A stretch of DNA of 64,000 bases, from contig SCSV01000081.1 in NCBI GenBank assembly GCA_004297555.1, positions 826 through 64,825 on the forward strand, in the 5' to 3' direction. Within the stretch, counting starts at the first letter, position 1, and each line of letters begins with the position of its first letter. The stretch is from Salinibacterium sp. Lineage in GTDB: Bacteria > Actinomycetota > Actinomycetes > Actinomycetales > Microbacteriaceae. The translations under genes and the position numbers were made by a program. Positions 1 to 64,000 of this stretch are shown one piece after another. The notes under the pieces were generated by a model that saw nothing but the letters and a program-made list of their open reading frames with translations, did not search any database and had not been told where the DNA came from.

Positions 1-3
1 CGG

Positions 4-687
4 CTACCACCACACGGACACCCTGTCACGCATGTGACGATCGAGTTCATTGTCGAAATAGGAGCTCTCGCTTCCGATAACGCCAGCGTCAGTGACCATA
101 CTGGCCGGGGGCAGGTCTGTCCCGGGAGGCAAAGGCATCGCGCCGCTCGAGAAGGCGCGGAGCGTCTTGATTGTCTCGGCGTATTGCGCCTTCAGCGCGC
201 CAGGCAGGTCCAGGTCCCGCCGGACGCGAAAGGCCACCTTGAGGCAGACCGCGGCGGCCTGACGACACACCGCTAGTGCCTGGGTGTTCGTAATGTCAAG
301 TTGGTACCGTCCGAGGTAGCCGTAGACCTCTGCTGTCACCGCATCGATCATCTCGTCCAAGACGAAAGTGTCAATCGCCGCATCGTCCGGAATGCCATAC
401 ACGGTGTTCCCGCTGGCGGGTGGAGTCAGAAAAATGAGTTGGTCAACGCCGAGCGCCCCGGTGCCACGCGACAGCACGACATTCGGTGACTCGACTAGTA
501 CAACATTCACGTAGACGGTGACGGCCAATGCCCCAAGAAACGGCGTATCGAAAACGGTAGTCGAATTGTCCCCAGTCCCAATCGGCTTCTGGATCATGTC
601 GCACGTGATGCGCGCCGCAGAGTCAGACGAGGCAATCGTCATCACGTCGTCACGGTCCATAAGCTTGATGAACGGTGAAGCCGTCAT
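4..687 (-). CDS. Head-tail adaptor, Mu gp36/DUF1320-like, with inserted beta domain
   Basis: C-terminal IDAVTAEVYGYLGRYQL...YAETIKTLRAFSSGAMPL fits the gp36/DUF1320 pattern; downstream of the capsid genes. Confidence 0.65.
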   Translation of the reverse strand: MTASPFIKLMDRDDVMTIASSDSAARITCDMIQKPIGTGDNSTTVFDTPFLGALAVTVYVNVVLVESPNVVLSRGTGALGVDQLIFLTPPASGNTVYGIPDDAAIDTFVLDEMIDAVTAEVYGYLGRYQLDITNTQALAVCRQAAAVCLKVAFRVRRDLDLPGALKAQYAETIKTLRAFSSGAMPLPPGTDLPPASMVTDAGVIGSESSYFDNELDRHMRDRVSVWW

Positions 688-1178
688 CTGACACTCCTCG
701 GAAGCTCCACGTGCGGCCTATCAATCCTGTCCGGTGGCCAATCACCGCCCCAGATCAAACCCTCGGCCCTGGCCACCGGTCCGATGCGATCGAACTTCTC
801 GATGTCTTCCCACGGAACGAATGGCTTGCCCGTCCCAGGGGCCAAAACATAGGGCGCGAGATCGATCGCCCTCGACAGCAAAACACCGTTGTAGTCAACG
901 CCCTGATGGTTGGATTTGCTATGCACACCGTCGCAGTTGGTAACTGTGCCCTTGTTGGCCTCCGCGGTGATCGGCGCAAAATGAACGGCCAGCCTCAGTG
1001 CGTTGACCTCATCGAGAGACATCCTTCCTTGAGCCCAGAGCGCCCACTGCTCCTGCTGGGTACGCATCACCGGCTGACAAATCGAGAGACCTTCGCCCTT
1101 GTACTGTAATGGGTACATCAGCAGCATGGCCTCGACCTTCTGCACCAGGATGGGGTGGGCGTACCTCTGCCAGTTCAT
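684..1178 (-). CDS. Endolysin, M15-family (L-Ala-D-Glu-type) peptidase
   Basis: RTQQEQWALWAQGR, VTNCDG..SNH, AIDLAP, WGGDW, DRPHVEL motifs. Confidence 0.85.
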   Translation of the reverse strand: MNWQRYAHPILVQKVEAMLLMYPLQYKGEGLSICQPVMRTQQEQWALWAQGRMSLDEVNALRLAVHFAPITAEANKGTVTNCDGVHSKSNHQGVDYNGVLLSRAIDLAPYVLAPGTGKPFVPWEDIEKFDRIGPVARAEGLIWGGDWPPDRIDRPHVELPRSVR

Positions 1179-1181
1179 GCC

Positions 1182-1355
1182 TCAGCCTCCGATTGGGCTG
1201 TGCCTGCGAACGTCGGGACCACCGGTGTCGATCGCCGTCTGTTGCCAGAATGCCTTGTCGGCGTCCGAGAGGGCGTTCCAGGTATCTTCGTTTCCGCCGC
1301 CGGAAGTCAGGAAGAGCTGCTTGCCCTCGGCGTACGGATCTGCTGTTGCTGTCAC
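1182..1355 (-). CDS. Small acidic hypothetical protein (57 aa)
   Basis: GTG start overlaps upstream stop; GGAGG RBS. Confidence 0.5.
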   Translation of the reverse strand: MTATADPYAEGKQLFLTSGGGNEDTWNALSDADKAFWQQTAIDTGGPDVRRHSPIGG

Positions 1356-1939
1356 GGGTGACCTCCTAGAAGTTTGATGATGTGCGGCAGGCCGTCCTGT
1401 ACAATCTTTACGGCCAGGCCTGCCGTCAGTGTGATCGCCAGCCATCTGATGGCTTTGGCGCTTTTTGAGAAGTTGGCCCATTCGATGGCCAGAGTATCCA
1501 CCTTGGTGACGAGGCCATCGCGCCCAGCGTGCGCATCGGTTCCGAGTAGGATGGATCTGTTCGCCGACTCCATTGCCGATCGCTCGTTCATCTTCTTCAC
1601 CGTATCCGCGAATCTGTCTTCCAGCCTATCGAACCTAAGACTCAGATTTCCGACGACCGTGGCGTTCTCGAGCTTGTGACTCTCTCGCCAGCTCTTGAGG
1701 TTTTCGATATCCGCCACCTGGCGCGCGAACTCGCGATCGCGCCAGGTTTCCCAGTTGGCCCAGCCGTGAAATGCCTTGGAGAGTCTTTCGTCGAGCATCT
1801 TGTTGATCTCGTCGAGCTCTCTCCTGACGAGGGCGAAGGATTCCTCTGACCTCTCATCGACTCTGCGAATCTCTGCACCGAGCCGAATGAATTCGGCGTC
1901 GAGCCCTGCTGTTGCATTCTGGTGGTTATGCTCTGCCAC
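1352..1939 (-). CDS. Coiled-coil protein with C-terminal TM helix (holin/XhlA-like)
   Basis: Helical heptad body; C-terminal AIRWLAITLTAGLAVKIV; GAGGTG RBS before GTG at 1939; close to the endolysin. Confidence 0.55.
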   Translation of the reverse strand: MAEHNHQNATAGLDAEFIRLGAEIRRVDERSEESFALVRRELDEINKMLDERLSKAFHGWANWETWRDREFARQVADIENLKSWRESHKLENATVVGNLSLRFDRLEDRFADTVKKMNERSAMESANRSILLGTDAHAGRDGLVTKVDTLAIEWANFSKSAKAIRWLAITLTAGLAVKIVQDGLPHIIKLLGGHP

Positions 1940-2068
1940 ATCGTCACCTCGCTGCCGTCTTACTGCTGGCCGCCATGGTGGCGTAGCCGGTCCTCTCGAC
2001 ATGGTTCACCCCCCTCATCAGGTAATGACACCTAGCGAGCAGGACGTGAGCGGGTCGAGTCGAAAAAT

Positions 2069-2221
2069 TCACAGACGACGGTCCTGAAGGATTTTGATGA
2101 CGACGACGATGAGAACCACGACCAGCAGAATGTGGATCAGCCCTCCGGCAGAAAATCCGCCCAGGAGTCCCATTGCCCACATCAGGACTAGTAGAACAAT
2201 CAGTAGCGTCAATGGGTCCAT
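2069..2221 (-). CDS. lmo0937/DUF5670-like small membrane protein (50 aa)
   Basis: LLIVLLVLMWAMGLLGGFSAGGLIHILLVVVLIVVVIKILQDRR matches the family pattern as recalled. Confidence 0.75.
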   Translation of the reverse strand: MDPLTLLIVLLVLMWAMGLLGGFSAGGLIHILLVVVLIVVVIKILQDRRL

Positions 2222-2222
2222 A

Positions 2223-2651
2223 TCAACTCCCTTCAGGGGCCGAGGCGCCTGCCGCGGCAGCTTCATCCGTTGCGGGTGGATCCTCGAATCCAAGCCAGGA
2301 TCGAATTGCGGTGACGGCTGTTTTGCGCGTCCATGCCGCGCCACCCGCGAGAATACCGATAGCGTAGGTCCTCCAGTCGATCTCCCCCGAATACACTGAG
2401 CTCACCGTATAGTCGATAAAGAAGAGGGCGAGTCCGCAGTAGGCGTTGATCATCCCCTTGGATTTATACCAAGGCACTACCCTTACGGTTACGTGTGCCG
2501 CGGATGCCGGAAGCGGCCCGCTTACGGGCGCTAGGGGAGCTGCGACTATGGCGCCCGGGGCGCTGGTGGTGCTGGCCATCAGCGTGCCAGCGGGGGCGGC
2601 GGCTCCAGGGGCGGGCGTTGGTGTCTCAGTAGCCATGTCCGATCCCATCAC
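2223..2651 (-). CDS. Putative holin (2 TM) with Pro/Ala-rich N-terminus
   Basis: PWYKSKG followed by two hydrophobic segments; lies in the lysis cluster. Confidence 0.55.
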   Translation of the reverse strand: MMGSDMATETPTPAPGAAAPAGTLMASTTSAPGAIVAAPLAPVSGPLPASAAHVTVRVVPWYKSKGMINAYCGLALFFIDYTVSSVYSGEIDWRTYAIGILAGGAAWTRKTAVTAIRSWLGFEDPPATDEAAAAGASAPEGS

Positions 2652-2941
2652 GGCTTCTTGGCCGTCTCCAGTTCGTCCATGATCTGGACGCCAAGCATGA
2701 ACAGCTTCTGCGCCGGAGAGTCGGGACCCATGGTGGCCGCGGCCTTGAGCAGGTCAGTTTTCAATGTGCTGGAGCCGGCCGGTATCGAGGCCCCGTTCAC
2801 GGCGCCAGCGATCTCCTCGACGATCTGGACGACGCGTGGCCCCTCGTTGAGGATCAGCCGCATCGCAGGATTCTTCAGCACGTTCATCACGAAGGTGAGG
2901 ATGGAAGGGCTAAGTACCGGGGGCGGGGCGGTTTCTGGCAT
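2648..2941 (-). CDS. Hypothetical protein
   Basis: Coupled ORF, AAGGAG RBS. Confidence 0.55.
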   Translation of the reverse strand: MPETAPPPVLSPSILTFVMNVLKNPAMRLILNEGPRVVQIVEEIAGAVNGASIPAGSSTLKTDLLKAAATMGPDSPAQKLFMLGVQIMDELETAKKP

Positions 2942-3120
2942 TACGACTCCTTCTTCGGCGGATGGGTTTCGAAATATGGCTCGGCGAGAGGCTTTTCCTC
3001 GGCCGCAGCCTTGATGGCCGCCTTGGTGTCGGCAGCTTTGTCTTCCTTGTTGGGGACAAGCCCCAGAATCTCCACCGCCGCCTGCAGACCGAAGACGACG
3101 GCGTCTACAACGCCAGCCAT
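2941..3120 (-). CDS. Small hypothetical protein (59 aa, MAGVVDAVVFGLQAAVEILG...)
   Basis: Read by hand (below the ORF-track cutoff); TGATG coupling upstream, TAATG downstream. Confidence 0.55.
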   Translation of the reverse strand: MAGVVDAVVFGLQAAVEILGLVPNKEDKAADTKAAIKAAAEEKPLAEPYFETHPPKKES

Positions 3121-3434
3121 CAGCGTAGCCCCTTCGCGACGCGTTCGAACTCTAGAATTTTGGCCTTCGCATCCGCGAGCTGCAGTGGAAATTTTCCACC
3201 GATACCGAGCGCTATACCCGCGGCCTTGTTGGCCGGATCCGCGGCGTCGCCTGCCTTCTTCGTGGCGCGGCAGGCGTCGATCATCTCTTTTGTATACATG
3301 CGCTCGACCCCACAGCTTGCGTTGTACCTGGCCTGATAGAAGTCGTAAGTGTTGCGAAGAGTACGAATCTGATTCGCGGGCGACATGCAGCCGCCCGCGA
3401 ACAGAACAAGGACGAGAGGTCCGGTTCGACGCAT
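3120..3434 (-). CDS. Lipoprotein (spanin-like candidate)
   Basis: MRRTGPLVLVLFAGG-C: basic n-region, hydrophobic h-region, lipobox-like Cys. Confidence 0.6.
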   Translation of the reverse strand: MRRTGPLVLVLFAGGCMSPANQIRTLRNTYDFYQARYNASCGVERMYTKEMIDACRATKKAGDAADPANKAAGIALGIGGKFPLQLADAKAKILEFERVAKGLR

Positions 3435-3439
3435 CCCTC

Positions 3440-3745
3440 TTAGCTGTGCGGCGAGGACGGCGTCAGCGTGGCATCAGCGTTGTAGCCGATCTGAGTCACG
3501 GTCAGCGTGATCTGGTCGACCCCGGCGCCAGGCTGCGCGTCGAACGAGGCCGTCACGTCGCACGGCCCGCCGGCGCTGAGCTGCTTCGCGACCTTGGATC
3601 GCGGATCGGCCGGGACCGTGTCCTCGAGGGCAACGATCGTGGCATTTCCCGTCGTCCAGGTGATCTCGCCGTCCGCCGCGGCTGAGCCGGTGATGGTGTA
3701 GGTGATTTTCTTGCCGACTGGGCAGTAGGTTGTTCCGACGTTCAT
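3440..3745 (-). CDS. Single Ig-like (Big_2-like) domain protein
   Basis: Beta-rich; ITWTTGNATIVAL...GPCDVTASF pattern; AAGGA RBS. Confidence 0.55.
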   Translation of the reverse strand: MNVGTTYCPVGKKITYTITGSAAADGEITWTTGNATIVALEDTVPADPRSKVAKQLSAGGPCDVTASFDAQPGAGVDQITLTVTQIGYNADATLTPSSPHS

Positions 3746-3769
3746 GGTGTGGTCCTTTCGAGGCCGACC

Positions 3770-5386
3770 TCAGTCGGCATTAATGATCAGGAATGTGACT
3801 TGAGTGTTTGAGGTACAAGCTGCTGTCATCGTAATTGTGAATGATCCGGCCGATGGAACTACGGCCTTCACGGCGCATGTTGCATCGACGAAGCTCGCGA
3901 CCGCGAAGACGTGAGTATTGGTGGAGTTGCATACGCTATCGGTTACGACGACACTCGACGCCGAAGCCGCTACGTTCACAAAACCGGAGGCCTTATTGAT
4001 CGTCACGGCACCTACAGTCGCCGTATTAGTATAGTCAAGATATAGCTTCGAAAAGTTGGTATTTGTCCCAGTCCCTAGCGACGTAGCGCCAGCTCCGTTG
4101 GGGATCATCGCACCGTTACCGAAGTAGAATTTTAGCGCGCCTGCGAAACAGTAGCCCCACAAGTTCGCGCCAGCATCAACCCACCCAGAGGTCTGGGCCG
4201 TGCTCATTGAGATAGCTGGTGTACATCCATTGACATCACCCGGGCCGATGACCACTTGACCTGGGCCGCCCGCAGTGCCAGTGCCAACGCCTGCGCCGGG
4301 AGTCAGATTGATGTTTCCGCCCCTTGCGTTTCCAGACGTTTTCTGTGCAGCGGCGCCGCCTGTAATTGTAACGGCCCCGCCGGCCGCTGCCCCAGCATTG
4401 GTAGACCCGGCGGTTGCTGCGGAGGCGGTAAGGCTCGCATTGGCACCTGCCACGGTAGAGGCGGCCTGCGTTGGAGCCGTAGCCGTAGTGCTGATGTCAG
4501 TTCCTGCGGTACTGGTGCGCGCGTTGATCACCGGACTCGTCAACGTCTTGTTGGTCAACGTCTGCGTGTCGGTGTCCCCGACGATGGCGCCGCTCGGCGC
4601 TGTGACGGCCGTGAACGGCGACGTGCCGTTGCCCTTGAGAATCCCGGTTAGCGTCGCGGCGCCGCTTCCTCCCTGGGCGACCGTCACTGCGGCGTTATCG
4701 GTCAGGATCGTCGAGGAGGCGTTGGGAAGGGTGAACGTCTTCTTCGATGTCGCCGGACCGCTGAACGCTGTGAAGCCATTCTCGGTGCCGCCATTCGCCC
4801 CGGGGAGTATCCCTGTTACCTTCGTCGTGAGATCGATCGTCGCGTTGGTGATGTCGGCGTTGACGATCGCTCCGAACGATGGATTACCGGAGGCGTTTCC
4901 GTGCAGGACAGTCGTGGTTGTTCCCTGGTTCGCAAACTGAGCTCCAGCCAGAGTCAGGCCCGTACAGGTCAGGTTTCCGTTCGCGGCGATCGAAGTGGCG
5001 AATAGATTCGACCCGCACGCGGTCGGGGTTGCCGCAAGGGCAGTGGCGGTAGCTGCGTTTCCAGTCGTATTCTGATTCAAAGTTGGAACATCAGCCCCAA
5101 CAAGTGATCTGCATGCCGGCACTGCCGCGCCTCCGGACGTTGCTGAGGCGAGGACCTTGTTGGCCGTGCATGTCGCAAAGTCAAGGTTGAGCCTTGGCGT
5201 CGTCGACGGCGTGTCCCACGTAATCACGAAGGCCGATCCGATCGTAGCGCTTCCGACGTCGGTCACCGTCCCGCTGCCACCGCCGCCGGCCGCACAGTCA
5301 GAGCCGTCCATTTTGCACGGCCCCACCAGGTCCTGCGCGTAGGCAGGCCAGGCAAGCAACATGAGGATCGCGATAAGGCGCTTCAT
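3770..5386 (-). CDS. Fibre-like Gly/Thr/Ala-rich protein with N-terminal Sec signal peptide (538 aa)
   Basis: Coupled ATGA start MKRLIAILMLLAWPAYA|QD; fibre-type motifs NQNTTGNAATAT, TGILPGANGGT, DTQTLTNKTLTSP, TATVGAVTINKASG. Confidence 0.7.
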   Translation of the reverse strand: MKRLIAILMLLAWPAYAQDLVGPCKMDGSDCAAGGGGSGTVTDVGSATIGSAFVITWDTPSTTPRLNLDFATCTANKVLASATSGGAAVPACRSLVGADVPTLNQNTTGNAATATALAATPTACGSNLFATSIAANGNLTCTGLTLAGAQFANQGTTTTVLHGNASGNPSFGAIVNADITNATIDLTTKVTGILPGANGGTENGFTAFSGPATSKKTFTLPNASSTILTDNAAVTVAQGGSGAATLTGILKGNGTSPFTAVTAPSGAIVGDTDTQTLTNKTLTSPVINARTSTAGTDISTTATAPTQAASTVAGANASLTASAATAGSTNAGAAAGGAVTITGGAAAQKTSGNARGGNINLTPGAGVGTGTAGGPGQVVIGPGDVNGCTPAISMSTAQTSGWVDAGANLWGYCFAGALKFYFGNGAMIPNGAGATSLGTGTNTNFSKLYLDYTNTATVGAVTINKASGFVNVAASASSVVVTDSVCNSTNTHVFAVASFVDATCAVKAVVPSAGSFTITMTAACTSNTQVTFLIINAD

Positions 5387-5742
5387 TTGGGAAAATACTC
5401 TAGGTAGAGATTGTCGACGGTACCCGCACTGCGAGTCCATGTGACGCTCGTCAGTGTGCTTGGGTTGAACCAGTAGTATTCAGTGCAGGCGGTCGACGTC
5501 GACAGACTGACTGATTTGGTGGTCACCAGTTTGCCGGTCACCGACCCCTGGTTGAAGGAAACGACGCCCGAGAAACCAGTCGTGCAGAGCTGCCAGTTGA
5601 ACTTGTTCGGGCCGCTGACGTTGAACTCGCCGGTTGTGCCGGACGCACCGCTTGGTGTGGCCGGGGTGATTGTCGTGACGCCAGCGAGGAGAGGAAGCGC
5701 CAGCAGGAGGCAAGCCAGCGGGGGGAGAAGCCTTTTCGTCAT
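5383..5742 (-). CDS. Secreted small beta-sandwich protein
   Basis: MTKRLLPPLACLLLALPLLA| signal peptide; beta-strand-rich mature part; GGAGG RBS. Confidence 0.65.
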   Translation of the reverse strand: MTKRLLPPLACLLLALPLLAGVTTITPATPSGASGTTGEFNVSGPNKFNWQLCTTGFSGVVSFNQGSVTGKLVTTKSVSLSTSTACTEYYWFNPSTLTSVTWTRSAGTVDNLYLEYFPK

Positions 5743-5743
5743 G

Positions 5744-6313
5744 TTACCTCCGGAAGCTCTCGAGATACGTGGCTGCAGCGCGAAGGCGCTCAGGGTTGTC
5801 TTTCATGTGGCCGAGGGCTGTATTACAGGAAACGCACAAAAGGGCGCGGATGGCACCGGTGGCGTGGTCGTGATCGACCGAGAGCAACCTTGGAGTGCCG
5901 CCACGACCGATGGCCGTCTCTGGGTTAGAGCAAATTGCGCAGAGGTCGTTCTGTCGCGAGCGCATAGCCTCGTAGTCGGCGCGTGAGATACCGTAGGCCC
6001 ACTCGCGTTGCCTCGCGCAGGCCTTGCCTGGGTCGGCGGCATGGCGAATTCTGGCCAGCTCATTAAACCTATCTATGTTTTTGGCTCGATACTCCGAGGA
6101 CCAATGCGGATTTCGTTTTCTCCAAGCGTTGGTTCTTTTGCGAGCCATCACCCTCTGCTCTTCTGTCAGCACTGGTTGCTTGCGCATGCGGTCACGGGCC
6201 CGGGCGGCCTCTGGATCGCGCGCACGACGAGCCTTGGCCCACTGGGCAGCCAGCCGACGTTTCGCATCGGCTGGCTGCAGGCTCTTCGGGAAGATTAGGT
6301 TGAGCTTTACCAC
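5744..6313 (-). CDS. Endonuclease VII-type His-Me finger (homing-like) nuclease
   Basis: CAIC...LSVDHDHATGAIRALLCVSCNTALGHMKDNPERL. Confidence 0.85.
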   Translation of the reverse strand: MVKLNLIFPKSLQPADAKRRLAAQWAKARRARDPEAARARDRMRKQPVLTEEQRVMARKRTNAWRKRNPHWSSEYRAKNIDRFNELARIRHAADPGKACARQREWAYGISRADYEAMRSRQNDLCAICSNPETAIGRGGTPRLLSVDHDHATGAIRALLCVSCNTALGHMKDNPERLRAAATYLESFRR

Positions 6314-6331
6314 GTAAGTGCTTTATTTTGC

Positions 6332-7312
6332 TTAGCTTGTCTCGACGGAGAGCACGTGCTTAAGGACATAAATCCCATCATTGCTAAGCACATGCAAATG
6401 ATCCCAGATGTCGACGCTCACCCACGTCCGGAGGACGTCCTGCTCCGCATCGCGGAACACCTTGGTTCCGTACGAGGGCGAGAAGTTGTTCCACCTCATC
6501 TGCGCCATCGCCGTGAAGCTCCGCTTGTTGCCGGCGAAGCCAGGATCGACGTAGACGAGATAGACGTCGTCGCTCGACCATACGCGCGAGAACGCCGCGG
6601 TCTGACCCGCAGCGGCCGTGTCGTGCATTAGGCCTGGGGTGATGATCGGGATACCGACGATGTTGTCCGGGAGGATCCCGCCGAGCTGCATGCGCGAGTC
6701 GGTGTACTTCAGCTTCTCACGTAGGAAGGCGCTGAGCACGTCGGCCACGAGGGGCGGGATGACGATGCGCCAGTTCCCGCTCTTCATGTCCTTGAGGCTG
6801 TTGATCTCCGCCTGGCGTGCTGCCGCCGTGATGTCGGCGATCGGGTCACCAGCGAAGCTGGCCGCGTCCCACTTCGTTGTGGGACTGGCGTTGTGGTTGG
6901 AGACCGACTGCACGGCGTCGAGTGCCGTCTTGACGGCGATCTCCATCTCCATGCGGAGATCGTCGATCTTGTCCTGCTGCTCGGTGATCTCGTTCCCGAG
7001 CAGGTCCCCGTGCGGCTGAGCCCTGACCTCGTCGAGGACGTAGCCACGGAGCGCCCGACGCTCGCAGCGTCCGGGGTCGAACGTCGGGGCCACCGAATCC
7101 TTGACGTTCGGTTTGCCTCCGGGCCCGACCTTGGTGCTCACCTTCTGAAGACGAGCCACCGGTGATGTGAATTTCGGCACCGAGTAGTCCTGCGTGTCCG
7201 TCGGGGTGGGCACGGCGAGGAGCTCGTTGATTGCCGAACCGCCCTGACCCTGTTCGATTGCGAACTGGGTCAGGAGCAGGTTATATGGATACAGATCCGC
7301 GGTGCTTTGCAT
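6332..7312 (-). CDS. Major capsid protein
   Basis: 326 aa after protease and decoration genes; KWDAASFAGDPIADI...IVIPPLVADVL...VWSSDDVYLVY resembles lambda gpE/Mu-type HK97-fold MCPs. Confidence 0.8.
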   Translation of the reverse strand: MQSTADLYPYNLLLTQFAIEQGQGGSAINELLAVPTPTDTQDYSVPKFTSPVARLQKVSTKVGPGGKPNVKDSVAPTFDPGRCERRALRGYVLDEVRAQPHGDLLGNEITEQQDKIDDLRMEMEIAVKTALDAVQSVSNHNASPTTKWDAASFAGDPIADITAAARQAEINSLKDMKSGNWRIVIPPLVADVLSAFLREKLKYTDSRMQLGGILPDNIVGIPIITPGLMHDTAAAGQTAAFSRVWSSDDVYLVYVDPGFAGNKRSFTAMAQMRWNNFSPSYGTKVFRDAEQDVLRTWVSVDIWDHLHVLSNDGIYVLKHVLSVETS

Positions 7313-7343
7313 TTGCGTGTTACCTCATCACGTCATTCAGCGA

Positions 7344-8024
7344 TCAGTTGGCGCTGCGGGCAACTTCGTAGAAGTTGGTGCCGTCGAAGACCAGCGTGAT
7401 CGTGTCGTCTGCGGTCGTCGACATGTTGCCGGCCAGCTTCAGGTTGTTGCCGTCGGTGAAGGTCAAGATGCCGTCGAAGATGATCGTGATCATCGTCCCG
7501 GCCGCGATGCCGGTTGAGGTGATCGACGTGATGCTGGTGGTCCCAGTCACGTGGAAAACGTGACCGGTCGGAACGATCGCGCTGGCGCTGGCCACCGCCG
7601 TGCCGAACGATGCCGCCACGTTCGAGCCGATCGGGGGCCTGCGGCCCACGATGATCGAGACGTAGTCGCCGCTCGAGCCGCCCTTGAGCGCCTGTCCGCC
7701 GACGGGGCTGAACCCATCCCACGTAACGCCGACGCCACTCGCACCCGACTGCACGTACGCATCGTCCGCGACGGTGCCGCCGAGCTTGATGAGAGCGATG
7801 CCGTCCATCCGGATCGTCTGGTCCGAGTTGATGGCAGCGTTGCCCTCGAGAATTCCGTGAATCGCTCCGCCGGCGCTCGAGAGAACGAAGAAGTTCCGAT
7901 CCGTGTCGAGGGTGACGAAGAGGCCGCCCCCCTGGAGCGGTGCGGTGGGATTCCCCGTGACGGCCGCGGTCGCGCGGGCCGAGATCGAGGTGACTCCCGC
8001 CGTCTTGTCGTTGAGCCTTGCCAT
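7344..8024 (-). CDS. Capsid decoration/cement protein (DUF2190-like) with C-terminal extension
   Basis: IRMDGIALIKLGGTVADDAYVQSGASGVGV...GQALKGGSSGDYVSIIV; located between protease and MCP. Confidence 0.65.
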   Translation of the reverse strand: MARLNDKTAGVTSISARATAAVTGNPTAPLQGGGLFVTLDTDRNFFVLSSAGGAIHGILEGNAAINSDQTIRMDGIALIKLGGTVADDAYVQSGASGVGVTWDGFSPVGGQALKGGSSGDYVSIIVGRRPPIGSNVAASFGTAVASASAIVPTGHVFHVTGTTSITSITSTGIAAGTMITIIFDGILTFTDGNNLKLAGNMSTTADDTITLVFDGTNFYEVARSAN

Positions 8025-8052
8025 TTTCTTTCTCTCCTTTGCTTTTCGTTTC

Positions 8053-8685
8053 TTACTGGGCTCGGCAGAGCTCGTTGACGGCCTGCTGGAAGGTCAGCTT
8101 CCGCGCCGGGTTCGCGGCCATGAAGGCCTTCGCGGAGTTGGCGATCTGCGCGGCCTCGTCGGGATCACGCGGGTTGAGGCCAGCGAGCGCTCCGGGTCGG
8201 AGTTCGATGCTCTCGTCGAAGGCTTCCTTCTCGCGTCCGCCCTCGAAGACCTTCGCGGTCGGGATCGTCACGGCGGCATCTGCCAGGAAGGCTTTGAACT
8301 CTTCGGGGGCCTTCGCGGCGAGCTTCTCAGCAGCCTCACGCTGCTTCGAGGTGACCTTCCGGGCAGTCATGGCCTCCGCAACCATCGCCTTCGTGCGGCG
8401 CTCGGTCTCGATCGCGTCGAGCCTCTTCTGGAGCTCGGCGCTGACGATCTTGTCGGTGTTCGTCGCGTGCTCCTCGAGATTTCGCGACAGCTTCGCGATC
8501 TGGTCGTTGAGCGCCTTGACGTCGGCCATGCTGGCCACGGGCGATGGCTCACCCTGCGTGCCGGCACCTGCGGTCGACGCGGACGCCCCCGCCTTCAGAT
8601 GCGTCTGCAGGGCGGTCTCGAACTCTTCCTCGGTCGCACCGCTCGCGAGCCCGAGGAGCTTCAGGGTCTCGGGCGAGACTTTCAT
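8053..8685 (-). CDS. Nested in-frame scaffolding protein (internal start)
   Basis: AAGGAG 5-6 nt before internal ATG (MKVSPETLKLLGL); helical, charged C-terminal region. Confidence 0.55.
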   Translation of the reverse strand: MKVSPETLKLLGLASGATEEEFETALQTHLKAGASASTAGAGTQGEPSPVASMADVKALNDQIAKLSRNLEEHATNTDKIVSAELQKRLDAIETERRTKAMVAEAMTARKVTSKQREAAEKLAAKAPEEFKAFLADAAVTIPTAKVFEGGREKEAFDESIELRPGALAGLNPRDPDEAAQIANSAKAFMAANPARKLTFQQAVNELCRAQ

Positions 8686-9699
8686 GTCGTGCTCCTTCGC
8701 TGATTTCGCCGGTGACGGCGAGGCCTGTGATTCGTGCCCGCGGGCGCGGGCGGTTGAGGTCGACCCGTACTTTTTCTTCATTCCAGGCATGTCGTCGTCA
8801 TCGTCTTCGCAAGGCGTGACGTCGATGCTCAGGTTTGCGGCGGGGATCGTCGGCTCCTCGGCCTCCATCTCGCCCAGGAGCGCCGCGAGAGTCGTCACGC
8901 CATCGACGAAACCCGCACGAACCGCATCGGCCCCGATGTGGATTCGGGCGTCGGCCATGGCCTGCGCCTTGGCCATCGGAATTCCGCGACCGCGGGCGAT
9001 GTCCGCCGTAAAGAGAGCGGCGATGGCGTCGATCTGGCCCTGCACCTCTGCGCGCTGCTCTTCGGTGAGAGGGCCCTCGCGACCCGTCCCCTTGAGAGGG
9101 GTGCTCACGAAGACCTCGTTCTCGATGCCGACGTTCTTCTCGAGACGGCTGTAGTCGACGTACTCACAGACCACGCCGACAAACCCGACCGATGAAGTCG
9201 CATTCGTATAGACCTTGGTGCCTTGCGATCCGATCCAGTAGGCTGCCGAGGCCATCATGTCGCTCGCGAAGACATTCACAGGCTTCACAGAGCGCGCGTC
9301 GAAGATGGCTGCCGCGAGCTCGGAAACGCCCGGGATGCAGCCCCCGGGCGAATCGACCACGAACAGAACACTCTTGACGTTGCTGTCGGCGATAGCGTTC
9401 TGAAGCGCCTCCTGGGTCTGCTCGCAGGCGGCGACACCGCCGAAAAGCCAGCCCCAGAACGAGGTCCGTTTGCAGACCATTCCCTCGAATCGGATGATCG
9501 CGACACCCTTCGGGGTCGTCTCATACCCAACGTCCTCGGGGTCCTCGGGAGGAACACGGCGCTGGAATGCCCCCGCTGGCATGCCAGCGCCCCCGGATGC
9601 CGCGGCGCGCAGGCGTGCCCTTGCCCCCGGCTCCATCAGCATGATCGCGTCCGGCCGCAGGTCCGGCCAGAACTCGAGGTTTTCGGGCGCCTTTTTCAT
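8053..9699 (-). CDS. Prohead protease (S49/SppA family) fused to scaffold
   Basis: VDSPGGCIPG, MMASAAYWIGSQ, SSVGFVGV; ATGA-coupled start at 9699. Confidence 0.88.
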   Translation of the reverse strand: MKKAPENLEFWPDLRPDAIMLMEPGARARLRAAASGGAGMPAGAFQRRVPPEDPEDVGYETTPKGVAIIRFEGMVCKRTSFWGWLFGGVAACEQTQEALQNAIADSNVKSVLFVVDSPGGCIPGVSELAAAIFDARSVKPVNVFASDMMASAAYWIGSQGTKVYTNATSSVGFVGVVCEYVDYSRLEKNVGIENEVFVSTPLKGTGREGPLTEEQRAEVQGQIDAIAALFTADIARGRGIPMAKAQAMADARIHIGADAVRAGFVDGVTTLAALLGEMEAEEPTIPAANLSIDVTPCEDDDDDMPGMKKKYGSTSTARARGHESQASPSPAKSAKEHDMKVSPETLKLLGLASGATEEEFETALQTHLKAGASASTAGAGTQGEPSPVASMADVKALNDQIAKLSRNLEEHATNTDKIVSAELQKRLDAIETERRTKAMVAEAMTARKVTSKQREAAEKLAAKAPEEFKAFLADAAVTIPTAKVFEGGREKEAFDESIELRPGALAGLNPRDPDEAAQIANSAKAFMAANPARKLTFQQAVNELCRAQ

Positions 9700-11132
9700 T
9701 GGAATACCTCTCGCGGAAGGTCGGCTCCCGCTGGGGGCGGCTGCTTCTGAACTGGGGCTCCAGGAACCGGCGCGGCCCCCGGCGGCGGGCCGGCGTCGAT
9801 GCACGGCTCGTTCTTCTCCGGGACGCTCAGGCCGGTGATCTTGTAGAAGTCGGCCTTGGTGACCGGCGCAACGCTGCGCAGGTTCAAGAAGGCCTGCGAG
9901 AGCGCCTGCAGGTCCTGCCGCTCGTAGATCGACATCTCGAACTCAGGCGTGAACTTGTCGGCCCATTCAGGCCCGAAGCGACGAGCTACAGCATGACGAG
10001 CCCACTGCTCGCGTAGCGCGCCGGCGAACTCTTGCATGAAGGCCTCGGCGGTGCGCAGGACGTTGACGTCGCCCACGCCGGCCGAGCTCTGGCTACCGGT
10101 GTCTGACTGGACCTCGCTGGTCTGCCCGTGACCGTGGATCAGCTTCGAGATTTCCCTGCCGGTACTCTCGAAGAGCTTCTGCGCTGGGCTCTCGGCACCC
10201 GCCTTCGTGCTCGACGTATCGAGCACGTTCAGCTTCGTCCCCTCGAGAAAGACTCCGGCGCCATCTGGGCCGAGGCGCTGCATACCCTTCTGCAGGTTAC
10301 GACGGCTTTCCTCGCCGGCGGCTCCATCCTCGCGCGGAACGGTGGCCCACAGAATTGGGATCGTGAACTTCTCGGCGAGACGAGCCCACCAACGCACCGC
10401 GGAATCGCGCAGAATCCATAGCGGTAGAAGCGCCGCCGTGATCCCGCGGAGCGAGGGGTCCGGGATGTCGGCATCGAGCTCGACAAGCATCACGCTGCTA
10501 CCGAGACTCTCAACCGTCGGGGCCTCAACGATCGGCTGAGTCACCTTGTAGCGCAGGACCATCTGGCCGCCGCGATTCCAGTCCCACCCAAAACGCTGGC
10601 CTGGTATCGGGGTTAGGCTCTCGAGACGCTCCTCATCGCCTGCCGGGCGCGTCGGATCGACCGAAGAGATGACTTCGATGCCGCCCATGCCGTGCAGTAG
10701 AACCGCGCGCGCCCACTTGTAGAGGACCGAGCGCAGCTTCACGCTGGGCGCCGCGAGCTGGTCCTCGACCCATGACCGCACCTGCGCAGCGGCATCCGTG
10801 TCGGGCCCCTTGATGACACCCCACCCGCGGTACTGCTTCGGCTCTTGGATTGAGATCCGAGCCGTCGAGACAAGACCAGCCGCCTTTTTGACGTCGGCCC
10901 GAATCTGAGAGTCCCGCATCGACTCGTTCGCGAGCGCGAACCAGCGCGAGGGATCCCCGAACTGGACCATTGCCCTGGCCTGCTGCAGGACCTTGGCGGT
11001 GGGCCGGTGGAAAACGCTAAAGACGAACTGATCCGCCTGACCCGTCATCCAGACGCTCGTCACGGGACGACGCAGGAAAGAGATGACGCTCGAGGCGGCT
11101 TTGGCGAGACCGGAAAATTGCATCACATGCAC
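9696..11132 (-). CDS. Portal protein, Mu gp29/DUF935-like
   Basis: Follows TerL; WARLAEKFTIP...REISKLIHGHGQTS...FGPEWADKFTPEF resemble DUF935 motifs. Confidence 0.8.
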   Translation of the reverse strand: MHVMQFSGLAKAASSVISFLRRPVTSVWMTGQADQFVFSVFHRPTAKVLQQARAMVQFGDPSRWFALANESMRDSQIRADVKKAAGLVSTARISIQEPKQYRGWGVIKGPDTDAAAQVRSWVEDQLAAPSVKLRSVLYKWARAVLLHGMGGIEVISSVDPTRPAGDEERLESLTPIPGQRFGWDWNRGGQMVLRYKVTQPIVEAPTVESLGSSVMLVELDADIPDPSLRGITAALLPLWILRDSAVRWWARLAEKFTIPILWATVPREDGAAGEESRRNLQKGMQRLGPDGAGVFLEGTKLNVLDTSSTKAGAESPAQKLFESTGREISKLIHGHGQTSEVQSDTGSQSSAGVGDVNVLRTAEAFMQEFAGALREQWARHAVARRFGPEWADKFTPEFEMSIYERQDLQALSQAFLNLRSVAPVTKADFYKITGLSVPEKNEPCIDAGPPPGAAPVPGAPVQKQPPPAGADLPREVFQ

Positions 11133-12634
11133 GCTTCTTCGTATGACGGGTTGGCGTATCCATCGTCGTACGGCGATTCGTTGTCGTAGGCAAACGAGTC
11201 CGGGGTGCTGTAATCGACCCCGAAGACGCGGAACGATTTGTAGCTCGGAGAGGCGTCGACATCAAGATACATGGCCGCGTAGCGCATCGCGTCCATGCCG
11301 TGGTTGTTGAAGTCGACTGGAGCTTCTTTTTTAGACCTGCCGTACGGGTCCTTGCTCCACGAGTACGACTCAAACTCCTGGACGGTGCTGATCGGCTTGC
11401 GCTTCCGATCCAGCTCTTCGTCCCGCTCGTGGAGTGCGTCATCTACGAAGAAGATTCGAGGCCTACCGTCGGCCTGGATCCGCAAGCGCTCCTGAATCCT
11501 CTGAATGCCCGGCGAGATGTCCTTGATTGCTTTGCGCGACACGAAGCCGGAGTCTTCGAGAGTTTTTCGGTCCTCCGCATCGTGGTCAACGACCGTCGCC
11601 TCGAGACCGGCCCCGCCCGGGAGCTGGCGCATGATCTCTTTCATGACCTGGGCGTGGTCGTGAACCGTGACTCCGGTCCGGTAAATCTCGTGGATCAGGT
11701 ACATCCGCCCGTCGTTGTCGACAGCCCAAAGCTGCCAGACGAAAGCGTTCGTAAACCCGAAGTCGATAGAGGCGATGTAGCGCCGGCACTCGGGTACCTC
11801 ATGCCGCTTGATGATGTGCACCTTCCGAATGAACCCCTCATAGACGATCCCCTCGGCCTTGACCCAGCGGCCGAAGAAGTACCGTTCCTTGCGAACGCCC
11901 GTGAGGGCCTGGAGCGGCGCCATGCGCTGTTCGTACTTCGCCGTGGGCTTCCCGTCGTCATCGAAAAGCTCAGGGTTGTCCTCATGCCTCGACTCGAGGA
12001 GCATCAGCGGGCCAGCAGGGGACTGCTCGGTGGCGGGTCGTCCGCGGCTGAGAAGCCAATGGAGCGGGTGCGTCGGGTTGGCGTCGCCCCAGATCATGGG
12101 CCACTCCGTGACAGCGCCACGACCCGTCGTGCGCGACTGCAGAGTCTCCCAGTCCTCTTCCTCGAGCTCCTCGGCCTGGCAGACGTAAACGCCGTCCGGC
12201 TCGCCGGAGAGGAAACGTGACGGGCGATCGAGACCTGCAATCCAGACCTTCGCGCCGTTGTCATAGACGTAGCAGTATGGGTTGGTACCGCCGATCGGCC
12301 TGACGCCACTCCCACGCTGGATGATGGTGTCCCAGCGCTTCATGATCGTCGTCTTGAAGTCGGCCTGGGTCTTCCGGACGATGCCGTATTGCCCGTTAGG
12401 GTGAGTCCTGGCCTCGTGATCGAGACGCTGCATGCACCCGTAGGATTTTCCGGTATCGGCCGGCCCCCAAAGTACGATCTCGTGGTGCTTCAGGGTCTGC
12501 ATCGCGAGGGCGGCTCCGCGGAACTTCGGAGCAGTGACGATTGCCCTCTCCGCTGCCTTCTTTTTGCGCAAAACCAGCATTGCCGCCGCGTACGGAGCGA
12601 TTTCGGCGATGGCTTTGTCTGGAGCGATGCTCAT
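11123..12634 (-). CDS. terL: Terminase large subunit
   Basis: Walker A GPADTGKS, QAEEL, DANPTHPLHW, nuclease SIDFGF and NHGMDAMRY. Confidence 0.93.
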   Translation of the reverse strand: MSIAPDKAIAEIAPYAAAMLVLRKKKAAERAIVTAPKFRGAALAMQTLKHHEIVLWGPADTGKSYGCMQRLDHEARTHPNGQYGIVRKTQADFKTTIMKRWDTIIQRGSGVRPIGGTNPYCYVYDNGAKVWIAGLDRPSRFLSGEPDGVYVCQAEELEEEDWETLQSRTTGRGAVTEWPMIWGDANPTHPLHWLLSRGRPATEQSPAGPLMLLESRHEDNPELFDDDGKPTAKYEQRMAPLQALTGVRKERYFFGRWVKAEGIVYEGFIRKVHIIKRHEVPECRRYIASIDFGFTNAFVWQLWAVDNDGRMYLIHEIYRTGVTVHDHAQVMKEIMRQLPGGAGLEATVVDHDAEDRKTLEDSGFVSRKAIKDISPGIQRIQERLRIQADGRPRIFFVDDALHERDEELDRKRKPISTVQEFESYSWSKDPYGRSKKEAPVDFNNHGMDAMRYAAMYLDVDASPSYKSFRVFGVDYSTPDSFAYDNESPYDDGYANPSYEEACM

Positions 12635-13440
12635 TTGACCTCTGGCTGGGGCGGAGAGCTCGCGGCCTGGGTGGCTTTCAGCGCCGCCAGCTTTTTCGTG
12701 AGCGCCTCCACCTCGGCCGCAATCTCCTCGGGCGTAAATTCGCTCGCGACCACCTCGGCATCGATCGGAGGATCCCCTTTCGGCAGAAAACGCATCTTTT
12801 TCGGGTCCGCCATCTCACGGGACTGCTGCACGATCTCCTCGACGCTCACCCCGGAGATCGCGGCGAGGCCCTTGAGCATGTCCCCGAGAGGAAGCCTCTC
12901 CTCGTACCGTTCACGGTATTTGGCGGGGGCCGCAGCCTTCAGCGCGACACCGAGCAGGTAGTCAGACTTCTTCCTGATTGAGCCGATCTGGCCCGATCCG
13001 GCCTTGATTGTCACGATTCTGCCCTGCGCGTCGCGCTCCAGCTTGCCGTCGTCGTCCAAGAACGTCTTGTCAGGAAGCTGGCCAAATACAGGCTCTTCCC
13101 ATCCGTTCACGGCGCGGTCGAAGAGCTCGTGCTCAAGAAGAACCAGGGTGACATCCAGCGCCTCCTGGAGGGCAGCGTTGAACGTCGGATCGAGCTTTTT
13201 TAGCCGGTGGACCGCGCCAGACGTGATGTTCAGCGTCTTGCAGGCCGCACCGATCGAGCCCTCTTTCGTGATTTGACGCAGAACCGGTCGGGCCCAACGC
13301 GGCCAAGGCTTCCCTGGGTTCTGCTTGGTGGTCCAGGGATCGTCAGGGTAGTCCTCGCGCGGGGCTTTCAAGGCCAGCCGAGGCGCTGCCGCCGACTGGG
13401 TCTCGATGATCGCGTCGAAATCGGGCTCGGTAGAGCTCAA
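12631..13440 (-). CDS. terS: Terminase small subunit
   Basis: HTH (GSIGAACKTLNITSGAVHRLKKLDPTF), ELFDRAVNGWEEPVF, RKKSDYLL; overlaps terL start. Confidence 0.8.
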   Translation of the reverse strand: MSSTEPDFDAIIETQSAAAPRLALKAPREDYPDDPWTTKQNPGKPWPRWARPVLRQITKEGSIGAACKTLNITSGAVHRLKKLDPTFNAALQEALDVTLVLLEHELFDRAVNGWEEPVFGQLPDKTFLDDDGKLERDAQGRIVTIKAGSGQIGSIRKKSDYLLGVALKAAAPAKYRERYEERLPLGDMLKGLAAISGVSVEEIVQQSREMADPKKMRFLPKGDPPIDAEVVASEFTPEEIAAEVEALTKKLAALKATQAASSPPQPEVK

Positions 13441-13724
13441 GCGGGCGGAGCCGCCTTGATTTTCGGTTCGGCAGCTACGGCCGTCTCAGGAACCGCGTTT
13501 CCGGTGGCGTCACGCGCCACGGGCGCCTCTGAAAGATGCGCTCCGAGCTGCTTTTCCGTGACCACCTGACCCTTTTTGAACTGAAAAATAGCGTATTTGG
13601 AGCCGATTTTCTGCTTTCCGTTGCTGTCGAGGATGGGTTTACCCGCCGCGTCCTCGAGAGGCAGTTTTCGACTCCCCTGGACCATAAAGTCATCCAGGAG
13701 CCTATATTGCGCCTCTGATGCCAT
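13437..13724 (-). CDS. Hypothetical protein, first gene of the late operon
   Basis: AGGAGG RBS; coupled to terS. Confidence 0.6.
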   Translation of the reverse strand: MASEAQYRLLDDFMVQGSRKLPLEDAAGKPILDSNGKQKIGSKYAIFQFKKGQVVTEKQLGAHLSEAPVARDATGNAVPETAVAAEPKIKAAPPA

Positions 13725-13746
13725 GATGATGGCCTCCTGAGGAGCA

Positions 13747-13776
13747 AGCCTATAGACGAAATCAATTTGATGTCAA
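13747..13776 (-). promoter_or_regulatory. Sigma70-type promoter for the packaging/head operon
   Basis: TTGACA (13771-13776), 18 bp, TAGGCT (13747-13752); followed by an SD. Confidence 0.55.
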
Positions 13777-13835
13777 GAGAAAAAAGTGGGGCGCCACACG
13801 GCACCCCTTATGGAGGAAGCGAATGATCGGTCTGG

Positions 13836-14087
13836 TCAGAACGTGGGGCGTCTCTGCTCGGATGTCAAGGTCTTTGTCGCCGGAAAAACACGTCCGGCGG
13901 CGTCAGAGAGCAGAATTCCGCGAAAGACCATGTCTACGACGCGCTGCAGGACGAACTTGCGCGTAAAACTGGTCCTCCGGAACACTTGATGCGCTAGCTG
14001 GCGGGCGCGAAGCCCAGGATGGGCCAAGCTTTGACCCAAAATCAGGGTTTCGAGGTTACGACGAGGCGCTACCGGCTTGAGGGTCAT
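13836..14087 (-). CDS. Small winged-helix-like DNA-binding protein
   Basis: LAHPGLRARQLAHQV...VLQRVVDMVFRGILLSDAAGRVFP pattern; start uncertain. Confidence 0.4.
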   Translation of the reverse strand: MTLKPVAPRRNLETLILGQSLAHPGLRARQLAHQVFRRTSFTRKFVLQRVVDMVFRGILLSDAAGRVFPATKTLTSEQRRPTF

Positions 14088-14298
14088 TCTGAACCTTTCT
14101 CGGCGTTCGAAGAACGGCCTTCGCCAGGGCCACGGCGGGATGACCCGCCAGGCACCCGGGGAAATGGTGCTCGCCACGATACCCCGGAGGACACAGGCAG
14201 GTGGTGCAGGCGATCTCGGTCAGCGTTCGAAGAAAAAGGATGTGTTCGGCGAGCACCGCGTCGATCTCGGCATAGTCCGGAGGATGCCCGTCCATCAA
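14056..14298 (-). CDS. Hypothetical Cys/His-rich protein
   Basis: CTTCLC...HHFPGC; coupled upstream. Confidence 0.45.
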   Translation of the reverse strand: MMDGHPPDYAEIDAVLAEHILFLRTLTEIACTTCLCPPGYRGEHHFPGCLAGHPAVALAKAVLRTPRKVQNDPQAGSASS

Positions 14299-14846
14299 TC
14301 CTGCCCCTGGCCGTCCAATCGATTCTCGCGATCGATCCAGGCGTTGAACCTAGAGAAATGACGACCGACGAGGTACCACCAGATCCTGCGAGCCAGCGGC
14401 TGCTGGCGGGGCATCAAGCGCTCGAGCGCCTCCAGCTCGGAGGCGGAGAGGTAGAGGGAGGTCTCCTCGGATCTTGCGGCTTGGGGCGATTTGTACTCTA
14501 CGTACTTTTTGATCGCAGCGAGAGCCAGGTCGTCGAAGATCACGAGCTCCACAAAGTGCCCGTGCGTCTGGCGCTGACGCTCGCAACCGAACTGATCGAT
14601 GCAAGGCACCTCGAGCCTGAGACTCCTGACGCTGCCGTGCGAGCTGGCCTGCGGTTCTGGGGGCGCCGCTGGCCAGGCCTGGCGCCGCTCGACCTCCTCG
14701 GCCCACTCCTGCCTAGCCAACGAAAGCATCTCGTAGATCGCTAGGTCGATGGCAGGATCCGGAGGCAGATCGATCGCCGGCGTTTTCCACCTCAGAAGGC
14801 TGGACCGGAGGATGTGACGATACCTACGGATCGATTCTTCGTTCAT
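14295..14846 (-). CDS. Hypothetical protein
   Basis: ATGA-coupled start MNEES. Confidence 0.55.
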   Translation of the reverse strand: MNEESIRRYRHILRSSLLRWKTPAIDLPPDPAIDLAIYEMLSLARQEWAEEVERRQAWPAAPPEPQASSHGSVRSLRLEVPCIDQFGCERQRQTHGHFVELVIFDDLALAAIKKYVEYKSPQAARSEETSLYLSASELEALERLMPRQQPLARRIWWYLVGRHFSRFNAWIDRENRLDGQGQD

Positions 14847-15163
14847 TTCGGCACCAGCTCGAAGCGGTAAGTTGTCCTGGCGTGATGAGGAGATCGGTAA
14901 GTCGAGAACCTCACCTCGAAGTCGGGTCTGAGAGCCAGCGCCTGGTCCGACACGTTGAACTCGAAGAAGCGCTCGCCGTCGGCACAATGGCGCACGAGCT
15001 CCTCGATAATCTGGCTCTTCCAGGCGTCGCGCCTTTCCGCGTTCTGGATCGTTTGAACCAATATTTTCAATGGTTCTGTTCCGGCTGGGCCGGCAAGGCG
15101 GCTCAACGACGTCAGGGCCTCCAGCGCGTCGGCAGCGCTCGCCACATACCCGTTCATCTCCAC
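14843..15163 (-). CDS. Hypothetical protein
   Basis: GGAGG RBS; coupled ORF. Confidence 0.55.
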   Translation of the reverse strand: MEMNGYVASAADALEALTSLSRLAGPAGTEPLKILVQTIQNAERRDAWKSQIIEELVRHCADGERFFEFNVSDQALALRPDFEVRFSTYRSPHHARTTYRFELVPK

Positions 15164-15924
15164 GTCAACACCACCTCCGTCGTCTTGTCGGGGTAGACGG
15201 CCACCTCGTCGGCAACGACACCGCCCTGAGTCTGCTTAATCGGTACACGCAACGCGTAGCCGATCGTCGCGCTCCATGTCACCTCGGTCCGGACGTAGTA
15301 CCGTCCTGGCGTGATTCGCTCGAACCTGAAGCGCCCGTCCGCGTCGGCGACTGTCGTGCGGCGCGCGGCCATGAAGGCGTCGGGCGCGGGCGCCGGATGG
15401 CAGTGGTAGTCGCGCGCGCAGGTGTCCCACCACGGTTTGGACAGCCGGGTCACAGGGTCGAGGGTCACCTCGCGACCCGCCGCCGGCTTCACTGCGCCGG
15501 CGCGCGTGCGCAGGAAGGCCTGGCCTGTGAGCTCGCCGGTGGAGCCCATGGAGAAGGCCGCAGATGGAGGCAGGATGTCATGGGCGGGCACAGCAGGCCA
15601 GGCCCAGGGAGACCTCGAGGAGGAGCAGGCCGTGGCCAGAAGCAGAACAGGGAGCAGCGCCATCACCAGAGATTTTCGTCCATAGGCCTTGAGCGCTTCC
15701 AGGAAAAGCGTCGGATCAACCAATTGGGCCTCTCGCCATCCCAGTGTTCCCCGTTGCTCGATTTTGAGTCCCTCTTTCGCGAACGGCTTGAGCGCACGAC
15801 GTAGCCTGGCCACGCGCGCCTTTTGGCGCCGAAGGTCGCTGTCGCACATCAGTGTGTGGGTCTCGAGCTTCCTGATCTTCCTGGCGGCCCTGGCCGCCTC
15901 ACCGTGACGATCGGTCGCGCTCAT
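15154..15924 (-). CDS. Lipoprotein-like protein (carboxypeptidase-regulatory-like beta domain) with basic N-terminal extension
   Basis: Internal LLLATA-C lipobox; ELTGQAFLRTRAG...TTVADADGRFRFERITPGRYYV. Confidence 0.6.
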   Translation of the reverse strand: MSATDRHGEAARAARKIRKLETHTLMCDSDLRRQKARVARLRRALKPFAKEGLKIEQRGTLGWREAQLVDPTLFLEALKAYGRKSLVMALLPVLLLATACSSSRSPWAWPAVPAHDILPPSAAFSMGSTGELTGQAFLRTRAGAVKPAAGREVTLDPVTRLSKPWWDTCARDYHCHPAPAPDAFMAARRTTVADADGRFRFERITPGRYYVRTEVTWSATIGYALRVPIKQTQGGVVADEVAVYPDKTTEVVLTWR

Positions 15925-16238
15925 GTCCCCGCCCCCAGGTAGCTGGCGTTGAACTCGTCGGGAGTCGCCTTCGTGAAGGTCCCGTCGGAGCGTTTGATCA
16001 GAAACTCGCCGTGCTGGATGACAAGCGAGACGCACCTCGGATTGAACGTCCCGGAGTTCTCGATGACACCGCCGCGGAGGGCGAGACGCAGGAAATACGG
16101 CCCCTCTCCGCAGTCGTCGGTGCGGACCGAGACGCTCTCTGTTTGGAACTCGGGCTGCCGGTCGCCCATGAGCTCCTCGAGCGCACCCCAGTTGCGCCAG
16201 TTGACTTGAACGGCGTCGACCCTCTCGTAATACCTCAT
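15921..16238 (-). CDS. Conserved phage protein (PGDYG-like)
   Basis: GEFLIKRSDGTFTKATPDEFNASY; GGAGG RBS. Confidence 0.6.
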   Translation of the reverse strand: MRYYERVDAVQVNWRNWGALEELMGDRQPEFQTESVSVRTDDCGEGPYFLRLALRGGVIENSGTFNPRCVSLVIQHGEFLIKRSDGTFTKATPDEFNASYLGAGT

Positions 16239-16243
16239 GAAAA

Positions 16244-16651
16244 CTAAGCCTCCTTTTTTACTGTCAAGCAGCGCGCACAGGTCACGCCGCGGTAGTCGAT
16301 GGTGAAGTTGGTGTACGGTGCCGGGAGGCGGATGCCGCAGCCGGTGTAGGGCGAGGACGTCGGGGTAGTCGGCCCCACCCAGAGGTGCAGGATCCGAAGC
16401 TGGCCGCTGTCGACGCGCTGGCGGTCGCGGCCATCGGCGAGGATCGACGCGTCGGGGAGGGCCTTTCCGATGGCCTCGGTCAATAGGGAGAGGTCGGTCG
16501 GGCACGTGGACTGAGTGGGCCGTATCAGCACCTGACCGGCGCGACGCGCCGTCTCGAACGAGGAGGACGGTACCCTGAGGAAACGGGCGATCATTGACCG
16601 GTCCTCGCTGGCGTGCGGTGAAGTCTCGCCGAAGTTGTAGTCTTTATTCAT
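16244..16651 (-). CDS. Hypothetical protein with C-terminal Zn finger
   Basis: H...C...VTCARC. Confidence 0.5.
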   Translation of the reverse strand: MNKDYNFGETSPHASEDRSMIARFLRVPSSSFETARRAGQVLIRPTQSTCPTDLSLLTEAIGKALPDASILADGRDRQRVDSGQLRILHLWVGPTTPTSSPYTGCGIRLPAPYTNFTIDYRGVTCARCLTVKKEA

Positions 16652-16944
16652 GGAAGTTTGACGCCCTTCAGTCTCTGGACAAAAAACAATGAATTGACGT
16701 CGCCACGGATGGCCGAGCAAAGCCTGGCCGTCGTGACGCCGAGAATACGAGCGGCTCGTCCATGCCAGCCACCGGGCACGCGATTATCGACAGCACTAAC
16801 GAGCAGCTCAAGCCTTATGCCGGCTGTGATGCGTTCGGCCATGAGTTTAGTCACGTAACCCCCGAATCGACAGTATTCGCAATACTTGACTACCGGGGGA
16901 CACGCGTAACAACGCGGGCACTGGACCTTAGCCGGCATTTTCAT
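16648..16944 (-). CDS. Zn-ribbon plus HTH-like protein
   Basis: CPRC...CEYC; RAARILGVTTARL. Confidence 0.5.
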   Translation of the reverse strand: MKMPAKVQCPRCYACPPVVKYCEYCRFGGYVTKLMAERITAGIRLELLVSAVDNRVPGGWHGRAARILGVTTARLCSAIRGDVNSLFFVQRLKGVKLP

Positions 16945-17278
16945 GTGCCTTCTTTCTTGCCATCGCGAGCTCGCCCTCGCGGGCCACCTCGGCCCAGTCC
17001 TGCGCTGCGCTTCGCATCGCAATGGCCAGCTTGAGCGTGATTACATCAGCCGCATCATGGATACAGGCGGTGGTCTCGAGGCCCTTGGCGCGGGCACGTT
17101 TGGCATATAGACGTTCGTTACGAGCCTTCGCCATGAGCTCCTCGGCTGCCGAGCCACAGGCGACTGCCGATTCGCGTGCTTCACGGTAATGCGCCTGGGC
17201 GTCCGCCGAGGTTCGGCCGCCGTCGATGGGTTTGGGTTTAGCTTTCACTTTCACTTTCACTTTCACTTTCACTTGCAC
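16928..17278 (-). CDS. Hypothetical protein with (VK)5 N-terminus
   Basis: ORF track; starts at the microsatellite. Confidence 0.45.
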   Translation of the reverse strand: MQVKVKVKVKVKAKPKPIDGGRTSADAQAHYREARESAVACGSAAEELMAKARNERLYAKRARAKGLETTACIHDAADVITLKLAIAMRSAAQDWAEVAREGELAMARKKAHENAG

Positions 17279-18584
17279 CCCCGACGGTACGGTAGTCGCC
17301 GGCGCCTGGATCGATACCGATCAGCGGAGAGACGAACGCGTTGCAGACACATCCGCTGAGGCAGCCCAAGCTGTGGTGCAGCTCCTTGCCGTGGCCGCAG
17401 CCAACACGTGCGCAGCGCTCGTCGTGCGGCTTGGTCTCCAAATCTGCAATGATGTGGCTCAGCACATCGAAATCCTCGAAATGGCACCTAGCACGGACGG
17501 GCCTCAGGCGTTTCGCTATGGCCTTGCGCTGCGCGAGGAGGATATCGTGATCGCTTTTTCTGACGTATTCTCGCCGGAAATCCTCGTACCGTTCGTGCTC
17601 TTCGCGCAGCTCTCCGAGTAGTTGCTGTATTCTTTTATCGCTGCCACGTAGTTGGGCCTTCATGTCCTCCAGCGCACGCTGCGAGGAGTTGACGTAGCGC
17701 TCACGCGATGCCACTGCCTCCTGCAAATCCTTCAGTTTTTTAACGATGAGACATGAGGGGCACGTGTTGACTGCTGGATAGCCAGGGGTAATGTCCACAC
17801 AGGGAAGGCCGTCGGGGTTGCGGTCTTCGGCAGAGCAGGTGGTCGGCTGTCTTTGCCAGCACGCGAGCGCCTGTTCGGCGACCATGGCGCGGTCGCGCCA
17901 GGTTTCTATGTCGGCACTGGCCTTCTCGGACATGTTGCCCTTGGCCATCGCCAGCTCGGCCTCGACGCGCTCTTGGCGCGCCTCGAGGCGTTTGCATCCC
18001 TCGCGCTCTGCGTCGAGTTCGGCGGTGAGGCCTTTGATCTCGGCGTCGCGCATGTCCACGTTTTTCTTGGCCCAGGCCTGTGTACGCCGTAGACCAGCCT
18101 GGAGGACCTCGACCAAGAGTTCGTACTCGCCAATGGTCTTGGGTTTGTCAACCATGGCTGGACCCGCAGTGGTCGCAGGGGGCGTCGGTTCTTGAGGCGC
18201 CACAGTTACGGCAGGCGTGGGAGTCGCCTGTGGGGGCTGATGGAGGAGGGGCCGGAGGAGGGACGTATCCGTCGAGTTGCATGTATCTCCTTTCGCCTTG
18301 GCGACGAGCTTGATCCATCGGTCGTATAGGTCACGCGTAGCATATACACGCCAGTTACCACCAATAAAGGATCGATGATGCTGGACGATCTTCTCGAGCG
18401 CATCGAGGAGATCCGGCGCGGCGGACACGAGTGCCGCGTTGGAGTTTGACTCACGAAGACCTTGCCAAACGAAGCCAACGCAGACCCCGTTAGGCGCAAG
18501 GATGGCGGCATCACCTGCCTCTGGGGCGCGAAACTGGTCTCCGTGGTCGATTACGTGGCTGTACCACGGTCCGGAGGTACTCAT
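17238..18584 (-). CDS. Composite phage protein (N-terminal AAPDLL domain, coiled coil)
   Basis: MSTSGPW...NAALVSAAPDLLDALE; long heptad region; (ES)5 tail. Confidence 0.6.
   Translation of the reverse strand: MSTSGPWYSHVIDHGDQFRAPEAGDAAILAPNGVCVGFVWQGLRESNSNAALVSAAPDLLDALEKIVQHHRSFIGGNWRVYATRDLYDRWIKLVAKAKGDTCNSTDTSLLRPLLHQPPQATPTPAVTVAPQEPTPPATTAGPAMVDKPKTIGEYELLVEVLQAGLRRTQAWAKKNVDMRDAEIKGLTAELDAEREGCKRLEARQERVEAELAMAKGNMSEKASADIETWRDRAMVAEQALACWQRQPTTCSAEDRNPDGLPCVDITPGYPAVNTCPSCLIVKKLKDLQEAVASRERYVNSSQRALEDMKAQLRGSDKRIQQLLGELREEHERYEDFRREYVRKSDHDILLAQRKAIAKRLRPVRARCHFEDFDVLSHIIADLETKPHDERCARVGCGHGKELHHSLGCLSGCVCNAFVSPLIGIDPGAGDYRTVGGASESESESESES
17242..17271. repeat. Hexanucleotide microsatellite (CTTTCA)5
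   Basis: Read directly from the sequence. Confidence 0.95.
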
Positions 18585-18823
18585 ACCGACCACTCGTCGA
18601 TCAGCTTCTGTAGCCGATCGCGCTCTTGTACATTGTGAATGAAGTCGGCGATCTCTAGGATTGCATCTGCCGGCAGGTACATTTGAGACATGATCGCGAC
18701 GCCAGAGGCCTTAGTTTTAGTCAGCACAACCTGGTCATCTTTGTGTAAGAGCGACGCCACAACCGACCAGTCGTCGTGCAGCGCGAATCGACCGCGAACG
18801 TAATACTGGAGATCACCCTTCAT
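18581..18823 (-). CDS. Hypothetical protein
   Basis: GGAG RBS; coupled ORF. Confidence 0.55.
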   Translation of the reverse strand: MKGDLQYYVRGRFALHDDWSVVASLLHKDDQVVLTKTKASGVAIMSQMYLPADAILEIADFIHNVQERDRLQKLIDEWSV

Positions 18824-19034
18824 TTGTGCTCTCCAGGTACTCGATCACTCGGAGATCGTCAGCAAATCGCATCAACGTGCTGAGAGGCATCGGCACGGAG
18901 TTAATGAGGTCTGGGAACACGGCGGGGCTCGCGGAGGCACGGTAACGCGTGAGAGTGACGTCGTCGCCGAGACCCTCCTGTGTCATCGAGATGGCCGTAC
19001 CATCCTCGAGGGTAGTCTTGCGGTGAACTCTCAC
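18813..19034 (-). CDS. Hypothetical protein
   Basis: GTGA-coupled start at 19034. Confidence 0.5.
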   Translation of the reverse strand: MRVHRKTTLEDGTAISMTQEGLGDDVTLTRYRASASPAVFPDLINSVPMPLSTLMRFADDLRVIEYLESTNEG

Positions 19035-19453
19035 TGACGCTCCGCCCTGTACTCGTAACCGTGCAAATCGAAGGCGGTAGTTGTAGTCCCGGCGGAGCTG
19101 AGCATGGCGTGCCCCTTGAGTCTGACGTAATCGGTCGGATGAAGATTGCGATGAACGAATGCTTGCTCGCATTTCATCCAGATCCAGTCGCCCCTCCAGC
19201 GGTACCACCAAGAGATGGAAGGAATGCTCGCGATGGCTGGTGGGGTGGGTGCTGGGGTGGGAGTGTTGGTGGGGATTGAGGAGTCTTGACTCTCAGGACA
19301 GCCATCGCGAGCTGAGAAGTAGTTGGCGAAGTAGATCAGGTCTGGCACGGTGATCAAGATGATGGAGGCGCCCTGCGTGAAGACGATACGACGATCGGAG
19401 ACGGAAGCGCGAACGGTGTCTACACCGGCGCCACGTTGTATCCACGCCGTCAC
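19031..19453 (-). CDS. Hypothetical protein with Pro/Thr linker
   Basis: Coupled ORF. Confidence 0.5.
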   Translation of the reverse strand: MTAWIQRGAGVDTVRASVSDRRIVFTQGASIILITVPDLIYFANYFSARDGCPESQDSSIPTNTPTPAPTPPAIASIPSISWWYRWRGDWIWMKCEQAFVHRNLHPTDYVRLKGHAMLSSAGTTTTAFDLHGYEYRAERQ

Positions 19454-19884
19454 GATCGCTCCTTCTTCGGCCTAGCCCGCTCGAGCTTCGCAAGACGCTT
19501 GATGTCGGCCATGGCGTCGTGGGTAGAGGAGAAAAAGTCCGGGACCTTACCTCTGAGCTCCGGGCACGAGGCAACCGTGATCAGCGCCCCGGCAAGCTCT
19601 GGGCCGAGATTGCCCTCGAGGGCGATGCCCGGCTCGCCAGCGAGAGCCACCGCCCAGCCGGCGCGACAGTGCGTCGAGCCGCACGAATACTTGTCGGATC
19701 CCCAACTGTCGTGCCATGAGCCCATGTCGAACCCGGCGCCACGCTTGAGCGCCGCGAGAATCTTGACGTTCAACTTGGGCACGACAGGGACCGTAGAAGC
19801 CAGGGCCTTGGTCAGCCGATCGGGATGCCAGTCAATGCCTCTGGGAACTTGCTTCACCACCGAAGCGATCTGCCTCTTGTTCAT
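19450..19884 (-). CDS. Conserved phage protein (domain usually C-terminal to pentapeptide repeats)
   Basis: FDMGSWH...CGSTHCRAGWAVALAGEPGIALE...VPDFFSSTHDAMADI. Confidence 0.65.
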   Translation of the reverse strand: MNKRQIASVVKQVPRGIDWHPDRLTKALASTVPVVPKLNVKILAALKRGAGFDMGSWHDSWGSDKYSCGSTHCRAGWAVALAGEPGIALEGNLGPELAGALITVASCPELRGKVPDFFSSTHDAMADIKRLAKLERARPKKERS

Positions 19885-20252
19885 GTCGTTTTGTCCTCCT
19901 GTGGTAAGAAGCACTGAGCGGCCGTAAAGGCGAGCGTCTCAGCGTAAAGGTTAGCATTGTAGCCAGCCAGCCGGGCCTCGGCCATCAGGGCGGTTGCCTT
20001 GGCCTGGAGGGCGTTGTCGACGTTGCTCATGAGTCGCGCAGCCCACGACATGTCTTTGGTATGTTCGCGGGCGTAGTCGGCAAGGTCGTCAGAGAACTTG
20101 CCGATCGGAAGACCGGAGAGACGCTTGAGCTCCCAATAGACGCGGATCATCTCGGCGGTCCCGGGGACGGACTGGAAGGACAGGGGGATTGGGTTAGCGT
20201 TGATCTGCTCGACCAGAGCGGCGGCGCGTACCACGAAGACGGAGCGTATCAA
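19881..20252 (-). CDS. Hypothetical protein
   Basis: Coupled ORF; start uncertain. Confidence 0.5.
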   Translation of the reverse strand: MIRSVFVVRAAALVEQINANPIPLSFQSVPGTAEMIRVYWELKRLSGLPIGKFSDDLADYAREHTKDMSWAARLMSNVDNALQAKATALMAEARLAGYNANLYAETLAFTAAQCFLPQEDKTT

Positions 20253-20322
20253 GTGCCGGTCCTCGGTGTCCTGGCCTCAGCGATCAGGTCTGGCCAGGAG
20301 GGGGCGGGGGTGCGGAAGAAGC

Positions 20323-20631
20323 TCATCGGAAGAGCACTCCAGACGCTATGGCAGCTATGGCGCCCAACAGAAGCGTTGCGACGACGATATAGGCAATCAT
20401 CAAGGAAGTGGGGATTTCCGCCGGCGGAGGCGGGGGCGGCGGAGACAGTTGGCGCTTGATCTCATCGATACTCTCGGCCTCGATGAGCGTCGCATGGTCG
20501 TGGTGGTATACGACGAACTTCGTCGGACCATCGCCCTGCCTGATGAAATGAATTGTCGTAGGGTCGACCAAGAGGTTCGAGCCGAGGCGAACGAGGGTAC
20601 GGCCGCTCACGGCGTCACCTTGTGGTTCCAC
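20323..20631 (-). CDS. Small protein with C-terminal TM helix
   Basis: Beta domain, poly-Pro linker, hydrophobic C-terminus. Confidence 0.55.
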   Translation of the reverse strand: MEPQGDAVSGRTLVRLGSNLLVDPTTIHFIRQGDGPTKFVVYHHDHATLIEAESIDEIKRQLSPPPPPPPAEIPTSLMIAYIVVATLLLGAIAAIASGVLFR

Positions 20632-20939
20632 GCGGCCGCGCCGCCGTGTAGGATCGCTGCGGCCCAGTAGAGGGCTCTGGCCGTCTTCGGGGAGCTGGGG
20701 TTGATGAGCTCGGCCAGGAGGACCAAGCCCAGGGAGGCCCCGAGCTGGTAGGCCACCGGAGAGGACGTCGAGGCGGCTACGGGGTTTCCCTCCTTGAGTC
20801 CTGCAGAGAGGCCTCGAGAGGTCGTCAGGGTGTCGGCGGCCACGGAGAGGACGAAGGCGACGCGTGGGGCCGCCGAAGAGGAGCAGGCAGCGGACGAGAG
20901 AAGGGAGATGGAAAGGAGGAGGGGGAGGGCGCGTCTCAT
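20607..20939 (-). CDS. Membrane lipoprotein-like protein (DUF5658-like E-x-NP motif)
   Basis: MRRALPLLLSISLLSSAA-C; ADTLTT...KEGNPV. Confidence 0.55.
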   Translation of the reverse strand: MRRALPLLLSISLLSSAACSSSAAPRVAFVLSVAADTLTTSRGLSAGLKEGNPVAASTSSPVAYQLGASLGLVLLAELINPSSPKTARALYWAAAILHGGAAAWNHKVTP

Positions 20940-21595
20940 GCGATGTAGCCGGCGCAGTTACAGTCAGGTTGGGAGCACCGCGGAGCGCGCGGGTCGGGGT
21001 CGAACGTCACGCGGTGGGCGAATCGAGAATGCTCGCAAGAACGGCAGGCGGTCGAGGCGGAGGGCGTGAAATAGAAACCCCGGCAATCGCAGCCGAAATA
21101 GGTGCATAATTCGGGCGTCTCATCCTTGGGGTCGCCCTGTGTCTTAGCAACCTTAGCAACCTCCAGACTGTCCTCCAGGCTATCGATGCGACTCTCGAGG
21201 TCCTCGATCTCGTCCAGCAGGGCGCAGACGGAGGCGCGCCGATCGCTAGAATGTGGCTGGAAGTGGGTGTTGAGCTGGTGCGTGGCGCTATCGCGGGCGA
21301 TACGGAGAAAGCCGAGTACCTTGTCGACGTTGAGCTGTATGGGTGGGTCGGGGGCCGGTGCCGGGTCGGGGGCCGTGGTAGATACCGAGGCGGTGGCCTC
21401 GCGCAGGGCGTCGGCCGCGGCGAGGAAGGACTCGCGAGGGACGCTCATCGCCACGATCACGTCGCGGTGAGGGTGCTCCTGGCCGTGCGTCACGATGGCG
21501 CAGGTCACGAGGGAGACGGGGTATGGCTGGACCACCTCGAAGAAGCGATCTGGGCCAGGGCCTGGGGCGTAGAAGCGGAAGGGGTGGGTGCTCAT
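20936..21595 (-). CDS. Hypothetical protein with two C-terminal Zn-binding repeats
   Basis: CTYFGCDCRGF...CRSCEH; CSQPDCNCAGY. Confidence 0.55.
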   Translation of the reverse strand: MSTHPFRFYAPGPGPDRFFEVVQPYPVSLVTCAIVTHGQEHPHRDVIVAMSVPRESFLAAADALREATASVSTTAPDPAPAPDPPIQLNVDKVLGFLRIARDSATHQLNTHFQPHSSDRRASVCALLDEIEDLESRIDSLEDSLEVAKVAKTQGDPKDETPELCTYFGCDCRGFYFTPSASTACRSCEHSRFAHRVTFDPDPRAPRCSQPDCNCAGYIA

Positions 21596-21903
21596 CGCTG
21601 GTGCCTCGGGTTGACGCAGGCGCCACCCGGGCCGCTGTAGTCGCACGGGTCAGCCACGTTTGGGAGCTGGACGCTAACCAGGAGACGAAGATGGCGGGTC
21701 TCTTGGTTGAGGGGGGAAGGAGCAACCAGCATGATCGTACCGTCGTCCGGAGTTGGGTTCCTGGCTACGAAGTCAATCTCGGTCCCCGGAACACGAATCC
21801 ACAGCGGAGCATCAGCGGACACCTTCAGGCCGCGACGCAGTAGGTCGATCTCTCCCCGGCTGGCTCGCGGATCTAGGGAGACGGGTGGAATGGCGGCAAT
21901 CAT
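21592..21903 (-). CDS. Hypothetical protein
   Basis: Coupled ORF. Confidence 0.45.
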   Translation of the reverse strand: MIAAIPPVSLDPRASRGEIDLLRRGLKVSADAPLWIRVPGTEIDFVARNPTPDDGTIMLVAPSPLNQETRHLRLLVSVQLPNVADPCDYSGPGGACVNPRHQR

Positions 21904-22160
21904 CGGTGACTGGCTCTCCTTTCGCGGCAGATGTAGCAAAGGTCAATGTCGGTCGTGTCGCGGGTGAGTGGTGACGGGTGGGCGATAATGTGCGCGTAGT
22001 GATTGGCGACGCGGAGCTCGTGAAGGATCAGCTCGAGGTTGGAGTGGACGGGGGCCGAGGCCTCGTCGCGCGCGATGCGGTGGGCGGGGTCGTTGCTAAC
22101 CTGAGCCTGCCACGCATCGAGCGCTTTCCACGCTTCCTCGTCGGGGTCGGGGCGGCTCAC
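21900..22160 (-). CDS. Hypothetical protein
   Basis: Coupled ORF. Confidence 0.5.
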   Translation of the reverse strand: MSRPDPDEEAWKALDAWQAQVSNDPAHRIARDEASAPVHSNLELILHELRVANHYAHIIAHPSPLTRDTTDIDLCYICRERRASHR

Positions 22161-22636
22161 CCTGACACCTCGGGGTAATCGGACAACTTGTAAGCTGGGT
22201 CGTTGTACCAGAACACCTGGTAGGTCACCTCATCGTCAAGGATTGCCTGCTCGAGAGTCTTGTACGGACCGTCGGCGGTAGAGTTGAACCTCTCGGCGAC
22301 AGGATCGGTCGTCAGCAGCTTGGACAGCGGAAGACGCAGCGAGAAGCGTGTGTCCTTGCGGTTCGCGGTCGAGACGCGAAAGACGACCATGGTGTCGCGT
22401 AGGAGAGGGAAGTTCGGATTGTTGTCCAGGAAGGCCTTCTCGCGGTCGTGGAGGTCGGCCAGCTCGTCCGTGAGGCGCATGAGATGCTCGCGCTCCATCT
22501 GATACATCGGACGCCCCTGTGATCTAAACTTGTCCATGGCGTCTATGATCCCCTGGCTCACCGTCTGCATGCAGAAGCGAATGGCGGCGAGAGCCGGGGG
22601 GTCGCTGGTGGGGTCGTCAATGGTCATCGTGCGCAC
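22157..22636 (-). CDS. Hypothetical protein
   Basis: Coupled ORF. Confidence 0.55.
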   Translation of the reverse strand: MRTMTIDDPTSDPPALAAIRFCMQTVSQGIIDAMDKFRSQGRPMYQMEREHLMRLTDELADLHDREKAFLDNNPNFPLLRDTMVVFRVSTANRKDTRFSLRLPLSKLLTTDPVAERFNSTADGPYKTLEQAILDDEVTYQVFWYNDPAYKLSDYPEVSG

Positions 22637-22959
22637 CTCGGAAGAAAGTTGTTGAGTAGGGCGTTGGTCGTGCGGTCGAAGTGAATCTTGATGCCGAACA
22701 CGTCGTGCGTGAAGTCAAAGTCGTCGGCGCGCAAGAGGCGCTCCAGGTTGAGCTGGGGACAATTGGGGCTCGTGTGGTAGCTCGTTAGGATGTAGGTCAG
22801 GGCCACCGAGTCGTACTGAGGGATGTTGTCGGTGGGCGGAACGACCGCCTCGGCCATGGCCTTTGCGCGCAGAACGATCTTGGCGATGAGGCGCGCGTCC
22901 TCGGCCGGGACGTAGGCTGGGCGGGGACGAGGGGAGCGTGGATGAGGAGGTGTTGTCAT
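22624..22959 (-). CDS. DUF6874-like phage protein
   Basis: LNLERLLRADDFDFTHDVFGIKIHFDRTTNALLNNFLPRC. Confidence 0.7.
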   Translation of the reverse strand: MTTPPHPRSPRPRPAYVPAEDARLIAKIVLRAKAMAEAVVPPTDNIPQYDSVALTYILTSYHTSPNCPQLNLERLLRADDFDFTHDVFGIKIHFDRTTNALLNNFLPRCAR

Positions 22960-23312
22960 GGTCTTGTCCAGATCCTTTTGATTGGCTGGTGAGGGACCTG
23001 CCTGGTGTCAATCACGTCGACATACAACGGCGACACCCACATGTAGACGAAAGACGGGAACGGAGGGCAGGTCGCTAGAAGACCGACGTCGTTGGCTATG
23101 TTGGCCAGTAGCTCAACTGGCTCATAGTTGGTACGCAAGAAAATGACGTGGACGGTGTCTGAGTAGAGCTGGAGCGCCTGGGTTATTGACAAGTAGAGGT
23201 GGTTGCGAAAGTCGAGCACGAGAGGGGCGTGGTCGGTGTCGGAGCGAATGGCGTCGGCCCACCAGTTGGCCGCGGCGTTGGCGGCCTCGGCGGCGAAGAG
23301 AGAGGTACTCAT
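22956..23312 (-). CDS. Conserved phage hypothetical protein
   Basis: AANAAANWWADAI...TNYEPVELL...FPSFVYMWV pattern. Confidence 0.6.
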   Translation of the reverse strand: MSTSLFAAEAANAAANWWADAIRSDTDHAPLVLDFRNHLYLSITQALQLYSDTVHVIFLRTNYEPVELLANIANDVGLLATCPPFPSFVYMWVSPLYVDVIDTRQVPHQPIKRIWTRP

Positions 23313-23662
23313 CGGCGGACCCTCCCACCGAGGGTGGCCTTGGCCTCAGCAATGCGCTCGAGCGTCATGTCGTCAGGCGGGTGAGTCCGGCCCATGTACA
23401 GGGCGAGCTCCACCCAGTCCGACAAGACGGTTAGCGCGTACTGGTAGGCTGACCGGCTTGACCACAGCTTGCCGTTCCCGTGCTCGGCCAGCATTGTCTT
23501 GACGCTGAAGCGACCCAGTGGAGTTGAGACTGGAGAGGAGTCCCATTCCGGCGCGGACGTAACCGTCAGCCACTTGCGACCGACGGTCCAGACGATCACA
23601 TCGCGCCCTGAGCCGAGACGTGACTCGAACCACAACCTTTGCCCAACGACAGGCTTGCTCAT
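23309..23662 (-). CDS. Small beta-barrel phage protein
   Basis: PVVGQRLWF...VWTVGRKWLTV; coupled start. Confidence 0.6.
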   Translation of the reverse strand: MSKPVVGQRLWFESRLGSGRDVIVWTVGRKWLTVTSAPEWDSSPVSTPLGRFSVKTMLAEHGNGKLWSSRSAYQYALTVLSDWVELALYMGRTHPPDDMTLERIAEAKATLGGRVRR

Positions 23663-23973
23663 ATGTGGCAGTCCACCACGGTCAGCCACGAGTCGGCCGG
23701 GAGGGCCTGGATGGCCGCGTTGACCTGGGCCTGCCAGGCGTCAGGGTCGGCCGGGCTGGACACGGCACCCCACCAGCCCATCTTGCCTCGCTCGACCCAC
23801 TGGCCGTCGTGCAGGATGGCGAAGCAGGTAACGGCACGCTCGCTGGCGCGGGCGATCACCTGGTCGCGGGTGAGCGAGGCGAGGTTGAGGGTGGCCTCAG
23901 GGAGACGGTTCGTACGGACGGCCTCGAGAAGGTCGATCATGACTTGCGTATCGCCTTCATCAGGTAGGCGCAC
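23659..23973 (-). CDS. Conserved phage protein (VVDCHI C-terminus)
   Basis: FAILHDGQWVERGKMGWWG...LPADSWLTVVDCHI. Confidence 0.65.
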   Translation of the reverse strand: MRLPDEGDTQVMIDLLEAVRTNRLPEATLNLASLTRDQVIARASERAVTCFAILHDGQWVERGKMGWWGAVSSPADPDAWQAQVNAAIQALPADSWLTVVDCHI

Positions 23974-24336
23974 ACGGTGAGCGCGCCGGGGCTGGTGCCA
24001 GCCATGAGTATCGCCGCGTCCCTGGTTGACATTGTTAGGTTCGTCAATCTTTGAATTTGAAACCTCCTAATCCTAAAAGGGTAAAAGGGAAAATGGGTGA
24101 GGGAGGGACACTGTATACCTCGCAAGGCCGATGCCATTCCGAGAGACCGAGGCCACCGGGGAGGGTCACCGCTTGACCCTCCGTCCGCTTCGGGTGACGC
24201 TACTCTTCGCGTCGTCGCTGTTGCGCCTTGCGGTACCGCTCCGACCCGGCTCGGGACACGGTTCACCGGTTCGCTTGTTGCTTGTCATTGTCGTTTCCCC
24301 CATGTCCCAAACATAGGCGGCCCCCTGGGTCAATAT

Positions 24337-24624
24337 CTACACCTTTGCCACTTTTCTTGATCTTTTTTTAGGGGTCAACGGTCGACCCGCCTCGATGTCA
24401 TCGGCGACACGACGAAGGTCGTCAGCTGCTCGCGAGTGAGCAAGAGCGAGTCGCGCATCAATCACGGCAATCGCCGTCCGCGCGTCGCTCCATGTCGACC
24501 CCTCCGGATACTTGGACGCGCGCAGCACGTAGGCTCGCGCGCTTTTGCGTAGTCTGATCTCAGCGCTCACGTGGTCCGCTGCTACCGCTCGCAACCAGGA
24601 CGCGACCTGATCCCGCTCGGTCAT
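24337..24624 (-). CDS. Early hypothetical protein
   Basis: Last gene of a coupled operon from the 26.05 kb promoter. Confidence 0.55.
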   Translation of the reverse strand: MTERDQVASWLRAVAADHVSAEIRLRKSARAYVLRASKYPEGSTWSDARTAIAVIDARLALAHSRAADDLRRVADDIEAGRPLTPKKRSRKVAKV

Positions 24625-24800
24625 GCGCCTATCGTCCGTCGGACGTACTCGCGCACGATTGCTCGATCACGCTCGGTCACTTCGACGACGACGACCCGCG
24701 CCGTCGTCGCGCGCAGTCGCTCGCGCGCAAGACGGAGTCGCTCCACCCGTCGCTCGTCTTGACGGTCGCGCTCTCGCGCGAGCCACTCGCTGTCACTCAT
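24621..24800 (-). CDS. Early hypothetical Arg/Glu-rich protein
   Basis: AGGAG RBS; coupled ORF. Confidence 0.5.
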   Translation of the reverse strand: MSDSEWLARERDRQDERRVERLRLARERLRATTARVVVVEVTERDRAIVREYVRRTIGA

Positions 24801-25057
24801 CTCGTCCTCTCCTCTCTTCGTTCCTTCCACGCTTCCACGGCTCTATCGAGCCATGACCTGACCCTCTCCTCGTCGCTCACTCTCCAATGCTGCTCGTCCG
24901 CTCCACGCTCGATGCGTCCGTCTCGCTCTAGCCTCAGTAGTGTCGCCTCGATCTCGCTCGGGCTCGCGCCCGTGATCTCTACCAGGTACCAGGTCGAGCA
25001 CGTCCCACGACCCGCCTCGATCTCCGACAGGACGCGAGCGACGAGAGGACGCGTCAC
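24797..25057 (-). CDS. Early winged-helix-like protein
   Basis: STWYLVEITGASPSEIEATLLRLERDGRIERG...HWRV. Confidence 0.55.
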   Translation of the reverse strand: MTRPLVARVLSEIEAGRGTCSTWYLVEITGASPSEIEATLLRLERDGRIERGADEQHWRVSDEERVRSWLDRAVEAWKERREERTR

Positions 25058-25843
25058 CTAATCTCTCGTCTCTTCGCTGGCCCGCACGGTCGCTCGACGC
25101 CCGACGATGAGTCGCTCGCGCGGACCCGGTGTGCGCATCGCCGCATGCGTTGCGTGCGTCACGACGCCATCGATCACGACGTGTCCAGCCGGTAGCGTCT
25201 CGCTCCGTCCGCCCCCGCTTACGAGCGCGACGTCACCCTGACGCTCGATAATAGCGTTCTCGCGTCCGCGCCAAATCCAAGAGACCGCCTCTCGTACCGT
25301 CACACACTTGACCGACACGGCATGCGCGAACCAAGTACCGGTCTCGTTGCGTCCGATCAGGTACCGTGTCGCCACGCTCGACGGGCCCCACTTGCACGAG
25401 CGTGCGTACCGCCTCGTCCGTCTCACCTCGACGAGCGCTAGCCCAGCTCTCCCCTTGTCAAGGTACGGTGACAGCACACTCACCGTCGGGCCAACGTAGT
25501 CCAGACCGTAGGTCGTGAGATAGTCGCCTCGTGTCGACCCGTGCTCGTCGTAGAGCATCCCGGCGTGCGTGGTCATGGCGCGCGCCTTGTCGCGTCGGCG
25601 TTGATCGCTCCAATACGTCCCTACCCGCGGGTCGCGCTCGGGCCTCGGCCCGAGAAACGTGCGCATGAAGCGCACGCGGTCGAGCGCGGACGCGCGCTGG
25701 TACGCCGCCTCGAGACGGGCCCTGCGCTCGACGTTCCCACGGCGCCCGCGCTCGGCCTCGACGCGTCGAGCGAGCGGGACGAGCGAGCGCACCGCAAGGC
25801 CTTGCGCGCGAGCCAGGGCGGAGGACGTCAGGGCCGCGCTCAC
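25058..25843 (-). CDS. Early protein with RQGD...H...H C-terminal motif
   Basis: IERQGDVALV...GHVV...THATH; GTGA-coupled start. Confidence 0.55.
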   Translation of the reverse strand: MSAALTSSALARAQGLAVRSLVPLARRVEAERGRRGNVERRARLEAAYQRASALDRVRFMRTFLGPRPERDPRVGTYWSDQRRRDKARAMTTHAGMLYDEHGSTRGDYLTTYGLDYVGPTVSVLSPYLDKGRAGLALVEVRRTRRYARSCKWGPSSVATRYLIGRNETGTWFAHAVSVKCVTVREAVSWIWRGRENAIIERQGDVALVSGGGRSETLPAGHVVIDGVVTHATHAAMRTPGPRERLIVGRRATVRASEETRD

Positions 25844-26025
25844 TTGCTCACCTCCGTCACCCTGATCTCGCTCTCCGCGTATCCGCAAAAAGCGATAACC
25901 CCGCGGCGCTCGCGGTCCGCCTCTTCGCGCGTGGCGAATTGGTCGGAGCCAAGAGCAAGCCAGCGGGGAGATCCGTCAGGCATCTTCTCCAGAGTTTCGA
26001 GCTCGTACATGTTCGCGTTCTCCAT
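25840..26025 (-). CDS. Early hypothetical protein (first gene after promoter)
   Basis: ATG at 26025 sits 5 nt after the -10 box; alternative ATG at 26010. Confidence 0.55.
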   Translation of the reverse strand: MENANMYELETLEKMPDGSPRWLALGSDQFATREEADRERRGVIAFCGYAESEIRVTEVSK

Positions 26026-26030
26026 ACCAC

Positions 26031-26080
26031 AATCTAGGGCCCGCTTCGGCACGTGTCAAGAGGTTTTCTCTACTATTTCA
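26031..26080 (-). promoter_or_regulatory. Early promoter (family member)
   Basis: TGAAATAGTAGAGAAAACCTC-TTGACA (26054-26059), 17 bp, TAGATT (26031-26036). Confidence 0.8.
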
Positions 26081-26111
26081 CGCTCTCGCGCGGTCGAAAG
26101 AGCGAGTGACT

Positions 26112-26254
26112 GACAAAAATTGTCTGCCAAATCGGCGCGGGCTGTCTCCCTCCAACTATTTGGACCTCCAAGAGCCAAAACCGACAATTTTTGTCACTTT
26201 TCCGACAATTTTTGTCGCTTCGACCTACAATTTTTGTCAGTGTGACATCTTGTC
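26112..26254. repeat. Array of GACA-N5-TGTC sites (iteron/operator-like)
   Basis: GACAAAAATTGTC 26112; GACAATTTTTGTC 26183 and 26204; TACAATTTTTGTC 26226; variant GACATCTTGTC 26244. Confidence 0.85.
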
Positions 26255-26904
26255 TCACTTACACTTCTTTGCCTCAAAAGTGCGACACCATGCCCAAATC
26301 AAAGAAGTCCAAATCGAAACCCAAAGAAGTGGGCCTTTCGTCGCACTCAGACCTCTCGCAGAGCCCACTTCGAGTCCAATGTTTCCCGCGAAGTTTCGCC
26401 AAAAAACGCCTTTTTCCGAGAATTTCCCGTAAACTCGACCCCGACTTACACCGGTATCGTCCGAGCGTGCGTGTCCTCCGTCCCATTTTCGACCACTCAA
26501 TACTTTCCACTTTACCCTCCCCGAGACCTCGTTTGGCGCGTCCTCTATACGCGCAAAACCGTTCGCCTTTTTGCAAATATTTCACTCTTGCATTCTCCGC
26601 CCATTCAAATATGGGCTTCCTCAGCGACTCATCTCCTACCATATATACGTTCCCGCCCTAATCAAGTTAGTAAACTACTCTCGTCATCTCCCCAGTATCC
26701 ATGCGGGTCTAGCCTCAAAGAGTTTTCCTAGAGGCTAAAATTTTAGCATTTCCCCGCCTCCGTCACTTTAGCTCTTATCATACTCTATGACCTAGACTTA
26801 CCCTCTCTCAGCCCCGGAAACTACGTCCTCAAATTCTGCCAGAAGAAGACGCGTCCAAACCGTCTAACCCCGCTCAGTTCCACGTCCAATCTAGCCCAGT
26901 TTCG

Positions 26905-26941
26905 CGAAAACCTTGACACGCGCCGAGCCTAACCCTATCTT
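26905..26941 (+). promoter_or_regulatory. Early promoter (family member)
   Basis: GAAAACC-TTGACA (26913-26918), 17 bp, TATCTT (26936-26941); ATG 6 nt later. Confidence 0.75.
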
Positions 26942-26947
26942 AGGCTC

Positions 26948-27598
26948 ATGCTTATCTACATCATTCAAGATCAAGGTCCACGGCTCCATGAGACCGACGA
27001 AACCGCACTTTTGCAGGCATGGCGTGAGACGCTCGGAGCAAAAATGGTGACGCTTCGGGAGGCCGTGCACCATCCCGCCTTGACCCCGTACTTCGGGCAG
27101 GCTCCTAACCTACGCAGTTTAGGGCACTTATTCCGACGCCTCTCGCTCCGTCACCTGATTTACCGTCACGGGCGCTCGAAGCCTATCCTGTGGAGCGCCG
27201 TTCCACTCTTCGAGTCGACCACGGCTAGCCTCGACCTTATCGCGTCGATCCTAGCCGTCCTAGGGCCCGTCCCGCGCTCTACCAGGTCGCTCCAAGGCGA
27301 GCCTAGCCTCTCCGCCCTATCCCGGCTCTCCACGCGCTCCGTGGGGAAGCTACTGGCCCGCCTAGCGTCCGACCCACAGTCAGGCATCATGCGGGCGCCC
27401 GTCAAGCGCTCCAACGTCATCCTCTGGTCGGCCTCACCCTACACTCGCCCGGTGCCGGTCCACTCTCCCGATCCAGCCTCCGCGCTCACCCTCGCTCCCG
27501 TCGACGTAGCGTCCGCCACGCGAGACGGCGATGACGCGGGCGCCACGCGTGAGGACGATGAGGCTATCGGCACGTCCGCCCTCGACTTCGACTTCTAA
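26948..27598 (+). CDS. Tandem winged-helix-like protein resembling the primase C-terminal domain; acidic DFDF tail
   Basis: Internal duplication RSLGHLFRRL/RSVGKLLARL and RSKPILWSAVP/RSNVILWSASP. Confidence 0.6.
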   Translation: MLIYIIQDQGPRLHETDETALLQAWRETLGAKMVTLREAVHHPALTPYFGQAPNLRSLGHLFRRLSLRHLIYRHGRSKPILWSAVPLFESTTASLDLIASILAVLGPVPRSTRSLQGEPSLSALSRLSTRSVGKLLARLASDPQSGIMRAPVKRSNVILWSASPYTRPVPVHSPDPASALTLAPVDVASATRDGDDAGATREDDEAIGTSALDFDF

Positions 27599-27847
27599 CG
27601 CCTCGCGCGTCCGCGCGTCTCGCGCCCGACGACCGGTGACGAGCACGAACCGCGGGAGCCATCCCGCCGACGTCGACACTCTCCCCGTGATCGCCGTCGC
27701 CCCATGCCATGGCTCGACCCGCACGCGCCGACCGCTCTCATACGCGGCCCGGACCGTCTCGTGAGCCTCCAGGAGCTCCGAGGGGTCGAACCGATGGCCC
27801 CAAACCATCGGGCCCCATCTCAGGCGACGAGCGAGACGCGTGCTCAA
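27434..27847 (-). CDS. Conserved phage hypothetical protein
   Basis: RFDPSEL...YESGRRVRV...GRVSTSAGWLPRFVLV pattern; coupled to upstream ORF. Confidence 0.55.
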   Translation of the reverse strand: MSTRLARRLRWGPMVWGHRFDPSELLEAHETVRAAYESGRRVRVEPWHGATAITGRVSTSAGWLPRFVLVTGRRARDARTREALEVEVEGGRADSLIVLTRGARVIAVSRGGRYVDGSEGERGGWIGRVDRHRASVG

Positions 27848-28116
27848 AGCGTCACACTGACACGGTCAAGGCCTTCGACACGCGTCCAGCGGACAAGCCT
27901 ATCGGTCCACGCGATGCGCACCTCCAGCGCTCCGTGACGCGTGCGTGCTCCGGTGACGCGTATAGGCCTGTCCATTGTCGACATGGTGTATAGAATGTGC
28001 CGACGAAGCGTGACGCTCCTGCCGTCCGCCAGCGCCCGATTGATCGCGCGCGCCGTCACTTCGTCACTTCCCAGCAGACGATCAGGCCTTGACGTGTAGT
28101 TGCGTAACCTTCGCAA
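27844..28116 (-). CDS. Early hypothetical protein
   Basis: Coupled ORF; start uncertain. Confidence 0.45.
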   Translation of the reverse strand: MRRLRNYTSRPDRLLGSDEVTARAINRALADGRSVTLRRHILYTMSTMDRPIRVTGARTRHGALEVRIAWTDRLVRWTRVEGLDRVSVTL

Positions 28117-28159
28117 GGTACGTCAAACTCGGCAATATGACAGACTGAGCATGCTAACC

Positions 28160-28444
28160 TCACGAGTCGACCTCATCAGCGACCTGTTTCTCAGTAAACA
28201 TCCAGCTTCCCCAGCCTTTAATTGTATTGGGCTCGCGAACGCCGACATACTCAACGTATTCCGCTAGAGCGCTCAGCTCCACGCATTGGCGCTCGTCATC
28301 CTGTTCTCCGCCGTCGCGCGTATACTCGACCTCACTTAGCAAGTCTTCGGAGATAGCGCCCGACGACATGAAAGAGTACATCTCGCTCGCTTGCCCGTTA
28401 TGCCACCAAGAGGCGATTGTATAGGCGCACGCGTGCGAGATCAC
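28160..28444 (-). CDS. Conserved phage hypothetical protein
   Basis: ISHACAYTIASWWHNGQASEMYSFMSSGAI; GTGA-coupled start. Confidence 0.6.
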   Translation of the reverse strand: MISHACAYTIASWWHNGQASEMYSFMSSGAISEDLLSEVEYTRDGGEQDDERQCVELSALAEYVEYVGVREPNTIKGWGSWMFTEKQVADEVDS

Positions 28445-28977
28445 TTCGGCACCATCACGAGTACGTCGGATGGGAAACAGTCCTCGACCGAGTCGTACTC
28501 TAGAGCATGCCACGGATTACCGTCCTCGTCGAGTCGATAGACTTTCCAAATTCGCCACGCGTAGCCGGGCCCGTCTCGGCCATCCTCAAGACACTCGCAC
28601 GTGTCGTCGCCGTGGAGACACTCGGGATATTCTCCGTTTGGGGTTTCGGCCGGTGGAGCCCCTAGACTAACAGTGATACCGTATTCTTCGTCGCCGTCGG
28701 GTCCGTCGAGATTATCGAGAACCCACTTGCGGACCCTAGGGTAGAACGCTACAAGCGCCGCAAGCTGCGCGAGTCGCCATGGGTCGTCTGTCGTCACGAC
28801 ATAGTCGGGGTGGAGCGTGTCGACTCCATCGTTACCGTCGCCGACAGACACACCATACCGCGGCAATACGGCATCGTTCGAATCGCCCCCCGCTTCGTCG
28901 AGGTTCGTGACGCTCAGTCTGTTAAATCCTCGCGAGCGTAGCAACGAGCGCTCGCGATCTGCTTCGGTTTTCTTCAT
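28441..28977 (-). CDS. Early acidic hypothetical protein
   Basis: Coupled ORF; Asp/Glu-rich. Confidence 0.6.
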   Translation of the reverse strand: MKKTEADRERSLLRSRGFNRLSVTNLDEAGGDSNDAVLPRYGVSVGDGNDGVDTLHPDYVVTTDDPWRLAQLAALVAFYPRVRKWVLDNLDGPDGDEEYGITVSLGAPPAETPNGEYPECLHGDDTCECLEDGRDGPGYAWRIWKVYRLDEDGNPWHALEYDSVEDCFPSDVLVMVPK

Positions 28978-29189
28978 GATTTCACCCTTTTGGCCTTCGG
29001 AACACGGACGAGTCTGCGTACTTCGCGGACCAGGACCATCGGCTCATCGTGGCACGTAAAAATCGCGTCCGAATCTTTCCAGAACGAATAATCTCCACGT
29101 GTCGCACTCGCGCGACTTTGACAGCTATGGCAAAATAGGAAAGCGCCGTTAGTCGGTTCCGGGAGATCCGGCCATGTGATACCGCTCAC
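28974..29189 (-). CDS. Small Zn-ribbon protein
   Basis: FCHSC...TCHDEPMVLV. Confidence 0.6.
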   Translation of the reverse strand: MSGITWPDLPEPTNGAFLFCHSCQSRASATRGDYSFWKDSDAIFTCHDEPMVLVREVRRLVRVPKAKRVKS

Positions 29190-29347
29190 GCCGCACGCTC
29201 CTTTCCGAGTTTCTTCATGATCTCCCTGACAAGTCCGCTCTCGCTCCGAAACGACCAGAGTGCCAAGCTAGGGCAGTGATACACGGTACCGTCTGACATG
29301 ATCTCATGTCCTCGGAGCGTGCCGACGACGTGGACGCGCGTGCTCAC
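29186..29347 (-). CDS. Small early hypothetical protein
   Basis: GTGA-coupled start. Confidence 0.45.
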   Translation of the reverse strand: MSTRVHVVGTLRGHEIMSDGTVYHCPSLALWSFRSESGLVREIMKKLGKERAA

Positions 29348-29490
29348 TTGACGGCTCCACTTCGGCCCGTATAGGCTCCGATGCGTGTCTCCGGGAGACT
29401 CTCCGCCTTGCTCCACTTCGTGACGCGCCCGATAATCGGGCGCCCGAACTTGCGCGGATTGTAGTGTGTGGTTTCGAGGGTGATTCGCAT
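29344..29490 (-). CDS. Small early hypothetical protein (48 aa, MRITLETTHYNPRKFGRP...)
   Basis: Read by hand; GGAGG RBS. Confidence 0.5.
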   Translation of the reverse strand: MRITLETTHYNPRKFGRPIIGRVTKWSKAESLPETRIGAYTGRSGAVK

Positions 29491-29541
29491 TTCGTGTTCC
29501 TCCAGATTAGGCGCAGCTTACCGTGCGCCTATCGCGCAGTC

Positions 29542-29739
29542 TCACGCCCGAAAATACCACTCTTCTTTGACCGCGAATCTTCCGACGTCCTCGCCGTCGC
29601 TGGTAAAAATTGTCTTGAAGAACGAGACGTCTTCTCCACTCTCGATCCTGTCGGCCGCGAGGCGAAGCGCGCGGACGAATTCGGCGGTCATGTCGGCCCC
29701 GTCCTCTAGGGCCATTTTTAGCAAGAGAGTCTTTTTCAT
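29542..29739 (-). CDS. Conserved small phage protein
   Basis: EFVRALRLAADRIESG...IFTSDGEDVGRF. Confidence 0.6.
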   Translation of the reverse strand: MKKTLLLKMALEDGADMTAEFVRALRLAADRIESGEDVSFFKTIFTSDGEDVGRFAVKEEWYFRA

Positions 29740-29740
29740 C

Positions 29741-29896
29741 TCACGCCACTTTCCGCGCCATCACGAACGGCGCTACGTATTCGACGTGCTCGATAAGATC
29801 CTGAGTCGCCTCGAACAGTTCCGAGAGTGCGAGCGCTCGTTCCGCGATTCCCTGAGAGACTTCCAGGAGCTCTTGCGTGTTCTGGTCGATCTTCAT
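29741..29896 (-). CDS. Small early protein (51 aa, MKIDQNTQELLEVSQ...)
   Basis: Read by hand; ATG 7 nt after the -10 box. Confidence 0.55.
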   Translation of the reverse strand: MKIDQNTQELLEVSQGIAERALALSELFEATQDLIEHVEYVAPFVMARKVA

Positions 29897-29903
29897 ACTC
29901 TCA

Positions 29904-29952
29904 ATCATAAGCCTGCCTCACGGTCTGTCAAGAGGTTTTTTCTACTATTTCA
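29904..29952 (-). promoter_or_regulatory. Early promoter (family member)
   Basis: TGAAATAGTAGAAAAAACCTC-TTGACA (29926-29931), 16 bp, TATGAT (29904-29909). Confidence 0.8.
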
Positions 29953-30274
29953 GGTATTTTTTAACGGTACGCTCGAAGGCCTGTGCCGTCCGATTCTCTC
30001 CGCACCATCGGAGCCTCTCAGCATACGCAGCCACATGCTCAGGGCACTCTCCGCAACGCGCCCTAGCGGTCTTCTTAATCCAGGCTGACACAGTCTCCCG
30101 TGCGTACCTGGTAGCTTCAGCCGTCCAGGAAGTGTCGAGCAAGGCGTGGCACTCGTCGCACGTGTCCGGACAATCTCCGCTCTCATCCCATGAGTACAAT
30201 GCCATCATTGTCTTGTCGTCGCCGTGGTCGGGACAGTAGAGCGTGGAGTCTCCCGCGTATGCGACGATTCTCAC
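29945..30274 (-). CDS. Early Zn-binding hypothetical protein
   Basis: LYCPDH...CPDTCDECHALL. Confidence 0.6.
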   Translation of the reverse strand: MRIVAYAGDSTLYCPDHGDDKTMMALYSWDESGDCPDTCDECHALLDTSWTAEATRYARETVSAWIKKTARARCGECPEHVAAYAERLRWCGENRTAQAFERTVKKYLK

Positions 30275-30474
30275 TCTTCACACTCGCACTGTTCCCGAGT
30301 CTGTTCCGGATACGATTCTGACCCCGCGTTGACGTATCCGCTCGTCAAGTAGTTCGCTTCGATCTTACTCACTTGCTTTTGCCTCCACAAAGAATATGTG
30401 TCGTGTCCTGGGTCAAAAGCTACACACTTCAGAAGTTTTCTTAAAATAGTTTCGGCTCAGAGAATGACCAGCTC

Positions 30475-30524
30475 GAAATAGTTGAGAAAACCCCTTGACA
30501 GGTGGAGCGGACGGGCCCTAGATT
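30475..30524 (+). promoter_or_regulatory. Early promoter (family member)
   Basis: GAAATAGTTGAGAAAACCCC-TTGACA (30495-30500), 18 bp, TAGATT (30519-30524); ATG 6 nt later. Confidence 0.8.
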
Positions 30525-30530
30525 CTTAAT

Positions 30531-30929
30531 ATGAGCGAGCGAGACACCAAGCTTGAATTGATCGACGATGTTGACGGGATGACGTATCGTGACGTGCTCG
30601 TGGATTTATGCCTGTCTCGTGCACGCGTCTTGACAAGCGCGGGCCGAAGCTCCATATTGCTAGAGCGTGTCGAGCTCCGGCCCGACGCGTGGTCGACCCG
30701 GAGCTCGCCCCCCACCCCGGGGGCCAGCTCACGGGCGCGCGCGAAACCGCGCGGCAGGACCCGGCCTGGGGGCGCCCTGAAAAGCGCGCGGCAGGACCCG
30801 GCCAAGGGGAGTTTTAAAAACCGCGCGGCAGGACCCGGTATAAAGGCTTTTCAAAAAGTGCGCGGCAGGACCCAGGGAAAACCTCTTGACAAACCTGTGG
30901 CGCCGGCCTATGTTCGAGTAGATGAATGA
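30531..30929 (+). CDS. Hypothetical protein; C-terminal half runs through the repeat array
   Basis: Plausible N-terminus after the promoter; low-complexity C-terminus. Confidence 0.4.
   Translation: MSERDTKLELIDDVDGMTYRDVLVDLCLSRARVLTSAGRSSILLERVELRPDAWSTRSSPPTPGASSRARAKPRGRTRPGGALKSARQDPAKGSFKNRAAGPGIKAFQKVRGRTQGKPLDKPVAPAYVRVDE
30749..30873. repeat. Four direct repeats GCGCGGCAGGACCC(GG), 37-bp period
   Basis: Copies start at 30749, 30786, 30823 and 30860, each preceded by an A-tract. Confidence 0.95.
30877..30914 (+). promoter_or_regulatory. Early promoter (family member)
   Basis: GAAAACCTC-TTGACA (30886-30891), 17 bp, TATGTT (30909-30914); ATG 7 nt later. Confidence 0.8.
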
Positions 30930-31266
30930 AACTCTGACCGGCCTCGCTCGCCCTTGGGGCAAACGTCGCGCCCTCGCGCGCCAGCTCAGCGGACCACCAC
31001 ACAATCTCACGCAGGAGCAGATCGCGGAACAGCTTGGCGTAACGCGCCAGCGTGTCGGGCAACTCCTAAAGGTAAAGCAGCAGCGCGCAGGAAGGCCCAG
31101 GACGCTGCGCACGCAACACAATCAGGTCTGCGGCAAGAAGATGTCGCCGAAGGTTGTTGCTGCTGTAAGACGCTTCTCTGGCGAGAAGGAAATCTCTCAC
31201 CTGGCCGCTCTCGAATACCTTGCGTCGGTCGGTGCTGCCAGTGTCTATCCAGAGGCAGGCACGTGA
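30922..31266 (+). CDS. HTH DNA-binding protein (sigma-70 region 4-like HTH)
   Basis: LTQEQIAEQLGVTRQRVGQLLK. Confidence 0.75.
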   Translation: MNETLTGLARPWGKRRALARQLSGPPHNLTQEQIAEQLGVTRQRVGQLLKVKQQRAGRPRTLRTQHNQVCGKKMSPKVVAAVRRFSGEKEISHLAALEYLASVGAASVYPEAGT

Positions 31267-31358
31267 GCCGCAGGCCAAGTGCTGCAGCATCGATCCTTGT
31301 AGCTATAGCAGCGACAGCGCTAGCTGTAGCGATCGTCTTCGGGGTGATGGGTTGGTAG
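31263..31358 (+). CDS. Small single-TM peptide (31 aa)
   Basis: GTGA-coupled start; ILVAIAATALAVAIVFGVMGW. Confidence 0.45.
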   Translation: MSRRPSAAASILVAIAATALAVAIVFGVMGW

Positions 31359-31423
31359 GCAGAGCATTGCTGCTTGGCCTTCTGCTACTTGCCAACGTGG
31401 CTGGTGCGCCACTTAGGAGAAAC

Positions 31424-31696
31424 ATGGCTTCCAAGGAAACGACCGCAAACATCTCTTACAACCAGCACTACAGCAAGTGGACATACAGCTTCCAGGACTC
31501 AACAGGAAGACATAGGTTCGGGGCTCTTCCTGGGATGTCAGACACGTCTCCGCAGACAGTCCTAGAAGAGTTCAAGACCCTACTGACGGTCGACGACCTG
31601 CACCACCTCGAGGAGATCGTGATCCTGATGCCACCGTGTCCTGAGGGCTGCATCGCGCCGCACACGTTGAAGATTGGGCCAACGGCGTTCAGATGA
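31424..31696 (+). CDS. Hypothetical protein
   Basis: AGGAG RBS before MASKET. Confidence 0.55.
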   Translation: MASKETTANISYNQHYSKWTYSFQDSTGRHRFGALPGMSDTSPQTVLEEFKTLLTVDDLHHLEEIVILMPPCPEGCIAPHTLKIGPTAFR

Positions 31697-32094
31697 CGAG
31701 CGTCTGGTGGATTGAGGACGGCGCGTACAGTAACTACGCCGTGCTAGGCGTCTTCTCGTCAGAGCAGAACGCACACACTGCGTTGCAGGAACTGCGCAGC
31801 AAAACAGCTGACATCGTCGAGGTAACGCTCGATGGTGGTATCGACATGCTGAAACAGGGTTTGCATATTTTCGTCGTCACAATGTGTCGCGACGGCAGTA
31901 TTGAGAGTCTCCTGCAGCCACACACATTCAACGTAGATGATGATGATGTGAAGCCGCACCTGTACAAGGACGCGCTGAGCGAAGGGTTCCTAATGCACAT
32001 CAACGTGTGGGCGAAGTCAGAGAAGCACGCCATCAAGGTAGCGAACGAGCACAGAACAATGCTCGTCGCCAGCGGAAAGTGGCCAGGCGCGTGA
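31693..32094 (+). CDS. Conserved phage protein (DUF7336-like N-terminus)
   Basis: VWWIEDGAYSNYAVLGVFSSEQNA. Confidence 0.6.
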   Translation: MTSVWWIEDGAYSNYAVLGVFSSEQNAHTALQELRSKTADIVEVTLDGGIDMLKQGLHIFVVTMCRDGSIESLLQPHTFNVDDDDVKPHLYKDALSEGFLMHINVWAKSEKHAIKVANEHRTMLVASGKWPGA

Positions 32095-32456
32095 AGAAAA
32101 AGCATGCCACTAGAGGCGCCACTTATTTAGGTAGCATTTGCCGGAGATGCGGCGCTGGTGTTCGGTATGTCAGTACTGGCAGGTGCGTCGGCTGCATGAA
32201 ATTGTGGGTTACTAAGTCGTTCTTGGTATCGACGTTACGTGCCCTAATGCGTGGGAAGCCATGTCATATTTGTCAACTTCCGATGACGCATCCATGCGCC
32301 GACCACGATTCAAGATTTAGTGATGTCCGTGGTTGGCTTTGTCATAAGTGTAATCGTGGCCTTGGACAATTTAACGATGACCAACGTCTAGTGCAGCTTG
32401 CCGCCAACTATTTGTTGATGCATCGGACCACTCACGCTTTCCGGGAATCAGCATGA
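32091..32456 (+). CDS. Endonuclease VII-type His-Me finger nuclease
   Basis: CHIC...CADHDS..SDVRGWLCHKCNRGLGQFNDD. Confidence 0.8.
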   Translation: MKKKHATRGATYLGSICRRCGAGVRYVSTGRCVGCMKLWVTKSFLVSTLRALMRGKPCHICQLPMTHPCADHDSRFSDVRGWLCHKCNRGLGQFNDDQRLVQLAANYLLMHRTTHAFRESA

Positions 32457-32659
32457 GTCCGGCCCACGCCCCAGACCCGTATCGGATCCCCTACACGCGC
32501 AAGACCGCAAGGCCTCGCAGCGCCCGCTATTACGGCTTCGCGCTGGACCCGAAGAATCTCCCACCCCTAAAGCCCTACCGGCCGGGACCAGACCCTGGCT
32601 TGCCGGATCCGAAGGACGAGCACGAGGACCTTCCCCTGAGAGACTGGAGTAAGCGATGA
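32453..32659 (+). CDS. Small Pro-rich protein with EHEDLPLRDW motif
   Basis: Coupled at both ends. Confidence 0.5.
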   Translation: MSPAHAPDPYRIPYTRKTARPRSARYYGFALDPKNLPPLKPYRPGPDPGLPDPKDEHEDLPLRDWSKR

Positions 32660-32997
32660 TCATCTACACCGATTGCACGTGTGGCCGCGGGAACCCGCGC
32701 GACGATGAGAACGATGCCGAGCTCATGGACCTAGGGCATTGCTGGCACGACGAGAATTGCCCGGTGATGGCGGAGTTTCTACGAAGAGAGGATGATCTCG
32801 ACCCACGACTCACATGCGAGATCACGGCTGTCGACGGTACGGATCGCTGCATGTTCATCATCACGCACGCCGAGCTCGGGAAGCTGTTGGGTGTCCAAGA
32901 CCCTGTCGCCGCAAAGATTTCCCTGGAACGCGCCGCGCGCTACGTCGGCCGCGCCCTCGCCGAGGGCAGGGCCGCACACGACTGGTGTGTCGGATGA
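32656..32997 (+). CDS. Hypothetical Cys/His protein
   Basis: CTC...HCWHDENCP; coupled ORF. Confidence 0.55.
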   Translation: MIIYTDCTCGRGNPRDDENDAELMDLGHCWHDENCPVMAEFLRREDDLDPRLTCEITAVDGTDRCMFIITHAELGKLLGVQDPVAAKISLERAARYVGRALAEGRAAHDWCVG

Positions 32998-33200
32998 GAG
33001 GTAAGCCCGTGCGGGACGCGAAGAGCCAAAACGCGCCCCCATGCGACAGGCTGTTCCGCGGAGAGCAGTGCGGCGCGCCTTCGGTGGGACGAGTCCGAAG
33101 CGCTCGCGGGCAGGAGTTCAATGTGTGTATTGTCCATAAGGGCCTGTGGGAGTCAAACCAGCGCGGACAGGCGACGCATCGCGGTCGTCTTGCTAGATGA
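32994..33200 (+). CDS. Small Zn-finger-like protein
   Basis: ATGA coupling; C..C...C..H. Confidence 0.45.
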   Translation: MRGKPVRDAKSQNAPPCDRLFRGEQCGAPSVGRVRSARGQEFNVCIVHKGLWESNQRGQATHRGRLAR

Positions 33201-33439
33201 ACGCTCAAAAGCGCCGAGTCCGAGCGATGCGTGCGACTCTGCCCGAGCGTGTTCGAAAGAGGACCCTGTTCGGTTTGCTTTGTACACCACGCAACTGGTG
33301 CCGCGCCCAATACACGCACGTAGGCAAAGTCACCACCACTATGGATCTGCCGCTCGATAAGATCGAGTTGCTGGATTGGGTTGGGACCAACGAGGAGGTG
33401 AGTTTCAATCTCATGGCCGACGGTACCTGGAGTTTGTGA
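33197..33439 (+). CDS. Hypothetical protein
   Basis: Coupled ORF. Confidence 0.55.
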   Translation: MNAQKRRVRAMRATLPERVRKRTLFGLLCTPRNWCRAQYTHVGKVTTTMDLPLDKIELLDWVGTNEEVSFNLMADGTWSL

Positions 33440-33666
33440 TGATCAAGCACCCGTGGCGTCGCGGCAAGGGCTCAAGCAACAAGGCTGGCGGCTCCCACTG
33501 CGAGCGCCTCCATCAATGGCCACGCTTCGCGACTGTCCACGAGCCAATCCCAGTTTTTATCCCCCCGATAGAGCATGAGGATGTTCCGCTCGGGCAGTGG
33601 GCGGCAACACCAGCAACTCCAATCCGACCATTCAAATTCGAGGAGGCCAGATGTCGGTCAAAATGA
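33439..33666 (+). CDS. Small protein with EHEDVPLGQW motif
   Basis: TGATG coupling; GGAG RBS. Confidence 0.5.
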   Translation: MIKHPWRRGKGSSNKAGGSHCERLHQWPRFATVHEPIPVFIPPIEHEDVPLGQWAATPATPIRPFKFEEARCRSK

Positions 33667-33971
33667 CGCTCCCGGCCGGCACCGAGCTCGAGCTTGAGTC
33701 TCCGGTAATCAACGATGGGGTACAACAGTATCTCAAAAAAGTAATCGGGCGCGGCGAGGCTCTGACTCCGGAATTCGCAGAGGCCTGCAGGCAAGAGCTG
33801 GTCGCGTTAAGGGTACGCCACGCCATCGCATGTGACAAGGTGCTCGGGCTCGAGAAGAAGATTGCGGACGCCAAGGCTCGTGTCGAAAGTCTCGAGCGGG
33901 AGATCGCTAACCAGCGCCGCACAGCAGACCCGGAGGACATACCCATCGGAAAATGGACGACGCGGACGTGA
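33651..33971 (+). CDS. Coiled-coil protein with PEDIPIGKW motif
   Basis: GAGGAGG RBS. Confidence 0.6.
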   Translation: MSVKMTLPAGTELELESPVINDGVQQYLKKVIGRGEALTPEFAEACRQELVALRVRHAIACDKVLGLEKKIADAKARVESLEREIANQRRTADPEDIPIGKWTTRT

Positions 33972-34252
33972 GTGTCGAAAGGGTGAGGCTCACCCTGGAC
34001 CAGCTCGACCTCGACAAGAACGTCCTAAAGCAAAGCGCTCTCGAGTTCGCCTCGAACCCGGGGTTCAATGAATGGGTGGATCTGCGCGACCAAATGGCGA
34101 CCGTAGAAGCGCGCCTGAAAACGTTGCTACAGCAGACGCACGAGTCGTCGGTCGACGAGAAGGTGAGGCTTCTGCACGAGCGCGATACTTGGCCCTGGAT
34201 CTACACGCTCAGCGAGGTTGCGTTCCTGATGTCTCCTGACGAGGGCTCCTAG
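33968..34252 (+). CDS. Hypothetical helical protein
   Basis: GTGA coupling; last gene of the rightward operon. Confidence 0.55.
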   Translation: MSVERVRLTLDQLDLDKNVLKQSALEFASNPGFNEWVDLRDQMATVEARLKTLLQQTHESSVDEKVRLLHERDTWPWIYTLSEVAFLMSPDEGS

Positions 34253-35841
34253 AGCTTCATCCACTGCCCGTCGACAGGGAGAGGCCTGCCCGCCACCTTC
34301 ACAGTCGCCCTGCCAGCCCCTGGCCCGCTGGCCTTCACGCGGTTCTCTAGCGAGTCATACTTCACGCTAACCTCGGCAAGATCGGATCCCAGGTCCCAAA
34401 CGGCCACGATCCTCGAGGAGGCCTTCAGATTGAGCGTGGCCGCCTTTCCGTCGATGGTGGCGGTGACGGCGATCCCACCAGCCAGACAGGCCGTAAACGC
34501 GTCCTGGGCACACAGGGCCTGCCAGGCCATGGCCGTGGGCGTGGCCCCCGGCGGGGCGGCTGTCGGAACCGCCGTTGGCGTGGCTGTCGGCACCGCCGGC
34601 ACCGTTGGGACCGGCGTGGGTGGCCTCGTTGGCTCCGGCGGCGCGAACCCCAGCGAACCCCACCAGGTACCCGCAGGCGAAGCGACGTAGATCGCTGCGG
34701 CCGTCACGAGTGTCTGGCTAGGCGCTATCCCCGCGTCCCCCGTCGTGGCCTGCAGCCAGTTCTCGAAGAGCACCGCGGCCCCATCGGCCTGGCGTTTCTC
34801 CCAGACGTAAGGGATCCCGTTCGGCGAGATCCCGGGCGCGCCTACAAACCCCCGCAGGCCAGCGGGGGGCAACCATACGACCAGTGGGGTCAGCGCCGTG
34901 CCGTTGATCGCTAGCAGCGCCACGCCCCTCGAGACGCCGTCCGTGGACGTCGCCTCGACCATCACGTGGTCCCCGACCGCCACGACCCCAACGAGCTGGG
35001 AGAGCGACTGCAGCCCCAAGGCGTTTGAGTCGAACGTGACGAAGGTCTGTGCCTGCAGGTCGACACGTACCAGCAGAGCCCCCGTCGAGTACCAGAGCCC
35101 CCCAAGCGTGATGCCAGAGCTCGAGGGCATCGAGGAGTTGACCGGAACCGTCAAACGGCTCGAGACATAGCTGCCGCCGGCGGCGCCCAGTGTCGTCAGG
35201 TCGGCGCGGTAGGCCCCGGCGACCGAGATCGAGTACCCGACGTATTTCCCGGGACTGGGCTGGTCGACCTCGACCACACCCTTGACCCCTGTCCACGGAG
35301 CTCCAAACTCGCCGCGAAGCTGCCATTTCGAGTCGTAGACAAGCACACCATGCGTCGTCCGGTGCGTCGCGGCGATGATTCGCTCACCATCCTGGCTCAT
35401 GGCGACGCGTGTCACCGTCTCCTGGCCGTCACCGTTCGGCGGATAAGGCGACTTGATGCCGAACTTGAACGACGGCGCCGGAGCCAGGCTCCAGACGTCG
35501 AACCCGTAGGCCTTTTGGGCGATCAGCACGTTTTTGGTGCTAGAGATGGCGATGTTGCCGCTGCCGATCGGGACCGACGACTGGGCCACCGGCTCGAACT
35601 TCGTCAAAACCAGCGACGAACTGACGGCCGGTATTGCAGTCAGGGTGGAGCGTGCGAAGCCCAGCCTCGTGGTGGGCTCGGCCGGCGGCGTGTACGACGT
35701 TGCGGCGCCCGGGGTGACAATGGCCTCCTCGAGCGATTTGGTCGTGACCGGCGTCTGCGTTCGCAGGACCGCGGTTAAGACCCCAAGTCCAACCGCCGCG
35801 CCGAGCCCTGCTGCTGCCGTGGCCTTTGTTTTAGCTTCCAT
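34249..35841 (-). CDS. Membrane-anchored/secreted beta-propeller-like protein with Pro/Thr linker and C-terminal Cys-containing domain (530 aa)
   Basis: GGAGG RBS; N-terminal hydrophobic segment; repeated beta blades; PTRPPTPVPTVPAVPT linker; CAQDAFTACLAGG. Confidence 0.65.
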   Translation of the reverse strand: MEAKTKATAAAGLGAAVGLGVLTAVLRTQTPVTTKSLEEAIVTPGAATSYTPPAEPTTRLGFARSTLTAIPAVSSSLVLTKFEPVAQSSVPIGSGNIAISSTKNVLIAQKAYGFDVWSLAPAPSFKFGIKSPYPPNGDGQETVTRVAMSQDGERIIAATHRTTHGVLVYDSKWQLRGEFGAPWTGVKGVVEVDQPSPGKYVGYSISVAGAYRADLTTLGAAGGSYVSSRLTVPVNSSMPSSSGITLGGLWYSTGALLVRVDLQAQTFVTFDSNALGLQSLSQLVGVVAVGDHVMVEATSTDGVSRGVALLAINGTALTPLVVWLPPAGLRGFVGAPGISPNGIPYVWEKRQADGAAVLFENWLQATTGDAGIAPSQTLVTAAAIYVASPAGTWWGSLGFAPPEPTRPPTPVPTVPAVPTATPTAVPTAAPPGATPTAMAWQALCAQDAFTACLAGGIAVTATIDGKAATLNLKASSRIVAVWDLGSDLAEVSVKYDSLENRVKASGPGAGRATVKVAGRPLPVDGQWMKL

Positions 35842-35861
35842 TCGACCCTCCTTGATGATCA

Positions 35862-36185
35862 TCAGTAAACCTCCGGGATCCAAGCTACAGCGCCATCCCA
35901 CTTCCAAGACACGCGACGATTTCCGCAATCGCACCTCCGCTGCAGGCCGTCCCATTGCCCGCACTCGGTGCAATCGACAGGGAAGTACATCGTACATTCG
36001 ATGCGTTCCTTTAGAGCATGAAGAGCCGCCATTGCCGCACGGTCCTCGCTGAACGACGTCGCCGCCTCTTCGAGACGGTTTTGCCCTTCTGCGTTCAGAC
36101 CGCGTACTACGTTAACGCAGGCAGTCCAGTTTGGTTCGCCCCCGGCTGCGAGCTTGGCGCGTGTCATGGCCATATCATCGCGCAC
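35862..36185 (-). CDS. Zn-binding phage protein
   Basis: CTECGQWDGLQRRCDCGNRRVSW; start uncertain. Confidence 0.6.
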   Translation of the reverse strand: MRDDMAMTRAKLAAGGEPNWTACVNVVRGLNAEGQNRLEEAATSFSEDRAAMAALHALKERIECTMYFPVDCTECGQWDGLQRRCDCGNRRVSWKWDGAVAWIPEVY

Positions 36186-36327
36186 GCGAGGCTCAACGCC
36201 GAAAAACTTATGAAAAGGCGATCACACTCACGCGTCAAGGACGGCGAATCGTCGGGAGTAGCCAAGAGTCGATTCCAGAGGAACAGCGCGGCTGGGAGAA
36301 GTCCGAACCCATGGCCGAAGTAGCTCA

Positions 36328-36600
36328 CTACGCGTCTCCGGCCGGCCTGGCTTCACTTCGAATCCACCACTGCACCGCGTCAGCCGCATCGAGGTACTCG
36401 CTCGACGGAGTCATTGTGATCTCCTGCCCCACGCGATAGGTGCTCCAAATGCATTGCCTGAGATGAGCCGGCAAGCGAAACCAGTGCATCTTGCACCCCC
36501 ACATCGCGGGCGGAACTTGTGCCACGCACCCCGGCCAGTGACAGGAGTGCGAGCGCGTCTGCTTAGACGCGAGGACGTGGCCGACCTTACCGAGCGGCAT
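36328..36600 (-). CDS. Conserved Zn-binding phage protein
   Basis: HSCHWPGC...VPPAMWGCKMHWFRLP..LR..IWSTYRVGQE. Confidence 0.7.
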   Translation of the reverse strand: MPLGKVGHVLASKQTRSHSCHWPGCVAQVPPAMWGCKMHWFRLPAHLRQCIWSTYRVGQEITMTPSSEYLDAADAVQWWIRSEARPAGDA

Positions 36601-36604
36601 TGCC

Positions 36605-36838
36605 TTACTCCTTCGCCGCCTCGACGAGCGCGTGTAGCCCGCCGTGCCTGCTCTCGAGGGCGTGCCGCTGCCTTGCGTTTTCGGCGTCAGACTGCCACAG
36701 GAGATACTTCGCGGTGCAGAATACGCACGGCGGGTCATTCGCGTCGCCACAGTCGCAGCCGAGATTCTCCTCTTCCATGAGCGCTACGGCGTTTCGTAAA
36801 CAGTCTGTGAGCTGCTCCAGGAGCGTGAGGCCGCTCAT
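36605..36838 (-). CDS. Hypothetical protein
   Basis: Coupled ORF; Cys cluster. Confidence 0.5.
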   Translation of the reverse strand: MSGLTLLEQLTDCLRNAVALMEEENLGCDCGDANDPPCVFCTAKYLLWQSDAENARQRHALESRHGGLHALVEAAKE

Positions 36839-37041
36839 TTCGCCGCCTCGACGAGCACAGCCTTGCGTTTACACCGTGCGCATGTGATCGGACCGTCGAA
36901 GCTCCACCGGATCTTGCTCTTATTGTGGCCGATGAAGACCCATGGAGATCGGCACAAGATGTGGATCGCCAGGCCAATACCGACGGTGTTGTTACCATGA
37001 GTGGCGCGGTGGATTGGGGCGCGATGGAGTGGGCGCGTCAC
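36835..37041 (-). CDS. Small Zn-finger protein
   Basis: HILC...ITCARC. Confidence 0.5.
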   Translation of the reverse strand: MTRPLHRAPIHRATHGNNTVGIGLAIHILCRSPWVFIGHNKSKIRWSFDGPITCARCKRKAVLVEAAK

Positions 37042-37304
37042 GACTTGCTCGCCTCGACAAGCGCCAACGCTTGGCGCGAGAGGTCGGTATCGAGCGGGCC
37101 ATTCATCGAGTCAGAGATGAGTAGCCCATCGCGGGCAGCGATCGTCGCGAAGTCCTGAACCCACGCTAGGTCCGAATCGCTCGACATTGCCAATCGGTCC
37201 CTGACATCCGCCCAGAACCGCGCCAACGCGAGCGTGAGCGCGGCATCTGCCTGTCGGCTCCGAATGTCATCCAGCTCGCCTAGGCCAGCCAGCGGGTTAC
37301 CCAT
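37038..37304 (-). CDS. Hypothetical protein
   Basis: Coupled start MGNPL. Confidence 0.5.
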   Translation of the reverse strand: MGNPLAGLGELDDIRSRQADAALTLALARFWADVRDRLAMSSDSDLAWVQDFATIAARDGLLISDSMNGPLDTDLSRQALALVEASKS

Positions 37305-37684
37305 TACCCCTCCCTCTCCGGCTTTGCCGCGAGGTCCCAGTCGGCGCGCTGGAGGGCGTCCTTGATAACAGCACAGGCCCAGCACAGAACGTCAACGTTG
37401 AAACCATCGAACCCGCACGATGAGCCAGAACCATGCCCAGGCAGACACAACGCATCCCTCAGTAGCTCGATCGCCTCGCGCCGGCCCTCGCGCCGGCCCT
37501 TGTCGCGCGCGGCATCCTCCAGGTCACGCCGCAAACAGTCGCCGGCCTGCTTGAGACCATTGCGCTCGGCAGACTTTCGCTCTAGCTCGGTAAGCTGCGC
37601 GTGTTTCCCCGCCTCATACCCGTCCCGTCGCGCCTGCTCGCAAAGCGAGGCGGCCTCGGCAATGGTCACAGTTAGCTCAGCCAC
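37304..37684 (-). CDS. Hypothetical protein
   Basis: GTG start inferred from coupling. Confidence 0.45.
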   Translation of the reverse strand: MAELTVTIAEAASLCEQARRDGYEAGKHAQLTELERKSAERNGLKQAGDCLRRDLEDAARDKGRREGRREAIELLRDALCLPGHGSGSSCGFDGFNVDVLCWACAVIKDALQRADWDLAAKPEREG

Positions 37685-37910
37685 GGGCGCCGCCCTTCGG
37701 ATCCTGCAGCTCGTTCCAAGGGTTGGCACCATCCGTGTCGCGCGACGACACGCTCCCGTTGTTCCTGATGTTAGCCCAGCTCCACGACTCGGCGCCGTCC
37801 ACGTGAAGTTGGAATTGGATTTCATGGCCTGGCAGTTCCGGATGATTCGTAGCACGTAAAATCTTCTGGACGGCGTCAGCGATCTCGCGTTTTTGTCTAA
37901 CACTAAACAT
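37677..37910 (-). CDS. Conserved small phage protein
   Basis: MFSVRQKREIADAVQKILRATNHPELP...LHVDGAESWSWANIRNN. Confidence 0.65.
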   Translation of the reverse strand: MFSVRQKREIADAVQKILRATNHPELPGHEIQFQLHVDGAESWSWANIRNNGSVSSRDTDGANPWNELQDPKGGARG

Positions 37911-37913
37911 GCG

Positions 37914-38189
37914 TCATCCTTCCATCGCCACAAACTCGAAGGTCATCGTCGTGAGCTCAGGATCCGGCGGTGCGAAGCCCGCATGCCTGAAGATGGCCGC
38001 TATACGTGGCCAATTCTCTGGCGGGATAACACGATCTACGGTTGCCTCATCCCGACAGTTAATGCAGAGGTAAATATCCATGACAAGACGAGCGGGCGCC
38101 ATCGGGTTGCGAGAGCAACGCGCCCAAATGATGGGCGTCCATTCCGCTGGCTTACCCGTGGCGCACGCCATCTTGTCACATTTGCGCAT
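37914..38189 (-). CDS. Zn-binding hypothetical protein
   Basis: CDKMAC...LCINC. Confidence 0.55.
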   Translation of the reverse strand: MRKCDKMACATGKPAEWTPIIWARCSRNPMAPARLVMDIYLCINCRDEATVDRVIPPENWPRIAAIFRHAGFAPPDPELTTMTFEFVAMEG

Positions 38190-38190
38190 T

Positions 38191-38820
38191 TCAGCCTCTG
38201 CCAGCCTCGTTCGGAACGAGTGACGCCAGGTACGTATCGATTGTGTTCTGCGATCCCCCCGGGCCGGTCAGAGCATAGCCCAAATCGTTCGATGGGCACG
38301 GACGCTGGAAGAGCCCGACATTGCCCTCGTCGTCCGGAACGATGATGCGGTTGAGCATCAGGAAGATGCAGCAGTCGTGGTCCCATTTGGCCGGGATGAT
38401 TTCCCTGCCCTCCTCGACATCATGCAGCCATTTGTATACCGAGGGCAACTTCGTCCAGGAGACGCCACGATAGCCGAACGGGCTGAACCCGAATCGCGCC
38501 CTCTTGAGCGCCTCGCTGCGGTCGAACGGCGGCGCCAAGAGCGGGAGAACGAGCTGCTGATTGGTCGGATCGTGCTCGGCGCCGAAAACCTGCTTGAACT
38601 CCTCGGCCGTAGGAGGGACGCTCGAGAAGGTGGGCGTCGCCGGAGGCTTCGCGGGCTGCGGATCTGCGTTGATCGCGTCGAGGATGTCTTGCACGCTCAT
38701 CTCGGCCGCGCGCTGCGCCCACGCCGGCAACGGGGATGCCCCTTCTGGCGTGCCGAACCTAGCCATTGTCATGTCGTTCAGGACTATGCCTACAAGCTCT
38801 TTCTGGGTTCCCATCTTCAA
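38191..38820 (-). CDS. Hypothetical protein
   Basis: AGGAG RBS; ORF track. Confidence 0.6.
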   Translation of the reverse strand: MKMGTQKELVGIVLNDMTMARFGTPEGASPLPAWAQRAAEMSVQDILDAINADPQPAKPPATPTFSSVPPTAEEFKQVFGAEHDPTNQQLVLPLLAPPFDRSEALKRARFGFSPFGYRGVSWTKLPSVYKWLHDVEEGREIIPAKWDHDCCIFLMLNRIIVPDDEGNVGLFQRPCPSNDLGYALTGPGGSQNTIDTYLASLVPNEAGRG

Positions 38821-38940
38821 CTCCTTTTAAGCACGGCCGGTGTGACCCGGCCGCCCGGTACGCTCGCGAGATTCTCGTCCCGCGTCAATCGCTGATCGGC
38901 AGCGCGGCCGTCGTCGACACGGAGGCCCGTGGCGACGCGT

Positions 38941-39030
38941 CTATTCGGGTCTTTTGACAATTTCCACGATGACAGAGGCTGCGAAGCAGCCCAGGAAAAA
39001 TCCGACAGCGAACCCCAAGATGTAGTTCAT
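38941..39030 (-). CDS. Small TM peptide (29 aa, MNYILGFAVGFFLGCF...)
   Basis: Read by hand; coupled to upstream stop. Confidence 0.45.
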   Translation of the reverse strand: MNYILGFAVGFFLGCFAASVIVEIVKRPE

Positions 39031-39371
39031 CGCTTCGCCTTCCCGAGCGCCCGAGCGGCGCGACGGAAGTCAGACTTCCCAATCAACGATCGCGCTGTAT
39101 CTAGCCAAAAGCGTCCGACTGAGTCGGTATCGATCGCTGCATCAACGAACGGCCTCAACGCCCTTTCGAGCTGCAGAATGCGGCGTTCCAGCCACAACCA
39201 TTCCGCAACGTGATGGACACGGCAACTTTCAGAGCGACACGGAGTAGAAACTGCCCCGCCGGCACGATGCCGAACGGGGCCTGTGCCGGTAGCGAGCGCG
39301 TTAGCCTCACCTCGAGTCTTGGCGCGTCGATTGAGACGTACTGTTCTTGAGGTTGCCCCGGCATCACTCAT
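39027..39371 (-). CDS. Hypothetical protein
   Basis: C-terminal ILQLERALRPFVDAAI pattern; start uncertain. Confidence 0.4.
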   Translation of the reverse strand: MSDAGATSRTVRLNRRAKTRGEANALATGTGPVRHRAGGAVSTPCRSESCRVHHVAEWLWLERRILQLERALRPFVDAAIDTDSVGRFWLDTARSLIGKSDFRRAARALGKAKR

Positions 39372-39494
39372 GCGATTCTCCTAACGTCCCGGCGCTAGCT
39401 GGGCGGCTCAGCCAACGCACCGGTCCGTTCAAACATAGAGTCCTTTTTTCTCCACGCTCGCCGGTTGCCCGGTCGTCGCGTCCGCCTGGAGCTC

Positions 39495-39701
39495 TCATAC
39501 TTCCGTCCCGGCTTCCGTATATTGGAAGAACTCGTCGCCCGGCTCCATATCTAGCTCGCCGTGCTCATCCGGATCATACCTCTTGCTGCAAAGAAGACCG
39601 GATCGAACCGCAGCATCATGCGCAGCCTCGGCAGTCAGCGGCTGATGCATCGCGACGCACCTTTTTATCATGTTCCAGAAGGTGACGTGTTCCTTGCTCA
39701 T
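39495..39701 (-). CDS. Hypothetical protein
   Basis: ATGA coupling. Confidence 0.5.
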   Translation of the reverse strand: MSKEHVTFWNMIKRCVAMHQPLTAEAAHDAAVRSGLLCSKRYDPDEHGELDMEPGDEFFQYTEAGTEV

Positions 39702-39973
39702 GAGATTGGGGTCAGGTCCTTCAATGATTCCGGGTTCTCGCCCTTGCGGATCGAGTCCGCAATGACGACTGCCTCCTTGAGCATCTGCTTGAGCAGCGTC
39801 AGGTCGGTCATCGCTGGCCACTCGCCAGCCAGAGAGACGCCGGCGCGGGAAGCGTTCACTTCCGGCTCTGGCTCCCACAGCGGGCTCGGTGTCTTGCCAC
39901 CCTCCTGGCGAAGGAGAAGCCTGTGGACTATGCCGTCTGCGATCGTCATCTCTACAACTCTGACTATTACCAT
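39698..39973 (-). CDS. Hypothetical protein
   Basis: AAGGAAAGG upstream; ORF track. Confidence 0.5.
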   Translation of the reverse strand: MVIVRVVEMTIADGIVHRLLLRQEGGKTPSPLWEPEPEVNASRAGVSLAGEWPAMTDLTLLKQMLKEAVVIADSIRKGENPESLKDLTPIS

Positions 39974-40347
39974 GGCCTTCCTTTCCGTGTGTGCGTGAAT
40001 GAATCTGCATTTCCGGAGAACGTCGGTACCTGGGTCATTGTCATGAACTCGTGCTGTAGCCCGATGGTGGCGTTCGACAAACGGCCGCCGTCGTCAGCGA
40101 TCTCGAGTGGAGCGCAGGCGAGAAGATGCGAGCGCAGGACAGCCCCGGGCCGGCCGTCTGTAGCAGCCTGGCGTGCCAGCAGGAGCGAGGCCCGGATGCA
40201 CGACTCCAGGGAGTCGTCTTTGGTCGTAGCCCATACCAAGGCCTTCGCGTCGCTCATGAGCCTGAAATACTCAGGCCCGAGCGTTTCCTTGAGCGCTCGT
40301 CTACGACGAACTATCTTCTCGAAGGCCACATCGGCTTCGTTCATCAC
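39967..40347 (-). CDS. Hypothetical protein
   Basis: GGAGG RBS; coupled to the primase stop. Confidence 0.55.
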   Translation of the reverse strand: MMNEADVAFEKIVRRRRALKETLGPEYFRLMSDAKALVWATTKDDSLESCIRASLLLARQAATDGRPGAVLRSHLLACAPLEIADDGGRLSNATIGLQHEFMTMTQVPTFSGNADSFTHTRKGRPW

Positions 40348-43202
40348 CCCTCCGGCCAGCACGTTGTGCAAATTTGAGTGTTAGTTTTCTTGGACAACCT
40401 GAACTCGGTCCCATCGCAGGATTTGCACTGGAAACGCTCGATGCCCTTGATGACTCTCCAGACCCTGACGCCCTGAGCAGTCCCTGCCGCCCTGATCTGC
40501 ATGCCGCGCTCGATTCTACCAACATTCTTGATGACGTAATTGGTGAACGTGCGCGGGTTGATTTCGCGTCCAGCGTGGTCGCCGGCGCACTGTAGCAGCG
40601 TCTGCCTGAGTTCCTCGTTCGAGGAGATGTTCGCGCATTTCATGACGTCGGTTAGTGTCACCGGGCGATCGTTGAAGACGTTCCACCACTGCAACATCAC
40701 CTCACCAAGATAGCTGCGAGTCGAATCCTTGTCCTCGACCTCGCGTCGACTGTCTGCAGGGTCTGGCATGCCGTAGGCGACGATTGTGCCCGCCACCATC
40801 GCCTGCCACTCGCCAAAGCCAGCCCAGTTTTTTAGATTGGGTCTATATACCCCAAGGCAACCGCTGCGATGCGCGACCAGAGTCGTCAGTGCGGCGGCCA
40901 CCAGTTCGGCACGATGCTTCAGGGCGTAGGCCGCAATGTCGCGCGTGAACGTCCGTTCCTCGGGATGCTCGAGCTGGGGGTCCAATCGCGATAGCAGCAC
41001 GCGGACCGTGATGTCTCCGGTGAACGTCAGGTTGTTGCCGGTAGCCAGGAAAGTCGCGTTCGTGGGTGCATAGACCTGCCGAGATTCACCGAGAATCCGA
41101 TCGCTGACCACCTGTTGCGTGAGCGCCTGGCAAATCGCCGGATCACCAAAAGGTCGCTCGATGTTGTCGTAGCAGATGACTGCGTCGCCGCCGAGCAGTA
41201 CCGCAAGTAGTCGCTTCTTCTCTTCCTCTGGTCGAAGTGCGTTTGGAGGCAGGACCGGGCACGGACGTCCGGTGGCCAGTAGGGCGACGACGTCAGCCAG
41301 CATCGTTTTCCCGGTCCGCATCTTCGGAGCTGTGAACGCATGCATCGGCGCGCTCGGCAGGCTCTTGCGAACCAGCGCTGTCAAGATGGCGCTGATCGCG
41401 ACGCTGCGATCGACCTTCGAGACGAACGGAAACTCCTCGAGGAGGTCCGTGAGTCGCGTCATCGCCGCGCGCGCCTCTTCGATCGTCGGCTTTTCACTGA
41501 TCGGCGAGAACTGCGCTTGCCCAGGATCGTAGACCAGCCCCGTGGCCTCGTCGTAACCAGGGTCCTGCAGGATCGACCCGTCCGGTCGGATCGTCGGGGC
41601 CTCGATGATCCCCAGCATCGGTCTTGCCGTCCACTCGCCCGCCATCGACAGCAGAACCGAGCAGACCTGCTCCGGCGCGTCGCAGGCCACGAGCTCCTGG
41701 CTGCGCGTTTCTATCTTGCGCCAGTGGGCCGCCGCAGTGAGACGGGCCAGCAGGTAGGGCGTATCGAGGGGCCTGATGACCAACGCCCCAATGGGTCTCT
41801 CGACCTCTCCGGAGCGCCGTAGCGCCAACGACTCTGTTCGGTAGAGCCTGACGAGGGTGCCTGTCCTCTGATAGACTTCGGCCCCAGCAGAAGAGATAAG
41901 GGCGGCCTCCGCGGCCACGACTGTCTCGTGTAGCTTACCGGGCTCGATCACGATCGTCGGGGCTCCCGGGCGGTCTGGGCCCTCTCGCTTCACGAGCGAG
42001 AGGAGCTTGCGTCTAGGGTTCGCGAGGCGTAGCGCCTGCTTCAGGACGGTCTTCGAGATTTTCCGTTCATAGGCCAGGCGGTTGCTCAGAATCTCACGTT
42101 CGACGGGATCCGCGATGAGCGCGAGCACCGGGATGATCTTGTCGTGGTGCTCCCCAGACGTCAGCATCGCCCTAACGGCGTCAGCCGGGGCCGCTACGGG
42201 AGCATCGTCCGGCTCCGGCTCTTCCAGCTCCGGCGCCTTGGCCGCCGGCCGCGGAACGGCACCTCTCGGGCTCGCGCCGCGCCCGTCCTTCTCGAGCAGG
42301 AACCCGATCGGCAACTTAGAGTCGTGCGTCGCGCCCTCGATCTTGTGGATGAGCTCGTCGTCGGACCACGGCGGGATGCACCGCGGATTGTAGGCCTCGG
42401 CCAGTACCTCGAACGCCGCGCTCGGGGTCAGGTTGAACCCTCGCACGACCTTGATGGCTGTATTCCACGTGTCGTGGTGTCCGTTCTGCCCGCTGACGGC
42501 ACCATCGATTTTCTCGCAGTAGCGTTTCGCCCTGAAGATCCGCTTTTCGAGATCATCATCCGACGGTGTCCTGTTGGCCTTGACTACGTGCGCTCGCTTC
42601 GGCGGATCGACCTTCTTCTCGATCGGATGCGCAGTGAGTACCTCGTCAATTGTATATTTGAGCTGCGGCCGAACATCAACCAGGTCTACGCGAAACGGTT
42701 GACCCTTCTGATGCCAGAACCCCGGGATCCGCATGACCCGGTTGAGGCCGAGAATGTTGGTGTCCGACTTGTAGTACGCGGCAAGGTGTAGCAGCGCAGG
42801 AGCGAAGCGCTCCAGTAATTCGCCTGGCTTCAATAGCCAATAGCGATGCAGACCATGCCCGGAACGAACCACGATCGACGGCTGCAGTGGGGTCTCGCGA
42901 GCTTCTCCGTCATCGTGGTCCACGAACAGCGCACGGAGTCCGACTACGTTCGCGAGCTTCCTGCCCTTCAGGTCAGTTTCCGAGATTGTCAAATACGCGC
43001 CGGCCCCCGCCTTGTTCAGCGCGACGAGCTCCTCGAAGTTGGAGGCCAGCGTCCCGTGGAATACGCGGGCGACATCCTTCCGATCCTTGACCGAATCATG
43101 GAAAGTCTGAAACGTGCAGGGGGCGGCCGGAGATCCGGCAAGCGCCGCGATGAAAACCGCTGCTGCTCTGTAGTCCGGTTGAATCACCGACTCACCGTCC
43201 AC
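40344..43202 (-). CDS. Primase-helicase (RepB-like prim domain, primase C-terminal domain, P-loop NTPase, C-terminal wHTH)
   Basis: FVDHD, SIVVRSGHGLHRYW, NRVMRIPGF; NPRCIPPWSDDEL; Walker A APKMRTGKT; CYDN. Confidence 0.85.
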   Translation of the reverse strand: MDGESVIQPDYRAAAVFIAALAGSPAAPCTFQTFHDSVKDRKDVARVFHGTLASNFEELVALNKAGAGAYLTISETDLKGRKLANVVGLRALFVDHDDGEARETPLQPSIVVRSGHGLHRYWLLKPGELLERFAPALLHLAAYYKSDTNILGLNRVMRIPGFWHQKGQPFRVDLVDVRPQLKYTIDEVLTAHPIEKKVDPPKRAHVVKANRTPSDDDLEKRIFRAKRYCEKIDGAVSGQNGHHDTWNTAIKVVRGFNLTPSAAFEVLAEAYNPRCIPPWSDDELIHKIEGATHDSKLPIGFLLEKDGRGASPRGAVPRPAAKAPELEEPEPDDAPVAAPADAVRAMLTSGEHHDKIIPVLALIADPVEREILSNRLAYERKISKTVLKQALRLANPRRKLLSLVKREGPDRPGAPTIVIEPGKLHETVVAAEAALISSAGAEVYQRTGTLVRLYRTESLALRRSGEVERPIGALVIRPLDTPYLLARLTAAAHWRKIETRSQELVACDAPEQVCSVLLSMAGEWTARPMLGIIEAPTIRPDGSILQDPGYDEATGLVYDPGQAQFSPISEKPTIEEARAAMTRLTDLLEEFPFVSKVDRSVAISAILTALVRKSLPSAPMHAFTAPKMRTGKTMLADVVALLATGRPCPVLPPNALRPEEEKKRLLAVLLGGDAVICYDNIERPFGDPAICQALTQQVVSDRILGESRQVYAPTNATFLATGNNLTFTGDITVRVLLSRLDPQLEHPEERTFTRDIAAYALKHRAELVAAALTTLVAHRSGCLGVYRPNLKNWAGFGEWQAMVAGTIVAYGMPDPADSRREVEDKDSTRSYLGEVMLQWWNVFNDRPVTLTDVMKCANISSNEELRQTLLQCAGDHAGREINPRTFTNYVIKNVGRIERGMQIRAAGTAQGVRVWRVIKGIERFQCKSCDGTEFRLSKKTNTQICTTCWPEG

Positions 43203-43235
43203 CCGTTCCCCCTGGCAGCGTCGACTTCCAGGATT

Positions 43236-43460
43236 TCATCTGACTCCTCTCCATGTCTTACCGATGATGATGTTGCGAACGGTCGTGATTGAAACGCCGT
43301 GAAGGTCTGCCACGAGCTGGAGAGATTTCCCGCGCCTGACCTGCGCTCTGATGTCCGGCACGTCTTCTGTCGTTAGCTTGGAAGCGTGATGCGCCTCTCC
43401 GCGCCGGCGTTTATCGGGAGTTTTCGATTTGCTGTATTTTTTCAATACGCTGTATTTCAC
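43236..43460 (-). CDS. Stand-alone HTH like the DNA-binding tail of HNH endonucleases
   Basis: RGEAHHASKLTTEDV..IR...VADLHGVSITTVRNIIIGKTW. Confidence 0.6.
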   Translation of the reverse strand: MKYSVLKKYSKSKTPDKRRRGEAHHASKLTTEDVPDIRAQVRRGKSLQLVADLHGVSITTVRNIIIGKTWRGVR

Positions 43461-43734
43461 GTTTCACGTACCATTCTGCCTTGCGAAGGTCCGTTAGTCT
43501 GTCCTGCTTGGTAGAGCCGCCCTTGAGGCCGCATCGCCAGAGGTATTTGATGGTGCTCCCGACGTTGAACCCGAAGTGCTCGACGACGGTGATGCACTCG
43601 ACGCCGCTGGGATGGCTTGTATAGTGCGTCGGGTGGTTGATGGCATCGTCGACCTGATCGACGGTGAGCTCAGAAGCTGGCTCCGCTGGATGTTTGACTA
43701 GTGAGGACTGTGACTTTTTGGGATTGTAACGCAT
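43411..43734 (-). CDS. DUF3310 protein (T7 gp1.7-like nucleotide kinase candidate)
   Basis: DAINHPTHYTSHPSGVECI...FNVGSTIKYLWR...DLRKAEWY; start uncertain. Confidence 0.8.
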   Translation of the reverse strand: MRYNPKKSQSSLVKHPAEPASELTVDQVDDAINHPTHYTSHPSGVECITVVEHFGFNVGSTIKYLWRCGLKGGSTKQDRLTDLRKAEWYVKREIQRIEKIQQIENSR

Positions 43735-44110
43735 ACTTCTCCTCTAGGAATTTAAGTACCAACGCTGCCGTGGCAACGGCGCTACTGGAGATGCAATGGA
43801 AGGCTCCGACCGCTTTGGCGATCTCGCCGAAAGCGAGCTGCTCCTGGGTTGTTTTGCTGTTCTTTGGTCGCTTGGTTTCGCAGTAGAAGGACCAGCCGCC
43901 GTACAGTGTACCGACTAGGTCCGGATACCCGTCCTGGCCCATTTGAATCACGCCCTCGCCATGAAGATGCCGATAGAAGCCAACGTGATTCACCCAGAGA
44001 ATCGGGACTGCTCTTCGGCCGCGAAAGACCATGGCTGTCAAAAGAGACCGATGCTCGGCAACGACAAACGACTCGCGGTTTGGCCAGTTGGGAATTGTCT
44101 TAACCTTCAT
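43670..44110 (-). CDS. VRR-NUC (PD-(D/E)xK) nuclease
   Basis: GYPDLVG...FYCETKRP...TQEQLAF. Confidence 0.8.
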   Translation of the reverse strand: MKVKTIPNWPNRESFVVAEHRSLLTAMVFRGRRAVPILWVNHVGFYRHLHGEGVIQMGQDGYPDLVGTLYGGWSFYCETKRPKNSKTTQEQLAFGEIAKAVGAFHCISSSAVATAALVLKFLEEKYALQSQKVTVLTSQTSSGASF

Positions 44111-45537
44111 CGACCGACGATCTCCAGTGCCGATTCACGCACACTCTCGTCGACGGGACGACCAAACATGCCGCGGTACTTTGCGTATGGAGCGCTCGGG
44201 TGATGGCCGAGGCTCCTGGCCTCGAGGATGAACTTGGCGAGTAGCTCGGCCTGTCGCTGCGGCTCCATCTTCTGGATGCTCGCCTTACGCATCTCGCGTA
44301 GCTCCCCGGGAGACTCGATGATAACGCGCTTTTTCTTCTCGAAAACGTGAAGACACTCGCGACCGTCCCAGGTCAGGCCTGGGCACTTCTCGACGCTCGA
44401 TGGCACCACGGACAGGCATTTAGGGCACGTCTTCTGGGACGGAGGCTTTGGCACCCCGCTGGCACGCGGTTCGCCCAAGAGTGAGAATGGGCGATGGTCC
44501 GTGATGCTGCCGTGGCGCCCGGTGTTGCCTGCGTGGTCAAGCAGGATGCAGTCGACCTTGCCCTCGTTTGGTCGCAGTGGACGACCACACATTTGCACGA
44601 AGAGACTTTCGGAGAGCGTGGGCCTGGCCATGATGCCGCATGAGAGTCTTGGCATGTCCCAGCCCTCTGTGAGCACAGTGACGTTACTGATGATTGTTGT
44701 CTGGCCAGAGGCGACTCTGCCCAGAATCGCGACGCGCTGATCGTCGGGCGTATCGGCGTCAAGATGCTCGGCGGTGATTCCCTCTTTGAGGAAACGTTCA
44801 ACGATGTGGCGTGAGTGCTCTATGCCAACAGCGAACACGACCGTGGATCGACCCGGTGCCCACTTTTTCCAGGTCTCGACGAGATTACCAATCAACGTTG
44901 GTCTGTCCATGGCCCGGCCGAGGTCTTTCGAGTTATAGTCCGCGGCTGTCTTTCTGATTCGACGAAGGTCCGGATCGTACGGAGCGAACTCGCGGGCCGG
45001 GACCAGATAGCCTTGCTCGATGAGCTCTGGGATCTGCGCAACGACGACGATTTTCTGGAACCCAGCCTCGGCTAGACCTGTTCCGTCGCCGCGGTACGGC
45101 GTGGCTGTCCAGCCAATGATCCGTGCATTAGGATAGGCCTGAATGATCGTGTGCCAGGTCTCGGAAGTTGCATGATGCGACTCATCGGGTACCACATAGT
45201 CCGCCTCAGGAAACTGCGGCCTATTGATCAACGTTTGGACGCTCGCCACCTGTACTGGCTGCCACGGTTGCACTCGGTAGTGCCCCGCCTTGATCACGCC
45301 GTGAGGTACCTCGAGCGCATCGAGCTTCGCGCTAGTCTGGTCGATCAGCTCCTTACGGTGCGCGAGAACCAGAACCTTTTTGCCGGCTAGGCGGATGCGG
45401 TCGATCATGTCGGCGAACATCACGGTCTTGCCGGAACCGCAAGGCGAGACGACAACGATGGCACGGTAGCCCTCGAGGAGGGCGTTGCGTAGCTCTTTGA
45501 GACCGTTGCGCTGGTAGGGACGGAGCTCAGGCCTCAT
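44107..45537 (-). CDS. SF2 DEAD/DEAH-box helicase with C-terminal Zn ribbon
   Basis: SPCGSGKT, DESH, TATP, LTEGWD, QMCGRPLR, CPKC. Confidence 0.92.
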   Translation of the reverse strand: MRPELRPYQRNGLKELRNALLEGYRAIVVVSPCGSGKTVMFADMIDRIRLAGKKVLVLAHRKELIDQTSAKLDALEVPHGVIKAGHYRVQPWQPVQVASVQTLINRPQFPEADYVVPDESHHATSETWHTIIQAYPNARIIGWTATPYRGDGTGLAEAGFQKIVVVAQIPELIEQGYLVPAREFAPYDPDLRRIRKTAADYNSKDLGRAMDRPTLIGNLVETWKKWAPGRSTVVFAVGIEHSRHIVERFLKEGITAEHLDADTPDDQRVAILGRVASGQTTIISNVTVLTEGWDMPRLSCGIMARPTLSESLFVQMCGRPLRPNEGKVDCILLDHAGNTGRHGSITDHRPFSLLGEPRASGVPKPPSQKTCPKCLSVVPSSVEKCPGLTWDGRECLHVFEKKKRVIIESPGELREMRKASIQKMEPQRQAELLAKFILEARSLGHHPSAPYAKYRGMFGRPVDESVRESALEIVGR

Positions 45538-45891
45538 TCAGGATAACCTCAGCGGCGAGCCAATTCGTTCAGAGATTTCATTCCACTTCGAGGCGGTAAG
45601 AACTCCAAGATCCGGAAGACCGGCCGCAGCAGCCAGAAGATCGAGATAGACAACAACGTCAGCAATCTCTCGTCCCAATTCCCGCACCAGCAACTCCCTG
45701 GAGGGTTCTCCGGCATTTCCCGGGAAGCCACCATCGATGCGTCGCAGCTTTTTCGCGATGTTCGCGGCCTCGCCCATCTCGCCGGCAGCCGCGCCCGCCC
45801 ACTCCAGAAGTGTCCAGTCGCTGAGCTGCTTGCGGTAACCTTCGCGGCACCGCACGATGTTCTGCTCGCGAAGGTTGAGAAAAGTTGTCAT
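45538..45891 (-). CDS. MazG-like NTP pyrophosphohydrolase
   Basis: GEMGEAANIAKK...GREIADVVVYLDLLA. Confidence 0.8.
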   Translation of the reverse strand: MTTFLNLREQNIVRCREGYRKQLSDWTLLEWAGAAAGEMGEAANIAKKLRRIDGGFPGNAGEPSRELLVRELGREIADVVVYLDLLAAAAGLPDLGVLTASKWNEISERIGSPLRLS

Positions 45892-46748
45892 CGCATATTC
45901 TCCACTGCCTGGATTGCTCTACCGATCATTTCGGCACACTGCGGGACAACCGAGTTTCCCAAAGCCTTGAGACGGTTTTTTCTGGCAAAGCTGTCCAGGA
46001 GACGGGGAAGCCCTGGAGCGTCTCGACCCAGTCTGGGTTTAGCTCGTGGAGGTTCCCACGCACGCTGTGGTTCGTCGCGCCCCGCTGGAAAGCGCAGGCC
46101 TGCTCGTTCAGTGGACGCGAATTCTTGGTCGAGGTTTTGACTGAGGCTCTCGCGTCCTTGCAATCTCTCGCCTGCGGTATCGCGAATAAACTGCCGAGAC
46201 TGTGCCGGATCTTCCCCACCCTGCCGGCCGCTCCGCCGCGATTGGAGCCGTATGTTGTCGCTGATGGCGTGGGCCACAATCCAGACGCGTCGCCTAAGGT
46301 GCGGTGCGCCGATGTCGTGAGCCCCCAGAACCACCGCTTCTGTTTCGTAGCCCGCTTCTTCCAGCTTCGACAGAATCCAGTCAAGCCCGCGAGGTTGCAA
46401 AGAAACGAGACCAGGAGGATTCTCTGCCACGACCCAGCGCGGGTGGCATTCAGAAACCACTCTGAGAAAATCCGGCCAGAGCCATCGTTCATCATCTGCA
46501 CCGCGCCTTTTGCCCGCAACGCTCGCCGGCTGACAAGGCGGGCCGCCGCTGACGAGGTCAACATATCCTCGAAGAGCGGTAGCTGAGTAGGTCTTGATGT
46601 CGTCATGCTGCGGCACCATCGGCCAATGCTTTTCCAACACAGCCCTGCACCACGGGTCGATCTCCACAAAGCCGACATGTTCCCACCCTAGTCGCTGCCA
46701 AGCTAGTGGGAACCCGCCGATACCAGCGAAGAGCTCCAGACATCTCAA
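45888..46748 (-). CDS. C5-cytosine DNA methyltransferase, alpha polypeptide
   Basis: LELFAGIGG (I), GGPPCQ (IV), VAENPPG (VI), RRRVW (VIII), LKALGNSVVP (X); TTG start coupled at 46748. Confidence 0.9.
   Translation of the reverse strand: MRCLELFAGIGGFPLAWQRLGWEHVGFVEIDPWCRAVLEKHWPMVPQHDDIKTYSATALRGYVDLVSGGPPCQPASVAGKRRGADDERWLWPDFLRVVSECHPRWVVAENPPGLVSLQPRGLDWILSKLEEAGYETEAVVLGAHDIGAPHLRRRVWIVAHAISDNIRLQSRRSGRQGGEDPAQSRQFIRDTAGERLQGRESLSQNLDQEFASTERAGLRFPAGRDEPQRAWEPPRAKPRLGRDAPGLPRLLDSFARKNRLKALGNSVVPQCAEMIGRAIQAVENMR
45926..46606 (-). CDS. C5-cytosine methyltransferase, beta polypeptide in an alternative frame
   Basis: LWPTPSA and motif IX-like LNPDWVETLQGFPVSWT; that motif is absent from the alpha frame. 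Confidence 0.75.
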   Translation of the reverse strand: MTTSRPTQLPLFEDMLTSSAAARLVSRRALRAKGAVQMMNDGSGRIFSEWFLNATRAGSWQRILLVSFLCNLAGLTGFCRSWKKRATKQKRWFWGLTTSAHRTLGDASGLWPTPSATTYGSNRGGAAGRVGKIRHSLGSLFAIPQARDCKDARASVKTSTKNSRPLNEQACAFQRGATNHSVRGNLHELNPDWVETLQGFPVSWTALPEKTVSRLWETRLSRSVPK

Positions 46749-47089
46749 GCCGACCCCTCTGTGGCCAAACACTCCGGATGCTTCACCGGTCCATCGCCCA
46801 TCGTGGCCGCAGCGGCAGCGGTGACCTCGACCGGTCCTCCGCAGCCAACGCACTTTCTCACAGTTGCAAGCCAGGGGGCAAGCTCCTCTCGAGGGAACAG
46901 CGAGGCGTTCGCGTGGTACCCCTTGAGCGGTTTACCGAGCATGTCACGCCTGACCTCCTGGAGCTCGACGAGGACGTCCATCGCCAACGGGTCGCGTCCC
47001 CTCGATCGCTCCTCCCACTTCCTGATTCGCTTGTCCAGCCGCAGGATTACGGCTCGAGATACCCCGGAGTTGGAGCGAGTTTTCTTCAT
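46745..47089 (-). CDS. Hypothetical protein with Zn motif
   Basis: CVGCG...KHPEC; coupled ORF. Confidence 0.55.
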   Translation of the reverse strand: MKKTRSNSGVSRAVILRLDKRIRKWEERSRGRDPLAMDVLVELQEVRRDMLGKPLKGYHANASLFPREELAPWLATVRKCVGCGGPVEVTAAAAATMGDGPVKHPECLATEGSA

Positions 47090-47370
47090 ACGTCCTCGAA
47101 GAGCGAGCCCTGCGGCCCGGCGGGTGGTTCAGGCTTTCGCGACGACTTCCTGGACACGTAGTCGTCATCGCCCGGTTTCGCCACCCGCCGGGCGGTCGGC
47201 GTTTTAACAGGCTCCTCCTCCTCGAACCCGACCAAGTCTTTCGCTAGCAGGCGTAGGCCCGCCTCGACGTCCTTCTCGGCATCGCGCCGAGCGTCGAGAT
47301 CCTTGAATCGCAAGTACCGCACGATGTTGGCGGTCCGGCTCTTGAACTCGAGACGAGTGAGGAGAAGCAC
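47086..47370 (-). CDS. Hypothetical protein ending in QGSLFEDV
   Basis: Coupled ORF; possible clamp-binding motif. Confidence 0.55.
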   Translation of the reverse strand: MLLLTRLEFKSRTANIVRYLRFKDLDARRDAEKDVEAGLRLLAKDLVGFEEEEPVKTPTARRVAKPGDDDYVSRKSSRKPEPPAGPQGSLFEDV

Positions 47371-47383
47371 TGATCAGTTGCCC

Positions 47384-47851
47384 TCAGAACGGAACGTCGT
47401 CATCGTCTGTGGAGGAAGAGGCTGCGGCTCCAACCGGATCGGCCGCCCTGAGCGCCTCACGTACGTTGATCTCGACGTCGGCTGTTACCGCGGTGACGCC
47501 CCTGACATTCACCCAGCCATTCTTCTCGACCAGCCTGACCTCTGCGATGGCGCCAATCGGCGCCGAGTCATCGAAAGAGAGCTGGTTCGAGCCGGATTGC
47601 TGAAGCTCGACGCCAAGCGTCTCCATGCGGCGTAGGAGGAAACCCTTGCCCATGTCGCTGTCGAGATCGAAGCGTTCGTATGCGCTTTTGCCGGCATTCT
47701 CGCCGGATGCCACGACCCACTTCATGATGTACTTGTTGTCGCTCTGTTTGGTCCAGGCCTTGGCGACATACATGATATAGACGCCTGCAGGCGCTGGCTC
47801 GCTGCCAGCGGATGCTTTCCTGGCCTCGTCAACACTTCCGATCCTTGGCAT
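47384..47851 (-). CDS. Single-stranded DNA-binding protein (DUF669-like)
   Basis: PAPAGVYIMYV...OB-like strands; acidic tail DDDDVPF. Confidence 0.75.
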   Translation of the reverse strand: MPRIGSVDEARKASAGSEPAPAGVYIMYVAKAWTKQSDNKYIMKWVVASGENAGKSAYERFDLDSDMGKGFLLRRMETLGVELQQSGSNQLSFDDSAPIGAIAEVRLVEKNGWVNVRGVTAVTADVEINVREALRAADPVGAAASSSTDDDDVPF

Positions 47852-49369
47852 TCAGTCTCCCTCCGTTTTTGTATTGATCGTTTCGAACTTCAGGCCTTCG
47901 AGCGGGACGGTCCCGCGTTCCTGACAAGTGGCGCACGACAGTCTCTGCGGATCCTGGCCCTTGCACGAGGGGCACGGCTCTGTGTCGGCCACGATCGTGA
48001 CGAAGGCCTGTAGCCCGGACTCCTCGACGAATTGCTCGAAGAGCTCGCGATGCCGCGAGTCGAGCGCTTCGAACCCATCCGCACACACGAGTGGGCAATC
48101 GCCCGCCCGCATCCGGGCAAGTTGAAAACAGATTTTGATTTTGGTCTCTTCGTTGAGACGGTCGAAGGCGACGCCGTTGATCCAGATGTCCCCGTCCCGA
48201 ATCTCTAGACCAGGGATGCCGACACGCGTGATGAGCTGCTCCTTGAGCGAGTCGATGCCATCGATCGCCGCGGACTGCTGGTCGGCGTGGGTAGAGAGTT
48301 CAACGATCTCACGTTTATACTTCTCGATGGTCTGGCGCGTGTTGCGCGTCACAGCGATCGAGGACTCGGCTACCTCTGCCTTTGCGATGGCTGCAGCTAG
48401 CTCCGCGAGCTGGCCCGAGAACTGTTCGTCCGCCGCAGAGCGGTCGGCGAGTGCCTTGGCGTTCAGTTTTTCCGTGAACTCGGCGAGTCGAGCGTTCAGA
48501 GCCGCCGTGGCCTTCTCCTGCTCGAGCGCGGCTGCGTCCTGCAGCTCGCGGGCCGCGCGCCGCGCCTCGTCCACGATAGCGCTGGCTTTCCGGTCGGCCT
48601 CAGCGCGGTCCGCCTTGATCGACTCCATCTTCGCCCGGAACTTCTTGTCGAGAGCTACCTCCGCCGCGCTCTTCTCGCCGGCGATACGGGCACGCTCCGA
48701 CTGGCGTCCAGACTCGAGCTCCTGCTGTCGTTGCCTCAGCTCTGCGAGACCACCTATCGACTCCGGATCGACCTCAGGAAGCGTTCTAGTGAGCTCCTCG
48801 CACGTCTTCTTCTTCGCCGTGATCTGACCATTGATCCCCGTGCGCTCGTCATAGAAGGCCTTCCGTAGGCGGTAGAGGAGGTCGAATCCGTTGCGCTCCT
48901 CGCCAGTCTGACGATACGGGAATCCCGTGGCCTTCGTGATCTCCTCGGCCGAGACGTTGACCGGCACAGTCTCTATGAACCATGAGACCCGCTGCTTCGG
49001 CGGAGCGTGGAAGAAGGCGAGCGGATTGAGGCTCAGAGCGTCGGCTAGGGCCGAGAGGAACTTCGCCCCACTCCCCGGGAGCTTCTTTCCGGCGGGGTCG
49101 AAAATCTCGACCTTGTTCGAGCCATCGGCATCGTAGACGCGACGACCGCGGTACCCGTCGTCGAACTCGACCGCGACTTCTCCGGACTCGGCTCCCTTTC
49201 GGACGATGGTGACGTCCTTGCCGCCCGTGAAGAAGGCCTTGATGATTTCGACGATCGAGGTCTTACCACACTCGTTGGGACCCTTGGCGATCGTCAGGCC
49301 GCTCCCGAGCTTGACCTCTAGGTCCTCGAAAGCTAGGAGCTGACGAGTGGAAACCTTGGTGACCTTCAC
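47852..49369 (-). CDS. SMC/Rad50-like ATPase with central coiled coil
   Basis: Walker A GPNECGKT; signature-like LNEET; Walker B VCADGFEALD. Confidence 0.8.
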   Translation of the reverse strand: MKVTKVSTRQLLAFEDLEVKLGSGLTIAKGPNECGKTSIVEIIKAFFTGGKDVTIVRKGAESGEVAVEFDDGYRGRRVYDADGSNKVEIFDPAGKKLPGSGAKFLSALADALSLNPLAFFHAPPKQRVSWFIETVPVNVSAEEITKATGFPYRQTGEERNGFDLLYRLRKAFYDERTGINGQITAKKKTCEELTRTLPEVDPESIGGLAELRQRQQELESGRQSERARIAGEKSAAEVALDKKFRAKMESIKADRAEADRKASAIVDEARRAARELQDAAALEQEKATAALNARLAEFTEKLNAKALADRSAADEQFSGQLAELAAAIAKAEVAESSIAVTRNTRQTIEKYKREIVELSTHADQQSAAIDGIDSLKEQLITRVGIPGLEIRDGDIWINGVAFDRLNEETKIKICFQLARMRAGDCPLVCADGFEALDSRHRELFEQFVEESGLQAFVTIVADTEPCPSCKGQDPQRLSCATCQERGTVPLEGLKFETINTKTEGD

Positions 49370-49647
49370 TTGCGCAGATCCTCCACGAGTTCGAGTAAGA
49401 ACTTGATATCCTGCCAGGCCTTCGCCATGAACTCCAGATCCGATCGTTGCACATTGAGGTATTCCGAGGCACCAAGGACTTCGTGTCCGGTCGCATCAAC
49501 GATGCAATCCTCTTGCGTCTTCGCTATGAACGAGGTTCCGTTTGCCGTATAGCGTACCAATTCCCCGGTCTCCACGATTTTCCATGGGCCGGGTTTCGTG
49601 GTCGAGCTGAACCTGGCCCTTATCTGGGCTAAAATTTCCTCGTTCAC
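49366..49647 (-). CDS. Ead/Ea22-like small phage protein
   Basis: TKPGPW...DLEFMAKAWQDIKFLLELVEDLR. Confidence 0.6.
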   Translation of the reverse strand: MNEEILAQIRARFSSTTKPGPWKIVETGELVRYTANGTSFIAKTQEDCIVDATGHEVLGASEYLNVQRSDLEFMAKAWQDIKFLLELVEDLRK

Positions 49648-50864
49648 GCCGTAGCCTTCACGTCATCGAAATTGAAGTCGAGATCGGGATCCGCGGGCGG
49701 CTTGGCCGCCTCGACGGGCTTGGCGAACTCCCTAATCTCTGTCGTTGCCACGGTCGGCGCAGGCTTTTCAGGCTTCAGAATCGCCAGAAGCTTCTGCCGG
49801 CCCACACGGAGTTCCTCGACCGACATCGCCTCGAGTTTCGCCCAGGCGCCCGTATCGAAGGCCTTCCTGAGGGCCGAGGCCTTCGCCCCCTTGGCCACGT
49901 CCGTGATGCCAGGGTGCGCCAGCATCAGATCGTTCTTGATCTCCTCGAGGATCGTCTTGCGCTCACGCACCTCGCGGTCCGCGCTACCCTCGCCAGACTC
50001 GTCGAACCCGAACTTGCTCTTCAGGGAGACGTCTACACCCGGCGTACTGCCGGCGGTTAGCAGGCGAAGATGAGGCCCGAAGAACTTCTTCACCTCGGCC
50101 AAGGCCTTCGCATTGTCCGTGGTCGATGTGAACGACCACGACTGGCCGTCGAGGACGTTGAACCTATCACCGAGGACCGTGGCTCGGCGCGTGATCTTAG
50201 GGACCTTCGAGCCGGCGACGAATTCCTGCTCCGCTTCCATCTCGATGAGCAGGCTTGGCTCGTACGAGAACTCGCCCTCGACTTTCATCTTGACACTGTC
50301 GCGCACGAGCTCTTTGTTGCCGGTCTCTTCGTCCTTTTCCATGTGAACGTCGAATCCGGCACGACCACAGACGACGATCGAGATTCCGGTGTTCAGATAC
50401 CAGTCGGACCACGCAGCCCACCGAGTCTTGATCGCGTCCCAGTCCTGGAACTCGAGCTTTTTCTTCTGGTACTTTTTCCCGGCGGCGGCCAGCGCCTCAT
50501 TGCGCTCCTTCAGGTAGGCAGCGCAGAGCTCCCTCCACGGGTGGGTGATCGAATCGACGACGATCGCGCCGACATTCGCCTCTTCGCACGCACGAGCAAA
50601 GGCGATTAGGTCCGGAAACGATCGCGCCTTCTTCACGAGTGGGTCGAGACCAGTCAGCTCCTTGATGATGTGTTTGGTGTACAGCGAGCCAGTCTCGGTA
50701 TCGAAAAAGGCGATCGGCCCCTTCTGCCCGAGAGCCTCGCGAGCAGCGATGGCGAGCATAACGGCCGTGTAGGTCTTTCCGCTCTTTCCGAAGCCGAGAA
50801 TCCCGGCCTTGGCCGCGCCAGCGCCCTCGGAGACATCATCCCAGGTGAATTTCAATTCAGGCAT
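49644..50864 (-). CDS. AAA_24/Sak4-like ATPase (recombination/annealing)
   Basis: GFGKSGKT, FFDTE, IVVDSITHPW; adjacent to SSB-like and SMC-like genes. Confidence 0.8.
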   Translation of the reverse strand: MPELKFTWDDVSEGAGAAKAGILGFGKSGKTYTAVMLAIAAREALGQKGPIAFFDTETGSLYTKHIIKELTGLDPLVKKARSFPDLIAFARACEEANVGAIVVDSITHPWRELCAAYLKERNEALAAAGKKYQKKKLEFQDWDAIKTRWAAWSDWYLNTGISIVVCGRAGFDVHMEKDEETGNKELVRDSVKMKVEGEFSYEPSLLIEMEAEQEFVAGSKVPKITRRATVLGDRFNVLDGQSWSFTSTTDNAKALAEVKKFFGPHLRLLTAGSTPGVDVSLKSKFGFDESGEGSADREVRERKTILEEIKNDLMLAHPGITDVAKGAKASALRKAFDTGAWAKLEAMSVEELRVGRQKLLAILKPEKPAPTVATTEIREFAKPVEAAKPPADPDLDFNFDDVKATA

Positions 50865-50876
50865 TTTTCTCCCTTC

Positions 50877-51077
50877 CTATTTTAGAGTTGTAAACAAGGC
50901 GACGGCCAAGCCGATGCCGAAACAAATAATTGACAAGATGATCGAAAACCCGGCCAATTGTCGTTGGGTTCGATGTGGCCAGGAATGGTTATTGGTGTAA
51001 GTCAGCGCAATATAGAGACAGCCGGTCAAGACGATGTATTGGGTCAAAAACTCGCAGCAGAATTGGAAATTCTTCAT
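50877..51077 (-). CDS. Small 2-TM membrane protein
   Basis: Two hydrophobic segments; lower GC. Confidence 0.5.
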   Translation of the reverse strand: MKNFQFCCEFLTQYIVLTGCLYIALTYTNNHSWPHRTQRQLAGFSIILSIICFGIGLAVALFTTLK

Positions 51078-51345
51078 GGCCGCCGCCGCCCACGCATCAG
51101 CATGCGCTGGAAAAGCAAGCGACCTGATCGCTGCTTGTCGTCTGGGGCCGGATCGCTGTCGAGCCTACCTGTGCGATCTCTGAGGTGAGCGGTGCGCTCG
51201 AACCACGGAACGTATTCAGTGACGGAATCGATGTCTACCTTTGGGCTCCAGCCCTTTGGTGACATCGCGTCGCCAAGGGCAATGCGTTCACGCTGGAGCC
51301 TCGCGAAAGAGGCAAATATGGCCTTGACCTCTCGTTGAAGCTGGC

Positions 51346-51846
51346 TCAAGATGCCGCTCGTAAGGTTTCGAGTGGTCGATCGCTTTCGTCGTCCGGGAGC
51401 GCGATGAGCTGCATCGTACCCACCTCGACAACCCATCCACGTGTGAGACCAACAAGATCGATCTTGATCTTGGCCTGGTCGCCGAGGTTGGTGTCATACA
51501 GAATGGCCTCGACGCGATCGGGAGTGATCGTTTCCCACTCGGAGAATCGGAGCCAGCGACCGTCACGGTGGACGGAGCGAACGCGGTACGAGAAGCTGAC
51601 GTCGCTACCATCGATGAGCCCTGTGACCCTCGGTCCAGAGTCCGCAAGGTCCTCGATCCTGAGCGTCGGGTCCGCAAGATTCTCTCGCAGGACTGGAGCC
51701 AGGATCGACGCTTCGAGCAGGCTGAAGCATCGGCCGCTTCCGTCCAGCATTCGCGAGACCGTGGCCTCTGACAGCCCCAGAAGAACACCGAGCTCACGTT
51801 TCTTTAGGTTCGCTCGCTCACAAAGGCCTCGGATCTTTTCGTTCAT
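51346..51846 (-). CDS. XRE-family HTH transcriptional regulator
   Basis: LKKRELGVLLGLSEATVSRMLDG. Confidence 0.75.
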   Translation of the reverse strand: MNEKIRGLCERANLKKRELGVLLGLSEATVSRMLDGSGRCFSLLEASILAPVLRENLADPTLRIEDLADSGPRVTGLIDGSDVSFSYRVRSVHRDGRWLRFSEWETITPDRVEAILYDTNLGDQAKIKIDLVGLTRGWVVEVGTMQLIALPDDESDRPLETLRAAS

Positions 51847-51856
51847 CGCAGACCCG

Positions 51857-51885
51857 AAGATAGGGCGTAGTTTTCAAAAATGCAA
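51857..51885 (-). promoter_or_regulatory. Promoter of the HTH/replication operon
   Basis: TTGCAT (51880-51885), 17 bp, TATCTT (51857-51862); ATG 10 nt later, no SD. Confidence 0.6.
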
Positions 51886-51914
51886 GGGTCGGTAGATCAA
51901 AACTGAAAAATAGA

Positions 51915-52259
51915 TTACGCAGGAGTGTTCGAAATTGGGACGGCAGCCAGACGCCGCGCCGTAAACTCGGCCACCCAGTCGTCATTCTGCTTTGAGACCT
52001 CGCGGCAGCGCGCGATCGCGATGGCCTGACGCCGCTGGCATGCCTCGCGAAGCGCCTCGACCATGCCGATGACTATGAATTTATTCTCAGGAGCCTGTAG
52101 GGCAAAGGCGGCGATCTGATTGGCTACAGGCCTGGCCAGCGCGTCCATGCGTTGAAACTCGGCCTCAACCGATTCAAGGTCCGTGAGTGTGGGGCCAGAG
52201 AGGATCTCTGAGACGGTGTTTTCGACGGTTTTCGTGAGGAAATGGAGCGGTTCGTTCAT
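51915..52259 (-). CDS. Hypothetical helical protein
   Basis: ATG 6 nt after the predicted -10 box. Confidence 0.55.
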   Translation of the reverse strand: MNEPLHFLTKTVENTVSEILSGPTLTDLESVEAEFQRMDALARPVANQIAAFALQAPENKFIVIGMVEALREACQRRQAIAIARCREVSKQNDDWVAEFTARRLAAVPISNTPA

Positions 52260-52265
52260 GCCGCC

Positions 52266-52294
52266 AACATGCGCCCGCAAGCCAGCGAAGTCAA
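52266..52294 (-). promoter_or_regulatory. Promoter, probably leaderless
   Basis: TTGACT (52289-52294), 17 bp, CATGTT (52266-52271). Confidence 0.5.
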
Positions 52295-52298
52295 GAGT

Positions 52299-52333
52299 CG
52301 GAGCCGGCAGAACCGCCCGGAGTGCCGGCTCCG
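52299..52333. repeat. 11-bp perfect inverted repeat at the end of the tail operon
   Basis: CGGAGCCGGCA-N13-TGCCGGCTCCG; no U-tract. Confidence 0.7.
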
Positions 52334-52385
52334 GCGCGGATCCGCCCCGCACTGTGCGCCCGGCACCCAGCCGAGAGTCGGGTTC

Positions 52386-53747
52386 TCAGACCGCAATTCC
52401 CGGAAGAGTTGATCCCGTGAAGAAGACGCTGTCCGTGTAGATGTCATCGCTGTACTGCCGGATCGCCACGCTCCACTCCCCGCTCGAGTCTGGACTGAGA
52501 CCGGTCACCGTGAACGAGTTGTCGATTCCGCCGCTCTTGCGAACCAGCCGAATCCGCATGCCAGGGGTCAGGAGTGCCCCGCGTGTCCAGGTCTTGAAAC
52601 CACCCTCGAACTTGAACTGTGCCTGATTCGCATAGATCGCGGCAACTCTGAGGGCCACCTTCGGATCGTTGATGGAGGCGATGTTGAGCTCGGCCGGAAC
52701 GATCGCGATGTCCCCGGTTGAGATCCCCGGGTTCTCCACGACGGCCGTGTTGGGTGCGTATTCATTGGTCGAATCCGAGTAGTTGATCTTGACTTGCGTT
52801 GGACGATCGCGCTTCACCTCTCGAATGACCACTTCCTTCGCGTCGATCCCCTCATAGAAAGTATATGCGTCTTCGGGCTGGGCGACGCCGACCCGTACGC
52901 GCCACTTCCCGCGATACTTGAAGCTCTCGCCAGCGAATGATGCACAGAAGACGTCCTTCCAGGCTCTCATCGTCGCAGGCTGGATCATGGCGAGGCCGAT
53001 TTGATAGCGCTTCTCCCCACCGACCAATTCGTCACAGGCGTCGGCGCCGTCGTCGAAGCTGGCCTCATCGATCTCAGATGAAGTTGCATACCTGCTGCGC
53101 AGCAGGGCATCGCGCCAACAAAGGACAGGGTTCGTGGAGAACGCTGTCGTTGGGCCACGGTGGTCGAAAATCTGGTTGAAACCCTGAACGTCGAAGGCGT
53201 ATTCCGTAGAGTTCACTTGGTCCCGAGTCGGCGGGTCGGTGTCGACGCGCGTGATGATGAAGCGCGCATAGGCGTCCGACGGCTGCCCAGTGACGTCGAA
53301 CGGGGCGTAGAGATCGTGAGCCTGGGTTGGCGGCCCCGTAAAGATGTCGGGTGTGCCGGGTCCAGCAACGCAAGTCGCGCCCTCGATCTCACCCTTGCAC
53401 AGCATTACATAGATGGCGTGAGTAACGCTGGTCGGGGCCGGGTTGTAACCGATGACCTTTCCGGCGATCCGCGCGTTGCCGTAGACCCAAATTTTCATAT
53501 CACCAACAGAGAGCGCGTGCGTCGCGCTGGCCCCGCTCGATGTGAAAGTTGGGTTGACGCTTCCCGGGGACGGCTGCCCGCCGGGCCGGACAAAGCCGGT
53601 CATGATCCGCCACCACTCCCAGTCTCCAGTGACAGGTTGCTGTGGCTTCTCGATCTCTTTTGTGATTGGGGCCGGGTCTGGATTCAGCACTTCCTTCGGG
53701 TTGCCACCGAAAGCAGTACCGGGATCGTCGGGGAGTCGGCGCGGCAT
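52386..53747 (-). CDS. Tail tip/central baseplate protein (gpJ/Phage-tail_3-like core)
   Basis: STNPVLCWRDALL...IDEASF..AD.CDE; VKINYSD..NEY; GMRI...FTVTGL..SGEWSVAIRQY. Confidence 0.75.
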   Translation of the reverse strand: MPRRLPDDPGTAFGGNPKEVLNPDPAPITKEIEKPQQPVTGDWEWWRIMTGFVRPGGQPSPGSVNPTFTSSGASATHALSVGDMKIWVYGNARIAGKVIGYNPAPTSVTHAIYVMLCKGEIEGATCVAGPGTPDIFTGPPTQAHDLYAPFDVTGQPSDAYARFIITRVDTDPPTRDQVNSTEYAFDVQGFNQIFDHRGPTTAFSTNPVLCWRDALLRSRYATSSEIDEASFDDGADACDELVGGEKRYQIGLAMIQPATMRAWKDVFCASFAGESFKYRGKWRVRVGVAQPEDAYTFYEGIDAKEVVIREVKRDRPTQVKINYSDSTNEYAPNTAVVENPGISTGDIAIVPAELNIASINDPKVALRVAAIYANQAQFKFEGGFKTWTRGALLTPGMRIRLVRKSGGIDNSFTVTGLSPDSSGEWSVAIRQYSDDIYTDSVFFTGSTLPGIAV

Positions 53748-53750
53748 GAT

Positions 53751-55736
53751 TTATATCAGCGTGGTGTCTAGAATAAACTGGAAACTTAGGCTTCCGGTGC
53801 AACCGTTTGCATCGGTAGCGGTGAAGGTCAAGGTCCTGGTCTCTGAGTTATCACAGAAATTACCAGTGATGGTTCCGTCGGAATTTAATGTCCATCCGGT
53901 AGGCATAGTACCAGTTTTTGAGTATGTGTATGGAGCGATGCCGCCGGTAGCCAGAAGATGATGCAGGGCAGCTAGGCAATCGATACTGTGGTTCGTGAAA
54001 CTGTACGGACTGTTCTGTGTCGATCCATCACTGTTTTTCTTCATGAGCAATGTGATCGTTGGGCAGATCGTTACATTGTAAGCCCTTGAGCCAGTGCAAC
54101 CGTACGCATCGGTAGCCGTAATCGTGAAGCTAAAAACCCCACTCGCAGTAGTTGACCCGCTCAGTGATCCCCCGCTAGAAAGCGACGTCCCCGTCGGCAA
54201 TGTTCCGGAGGTGACAGCGAATGTGTAGCTCGCAGTACCGCCGCTCGCGGTGATAGTGGTCGTGGCGAGTGCAGCTCCGACAGTCACGCCGCTGATCGAT
54301 GAGGGCGAGACCGTGATACCTGGACAACTCGCAACGATCTCGAATTCTTTCTCGCCAGGGCAACCGTTGTCGTCGGACACTATCACGTTGAATGTGTATG
54401 TTCCGGAGGTCGTTGGTGTCCCCGAGAGAACGCCGCTGCTCGAGTCGATCGAGAGTCCCGGCGGAACGCTCCCGCTTGTCGAGAAGGTATACGGCGAAGC
54501 GCCACCAGTCGCTCCGAAGGTTCGCGAGTAGGCGGTACCGAGTGTCGCAGCAACCGTCGAGCCGGTGATTGTGATGGCCGGGCAATCGGGCGCCAGGACA
54601 TACTCACGATGGCCCGTGCAACCATTTGCGTCTGTCGCCGTGATTGTGAATGTATGCGAGCCAGCACCAGTGGGCGTCCCCGAAATGATCCCCGTGTCCG
54701 GATCTAGCGATAGTCCGGACGGGAGCGTTCCGGTTGTGACCGCGAACGTGTAGGGCGCCACGCCGCCGGACGCAGAGACGGTATCAGAGTAGGAGGCATC
54801 GACAGAGGCAGCGGCGAGGCTGGTCGGCGAGACGGTGATTGTCGAGCATCCAATAGCAATCAGGTACTCGTTGTCCAGGTAGCACCCACGTGCGTCCATG
54901 GCCCTCAGGATGAACTCGAAAGACCCAGTCGCAGTTGGCGTTCCGGTGACCTGGGCAGTGTTTGGTGGCGTTGTCTCGAGTGTCATCCCTGTCGGCGGGC
55001 TTCCGGAGAGGATACTGAACGTAAATGGGAAAAGTCCGTGCGATGCTATGATTGTCGCGTCAGTGTAGTCCATCAGCAACGTGCCGTCCGGAAAACTGCC
55101 AGACCCTGGATTCAAGACGACGTGACAGCCTCCGCGACGCTCCTTGATCTCCACCCCGCGAACCGACACGAGCTCATTCGCGAAGTGATCGATAGAGAGC
55201 AGGTCCTGCGTAAACGCGGCATCAACGCACTGCAGGCCTCTGCCGCCGACCACTTTAATGATGGAGCCGTCACCTGGTGGCGTATCGAACGTCGCGGTGT
55301 CACGCCCGTCACGACCAGACCCGGACGTTGCGCCCCAGCCGGAGCCGATCTCCATCGGATCCCCAGAATCGATTTGCAGGACTAGCCCAGAACTGAATCT
55401 TACCGGCAAGTCGAAGAGCGTAGAGACGCCATCGCCCTTTTCGACAAGCAGCGGTACCGGCAGTAGCGGTTTCGTCTCGGCATCCCACCCATTGTAGTCG
55501 GTGAACGTAAACGCCCTGAAACGCCCGCGGCATTTTCGATAGAAGTCGTAGAGGTAGGCGATCTCGTCGAGTTCGCGAATTGGGTACATCAACCTGGCAA
55601 CGAACAGCGAGAAGTCGCGACCGACTCTCGACTGAGTGACGGAGTTCTGAGCGTAGGACAGCACAGTCAGATGCTCTCGCATCCCGACGTAGCCCTCCCC
55701 AGGCGCCCTCAGATCGCTGATGCTTGGAAAAATCAC
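53751..55736 (-). CDS. Distal tail (DUF2460-like) protein fused to five He_PIG-type Ig repeats
   Basis: LYDFYRKCRGRFRAFTFTD; five repeats with ASGG.APYTF...SGTPT...TITATDANGC. Confidence 0.8.
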   Translation of the reverse strand: MIFPSISDLRAPGEGYVGMREHLTVLSYAQNSVTQSRVGRDFSLFVARLMYPIRELDEIAYLYDFYRKCRGRFRAFTFTDYNGWDAETKPLLPVPLLVEKGDGVSTLFDLPVRFSSGLVLQIDSGDPMEIGSGWGATSGSGRDGRDTATFDTPPGDGSIIKVVGGRGLQCVDAAFTQDLLSIDHFANELVSVRGVEIKERRGGCHVVLNPGSGSFPDGTLLMDYTDATIIASHGLFPFTFSILSGSPPTGMTLETTPPNTAQVTGTPTATGSFEFILRAMDARGCYLDNEYLIAIGCSTITVSPTSLAAASVDASYSDTVSASGGVAPYTFAVTTGTLPSGLSLDPDTGIISGTPTGAGSHTFTITATDANGCTGHREYVLAPDCPAITITGSTVAATLGTAYSRTFGATGGASPYTFSTSGSVPPGLSIDSSSGVLSGTPTTSGTYTFNVIVSDDNGCPGEKEFEIVASCPGITVSPSSISGVTVGAALATTTITASGGTASYTFAVTSGTLPTGTSLSSGGSLSGSTTASGVFSFTITATDAYGCTGSRAYNVTICPTITLLMKKNSDGSTQNSPYSFTNHSIDCLAALHHLLATGGIAPYTYSKTGTMPTGWTLNSDGTITGNFCDNSETRTLTFTATDANGCTGSLSFQFILDTTLI

Positions 55737-56368
55737 GGCATAGCCTCGACGGGGATGTTTCTGCGCTCGACGATTCGAACTCCCTGGACTGAGGTGAGCC
55801 GAGCCGCGAAGCGCTCAATCGGCATGGCCTCGAGATCGAAACGACAGGTTGTTGTCCAGCGTCCGCGCGTAGGCGTGACAAGAGTGATGATCTCGTAAAT
55901 TCCTGGAGCAGAATCGAACGTGATCAAGTCACGCAGCCCGTCAGAGCCGCCGGCCAGCGTGAGCGTGATCCCGGACCCGTCAGTGAATGTGTCGATACCA
56001 GCGCGCACGGTCAGCTCCTGCGTCTCTGAGCTCGGGATGTCGTAGGCGACAGTGGTCCCGTCTGACACGCCGACCAAAAGAGGCGAAGCAGCGATGTCAG
56101 GCATCGTGTCGCTACCAAGCCCGCGAACGTCGGGAAAAGTGAATGTTCCGAATCGACCATGCATCTTCTCGAAGAAAATGTATAGCGGTTCGAGGTACTC
56201 TAAATCCTTATCCTGGAACTTCAGCGTGCAAGCGAAAGACGGGAAGAGCTTCATGATCCGACTGTACTGATACCCCTCGGAGTACCCATCCGACACAAAC
56301 GTGGAGCACTCGACATCGCTCGTACAGCCCTCGTCGGGTATGAGTTCGGCGGGGAAAATATCAGACAT
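55733..56368 (-). CDS. Distal tail protein (DUF2460-like)
   Basis: LYIFFEKMHGRFGTFTFPD; start MSDIFP overlaps upstream stop. Confidence 0.7.
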   Translation of the reverse strand: MSDIFPAELIPDEGCTSDVECSTFVSDGYSEGYQYSRIMKLFPSFACTLKFQDKDLEYLEPLYIFFEKMHGRFGTFTFPDVRGLGSDTMPDIAASPLLVGVSDGTTVAYDIPSSETQELTVRAGIDTFTDGSGITLTLAGGSDGLRDLITFDSAPGIYEIITLVTPTRGRWTTTCRFDLEAMPIERFAARLTSVQGVRIVERRNIPVEAMP

Positions 56369-56984
56369 CGGTCTTCCCGCCGAAGTGAGACTCGTTGCTT
56401 CCGCCGGTTCGGGTTTGACAGGAAACGAGATCGCGAGGGCAGAAGGTATCTGTCGAAGTGCTTTGGCATGACAGGGCGTTCTTGTATTCGAACGAGCAGG
56501 CGCGACTGATCTTTTCGTTAGGGAACGTCCTCGAGTCCGGGTCGGCCTCCTGAAGCTGCATCCGGAGCGTTTCCTGCTCATTGTTCACCGGCAGCTCTGG
56601 CTCGCCGCAAGTGCCGCTGAAGATGAGCTCGTCTTCCTTGACCGTGGTATTGGTCGGCTCCGGATCGAGCCAGGCTCCATAGATTTTGATGGCAGCTTCA
56701 GAGAAGACCTCGGTCAAGAAAAGGTAGTTCGGCCCGAATGGAGCGTCCAGCCAATCGGCCGATGCCAGCTCGATGCTGCCGAGACTGTTGATCGTGACGC
56801 TCTGTATAGACAGGCCGGAAAACGACCACTGCAGCGGCTTCCAGACGCCAGCAGGGGCATCGAAGTCTCCGGTGGTCCTCAGCGGAATCTCACAGTTGGT
56901 CCACTTGCGCTCTGTCCCGACAATTTCAATCAGGTGGAAGAAGCAAACCTCTGTCTTGCCTAGACTGTCAGCGATATAGCCCAT
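56361..56984 (-). CDS. Minor tail/hub protein (DUF2163/lambda gpL-like)
   Basis: Directly after TMP; C-terminal Cys cluster CSFEY...C...CPRDLVSC...HFGG. Confidence 0.7.
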   Translation of the reverse strand: MGYIADSLGKTEVCFFHLIEIVGTERKWTNCEIPLRTTGDFDAPAGVWKPLQWSFSGLSIQSVTINSLGSIELASADWLDAPFGPNYLFLTEVFSEAAIKIYGAWLDPEPTNTTVKEDELIFSGTCGEPELPVNNEQETLRMQLQEADPDSRTFPNEKISRACSFEYKNALSCQSTSTDTFCPRDLVSCQTRTGGSNESHFGGKTDV

Positions 56985-56987
56985 CGT

Positions 56988-59900
56988 CTATGAGCCCGTC
57001 CCGGTGTATCGATTGTCAAGCAGGCCAGGGTTGGCCCGGTTGATTCTTGCCGCGGAGTAGCCGTCTGGCGTTCGCGCTGGGTTACCGGCCGGCGGGATAG
57101 CTGGGCCGGTCCCGGGTGTCGCCGTCGGCGCCGGGGCACCCCCGGCAGCCGCTGCTGCGGCGTTGAGGGCATTGGCAAGATTATAGGCTGCTGCCGTCGC
57201 CGCGGCATGAGACGCCACGAGCCCGTCCTCACCGGACACCGAATTGTATACGGCGGTGCCGCTGTCTGTGAAGAGCTTCATGGCGTCTGTCATCGCCTGT
57301 CCGAGCGGTCCATTCGTGGCGAGAATCTCATCGACGAAACTGTTCAGCTTGGTGTCGACGGAGACCTTGAGAGCATCGGCGCTGGCCGCGAGTTGGTCGA
57401 GCTTCAGTTTGGCGAGATCGATCGAGGACCCGAGGTTCGTGGTGACGCTCTCGCGGATCTGCAGGAGGGCCGCGTCGAGCATCCCGATCTCGGTGGTCGC
57501 GTCGGTGATGTTGGTTTGGAGGAGAGTACCCGCCGCCTCGAGAATTCCGGCCATCTGGTCGTTGGCAGCCTTCATCTTGTCCGTCATGACGGCGTAGGCG
57601 AGTGTCCCGACGCGATCGGTCTCGGCCAGCACCTTGTCGGCCCAGGCGTAGGCCGCCTGACGGTTTGAATCGCCTTCCTTGAAGAGTCCGAGATACTGAG
57701 TGATGTCCCCCTGCTGCGCGTCGGTGATTTGCTTGATGCGCGCCGGATCGGTCACCCCCTCGAGCTCCTTCCCGAGGCGATCTATCTCGGCATGTAGGAA
57801 GTCGGCCTGCTGCCCTGGATCCATCTGGGCAAGCTGCATCTCGCGACGCTGCTGGGCGATGGAGGTATGAAGGTCCTGGGCTTGCTGGACGATCTGCTGG
57901 AGCAGGGCCCTCTGCTGGTCGTACATGGTCTTCGCAGCGGCCCCGACGTCCTGGATTGCCTTGACCTGAGCCATCCCGGAGAGCTGGGCCGCGGCGCTGA
58001 GCTTTGCCTGGAGCACTGTCGCCTGGGTTGCGAAGTCAGCAAATGGGTTGGCGTTCGCGGAGGTTACACCCTGGCCCGCGCCCGGCGTCACCCACGCGTG
58101 AAGATCGGGAGACCCAGAAAACATCCCGCGAAATTGACCCGCTTGATCATTGATGATCGCGAGCTCGTCCTGGCCCGCCTTGACCTGGGCCGAGAGCCCG
58201 TCGAACAGAGTCTTGATTGCCGCGATCCCAGCGTCAGCAGCCTTCTGGACCCCCGACGCGTCCGCAGCGTTCGCGATCTGATCAAAAACACCGGCCAACG
58301 TGTCGCGCGCTTCTTCGGTGACCTGATCCTGCGTCAGCATCGACTGGCGCATCGTCTCGCGCGCGGCGTCGACCGAGGCCACGACCTGGTTCGCGATTTG
58401 GATTTGATTCAGGAGATCCTTGAAGAGGGCATCGATCGCGCCCTGGGCCTGTTGCGCGATCTGCTGAACTTCCTCAGGCGTCGTGGCGACATGAATCCTC
58501 TCGCGGGCCCCGGTGACGATCGTCTGGTTTTTGGCGTTGACGTCGGCCTGCGTCTGGAAGGCGGTACGGATCGTTTCGGCCTGTTGCGTGAGCGAGGCAT
58601 CGAGTGAGTCCATGATGCCTTTGATTTTGGTGATGTACTGCAGCTCGAGGTCGTACCTCTGCTTGATTTGGTCGACCACGGCCTGCGTCTGCTTGATGAG
58701 TTCGTCGCCACTGTAGAGCGAAAGGTCGTTCAAGCGTCCGACAATCGCGTCCGCGTTCTCCTGAAAACGGCTCGCTGGCGACCGCGTCGCGTCGGTCGTC
58801 ATGTCGTTGTAGAGGTCTGTGCGCGTCTTCGCGAGTTCCTTCCCGAGGTCGCGCATCGAAACTACGATCGAGACCAGGCTGTTCAGCGAGGCCATGAACT
58901 GCTTCGGATCTGCGTTGACAAGCTCTTGGCTGAGGCTCTTGATCGTGTCGGCCGTGAATCCGAGACCTTTAAGCATTTTCGGAATCGGAGCGTCAGGGTC
59001 ATACAGTTTCTTCACGGCGTCCGGCCAGTTGCCCGCCTGATCCATTCCGGGAAGCCAGAAGTTGAACCCCGCAATCCCGCCCGGAGTCGTCTGCTGGCCA
59101 GCGGTGCCGGGCGTCCCCGGTGTGTATTTGCCGCTGCCGGGCGCATCGCGGTTCCCCGGCGAGGTGTACCCGACCTGGCCGAACGCCGCCTGCAGCGAGA
59201 ACTTGGGCAGCGTCGTTGTCAGAAACGTCTGCCAGTCTTTCTGGATGTCCTCGTTCGACCCTGCCCCGATGTCGAACCTGCCTCCGACGAGCATGTTCGC
59301 GAGGTTCTTCTGATACGACTCGGTAAGCGCGTGCGCGCTGTCTGGCGCTGCCATTCGGAAGATGTCAGTAAGGGACCCGAGCATCTCGTCGAGGACCTTT
59401 TTCCCTGCGATGTCGGTGGCGTTCGCGGGTGCATATCTCGAGTAGTCCGTCGGGATGTCGTGTGGGCCAGGGAGCGCCACCGGTGCGTTGGGGTCGAAGA
59501 TGTCAGTAGGACCGCCGATGGCACCGCCCCCCGGTGTGCCGGGGCCGCCAGGGGCGCCAGGAATGTATGGGAGAGTCGCCGGCCCCACCGGCGTATTCCC
59601 CGCGACCATGGCGTTGAACTGACCGAGAACGTGTTTCTCGGTGTTCGGCGCCATCAAGACACCCACGATGCCGCCGATGATGGCTCCGATCAGAGCCACA
59701 ATCGGTCCGCCGATAGAGCCCATCGACGCGCCGAGGCCTGCCCCTGCCGCGATCCCGCCGAGGACGCCACCTACGACCGCTCCTCCGGAGAATCCAGGAG
59801 CTCCACTCATCCCGCCCACCGCCGAGCCGTATCCGGCGCCCTGCAGGCCCCCGCCGACCGGTCCACCGCCGAAGTTGGAGCCAGCCCCGCCGCCGCCTCC

Positions 59901-62900
59901 TGCCCCAGGCGTGTTTCCCATCCATGGCTGCCCCTGTACCAGATCGTCCTGCGCCGCACCGCCCACATAGGTACCGCCAAAGCTACCGCCCAACTTCGAG
60001 GCATCCTTGGCGTTGCCCATGTCGGTGAGGTTCTTGATCCACCGCATCAGCATGTCGGACATGCTCTTCGCCCACTCCTTGACCATTGTCTGGCGGAAGT
60101 TATCCCAGGCGTCGGCGAACCCGTGTATGCCCTTGGTGGCCACATTGACAAAGAGGTCCTGGAATCCTGCCCCGAGGTCGGCGAAAATTGCCTTGGTCTG
60201 CGTCGCAGCGCTCTGGGCCTCCGTCGGGATCGAAGCCATCGCCTGCTTGATCCCTGCCGTGATGCCAGTCGCGGCGTCTCGGCCCCAGCGCTCCATTGTC
60301 TGGCCCATCTCGTTCAGGCCCTCGTTGTTTGTGATGAGGCCCTCGGAGACGCGCTTGTTGATGTCGGCCTGGATCGCGCCCCAGTCGTTGCGCATCCCGG
60401 CCCAGCTTAGGCGGATCTTCTGAGTTGAGAGCTCGGTGATTCTGGCCTTCTCGTCCTCCCCTGCCTGCCAAATCGTGACCATATGGGCGACTTCGTCGTC
60501 GCTCATTTTCATGATCTCTTGTGTGGTAGTCGTCTCCAGCGTCAGACGCTTCACGCTGGCGTCGATTCTGGCCTCGGCGAGCTTGGCCTCGCCCGCGATT
60601 TGTTCCTGGATGGTCAGCGCGTTTTTGTCGCGCATTTCCTCGAGACCCTTGTTCATCTTATCGAGGGCGAGCGTTTGCGCCTCGAGAGCCTCGGCCGCGG
60701 CGTTGTTTTTCCATAGAGCACGGTCAGACTCGGCAAGGGCCGCGGCCTGCTCACTAATCTTCCCAACCTTCGCTTCCTTAATGAGTCTCTGATCGAGCGC
60801 CTCATTCAGCTTGGCATATTTGAGGTTGATCTCGTCGATGGCTTTGGCGAGACCTGTCTCTGTGTTCGGTGCGATTCGGGCGAGGTCATTTTGTTTCTGG
60901 AGGTATTCGGTCAGCTCATCGTTAGCCTTCTGTACCTTGTCGGCTTGGTCCTTCCAAATCTTGCTGACTTCCATTTTGCTAGCTGTCTGCTGTAGCGCGA
61001 TGACCTTCCCCTGAGCAATCGCCGCATCGTCCCCGACGCTTCGGATCTTATTGCCCCACTCATCATATTCCTTGATCGTATTTACGTCGATGCGCGAGAC
61101 GCCGCCATTCGGATCCTTGACGGTCTTCAGCACCTTCCCGTTCACGTAGTCGTACTGATCCCCGAGCTTGTGCAGCTCCTCGACCTCCTTGACAATTTGC
61201 GACTGGTTTTGGAGCTGGGCCTGCAGGACCTTCCCGCTGAGGTCGCCGCTGTAGCCTGCGATCTTCGCGCGCAGAGACAGCGTCTTTTCTTCGATGCGTG
61301 CCATCGCCGCCATCTGCTTGTCGGTGGCCTCAGTGTTATCTTTGGTCGACTGTGTAACGGCCAACGTCATCGCGTTGAGCTCTTGGAGGGTGATGACGTG
61401 GGCGCGGGTTTTGCCATCTGCCGCACTCATCTTTTCGAGCAGCGCCTGCATCACCTCGGTGCGTTTGGCCATGGTCATGCTAAGGAGTTTCTCGGTGGCC
61501 TCGTCCGTTAGGCTGGCCCCGGTCTTCTGGGTGATCTGGTTCTTGAAACGCTCGAGGACCAGTCCATACTCATCCCACGATTGCTTGGCCTCTGCCTCGG
61601 CGTTGAACTTCTGGAGTAGTGGAATCGCCAATATTAGCCCAGCGACAATAGCCGAAATGCCTACGTACACAGCGATCAACGGTGCCGCGCTCATGGTCAC
61701 GCCGCCGATCGCTATCTCCATAGCGCCCAGAGCCTTGGTAACGCTGGCGATCGTCGCCACGACGCCAGACAGCGCGTTGAACGCATAGAATCCGGCGACG
61801 ATGGCGGGACCCATAGGTCCAAGCGCATCGATCAAATTGGTAGTACCATTGATAACGGCAGTGATCAACGGTATGGCTGGTCCAAGCGAATCGAGGAATG
61901 ATGCGCCAGCCTTCGCAATGGCAACACCAAGATTAAAAAATGCCGCAGCTAGCGGTGCCATTTTCTGGACAACCGAAGCTATGATTGTGCCAACCTCTTT
62001 GAGCGGCTCGAGCACTGCAGGATTGAACGAGACACTCTGCCCGCCGATAGTGGCAACGCTAGACATGACGGTTGCTAGCTGACGTTTTATGGAGTCAACT
62101 ACCGGCTGCATTGACCTACCAGCAATTTGCTCGATAGCGTCCTTCACCTGACTGACGAGCCCGGTGAAGGTGGCCTGAAGCCGCGGCCCCATCTGAAGGA
62201 ACTGGTCGAGCTTGCCCTGCAGGTTCTGGACGGCGTCGCCCTGCTCACGCCAGGAGCGGATCGTAGCGCCGTCGATACCCATCGCCTTGATGAAGGCCCC
62301 TATCTGTCCACTAGCGCGCGGGAAGCCCTCGAGAGCAAGCTGGATCTGACGGAAGGCCGCCTCGAACGGCACCTGCATCGTGCTGGCCAGGTTGGCCACG
62401 GTCTGCGTGAGGCGGACGATCTCCTCGGTAGAGGCCTTCTGATTGCCGACGCCAGCCAGGATCCGCTCATACCCCTGCTCGAGCTGGCTGAAGGTTGCGT
62501 TCGTCTGGAAAGCAGCGGCGCGCAGGCGGTCCTGCGCGTCAGTGGCGATGTCGAGCGCAGCCGCATAGGCCTTGGCCCCGGTGATCAGCTCGCCCTGGGA
62601 ATCGTGGAGAGTATGGAAGGTCTGGACCATCGCGGCGATGCCGATCCGCGACACCTCCAGCTTCCGGTCGAAGTCGATGCCTTCCTTGATCCATGCCCCG
62701 AACCCAAACGAGAGGCCGGCAACCGTCGCAACCGTAGCGACAATCTGGCGCATGCTCGATAGGACCTTGTCGAACCCTCCCGAGATTTTGTCGGTTACCT
62801 CTTGGGCGGTAGCGCCGAGAGCGGTCGTCTTACCAGAGAGCTCATTGATCGCAGACAGTACCTTCCGAACCGCAGCCTCGGCCCCGGAATCGGCACCATC

Positions 62901-62930
62901 GACCTCAAGCTCGAGAACCGCGTCGCTCAT
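56988..62930 (-). CDS. Tape measure protein (1980 aa)
   Basis: Long helical Ala/Gln-rich ORF after the chaperones; N-terminal LELEVDG; tape-measure-type N-terminal domain; Gly-rich hydrophobic segment. Confidence 0.92.
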   Translation of the reverse strand: MSDAVLELEVDGADSGAEAAVRKVLSAINELSGKTTALGATAQEVTDKISGGFDKVLSSMRQIVATVATVAGLSFGFGAWIKEGIDFDRKLEVSRIGIAAMVQTFHTLHDSQGELITGAKAYAAALDIATDAQDRLRAAAFQTNATFSQLEQGYERILAGVGNQKASTEEIVRLTQTVANLASTMQVPFEAAFRQIQLALEGFPRASGQIGAFIKAMGIDGATIRSWREQGDAVQNLQGKLDQFLQMGPRLQATFTGLVSQVKDAIEQIAGRSMQPVVDSIKRQLATVMSSVATIGGQSVSFNPAVLEPLKEVGTIIASVVQKMAPLAAAFFNLGVAIAKAGASFLDSLGPAIPLITAVINGTTNLIDALGPMGPAIVAGFYAFNALSGVVATIASVTKALGAMEIAIGGVTMSAAPLIAVYVGISAIVAGLILAIPLLQKFNAEAEAKQSWDEYGLVLERFKNQITQKTGASLTDEATEKLLSMTMAKRTEVMQALLEKMSAADGKTRAHVITLQELNAMTLAVTQSTKDNTEATDKQMAAMARIEEKTLSLRAKIAGYSGDLSGKVLQAQLQNQSQIVKEVEELHKLGDQYDYVNGKVLKTVKDPNGGVSRIDVNTIKEYDEWGNKIRSVGDDAAIAQGKVIALQQTASKMEVSKIWKDQADKVQKANDELTEYLQKQNDLARIAPNTETGLAKAIDEINLKYAKLNEALDQRLIKEAKVGKISEQAAALAESDRALWKNNAAAEALEAQTLALDKMNKGLEEMRDKNALTIQEQIAGEAKLAEARIDASVKRLTLETTTTQEIMKMSDDEVAHMVTIWQAGEDEKARITELSTQKIRLSWAGMRNDWGAIQADINKRVSEGLITNNEGLNEMGQTMERWGRDAATGITAGIKQAMASIPTEAQSAATQTKAIFADLGAGFQDLFVNVATKGIHGFADAWDNFRQTMVKEWAKSMSDMLMRWIKNLTDMGNAKDASKLGGSFGGTYVGGAAQDDLVQGQPWMGNTPGAGGGGGAGSNFGGGPVGGGLQGAGYGSAVGGMSGAPGFSGGAVVGGVLGGIAAGAGLGASMGSIGGPIVALIGAIIGGIVGVLMAPNTEKHVLGQFNAMVAGNTPVGPATLPYIPGAPGGPGTPGGGAIGGPTDIFDPNAPVALPGPHDIPTDYSRYAPANATDIAGKKVLDEMLGSLTDIFRMAAPDSAHALTESYQKNLANMLVGGRFDIGAGSNEDIQKDWQTFLTTTLPKFSLQAAFGQVGYTSPGNRDAPGSGKYTPGTPGTAGQQTTPGGIAGFNFWLPGMDQAGNWPDAVKKLYDPDAPIPKMLKGLGFTADTIKSLSQELVNADPKQFMASLNSLVSIVVSMRDLGKELAKTRTDLYNDMTTDATRSPASRFQENADAIVGRLNDLSLYSGDELIKQTQAVVDQIKQRYDLELQYITKIKGIMDSLDASLTQQAETIRTAFQTQADVNAKNQTIVTGARERIHVATTPEEVQQIAQQAQGAIDALFKDLLNQIQIANQVVASVDAARETMRQSMLTQDQVTEEARDTLAGVFDQIANAADASGVQKAADAGIAAIKTLFDGLSAQVKAGQDELAIINDQAGQFRGMFSGSPDLHAWVTPGAGQGVTSANANPFADFATQATVLQAKLSAAAQLSGMAQVKAIQDVGAAAKTMYDQQRALLQQIVQQAQDLHTSIAQQRREMQLAQMDPGQQADFLHAEIDRLGKELEGVTDPARIKQITDAQQGDITQYLGLFKEGDSNRQAAYAWADKVLAETDRVGTLAYAVMTDKMKAANDQMAGILEAAGTLLQTNITDATTEIGMLDAALLQIRESVTTNLGSSIDLAKLKLDQLAASADALKVSVDTKLNSFVDEILATNGPLGQAMTDAMKLFTDSGTAVYNSVSGEDGLVASHAAATAAAYNLANALNAAAAAAGGAPAPTATPGTGPAIPPAGNPARTPDGYSAARINRANPGLLDNRYTGTGS

Positions 62931-63348
62931 TTCGGTTGGGCTGCTCCGTCTGCTTCTTCTGGGCCGCGATCAGCTCGGCGGCCTTGTCTCTGTTTACCTT
63001 GAGATATGCACCCTCTAGGATGAGTAGGTATTTCAGCGCCCAGTCGAAGTCTAGACCCTCCGCTTTGGCTATGAGCCTCGTCTCTACCAGGTCAAGTTTG
63101 GAGAGGCCGTTTGGCCCCATCTCCCATCTATTCCTGGCAGCGCTGAAAATCCGATATGCCTCCCTGGCGCGCCTGCTTAAGCGCTTCTGCGCCTGGTTTG
63201 CAATCTCCTCCTTCTGACATTCTGGAAGCCCGCCGTTTCGAGCGCAGGCTTCCGTGCCGAATGGTGGCTTGAATTTGGTGCGCCCGTGGAACCGACAACG
63301 GACGCAGTTTGGGATGATGTGGTCCCCGTCGGCGTCCCAAGCCCTCAA
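62905..63348 (-). CDS. Tail assembly chaperone, frameshifted extension (gpT-like)
   Basis: -1 frame is open from the slippery site at 63363-63369 to the stop at 62905. Confidence 0.7.
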   Translation of the reverse strand: MRAWDADGDHIIPNCVRCRFHGRTKFKPPFGTEACARNGGLPECQKEEIANQAQKRLSRRAREAYRIFSAARNRWEMGPNGLSKLDLVETRLIAKAEGLDFDWALKYLLILEGAYLKVNRDKAAELIAAQKKQTEQPNRNERRGSRA

Positions 63349-63356
63349 CGCGACGG

Positions 63357-63722
63357 TCAGGAGTTTGGGATGTCTTCTTCGAGTATTTCATCGCCCTCCT
63401 GGCGTGCCAGTGAGAGCCCCTTCGAAATGATGGCCCCCACCAGATCGGAGTTTTTGAGGATGGCCCTGGTCTCGTTTACGTCTTTCCCGGCGAGAAGGTC
63501 CTTCGCGTCCTTATCTAGTAGGCTCTTGGTTGCCAGCCTGGCGAGCTCAGCGTTGTAGAGCATCTTGACGTGGACCGGGTCGGAATCTCCCCCCGAGAAG
63601 TTGATTCTGTCGATCTTGAGCAGGTTTTTCGAGGCCTGCTCCACGACGCGGTCGGTGATGGCCACGATTTCGATCGAGCCACCGTTTTTAGTCTTGAACC
63701 TGGATGATTTTTCGTTGGGCAC
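63357..63722 (-). CDS. Tail assembly chaperone (gpG-like)
   Basis: Between tube and TMP; GGAGG RBS. Confidence 0.75.
   Translation of the reverse strand: MPNEKSSRFKTKNGGSIEIVAITDRVVEQASKNLLKIDRINFSGGDSDPVHVKMLYNAELARLATKSLLDKDAKDLLAGKDVNETRAILKNSDLVGAIISKGLSLARQEGDEILEEDIPNS
63363..63369 (-). promoter_or_regulatory. -1 programmed frameshift heptamer C CCA AAC
   Basis: X XXY YYZ in correct phase, one sense codon before the chaperone stop. Confidence 0.75.
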
Positions 63723-63750
63723 GGGCGGTCCCTCCTGGTGTTGATGCCCT

Positions 63751-63999
63751 TTACGGGGCGTAGAATGTGCCGGCGCGGGAATTCACGCCGACCGCAGTGA
63801 TCTGGGTCCCGGCGCTCGTGTTTTTCGAGGCCAGGAAAGGAACATGCAACATCAAGGGGCCATCGTTTTCAATCTTCGGGTCGTTGACCTCGAGGCGCAT
63901 GTCGAAAATCTTGAGATCGGCGCTCCGGTTGGTTGCCTGGATCATCTTAAACTCCATGGTAACCAACGTGGCGGCGGTAATGAGGTCTCGTACCGTCAT
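63751..63999 (-). CDS. Tail tube protein, C-terminal fragment (cut by window edge)
   Basis: Position; beta-rich FDMRLEVNDPKIENDGPLMLHVPFLAS. Confidence 0.65.
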   Translation of the reverse strand: MTVRDLITAATLVTMEFKMIQATNRSADLKIFDMRLEVNDPKIENDGPLMLHVPFLASKNTSAGTQITAVGVNSRAGTFYAP

Positions 64000-64000
64000 G

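Follow-up and report, generated by a model that had tools for sequence, protein, structure and literature searches.

A coupled pair of signal-peptide-bearing genes encoding a fibre-like and a small base-like protein within the late, capsid-encoding operon of a groundwater phage

Organization of the gene pair and its genomic context

Within the analyzed window, a stretch of 64,000 nucleotides of phage DNA originating from a groundwater metagenome, two adjoining genes on the minus strand were observed behind the capsid gene. The upstream gene (5383..5742, minus strand) encodes a protein of 119 aa, which was interpreted as a putative exported base or adaptor protein based on its ORF and ribosome-binding site, the family alignment and fusions in relatives. 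Its ATG is located at position 5742 and is preceded by a GGAGG ribosome-binding site (5747..5751, minus strand), which as read from the sequence lies 4 nt upstream of the start codon, inside the 3' end of an endonuclease VII gene. The N-terminus reads MTKRLLPPLACLLLALPLLA, followed by GVTT. Residues 1-20 (5683..5742, minus strand) represent the predicted signal peptide, featuring KR in the n-region, an h-region of 15 residues and A at -1 before the G, and precede a predicted all-beta domain of approximately 99 aa containing Cys53 and Cys86. The downstream gene (3770..5386, minus strand) encodes a fibre protein of 538 aa including its predicted signal peptide and starts from the ATG at 5386. 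It begins with MKRLIAILMLLAWPAYA (signal peptide, 5336..5386, minus strand, followed by Q) and continues with QDLVGPCKMDGSDC (5294..5335, minus strand), the conserved mature N-terminus with a Cys loop. Both ORFs were found on the minus strand where the initial annotation had placed them, and the translational coupling it described was corroborated by an ATGA start/stop overlap (5383..5386, minus strand) as well as by 4-nt overlaps in the lineages examined. GTGA or adjacent overlaps join the pair genes in L081, L123, L124 and L126. Together with fused forms in relatives, these overlaps support the view that the small protein and the fibre form a functional pair.

Regarding the fibre start, two other candidates were considered. 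The longest ORF (556 aa) would begin at 5440, which was rejected as a wrong start, the real one being ATG 5386. The start at M26 used in the public gene call (P0001, 513 aa) was ruled out by protein-level conservation upstream of this residue in five other lineages, one of which carries Ile in place of M26. For two of the fibre genes considered here, gene calling had chosen a Met located further downstream.

The major capsid protein (MCP) gene (6332..7312, minus strand) lies upstream of the pair, and in L080, L090, L123 and L129 a gene for a homologous MCP is likewise located ahead of the small gene. In relatives, the pair directly follows the capsid gene, also in lineages featuring MCPs that are just 21-46% identical. 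The initial annotation had placed the pair after the capsid gene; in the window the endonuclease VII gene (5744..6313, minus strand; Pfam PF02945, E=1.7e-24) intervenes, which is missing at that position in L080, L123 and L129. Downstream, the same operon continues with a cassette (684..3745, minus strand; analogous cassettes in L086, L123 and L129) encoding a 101-aa Ig-like protein, a 104-aa lipoprotein as a separate gene two genes downstream of the pair, small membrane proteins (one of the lmo0937 family), a coiled-coil protein with a C-terminal TM segment and an M15 peptidase endolysin. A Mu gp36-like head-tail adaptor gene (4..687, minus strand; Pfam PF07030, E=1e-5) marks the end of the head-proximal block, the order being the same in L123. 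The description of this region as a head-neck operon was corrected, since the pair is followed by the lysis cassette and then the adaptor instead of classical neck genes. Neither a sigma-70-like promoter nor an intrinsic terminator flanking the pair was detected, and the promoter type of the host may differ from the sigma-70-like one. An interpretation of the pair as a phage moron was rejected because it has no promoter or terminator of its own, is coupled to late neighbours and shows conserved synteny. The tail operon had been reported to be devoid of a fibre gene; this holds in so far as no second protein with the fibre's shaft (paralogue) was found in the window, but the tail tip features a J-like protein of 453 aa and another protein of 661 aa, which contains four He_PIG Ig domains. 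One contig was binned in an Isosphaerales MAG, which is too weak a lead to name the host.

Homologues, fused forms and fibre architecture

The family of the small protein, built from 39 cluster representatives plus 34 clusters, comprises approximately 65 sequences with an invariant Cys pair in the alignment and was found in at least eight phage lineages. Signal peptides (SP) and cysteines were tabulated for 69 sequences, 55 of which carry the SP and both cysteines, plus one more that was misaligned. The three SP-less lineages (P0131/P0139, P0147, P0160) are all devoid of the Cys pair, and a hidden SP upstream of P0131 or P0147 was found in neither of the two contexts checked. Comparison of these sequences thus revealed co-variation of cysteines and predicted SPs. 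In L129, the slot of the window pair is taken by a pair without SP and Cys, and in L089 by an SP-less fibre of 903 aa. In L132, an SP-less small protein is paired with a fibre still SP-bearing in appearance, a mixed combination at odds with simple co-export. Pfam, PHROGs and NCBIfam contained no family for the fibre, the small protein or the small-protein family as a whole. AlphaFold2 modelling of the small protein from an alignment of 2 sequences only resulted in an all-beta model of low confidence (pLDDT 55), for which a Foldseek search of the PDB retrieved only non-significant jelly-roll/CBM-like matches (E>=8e-3, TM<0.5). The idea that the small protein is a paralogue of the K1-lyase_C-like protein, whose gene precedes that of the capsid protein, was rejected (hhalign probability 0.1%).

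In five relatives (P0140, P0142, P0143, P0144 and P0151), the small domain together with its SP is fused to the N-terminus of a fibre. In P0151, the sequence that follows the small domain is that of the fibre encoded separately in L081, and the same GDSL-hydrolase and lysis cassette are located downstream of fused and split forms alike. Each half carries its own SP after the split, and the five fused proteins show no sign of a cleavage module. This N-terminal fusion indicates that the small protein probably represents a split-off base domain of the fibre. The mature fibre begins with the motif Q..PCKMDGxDC, conserved as PC[KR][MI]xDGxxC in six lineages and kept though the rest of the fibre differs between them. 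This Cys-loop peptide is missing from the fused forms and is proposed to be a docking peptide for the small protein.

The fibre-like nature attributed to the larger protein by the initial annotation was supported by its shaft (aa ~36-375; 4262..5281, minus strand), which contains repeat motifs common to hundreds of phage fibre-like proteins. For this region, 792 database matches were obtained at E<=1e-3, 86 of which were confirmed in IMG/VR viral contigs, and many of those with examined contexts are located in phage tail modules, including baseplate modules. The C-terminal tip domain (aa ~432-538; 3773..4093, minus strand), delimited by the match coverage profile, is common only to P0118, P0070, P0095, P0024 and P0018, all of them SP-bearing. 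Comparison of lineages further showed that the distal part of the fibre is exchanged, with different shafts being used and a pectate-lyase-like beta-helix occurring in L128, which supports classification of the larger protein as a probable fibre with an exchangeable distal part. Furthermore, SP-bearing fibres sharing this shaft are encoded at the usual fibre positions of P22-like, E217-like and Bacteroidetes-type phage contigs. Considering these unrelated phages and the lineages harbouring the small-protein family, the system is not peculiar to the phage studied. SP-bearing fibres in those contigs often adjoin further SP genes. The fibre monomer was modelled with low confidence by AlphaFold2 (mean pLDDT 50.8); the protein presumably forms trimers. 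A PDB sequence search revealed no relative of any solved structure, and tblastn searches of 50,697 phage records with the fibre, the small protein and the capsid protein as queries gave no match, those with the SP-bearing fibres P0102, P0039 and P0002 almost none.

Signal peptides, cysteines and predicted export

Signal peptides were judged by a crude heuristic, by eye and by conservation. The heuristic was positive for only a few of approximately 100 window ORFs, so that the Sec signal peptides recognized on both proteins by the initial annotation, with textbook n-, h- and c-regions, exceed chance expectation. Both proteins feature a charged n-region, an h-region within 7-15 residues and small residues at -3/-1, and the pattern MxKR, h-region and (P)AxA followed by Q or G recurs in their homologues. 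The conservation check suggested at the outset gave a positive result under the same heuristic: both signals and both cleavage sites (AxA/G and AxA/Q) are kept in six related phage lineages while the hydrophobic cores diverge. Specifically, the residues at -3/-1 stay small, P or G precedes the site and Q or G follows it at +1, and the helix sequence drifts. In the fibre, xKRL..(h-region)..AxA/Q is kept in L081, L123, L124, L126 and L128, and the small-protein homologue P0122 shows AYA/GVTT at the alignment position of the cleavage site in the window. The signal is hence retained despite drift, and it precedes a Cys-rich mature part. Eleven cysteines are present in the mature fibre, at positions 24/31, 73/92, 124/141, 388/413, 486, 504 and 524. 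Among the best shaft homologues, 58% carry an SP, and the median number of Cys per 1000 residues is 11.9 in SP-bearing versus 3.1 in SP-less shaft homologues, a fourfold difference (p=9e-9).

The fibres of the window, L123, L124 and L128 and many small proteins contain KR, not RR. The use of KR in most lineages points to Sec rather than Tat, and the twin-arginine motif (S/T-R-R-x-F-L-K) of Tat substrates was not found. Likewise, no lipobox, beta-barrel, sortase or T9SS signal was detected in the small protein or the fibre, which would leave them periplasmic in a diderm host. Based on the conserved signal peptides, the co-varying cysteines and the separate signal on each half after the split, export of both proteins, as claimed initially, is well supported, and they are very probably exported via Sec. 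Conserved export signals and paired cysteines suggest a host-binding appendage that seems to be matured outside the cytoplasm, away from the place where tailed-phage particles are assembled.

Fate of the exported complex and relation to known systems

As the best explanation, to which we assign a probability of roughly 45%, the pair would constitute a two-part appendage that is made late together with the capsid proteins, exported via Sec and preferably joined to virions at lysis. Each polypeptide would cross Sec unfolded, and signal peptidase I is predicted to cleave after LLA/G in the small protein and after AYA/Q in the fibre. Both proteins would then fold in the oxidizing periplasm with structural disulfides, namely Cys53-Cys86 in the small protein and, in the fibre, the Cys24-Cys31 loop together with additional Cys pairs. 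The Cys-loop peptide of the mature fibre would dock on the small beta-domain protein as its detached base domain, and the exchangeable shaft and tip would bind a host surface structure. Once holin and endolysin breach the envelope, the periplasmic complex would meet finished particles and bind to these, serving as an accessory fibre in a head-proximal or side position.

According to textbook knowledge, tailed phages are assembled wholly in the cytoplasm, and no tailed phage is known to export a virion component, which counts against this explanation. A literature search on Sec-signal fibres or exported virion components in tailed phages found nothing relevant. Regarding late attachment, Edgar and Wood are said to have reported in 1966 that fibreless T4 particles gain fibres in vitro. 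Sec export before lysis is described for some late phage endolysins (PMC7143992). A virion fate is moreover suggested by the position of the pair in an uninterrupted late operon without a promoter or terminator match, by its persistence behind capsid genes of low mutual identity, by the L129 pair and the L089 fibre in the same slot, and by the occurrence of SP-bearing fibres in ordinary fibre slots of other phages. A conserved N-terminal module combined with swapped distal parts is, in addition, a hallmark of virion receptor-binding proteins. Also counting against this fate are the J-like protein at the tail tip, which renders the fibre dispensable for a minimal virion, and the display on the cell surface of the only characterized SP-bearing phage-like fibres, those of Bdellovibrio.

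Such display, or a function as decoy, leads to the principal competing explanation, which appears rather unlikely. The exported complex would never join virions, but would stay in the periplasm, the envelope or debris, or be freed at lysis, where it would bind, or in lyase versions degrade, the phage's own receptor; progeny would thereby be kept off debris, late superinfection would be blocked, or neighbouring host cells would be stuck to the lysing cell. This would be consistent with the genuine signal peptides of both proteins, with the J-like tip protein that the phage itself encodes and with the lyase-like distal domain of L128; T5 Llp, an exported phage protein that masks the receptor, provides a precedent. 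Furthermore, Bdellovibrio fibres are located on the cell surface (PMC10769870), and the phage fibre proteins PblA/PblB act there after release by holin/lysin (PMC2920869). However, a complex kept in the periplasm of a diderm host would be cut off from the cell surface by the outer membrane. Since the capsid operon is expressed late, there would be little time left for masking, and the late transcription shared with the capsid genes speaks against superinfection exclusion of the classical early type. Moreover, a free factor has no need of a conserved base/docking module, and the SP-less, Cys-less orthologues of L129 could not be displayed before lysis, their position in a related phage speaking against an intrinsically envelope-bound function. 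Attachment to virions at lysis is preferred here.

Two further explanations concern export itself and the role of the small protein. That the N-terminal hydrophobic helices are structural, serving trimerization or insertion into a particle pocket in an ordinary cytoplasmic fibre with adaptor, is the default expectation for tailed phages and would agree with the SP-less relatives of the small protein and with the hydrophobic N-terminus on only one partner in L132. It is nevertheless improbable, since all three signal-peptide regions are present, segment loss coincides with cysteine loss in three lineages, SP-bearing homologues are Cys-rich, and a structural helix should show sequence conservation, which is seen at the small -3/-1 residues and not in the helix. 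Fibre chaperones are common among phages, and the small size of the partner, the tight coupling and the co-export of the pair could also reflect a periplasmic chaperone that assists folding or trimerization of its cargo, like tail-fibre assembly proteins, instead of serving as a permanent base. This role is hardly probable either: known chaperones are encoded downstream or as the C-terminal end of the fibre and act there, whereas the partner is encoded upstream here, is N-terminally fused in five proteins without a visible cleavage module, and co-varies with the N-terminal Cys loop of the fibre and not with the tip.

More generally, it is tentatively proposed, with some doubt, that many tailed phages of several unrelated lineages mature receptor-binding fibres in the periplasm, by Sec export, cleavage and Dsb disulfide formation, and load them when holin and endolysin open the cell. 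The conserved Sec-dependent fibre and base module would then be a part of the virion, or a virion-related host-binding device, built in another compartment by a lysis-coupled, two-compartment assembly pathway, which may have been overlooked because the fibre family has hardly any match among the many sequenced phage genomes that were searched. If true, this would explain a large class of Cys-rich, SP-bearing 'tail fibre' genes in metagenomic phages, imply that gene callers mis-start such genes, and require revision of host-prediction and receptor-binding-protein pipelines that discard secreted proteins. It would also suggest that the infectivity of phages can be constrained by the Sec and Dsb functions of their hosts, and provide an evolutionary bridge to the surface-displayed fibres of predatory bacteria. 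An envelope-acting complex would instead represent a novel type of fibre-shaped factor serving late in release or exclusion.

Among known systems, classical fibre/tailspike systems such as T7 gp17 and the K1-5/G7C-type adaptors rely on a conserved anchor at the N-terminus or on a distinct adaptor protein, and the head fibre gene gp8.5 of phi29 adjoins the capsid gene. The pair resembles this group in its conserved N-terminal module for attachment, combined with distal receptor-binding parts that are exchanged horizontally, in the small partner gene immediately upstream and in the adjacency of fibre and capsid genes. Those systems, however, lack signal peptides and assemble in the cytoplasm, and the window pair matches no solved structure by sequence. 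Signal-peptide/SAR endolysins (PMC7143992), T5 Llp and Cor-type lipoproteins are likewise phage proteins that pass through the host Sec system to function in the envelope, but they are enzymes or small receptor-blocking lipoproteins, neither fibre-like nor modular; membership among the Llp and Cor exclusion lipoproteins was rejected since the lipobox with Cys at +1 is missing from both proteins. PblA/PblB of Streptococcus mitis phage SM1 (PMC2920869) are also tail-fibre-type proteins outside the cytoplasm with infection-independent surface binding, but reach the surface of a Gram-positive host by holin/lysin permeabilization and choline binding, without a Sec signal.

The closest known parallel is represented by the mosaic adhesive trimer (MAT) fibres displayed on the cell surface of Bdellovibrio bacteriovorus (Caulton et al. 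2024, PMC10769870). The likeness lies in the architecture: a signal peptide, a conserved beta-rich base of ~100-130 aa, a phage-tail-fibre-like shaft and a variable adhesive tip, with one end conserved for retention and the other diversified. MAT genes, however, belong to the chromosome of a predatory bacterium, and a corresponding assignment as a cellular gene was rejected for the pair, which lies within a late phage operon between capsid and lysis genes. An S74 domain is missing here, and the base domain is made as a polypeptide apart from the fibre and bears a signal peptide itself; the two are joined only in some of the relatives. The MAT-type order of signal peptide, base domain and fibre occurs in one chain in the fused relatives P0140-P0151 and is distributed over two polypeptides in the window.

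Coupled genes and their signal peptides

The window, which is almost the whole of a ~65.8-kb phage contig from a groundwater metagenome, carries its head genes on the minus strand in the order large terminase (12634..11123), Mu-type portal (11132..9696), S49 protease/scaffold (9804..8053), a 226-aa protein (8024..7344), major capsid protein (7312..6332) and endonuclease VII (6313..5744; PF02945, E=1.7e-24). The genes for a small protein of 119 aa (5742..5383, -) and a fibre of 538 aa (5386..3770, -) follow, succeeded by that for a 101-aa Ig-like protein (-). GGAGG is located 4 nt upstream of the small-gene ATG, and the fibre start codon overlaps the small-gene stop codon (ATGA). The endonuclease VII gene, which splits the capsid gene from the small gene, looks like a mobile nuclease insertion, since the relatives L080, L123 and L129 carry no gene at that spot; the small-gene RBS sits within its final codons.

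The initial annotation had assigned signal peptides to both coupled genes, which was confirmed by their conservation in relatives. The public gene call for the fibre (P0001, 513 aa) starts at Met26 (window 5309-5311) and is wrong, because the protein sequence of the preceding 25 residues is conserved in other phages, one of which has Ile in place of Met26. In contig L123 (9743-9893), the fibre gene was likewise called publicly from an internal Met past the signal peptide (MATFLG); automatic annotation can mask signal peptides in this fibre family.

In a related phage (contigs L080-L085), the gene order is portal, S49 protease, 196-aa protein, capsid protein, 116-aa protein and next gene. Its capsid protein shares just 27-29% identity with that of the window, and the 116-aa protein shares 54% with the small protein. 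The latter begins with MKIRILSVLLALVLAVSAYA, followed after the predicted cleavage site by GVTTI; the next gene overlaps it (GTGA) and starts with VRRLLALALLLAWPAAA, cleavage being predicted before QVSMVGAPCKITDGSCA. The small-protein family comprised 39 cluster representatives in an exhaustive profile search and 34 clusters in a word-indexed search. Within a 20-sequence alignment, Cys53, Cys86 and two glycines were the sole invariant residues, and an n/h/c-type signal peptide with a small residue at its end was present in 20/20 proteins. Among the tabulated sequences, 55 of 69 possess the signal peptide and both cysteines, and one further sequence was misaligned. The member P0135 (194 aa) has a ~70-residue Pro/Thr-rich linker inserted mid-domain. 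Neither the small protein nor the fibre belongs to a family in Pfam, PHROGs or NCBIfam, and no relation of the small protein to the K1-lyase_C-like protein was found.

Most homologues thus keep the signal peptide, and SP-less versions exist in the same slot. All SP-less small proteins (P0131/P0139, P0147, P0160) also lack the Cys pair, and in the two contigs examined no hidden in-frame signal peptide was found upstream of P0131 and P0147. In L129, the slot after the capsid gene holds a small protein without signal peptide and Cys pair; the partner coupled to it, 273 aa long, likewise has no signal peptide, and no Cys was seen in it. In L089, the capsid gene is followed by a 903-aa fibre without signal peptide. 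Loci L132/L133 (1357-2585) are mixed: the small protein lacks signal peptide and Cys pair, and the coupled fibre retains a signal-peptide-like N-terminus with a mutated Cys loop (KPARMDEAGW). This arrangement does not fit simple co-export.

Fused forms and exchangeable fibre parts

In five relatives (P0140, P0142, P0143, P0144 and P0151), signal peptide and small domain are fused to the N-terminus of a fibre-like protein of 335-810 aa. After its small domain, P0151 reads PSGCTAGSVALFLGSPVRLNCNSGLTYDAATNTL, identical to the stretch behind the Cys loop of the L081 fibre, which is a separate protein. Moreover, the same GDSL-hydrolase and lysis cassette comes after fused forms (L134, L135) and a split form (L123). 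Given these fusions and the shared cassette, the small protein is predicted to be the detached N-terminal base domain of the fibre, each half bearing its own signal peptide once split. In L124, a 303-aa protein just upstream of the pair (9049-9966) has a signal peptide, a divergent small domain (E=1e-8 against the profile of the family) and a tail that is short and fibre-like, and represents a putative second exported fibre in tandem.

Fibres of six lineages (window, L081, L123, L124, L126, L128) have in common a start of the form (K/R)R-hydrophobic-AxA, cleavage being predicted before Q, and a mature N-terminus containing PC(K/R)(M/I)xDGxxC (the Cys loop), the remaining sequence being different. 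Since RR is not conserved, the Sec route appears more likely than Tat. Fibre residues ~36-375 matched 792 proteins at E<=1e-3, 86 of the places being in IMG/VR viral contigs. The tip (432-538) was found in just five other proteins, all SP-bearing, and distal parts vary among lineages. All six L080-L085 contigs, whose 116-aa protein is the nearest relative of the small protein, end within the fibre gene, which suggests hypervariability of the fibre among co-occurring strains. No relatives of either protein were found in the PDB; AlphaFold2 models of both were of low confidence, and Foldseek gave non-significant matches.

In the L128 fibre, the shared signal peptide and Cys loop are followed by a pectate-lyase-like beta-helix. 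This contig (JBIOJM010000444.1; pair at 4587-6827) encodes a small SP protein, then the SP protein with PCKMDGTDC and the beta-helix-looking distal part; three tandem paralogues of ~235 aa each lie upstream. It was the sole match in a collection of 185,579 genomes queried with short peptide patterns. Its binning in an Isosphaerales MAG is a weak lead that hosts include Planctomycetota.

Probable export and proposed final location

The phenomenon of SP-bearing fibres extends beyond the window phage. Signal-peptide-like N-termini were present in 66 of 114 full-length top shaft homologues, and the median Cys content of these SP-bearing homologues was 11.9 per 1000 residues vs 3.1 in the rest (p=9e-9). 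A survey of related contigs placed the pair after the capsid gene; SP-bearing versions at 11/79 IMG/VR loci occupied ordinary structural modules. SP fibres followed the capsid gene in L071 and baseplate genes in L070 and the E217-like myovirus L120; in L013, the SP fibre lay between connector and tail genes. In the Bacteroidetes-type siphovirus L121 (8443-13302), the tail-tip cluster includes five consecutive SP genes. In the P22-like podovirus contig L119 (310-5077), four SP genes lie before a gp4-like adaptor gene; they encode a 120-aa protein, the fibre P0002, which is the best match to the window fibre, and two further proteins. Such runs of four to five SP genes around SP fibres, also seen in the myovirus-like contig L050 (6939-12215), occur in unrelated phages and suggest multi-component exported assemblies. 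Almost no match to these fibres was obtained among 50,697 deposited phage genomes, and a literature search found no published description of exported fibres in tailed phages.

Export of both proteins, as initially proposed, is strongly supported by comparative evidence. Considering the conserved signal peptides, the pairing with fusions, the fibre data and the Cys-rich SP homologues, the best reading is that both proteins would be exported, cleaved and folded oxidatively. Fibres of T4 are able to join fibreless particles in vitro, and virion receptor-binding proteins evolve by a conserved base with an exchanged distal part, the mode of variation shown by the pair. Both points favour attachment to phage particles at lysis as a possible fate of the exported proteins. 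Moreover, the genes are late and co-transcribed with capsid genes, no promoter or terminator match flanks the pair, and head-module synteny persists over deep divergence. The SP-less orthologues also count for attachment, since the function must suit a protein that becomes extracytoplasmic just at lysis.

The main rival is a role in the envelope or during release, i.e., receptor masking, receptor destruction or adhesion, for which the mosaic adhesive trimer (MAT) fibres of Bdellovibrio bacteriovorus (PMC10769870) serve as precedent and PblA/PblB (PMC2920869) as support. However, the exported pair has no outer-membrane targeting signal, late expression speaks against an envelope role, and a base module would be superfluous for a free factor. 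MAT proteins are known for an SP-bearing fibre architecture, of which the pair is a new, phage-encoded version split in two; it has a realistic chance of revealing a route by which phage fibres mature in the periplasm.

Other genes of the window

The 226-aa protein occupies the lambda gpD position between protease and capsid genes. A scaffold PHROG is weakly matched by its N-terminal part and the C-terminus of a PHROG of tail fibres by its C-terminal part; relatives encode homologues that match Pfam K1-lyase_C. The protein may be a spike or decoration of the capsid, and is a candidate site of fibre docking.

The tail module (62930..52386) includes a 1980-aa protein, probably the tape-measure protein, and two DUF2460 proteins. 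One of these, a 661-aa tail-tip protein (53751-55736, -) with DUF2460 at its N-terminus and four Ig-like domains of the He_PIG type, adjoins a J-like protein of 453 aa and is probably a tail-tip adhesin.

The lysis cassette (684-3120, -) comes after the capsid gene and ahead of the gene for the Mu gp36-like adaptor (687..4, -). It encodes several small membrane proteins, including a 50-aa lmo0937-family member (2221..2069, -), a coiled-coil protein with C-terminal TM segment and an M15 peptidase (1178..684, -). This unusual placement recurs in L086, L123 and L129, where amidase or SLT replaces M15. Two genes after the fibre, a 104-aa lipoprotein (3120-3434, -) with the signal MRRTGPLVLVLFAGG before C and further cysteines could be a spanin component or a member of the exported system; the corresponding cassettes of L123 and L129 also hold lipoprotein-like genes (128 and 186 aa, respectively), with no detectable similarity. 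Furthermore, an early-region 110-aa ORF (20607-20939, -) with a lipoprotein-type N-terminus (MRRALPLLLSISLLSSAA before C) is a candidate for a lipoprotein of exclusion or conversion.

Follow-up and report, generated by a model that had tools for sequence, protein, structure and literature searches.

The window analyzed in this study is a 64,000-nucleotide stretch of DNA belonging to an uncultured phage whose only occurrence is in one DNA run from groundwater; searches for its close relatives, for its host and for RNA datasets containing it returned none. Six promoters are designated P1 to P6, and the five reported in the initial annotation (P1 to P5) were found where it had placed them. P1 (26031 to 26079, minus strand) consists of GAAATAGTAGA (26069 to 26079), AAAACC (26062 to 26067), TC, the -35 box TTGACA (26054 to 26059), a 17-nt spacer and the -10 box TAGATT (26031 to 26036), followed after 5 nt by an ATG at 26025. 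This ATG opens a 61-residue gene (25840 to 26025, minus), for whose product no family and no homologue was found. The next gene begins at a GTG that overlaps this gene's stop codon (GTGA) and has a GGAGGT motif at its start. P2 (26907 to 26941, plus) differs in that AAAACC abuts TTGACA (26913 to 26918), with a 17-nt spacer before TATCTT (26936 to 26941). Its ATG, 6 nt past the -10 box, opens the sole gene of the unit (26948 to 27598, plus), a 216-residue orphan for which no real homologue was found and the structure model was uninformative.

P3 (29904 to 29951, minus) has the same layout as P1, with GAAATAGTAGA (29941 to 29951), AAAACC (29934 to 29939), TC, TTGACA (29926 to 29931), a 16-nt spacer and TATGAT (29904 to 29909), then 7 nt and an ATG at 29896 that opens a 51-residue gene (29741 to 29896, minus). 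P4 (30475 to 30524, plus) carries GAAATAGTTGA (30475 to 30485), AAAACC (30487 to 30492), CC, TTGACA (30495 to 30500), an 18-nt spacer and TAGATT (30519 to 30524), and an ATG at 30531, 6 nt past the -10 box, opens a 132-residue ORF (30531 to 30929, plus). It is doubtful that this ORF is protein-coding. Its codon score (-0.04) is the best of the six frames yet is not positive, and its second half consists of four 37-nt tandem repeats and looks non-coding. The P5 ATG overlaps its stop codon, and both a hairpin and a promoter-like site lie inside it. Its fold z-score is -2.2, and no Rfam family matched the region. P5 (30878 to 30914, plus) comprises AAAACC (30878 to 30883), TC, TTGACA (30886 to 30891), a 17-nt spacer and TATGTT (30909 to 30914), with the ATG 7 nt past the -10 box. 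Its first gene (30922 to 31266, plus) encodes 114 residues with a helix-turn-helix at residues 27 to 50, and the product matches Pfam Sigma70_r4 at 24.4 bits (cut-off 24.1), other helix-turn-helix families being below cut-off. A search of 5.8 billion proteins with this product returned only the self-hit, and the first-gene proteins in general yielded no real homologues.

P6 (52266 to 52294, minus) was described in the initial annotation as a weaker promoter of the same 6-nt spacing, and its geometry is indeed the same: TTGACT (52289 to 52294), a 17-nt spacer and CATGTT (52266 to 52271), without the A-tract, then 6 nt and an ATG at 52259. The 114-residue gene behind it (51915 to 52259, minus) opens the replication-module unit and is followed by genes for a helix-turn-helix protein, a Sak4-like protein, an AAA ATPase, a helicase and a primase-polymerase.

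The combination TTGACA-N16-18-TAnnnT has six exact matches over 128 kb (both strands), compared with a mean of 0.225 and a maximum of two among 200 dinucleotide-shuffled sequences. All six matches are intergenic, each at the start of a run of genes that share its direction. Five are clustered at 26 to 31 kb, and an ATG lies at +5 to +7 after the -10 box in five of the six (binomial P = 4.5e-7, with a per-site chance of 0.038). The string AAAACCNNTTGACA has four matches where 0.12 are expected. The sequence supports P1 to P5 as a real promoter family.

At all five of these sites, as initially annotated, an in-frame ATG 5 to 7 nt past the -10 box leaves no room for a Shine-Dalgarno (SD) sequence. 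The ATG opens the best-scoring frame in every case (5/5), the other same-strand frames scoring about -0.4 to -0.6, and the P6 ATG likewise opens the best-scoring frame. The P1 gene, for example, scores +0.35 (GC3 0.77) compared with about -0.55 in its other two frames, the P3 gene +0.39, the P5 gene +0.17 and the full-length P2 ORF +0.115; for the ORF that includes the P6 gene, the score per codon is about +0.20. All six promoter-proximal genes start with ATG, compared with 49 of the 70 SD-led starts in the window. Folding of the six predicted mRNAs is weak over their first 36 nt, averaging -3.2 kcal/mol where background gives -7.8 and other gene starts -6.0, and P6 is the least structured (-0.5 kcal/mol). 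Counting from the final T of the -10 box, the A of the ATG lies 6 to 8 nt further on, and it is preceded by a pyrimidine at five of the six sites. Because an A thus occupies the usual start position, mostly after a pyrimidine, transcription most likely begins at the start codon or within two bases of it. At P1, P3 and P5, where this A falls on position 6 or 8, the transcript may carry a one- or two-base leader or begin within the ATG itself.

The strongest alternative is that translation at P1 and P2 begins at a downstream SD-led ATG, with the proximal ATG unused or yielding a minor longer isoform. Such candidates occur at 26010 in the P1 gene, with GGAG 9 nt upstream, and at 27044 in the P2 gene, with GGAG 5 nt upstream; the motifs are properly spaced in both. 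Codons 1 to 32 of the P2 gene are ambiguous (score +0.079, GC3 0.50), which is in favour of this reading. However, inclusion of the first five codons slightly raises the P1 codon score (from +0.28 to +0.35), and the 5' end at P2 is AT-rich and nearly unstructured (-1.8 kcal/mol), which fits an initiation region in use. The alternative is also inapplicable to P3, P4, P5 and P6, where no nearby SD-led in-frame start was found; the P3 gene runs a further 44 codons without any other in-frame start and the P5 gene 73 codons to the next one. In addition, the chance that all six ATGs would fall in the coding frame is about (1/3)^6. A caution comes from contig L089, which contains a distant match to one early gene of the window phage. 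There, a promoter of the same type is followed at 5 nt from its -10 box by an ATG that looks spurious, the real first gene lying 46 nt downstream behind AAGGA and out of frame with this ATG. Geometry alone is therefore not proof of a leaderless start. Downstream initiation at P1 and P2 is considered unlikely, though it deserves more weight than the other alternatives.

The arrangement of an AAAACC tract and then an ATG recurs in unrelated viral contigs, in which Pfam domains begin at residues 3 to 9 of the predicted proteins. One case is IMGVR_UViG_3300015608_001197 (L062 and L079), an uncultured 148-kb viral contig from wastewater. Like the window phage it has about 60% GC and the design GAAA..TTTC..AAAACCCC-TTGACA-17-TAnnnT-6-ATG, but its units are mostly single small genes, and no protein similarity between the two was found. 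Within 22 kb it has 23 exact promoters, and in 18 of these an ATG lies at +6 or +7. The Pfam domains of two such ORFs (ArdC and PNKP phosphatase) start at residues 5 to 6, which confirms the start codon of these two first genes, and the alignments with tblastn homologues begin at residue 3. In low-GC contigs, an NAPRTase domain begins at residue 9 and an exoribonuclease at residue 3, and a subtilase behind such a promoter opens with an apparent signal peptide.

The upstream element was only partly shared in the way first described. AAAACC is present at P1 to P5, whereas the following yC is absent at P2 and GAAATAGTwGA is found at P1, P3 and P4 only. The adenines of the tract occupy -43 to -40 at P1, P3, P4 and P5 and -41 to -38 at P2, and P1, P3 and P4 have an extra AT-rich block at -45 to -55. 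The critical adenines of the rrnB P1 UP element lie at -41 to -43 (Estrem et al. 1998, 1999, via PMC4390567), and the phage resembles this element in its A-tract and AT-rich block within a genome otherwise of 60% GC. [quoted passage not shown] The AAAACCyC-TTGACA junction is common among strong phage promoters, and the unrelated contigs are also A-rich at about -42 to -40. GAAATAGTwGA, the putative distal block, contains conserved G residues and is far better conserved across the three sites than a generic UP element.

The block, mainly GAAATAGTwGA, was also considered as the binding site of a regulator, made early by the phage or supplied by the host, that would switch P1, P3 and P4 jointly. 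These promoters share 27 to 35 nt at 86 to 96% identity (P3 and P1, 27 nt at 96%), which exceeds what a loose UP-element preference for A and T requires. The phage also encodes helix-turn-helix proteins, in the first gene of the P5 unit and the second gene of the P6 unit, and operator-like repeat arrays flank P1 and P5. Against this, the motif is direct and non-palindromic, occurs once per promoter and is missing at P2, P5 and P6 despite their otherwise identical design. Its position and AT-richness fit a distal UP subsite, similar GAAA..TTTC..AAAACC strings precede TTGACA in unrelated phage contigs, and the likeness among the three sites could stem from promoter duplication. Its three occurrences are also not significant on their own (0.56 expected; three were reached in 2 of 100 shuffles). 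A regulator site is thus improbable, somewhat more so than downstream initiation, and a UP-like element remains the preferred reading.

The structural operon is different. Its promoter (13722 to 13776, minus) has TTGACA (13771 to 13776), an 18-nt spacer and TAGGCT (13747 to 13752), and the leader of about 16 nt carries AGGAGG (13733 to 13738) 8 nt before the ATG at 13724. The initial annotation had assigned GGAGG to this late promoter and to most internal genes; the former is correct, and for the latter GGAG, GAGG or AGGA was found 4 to 17 nt upstream in 29 of 51 genes (57%), as called by the public collection, compared with 14% at control positions. Every non-structural transcription unit (6/6) seems to start with a leaderless first cistron, and this clean split from the one structural unit could be a translational timing device in which the phage alters the host initiation machinery during infection to favour first one class and then the other. 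Thermus phage phiYS40 offers a precedent, in that most of its middle and late transcripts are leaderless and IF2 rises and IF3 falls during infection (PMC3594737). Both phages would have a whole transcript class without leaders, although it is the middle and late class in phiYS40 and, by prediction, the non-structural units in the window phage, with the structural operon SD-led. The leaderless-class promoters of phiYS40 reportedly have no -35 box, whereas those of the window phage have full -35 boxes. The leaderless-type geometry is limited to 6 of about 70 non-structural genes, and the downstream, presumably early genes have SD motifs or stop/start overlaps. Most early genes would therefore be SD-led like the late ones, and a global initiation switch would not separate the two classes. 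The comparison also includes a single late promoter, no recognisable translation-factor or ribosome-modifying gene was present in the parts scanned, and no evidence of translation-factor manipulation of the phiYS40 kind was found. A timing device is accordingly judged very unlikely. For the same reason, the proposal that the phage systematically routes its first-wave proteins through leaderless initiation was overstated, as it would apply to the first cistron of six units, and nothing was found to support the suggestion that this suits slow-growing or stressed hosts. Finally, the possibility that promoter-like words and ATGs coincide by chance, for which there is only the general warning that a consensus match does not prove function, is rejected as having a negligible probability given the counts above and the location of the sites at intergenic unit heads.

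The arrangement itself is already known in some bacteria and their phages. In phage lambda, the regulatory gene cI is transcribed from PRM as a leaderless mRNA whose first base is the A of the AUG. That is a single leaderless gene in a host in which leaderless mRNAs are rare, whereas in the window phage the design would be genome-wide, with six units. Cluster O mycobacteriophages (Corndog and relatives) have the SigA-like promoters PL1, PR2 and PL2 with predicted leaderless mRNAs (PMC4351075). Like the window phage, they are siphophages of a high-GC host with divergent housekeeping-type promoters in an AT-richer intergenic region, and leaderlessness is a sequence prediction in both. No sequence relationship was detected between them, and the window phage differs in the coverage of all six non-structural units and in a longer conserved upstream block common to promoters. 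Among bacteria, a TANNNT box some 10 nt ahead of the start codon is the mark of a leaderless gene. Such genes account for about 19% of the total in Actinobacteria and about 39% in Deinococcus-Thermus (PMC3160421, PMC12340547), and in Deinococcus the addition of a -35 box strengthens leaderless-type promoters (PMC12340547). The phage sites agree with the leaderless genes of these phyla in having TAnnnT 5 to 7 nt before the ATG, no SD sequence and high GC (PMC3160421, PMC4633059, PMC12340547). They differ in that all add a TTGACA that is perfect or nearly so, and most an A-tract, which makes them unusually strong and complete promoters, and in that the phage design is a prediction from sequence.

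The perfect or near-perfect -35 box, the 16 to 18 bp spacer and the TAnnnT -10 box indicate promoters of the housekeeping (sigma-70 or SigA) type, which host RNA polymerase could use unaided on DNA entry. The resulting mRNA would have a 5'-terminal AUG and no SD sequence. Ribosomes would load on this AUG for the first cistron, and later cistrons would be reached through SD motifs or stop/start overlaps. The explanation as a whole, in which housekeeping promoters with UP-like elements direct leaderless first cistrons according to the design of the host lineage, is considered probable. Since TAnnnT is the standard leaderless signature and the same design occurs in unrelated viral contigs, mimicry of the host norm is the simpler account. 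[quoted passage not shown]

The exact pattern TTGACA-N16-18-TAnnnT occurs six times on the two strands of the window. Five of these sites are the promoters P1 (-), P2 (+), P3 (-), P4 (+) and P5 (+) at 26-31 kb, and the sixth is the structural-operon promoter at 13776 (-). Dinucleotide-preserving shuffles (n = 200) contained a mean of 0.225 such sites and a maximum of 2. An ATG lies 5, 6 or 7 nt past the -10 box at five of the six exact sites (P = 4.5e-7), the probability of an ATG 5-7 nt downstream of a random position being 0.038 in the window sequence. These are the ATGs of the first cistrons of P1 (26025), P2 (26948), P3 (29896), P4 (30531) and P5 (30922). The sequence AAAACCNNTTGACA occurs four times, where 0.12 occurrences would be expected. 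All five promoters of the initial annotation were found as stated, and its weaker sixth promoter, P6 (-) at 52266-52294, is also real and reads TTGACT, a 17-nt spacer, CATGTT, 6 nt and the ATG at 52259. The gaps from -10 box to ATG are 5, 6, 7, 6, 7 and 6 nt for P1 to P6, and an SD does not fit in them. P1-P5 have the features of housekeeping sigma-70 / SigA promoters, namely an exact TTGACA, a 16-18 bp spacer and TAnnnT. That the promoter-plus-ATG pattern far exceeds chance is confirmed. A scan for more leaderless candidates with weak -35 boxes gave none that was convincing.

The promoters had also been described as having a shared upstream element, which holds for the A-tract of P1-P5 and not for GAAATAGTwGA. 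AAAA occupies -43 to -40, counted from the -35 box, in P1, P3, P4 and P5; the A-tract of P2 sits 2 bp closer to the -35 box and P6 is without one. The sequence signature of an UP element, A/T-rich DNA between roughly -40 and -60 whose proximal part has an A-tract near -41 to -43, is present, and the critical adenines of the proximal UP subsite of rrnB P1 are those at -41 to -43 (PMC4390567). GAAATAGTwGA spans -45 to -55, the position of the distal UP subsite, but is present only at P1, P3 and P4, and these three copies are not significant by count. P1, P3 and P4 have 27-35 nt in common at 86-96% identity, and GGGCCCTAGATT at the -10 box is common to P1 and P4. From its sequence, the conserved block of these three promoters could double as a regulator site. 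The upstream block has a seventh, degenerate copy, GAAACTATTTTAAGAAAACTTC, at about 30432-30453 (-), with no recognisable -35/-10 pair; it lies upstream of a small SD-led gene (GGAGG, GTG 30372) and a 109-aa gene at 29945-30274.

The 26-nt promoter motif had no matches in viral, genome or metagenome collections. The pattern AAAACCYCTTGACA-N16-18-TANNNT-N5-7-ATG was found in IMG/VR in more than 120 contigs among the matches listed, against a rough by-hand chance estimate of 1-10. The matches listed are mostly contigs of low GC whose UP elements are of the classic A/T-rich type, for example TGAAAAAATTTCAA-AAAACCTC-TTGACA. The AAAACCyC junction is thus a general trait of strong phage promoters and is not a specific signature of the phage in the window.

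P1-P6 head all six of the non-structural transcription units, temporal classes being assigned from gene content alone. The P1 unit comprises about 30 small genes and runs leftwards as far as about 14 kb, the P2 unit holds one rightward gene, the P3 unit runs leftwards to about 27.4 kb, the P4 and P5 units run rightwards to 34.25 kb, and the P6 unit carries the replication genes leftwards to 34.25 kb and includes a gene for a helix-turn-helix protein (51346-51846). By contrast, the structural operon begins with a leader of about 16 nt, in which AGGAGG lies 8 nt ahead of the ATG at 13724. Among the 51 independently called operon-internal genes, 29 (57%) have GGAG, GAGG or AGGA 4-17 nt upstream, compared with 14% of control positions, and many of the internal genes lacking an SD motif overlap the preceding stop codon. 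Since internal genes mostly have an SD motif or a stop overlap, the leaderless design is limited to six first cistrons, and the claim that first-wave proteins are systematically leaderless does not extend to the whole early proteome. No candidate for a gene altering translation initiation (IF2/IF3 type) was recognised among the proteins scanned. The P5 unit also includes an endonuclease VII-like gene at 32007-32456 (Pfam PF02945, E = 7e-12), which the ORF selection by codon score did not pick.

Coding signal was assessed with a codon log-odds score, for which the training set was 14 long window ORFs, including 8 with PHROG matches. All six promoter-proximal starts are ATG, each in the best-scoring of the six frames, and five of the six ORFs score positive: P1 (61 aa, +0.35 per codon, GC3 0.77), P2 (216 aa, +0.12 per codon), P3 (51 aa, +0.39 per codon), P5 (114 aa, +0.17 per codon) and P6 (114 aa, the containing ORF scoring about +0.20). 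Alternative frames on the same strand have scores of about -0.4 to -0.6. A pyrimidine precedes the ATG in five of the six, and the 5'-terminal 36 nt of the predicted transcripts are weakly structured, with a mean folding energy of -3.2 kcal/mol, compared with -7.8 in background 36-mers and -6.0 at the starts of other genes. P3, P4, P5 and P6 have no SD-led alternative start nearby in the same frame. P1 and P2 each have one, at ATG 26010 (GGAG 9 nt upstream) and ATG 27044 (GGAG 5 nt upstream) respectively, and at these two promoters a shorter, SD-led product may be made from the downstream ATG. The coding statistics of P2 codons 1-32 are ambiguous. Initiation at the predicted 5' AUG is favoured indirectly by the weak 5' structure and by the N-termini of proteins in other phage contigs, described below. 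Judged on these sequence features, the leaderless reading is well supported for P3, P5 and P6, plausible for P1 and P2 and uncertain for P4.

Public gene calls place two of these six starts a few codons too far upstream. The P1 gene (25840-26052 as called) is started at GTG 26052, in the promoter spacer and adjoining the -35 box, and the P3 gene (29741-29908 as called) at ATG 29908, inside the -10 box; if the P1 and P3 promoters are real, both called starts lie upstream of the transcript. This additional in-frame ATG of the P3 ORF has GAGG 7 nt upstream, and the stop codon of P4 and the start codon of P5 overlap in ATGAATGA (30922-30929). Thus, the P3 and P5 genes could be translated from read-through transcripts too, and these two first genes could have two modes of expression.

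The P4 ORF (132 aa) has a codon score of -0.04 and is doubtful as a coding sequence. Four 37-nt tandem repeats make up its second half, and their period is no multiple of three. The four units, at 30733-30880, have the core AAAAsCGCGCGGCAGGACCC, reach right up to the P5 A-tract and may be regulator binding sites or iterons. Within the ORF there is a promoter-like site (TTGACA, 17 nt, CATATT, 30630-30658) and, after it, a 16-bp hairpin in which 30671-30686 pairs with 30692-30707 (88% complementary). A GTG 8 nt past the CATATT box opens an ORF of just 37 aa with no coding signal.

The first-gene proteins have no real homologue in the collections searched. The P2 and P5 proteins have no homologue among 5.8 billion proteins, and the P2 protein has none in phage records; HMMER against 1.84 billion representatives returned for it only its own fragment and a junk tandem-repeat translation, P0003. 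Pfam and PHROGs searches with the first-gene proteins were empty save for a helix-turn-helix in the P5 protein (30922-31266). A single-sequence structure model of P2, asked whether residues 1-32 join a fold, was unusable (mean pLDDT 40). An apparent internal repeat of P2 was dropped after BLASTP gave no support; had it been real, residues 17-32 would have belonged to a domain.

Other viral contigs provide parallel cases. The first is a contig of 148.5 kb and 60% GC (L062/L079, IMGVR_UViG_3300015608_001197), common in wastewater and activated sludge runs. Exact TTGACA-N16-18-TAnnnT occurs 23 times in 22 kb of it, and at 18 of these sites an ATG follows at +6 or +7. Its promoters mostly precede single small genes; upstream they share the consensus agAAACc.C, and the A/T content at about -42 to -40 is 87-91%. 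The region is densely packed with single-gene units that are apparently leaderless. In its ArdC-like antirestriction ORF the ArdC-N domain begins at residue 5 and tblastn homologues at residue 3, and in its PNKP-type phosphatase ORF the domain begins at residue 6. Low-GC contigs of equal geometry have a NAPRTase N-terminal domain from residue 9, an Rv2179c-like exoribonuclease from residue 3, and a subtilase match from residue 33 behind an ORF start that reads as a signal peptide. These examples show that an ATG this close behind a consensus promoter is often the true start codon in phages. The RNA-labelled wastewater runs containing L079 gave uniform low-depth contigs, probably virion DNA, which hold no start-site information; the window sequence was found in one public DNA run and in no RNA run.

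One contig calls for caution. The second gene of the P1 unit (261 aa) is 37% identical over 95 aa to a homologue at 2963-3767 of L089 (IMGVR_UViG_3300038408_000025), the only contig returned by a viral-contig profile search with that gene and the sole detectable homologue of any early gene of the window. The L089 homologue is the first gene behind a similar promoter but starts 46 nt downstream, after AAGGA, and the ATG 5 nt past that -10 box is out of frame with it. This leadered homologue is a counter-example to the parallel cases above.

The divergent promoters P1 and P2 are separated by about 850 bp (26060-26912) with no coding frame. This region has a GC content of 45-55% and its plus strand carries far more C than G, the excess being 20-32 per 150 nt in most of it; an origin, a regulatory function or a long non-coding transcript are all possible explanations. 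A 122-aa ORF placed there by a public gene caller (26274-26642, -) has no coding signal. A 13-bp inverted-repeat site, GACAA-TTT-TTGTC, occurs in four copies between 26111 and 26238, at 26111-26123 in the opposite orientation and at 26183-26195, 26204-26216 and 26226-26238, the last three spaced by 21-22 bp. The array lies 90-210 bp upstream of the P1 start and its sequence is operator-like. A weak promoter-like site (CCGACA, 18 nt, TACAAT, 26202-26231, +) overlaps it.

The source contig is 65.9 kb, of which the window is 64 kb, and was assembled from one groundwater metagenome run. By gene content it is a tailed phage of about 60% GC. Structural genes (terminase, portal, head-protease fusion and others) lie on the minus strand at 4-13.7 kb, tail genes including one for a 1980-aa protein at 52-64 kb, and a replication module with a Sak4-like protein, AAA ATPase, helicase and primase-polymerase at 34-52 kb. 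The window has no tRNA genes, and an Rfam scan of its entire length returned no known RNA family. No close relative was found in any collection searched: megablast of 26000-31000 against 50,697 phage records gave no match, a terminase-based genome scan returned no prophage relative, and searches of genome and metagenome collections with the terminase, the promoter motif and the P1 unit's second gene brought up no related loci. A search with the 326-aa ORF taken as the capsid protein gave no matches. The terminase has its best matches in phages of Streptomyces and Thermobifida (actinophages), at 36-40% identity. The primase-polymerase matches phages of Proteobacteria (Vibrio, Caulobacter, roseobacters and others) and one Actinoplanes phage, the portal-protease phages of Proteobacteria, and the AAA ATPase Pseudomonas and Salinibacter phages. 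The host signals of individual proteins point to unrelated host groups.

The most likely mechanism, as read from the promoters and gene starts, has four steps. First, the host housekeeping holoenzyme would recognise the near-consensus promoters unaided, helped by the UP-like A-tract. Secondly, transcription would begin at the A of the ATG or at most two bases off. Third, the resulting 5'-AUG mRNA would be translated without an SD. Lastly, the downstream cistrons would use SD motifs or coupling. Leaderless genes make up about 19% in Actinobacteria and about 39% in Deinococcus-Thermus, and the promoters of the window match the signature described for leaderless genes of high-GC lineages (PMC3160421, PMC12340547). 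Cluster O mycobacteriophages have SigA-like promoters whose mRNAs were predicted to be leaderless (PMC4351075), and in Thermus phage phiYS40 a whole temporal class of transcripts is leaderless (reviewed in PMC3594737). In the window, where temporal classes are assigned from gene content, all six non-structural units begin without room for a leader and the structural unit has one. In Pseudomonas phage phiKZ, dRNA-seq found no leaderless transcript (PMC8244752). These few examples suggest that phages follow the leaderless habits of their hosts. The idea of the initial annotation that leaderless initiation may suit slow-growing or stressed hosts is unnecessary.

Since the phenomenon is already known from Actinobacteria and Deinococcus-Thermus, as well as from some phages of these lineages, no new question is opened by it. 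What is distinctive here is that all six non-structural units are covered, the contrast with the SD-led structural operon, and the conserved block of P1, P3 and P4. We regard as improbable the joint reading in which the phage splits its programme at translation initiation (5'-AUG for non-structural, SD-led for structural genes), GAAATAGTwGA-AAAACC is a shared control site of a phage regulator and more than an UP element, and the cassette is widespread. If it were true, transcription and translation of the early leaders could switch together, and the promoter-plus-ATG units of environmental high-GC phages would be a widespread, undescribed design of early-gene cassette. If the leaderless starts are confirmed, the six strong 5'-AUG promoters would form a natural set beside an SD-led control in one genome, useful for the study of leaderless initiation and, in high-GC bacteria, as compact parts for expression. 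Phage gene callers and annotators should accept starts directly behind -10 boxes. In addition, this design could focus the host search on lineages in which leaderless genes are common.

Follow-up and report, generated by a model that had tools for sequence, protein, structure and literature searches.

What is a short gene doing on its own, with a promoter of its own and pointing against its neighbors, in the early region of a phage? The question is raised by positions 26948 to 27598 (plus strand) of a 64,000-nucleotide stretch of DNA, which was analyzed as a whole and is called the window here. [quoted passage not shown] The ORF, which we call P0002, is present as described and encodes 216 amino acids ending in EDDEAIGTSALDFDF. 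We asked which parts of that description hold, and which role they allow.

The phage contig and its source

The window makes up most of a phage contig of 65.8 to 65.9 kb from a groundwater metagenome, binned into a 2.25-Mb MAG. Apart from an early island at approximately 24 to 34 kb, where P0002 is found, nearly all of the genes are on the minus strand. Over positions 25800 to 28300, a second, independent assembly of the run gives the identical sequence, so the reading frame of P0002 is not an assembly error. Among sequencing runs, the sequence of 26948 to 27598 is contained only in that of the source sample, a DNA run.

The contig encodes a primase-helicase, an SNF2-type helicase, a Sak4-like annealing protein, and a methyltransferase, as well as a family weakly matching an exonuclease (phrog_1499). 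No integrase or resolvase model of Pfam matches the phage contig, a search of the whole contig found no SSB, and no DNA polymerase was detected when approximately 40 of its ORFs were scanned against the PHROGs. Together, these results suggest that the phage is probably lytic and reliant on a host polymerase.

The bin itself holds four SSB-like genes of different types (contigs C334, C337, C230, and C170). One of them, on a 2.3-kb contig, ends in DDEIPF and has a TEWHRV core like that of the E. coli type, and two others, ending in SDETPF and LALPF, are actinobacterial by motif in our own reading. The bin may be a mixture, or mobile elements may be present in it, so that the assignment of a host to the phage is uncertain; a search for a clue to the host with one of the bin SSBs returned distant matches only.

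A probable leaderless promoter, oriented against two leftward operons

The promoter of P0002 spans 26906 to 26941 on the plus strand and consists of a GAAAACC element, a −35 box TTGACA at 26913 to 26918, a 17-nt spacer, and a −10 box TATCTT at 26936 to 26941. Six nucleotides separate TATCTT from the ATG, the ORF starting 7 nt past the −10 box. The 64 kb were searched with a strict pattern, in which TTGAC[AT] is followed by 16 to 18 nt, TAnnnT, 4 to 9 nt, and a start codon opening an ORF of at least 30 amino acids. Only five sites were returned, at 26913(+), 30495(+), 30886(+), 29931(−), and 26059(−), and at all five an ORF of 51 to 216 amino acids begins with an ATG 5 to 7 nt beyond the −10 box. 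P0002 itself fits the family pattern of TTGACA, 16 to 18 nt, TAnnnT, 5 to 7 nt, and an ATG with an ORF. The claim of a promoter of its own was thus confirmed, and a leaderless mRNA is well supported by this promoter geometry.

The upstream element AAAACCNCTTGACA occurs at the other four promoters (four observed versus 0.03 expected), and an exact search for it misses 26913(+). The promoter there is a variant shorter by 2 nt, without the TC, in which GAAAACC directly abuts TTGACA; the GAAATAGTnGAGAAAACCnC element is not found, and GAAAACC stands alone. A longer upstream block, GAAATAGTnGAGAAAACCnCTTGACA, is common to the promoters at 26059(−), 29931(−), and 30495(+), and the GAAATAGT part is absent from those at 30886 and 26913. 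The presence or absence of GAAATAGT among the early promoters hints at two regulatory classes.

The orientation opposite to the neighbors was likewise confirmed, both flanking operons running leftward. No terminator-like site was found between positions 24000 and 31500, so that transcription started at 26913 should run into that started at 29931.

The control region and its palindrome array

Approximately 850 bp with flat codon-position GC lie between the promoters at 26059 and 26913. Over positions 26001 to 27000 the GC content is 49.6%, versus approximately 61% in the window, and C is markedly overrepresented on the plus strand (GC skew of −0.31). Within this region, 26260 to 26900 (approximately 640 bp) shows flat GC by codon position, no coding signal, and an Rfam match at chance level, and could be an origin unwinding region or a noncoding transcript.

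Four GACAATTTTTGTC palindromes, unique in the window, form a candidate binding site at 26112 to 26238, on the left margin of the 850 bp, with three direct copies 21 to 22 bp apart and one inverted copy. The array lies approximately 53 nt from the −35 box of the leftward promoter (26059) and approximately 700 nt from the gene at 26948 to 27598. The placement of the gene beside the array thus holds in that both occupy the same intergenic region, but the leftward promoter is far nearer to the array, which is tied to P0002 solely by this common neighborhood. The second and third copies of the array together make up a promoter-like sequence (CCGACA, 18 nt, and TACAAT, at 26202 to 26231) that points right, toward the noncoding stretch.

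One reading of this arrangement is that P0002 is an early transcription regulator whose two repeats, described below, bind operators, for example the GACAATTTTTGTC array or sites in the other early promoters, and so switch the early operons on or off. The gene stands alone behind a promoter of its own and is separated by the 850-bp control region from the leftward promoter, from which it points away; the palindromes are two helical turns apart and some 53 nt upstream of the −35 box of that promoter. Regulators commonly combine a basic body and an acidic tail, as P0002 does. However, neither repeat matches any helix-turn-helix or winged-helix family of Pfam even at an E value of 10, whereas the neighbors at 24797 to 25057 and 30922 to 31266 do match such families, and the array is not repeated near the promoter of P0002. 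A repressor of the lysogeny type is also less likely because no integrase or resolvase model matches the contig, which leaves such a protein without an obvious role. Taken together, we consider a regulator unlikely.

The matches of the two neighbors are weak, being to DprA_WH and MarR-like models for the gene at 24797 to 25057 (minus strand) and to Sigma70_r4 and HTH_3 for that at 30922 to 31266 (plus strand). The gene at 24797 to 25057 sits in the operon of the array-adjacent promoter and is an alternative candidate for the protein that binds the array.

Coding potential and the internal duplication

The frame of P0002 scores best of the six in every 120-nt segment, the codon score itself being approximately neutral. 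Outside the overlap with a convergent gene, GC at the first, second, and third codon positions is 0.64, 0.50, and 0.73, where the long genes of the phage show approximately 0.64, 0.46, and 0.75. First codon positions are C rich and G poor (G at 0.26, versus 0.31 to 0.45 in real genes), Ser, Leu, Arg, and Pro are abundant in the translation, and of the whole ORF the original gene caller retained only the last 69 codons. A minus-strand ORF at 27166 to 27420 was considered as the true gene and rejected, its GC at first positions lying below that at second positions, which is a shadow pattern, and its codon score being negative.

No homolog of P0002 was obtained by tblastn against phage records, by a peptide scan of viral contigs, or by a word-indexed search of 5.8 billion proteins, and an exhaustive phmmer search of 1.84 billion representatives returned only the ORF's own 69-amino-acid gene call and a spurious translated tRNA repeat. 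The search of 61 related genomes gave chance matches only, and no other contig encoding P0002 was found. There was no match in the PDB, NCBIfam, or PADLOC, none among the PHROGs at E values up to 1 (HMMER), and none in Pfam at E values of ≤0.1 for the whole protein or ≤10 for each repeat, Rep_3 and PF00436 included. Judged by these searches, P0002 is an orphan, a gene found only in this phage. A neighboring gene of 276 amino acids has no relatives among metagenome contigs.

The protein is built from two repeats, the first at approximately residues 21 to 86 (27008 to 27205) and the second at approximately residues 97 to 164 (27236 to 27439), followed by a Pro/Ala-rich linker and an acidic tail (residues 166 to 216, 27443 to 27595) ending in ALDFDF. 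The calculated pI is 10.1 for residues 1 to 90, 11.6 for residues 91 to 165, and 4.05 for residues 166 to 216. The repeats are spaced 78 codons apart, in frame, and align with a Smith-Waterman score of 41 (z of 3.9 to 4.8), a value matched by 1 to 11 of 1,000 to 3,000 shuffles. The internal duplication seen in the earlier note is thus moderately significant, and it is confined to the ORF's own frame, in which z is 4.5 (1 of 1,000 shuffles), with z from −0.6 to 1.2 in the other five frames and 0.4 at the DNA level. Because the similarity is significant in this frame alone and absent from the DNA, it indicates selection on a protein. It probably reflects an old in-frame duplication kept at the protein level, which would be hard to explain without translation, and this frame-specific repeat is the strongest argument that the ORF is coding.

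AF2 models made without an alignment had a pLDDT of only 39.8 (whole protein) and 62.2 (repeat 1, as two long helices with a pTM of 0.39), which is too low for a comparison of folds. Of what would mark a winged helix, with its core of three helices and its beta-hairpin wing, only the pattern of helices and a conserved Trp near the end fit.

Similarity to the primase-helicase C-terminal domain

The domain with which P0002 had been compared lies in the C-terminal part (40344 to 40946, minus strand) of a 952-amino-acid primase-helicase, which carries a terminal CxxC...CxxC and scores 2e−100 against phrog_29234. Pfam has no model covering this domain, the primase has no relative in the PDB by phmmer, and the C-terminal part as sole query retrieved nothing by word search or tblastn. 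Comparison of P0002 with the primase end of its own phage, the likeness that the earlier note had quoted, gave values at chance (pairwise z of 0.1 and 1.4; hhalign P of 0.42). The likeness that stands is instead one between repeat 1 and the family as a whole.

A first profile of the domain, built from an alignment of four phage relatives, scored repeat 1 at approximately 18.5 (P of 0.008), second among 402 natural peptide windows of this phage. That match is unconvincing, since repeat 1 ranks only second of 402 once the genome-wide look is allowed for. On this smaller profile, a 48-amino-acid ORF at 29344 to 29490 (minus strand) that contains YNPRKFGRPIIGR scored 19.2, versus 18.6 for repeat 1.

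A nine-member profile was made by adding to the first set four independent metagenome relatives that are 40 to 43% identical to the primase, so that its members are the phage's own 952-amino-acid primase, Phage TPWB-08, DSS3_MAL1, RcXuper, vir525, and the four metagenome relatives. Against it, repeat 1 reached an hhalign score of 25.7 (P of 2.2e−4; probability of 45%). That score was reached by none of 400 control windows (mean, 9.0; maximum, 17.6), which were drawn from ORFs of at least 100 amino acids so that the ORF at 29344 to 29490 lies outside the control set, and by none of 300 shuffles (maximum, 17.4; z of 8). The addition of independent relatives thus raised repeat 1 from 18.5 to 25.7 and left the controls unmoved. 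The register was kept in subprofiles without the phage's own primase (P of 3e−4), with metagenome relatives only (P of 6e−4), and with phage relatives only (P of 7e−3). Repeat 1 and the family have in common the blocks LLxAW..G..P and N..SLG..L.K/R and the invariant Trp of W-R/S-V (alignment A3).

Repeat 2 aligns with the nine-member profile in the correct register at a P of only 0.13, and appears to be linked to the primase family only through repeat 1. In the reverse direction, a profile of the two repeats of P0002 does not retrieve the primase, and HMMER sees no relation of P0002 to phrog_29234. On balance, we lean toward repeat 1 being a remote homolog of the phrog_29234 C-terminal domain. 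The description of P0002 as a stand-alone copy of the primase end domain is thus supported, though modestly, at the profile level and for repeat 1, but not for repeat 2 by itself or in comparison with the phage's own primase. No stand-alone copies were found beside the primases of relatives within the flanks retrieved.

Two observations were made on the family itself. Its closest members (L101 to L105) are 40 to 43% identical to the primase over residues 415 to 919 and are encoded by ORFs of 567 to 830 amino acids; some seem to be without the N-terminal primase part, and two are on contigs of 171 and 222 kb. A middle segment of the family (EELKEALAEF..D.KG.IN..SLG..L) resembles calmodulin EF-hands in the PDB with a summed E value of approximately 3e−4, a match that was set aside, as no single stretch is significant and the repeats of P0002 are without the segment.

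The convergent overlap and the acidic tail

The description of P0002 as a solo gene is right as to its own promoter and its strand, but its last 165 nt overlap a gene that runs toward it. This convergent gene, at 27434 to 27847 on the minus strand, encodes 137 amino acids (124 if it starts at 27808), matches phrog_8217 with an E value of 2.1e−9, and has homologs in Mycobacterium phage Kostya (gp136) and Gordonia phage Clawz (gp35). The overlap, 27434 to 27598, sets the last 55 codons of P0002 against the last 54 of the phrog_8217 gene. The overlapping part alone, compared with the C terminus of the Clawz protein (TRGARVIAVSRGGRY versus TRVTRVIAVKDGNQY), gave a z of 4.9, matched by 6 of 5,000 shuffles. 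By these similarities, 27434 to 27847 is a real and conserved gene.

The two genes overlap codon against codon, each tail codon of P0002 being the reverse complement of a codon of the phrog_8217 gene, and ALDFDF with its stop is the antisense of LEVEVEG (L84-EVEVE-G90 of the phrog_8217 gene). Both frames stay open because a stop in either would need an opposite TTA, CTA, or TCA, which are rare at high GC in third positions. The phrog_8217 gene also carries an insertion at approximately residues 77 to 90, DARTREALEVEVEG, which neither Kostya gp136 nor Clawz gp35 has and whose position matches the end of P0002. A tandem paralogy of the minus-strand genes at 27434 to 27847 and 27844 to 28116 was suggested by MAFFT and rejected by BLASTP.

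The overlap bears on whether the ORF functions at all, for the promoter at 26913 might serve instead to yield an antisense or interfering transcript into the convergent operon (29908 down to 27434). In favor of this reading are the missing terminator between the converging units, the lack of homologs, the reduction of the ORF by the gene caller to its last 69 codons, and the Ser/Leu/Arg/Pro-rich composition, low first-position G, and near-zero codon score of P0002. Opposite a real gene in high-GC DNA, a frame is apt to remain free of stops, and this explains the last 55 codons. It does not extend to the 162 stop-free codons outside the overlap, which have a chance of approximately 1% at this GC by a base-composition estimate. 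The ATG is placed exactly as in the four other leaderless genes, GC at first positions exceeds that at second positions as in real genes, the similarity of the repeats is frame specific, and repeat 1 matches a real family far above controls. A nonfunctional ORF thus seems to us quite improbable; that 26948 to 27598 encodes a real protein is very probable, and a real early gene is the most likely reading.

If the plus-strand gene is translated, then its tail is physically made. The acidic tail (residues 166 to 216) lies wholly within the overlap, and its sequence is largely set by the other strand, because every codon is antisense to the conserved phrog_8217 gene. The SSB-like character claimed for it was weakened accordingly. 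SSB tails end in a hydrophobic residue, Pro, and Phe, as do the three read from the bin (DDEIPF, SDETPF, and LALPF), whereas the LDFDF of P0002 has a terminal Phe and no Pro, and P0002 has no match to PF00436 and hence no recognizable OB-fold core. It seems more likely that the tail came with the overlap than that it was tuned as an SSB-like motif.

An acidic tail ending in Phe could nevertheless matter, as in gp2.5 of phage T7, whose acidic C-terminal tail mediates contacts with replication proteins (PMC10359462). That the tail of P0002 docks the partners of SSB tails or of phage single-stranded DNA-binding proteins, recruiting them to repeat-bound DNA or titrating them, is very unlikely: it is acidic and Phe terminal behind a Pro/Ala-rich linker, as the T7 parallel would have it, and with no SSB on the contig and no DNA polymerase among approximately 40 ORFs the phage probably needs host replication proteins, but DFDF lacks the Pro-Phe of all three bin tails, there is no OB fold, and the codons are antisense to a conserved gene.

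A proposed role and comparison with known systems

For the function of P0002, the reading that we put forward, tentatively, is a DNA-binding accessory or competitor of origin recognition. By its promoter geometry, host RNA polymerase would start the transcript at or within approximately 1 base of the ATG, with no leader. The product would carry two basic repeats of approximately 70 amino acids, derived from an old in-frame duplication, of which the first would be a remote relative of the phrog_29234 C-terminal domain; its linker and acidic tail would result from translation continuing into the 3′ end of the phrog_8217 gene.

The remaining steps are drawn by analogy with the self-loading helicases SaPI Rep and PriRep, in which a C-terminal winged helix recognizes origin iterons that flank an AT-rich stretch (PMC9371898). 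We assume that the primase C-terminal domain here is likewise a winged helix and origin binder, and it is because the domain of SaPI Rep and PriRep binds iterons that an origin-binding, recruiting, or competing role is reasonable. The two repeats might then act as a single-chain pair of DNA-binding modules sitting on sites of the primase-helicase type, perhaps the phased palindromes at 26112 to 26238, where P0002 would either assist the primase-helicase in recognizing the origin or compete with it. The tail might temper DNA binding or serve for contacts with partners.

A more elaborate version, in which a split-off and duplicated origin-recognition module licenses or blocks origins as a single-chain pseudodimer, with the overprinted tail used for replication-protein contacts, is highly speculative and most improbable as a whole; it might, for example, keep out satellites or superinfecting relatives whose initiator is of the same kind.

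At present P0002 is an interesting orphan rather than a discovery, with a function assigned by inference in a phage whose host is uncultured. If the domain assignment is true, the module by which self-loading primase-helicases find an origin would occur here duplicated and free-standing, and P0002 would offer a simple handle on how such phages mark, share, or defend their origins. The 165-nt overlap with the convergent gene also bears on the origin of new phage proteins, as a clear case in which the opposite strand of a conserved gene has supplied an orphan with its tail.

Among known systems, the closest in sequence would be the C-terminal domain of phrog_29234, whose conserved blocks are matched by repeat 1 in the same order. 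Unlike members of that family, P0002 is a stand-alone protein of 216 amino acids, a tandem duplicate with no helicase core attached, and its repeats are without the family's central helix of approximately 15 to 20 residues. It is also no nearer to the primase of its own phage than to distant members of the family.

The plasmid initiators RepA, RepE, and pi (Pfam Rep_3) have two winged helices and bind iterons. P0002 resembles them in having two tandem modules per chain near direct repeats approximately 22 bp apart with an inverted copy; it differs in having no Pfam match, in being much smaller, and in that each repeat of the array is itself palindromic. With the tails of bacterial SSBs and T7 gp2.5, P0002 has in common a flexible linker and an acidic end with a terminal Phe, but its tip is without Pro-Phe, it has no OB fold, and its tail sequence is antisense to another gene. 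The comparison with SaPI Rep and PriRep is one of function, sequence relationship not being part of it. SaPI iterons lie just downstream of rep, whereas the array here is 14 kb from the primase gene; as a functional analogy, this phage too has phased repeats that adjoin a stretch of lower GC.
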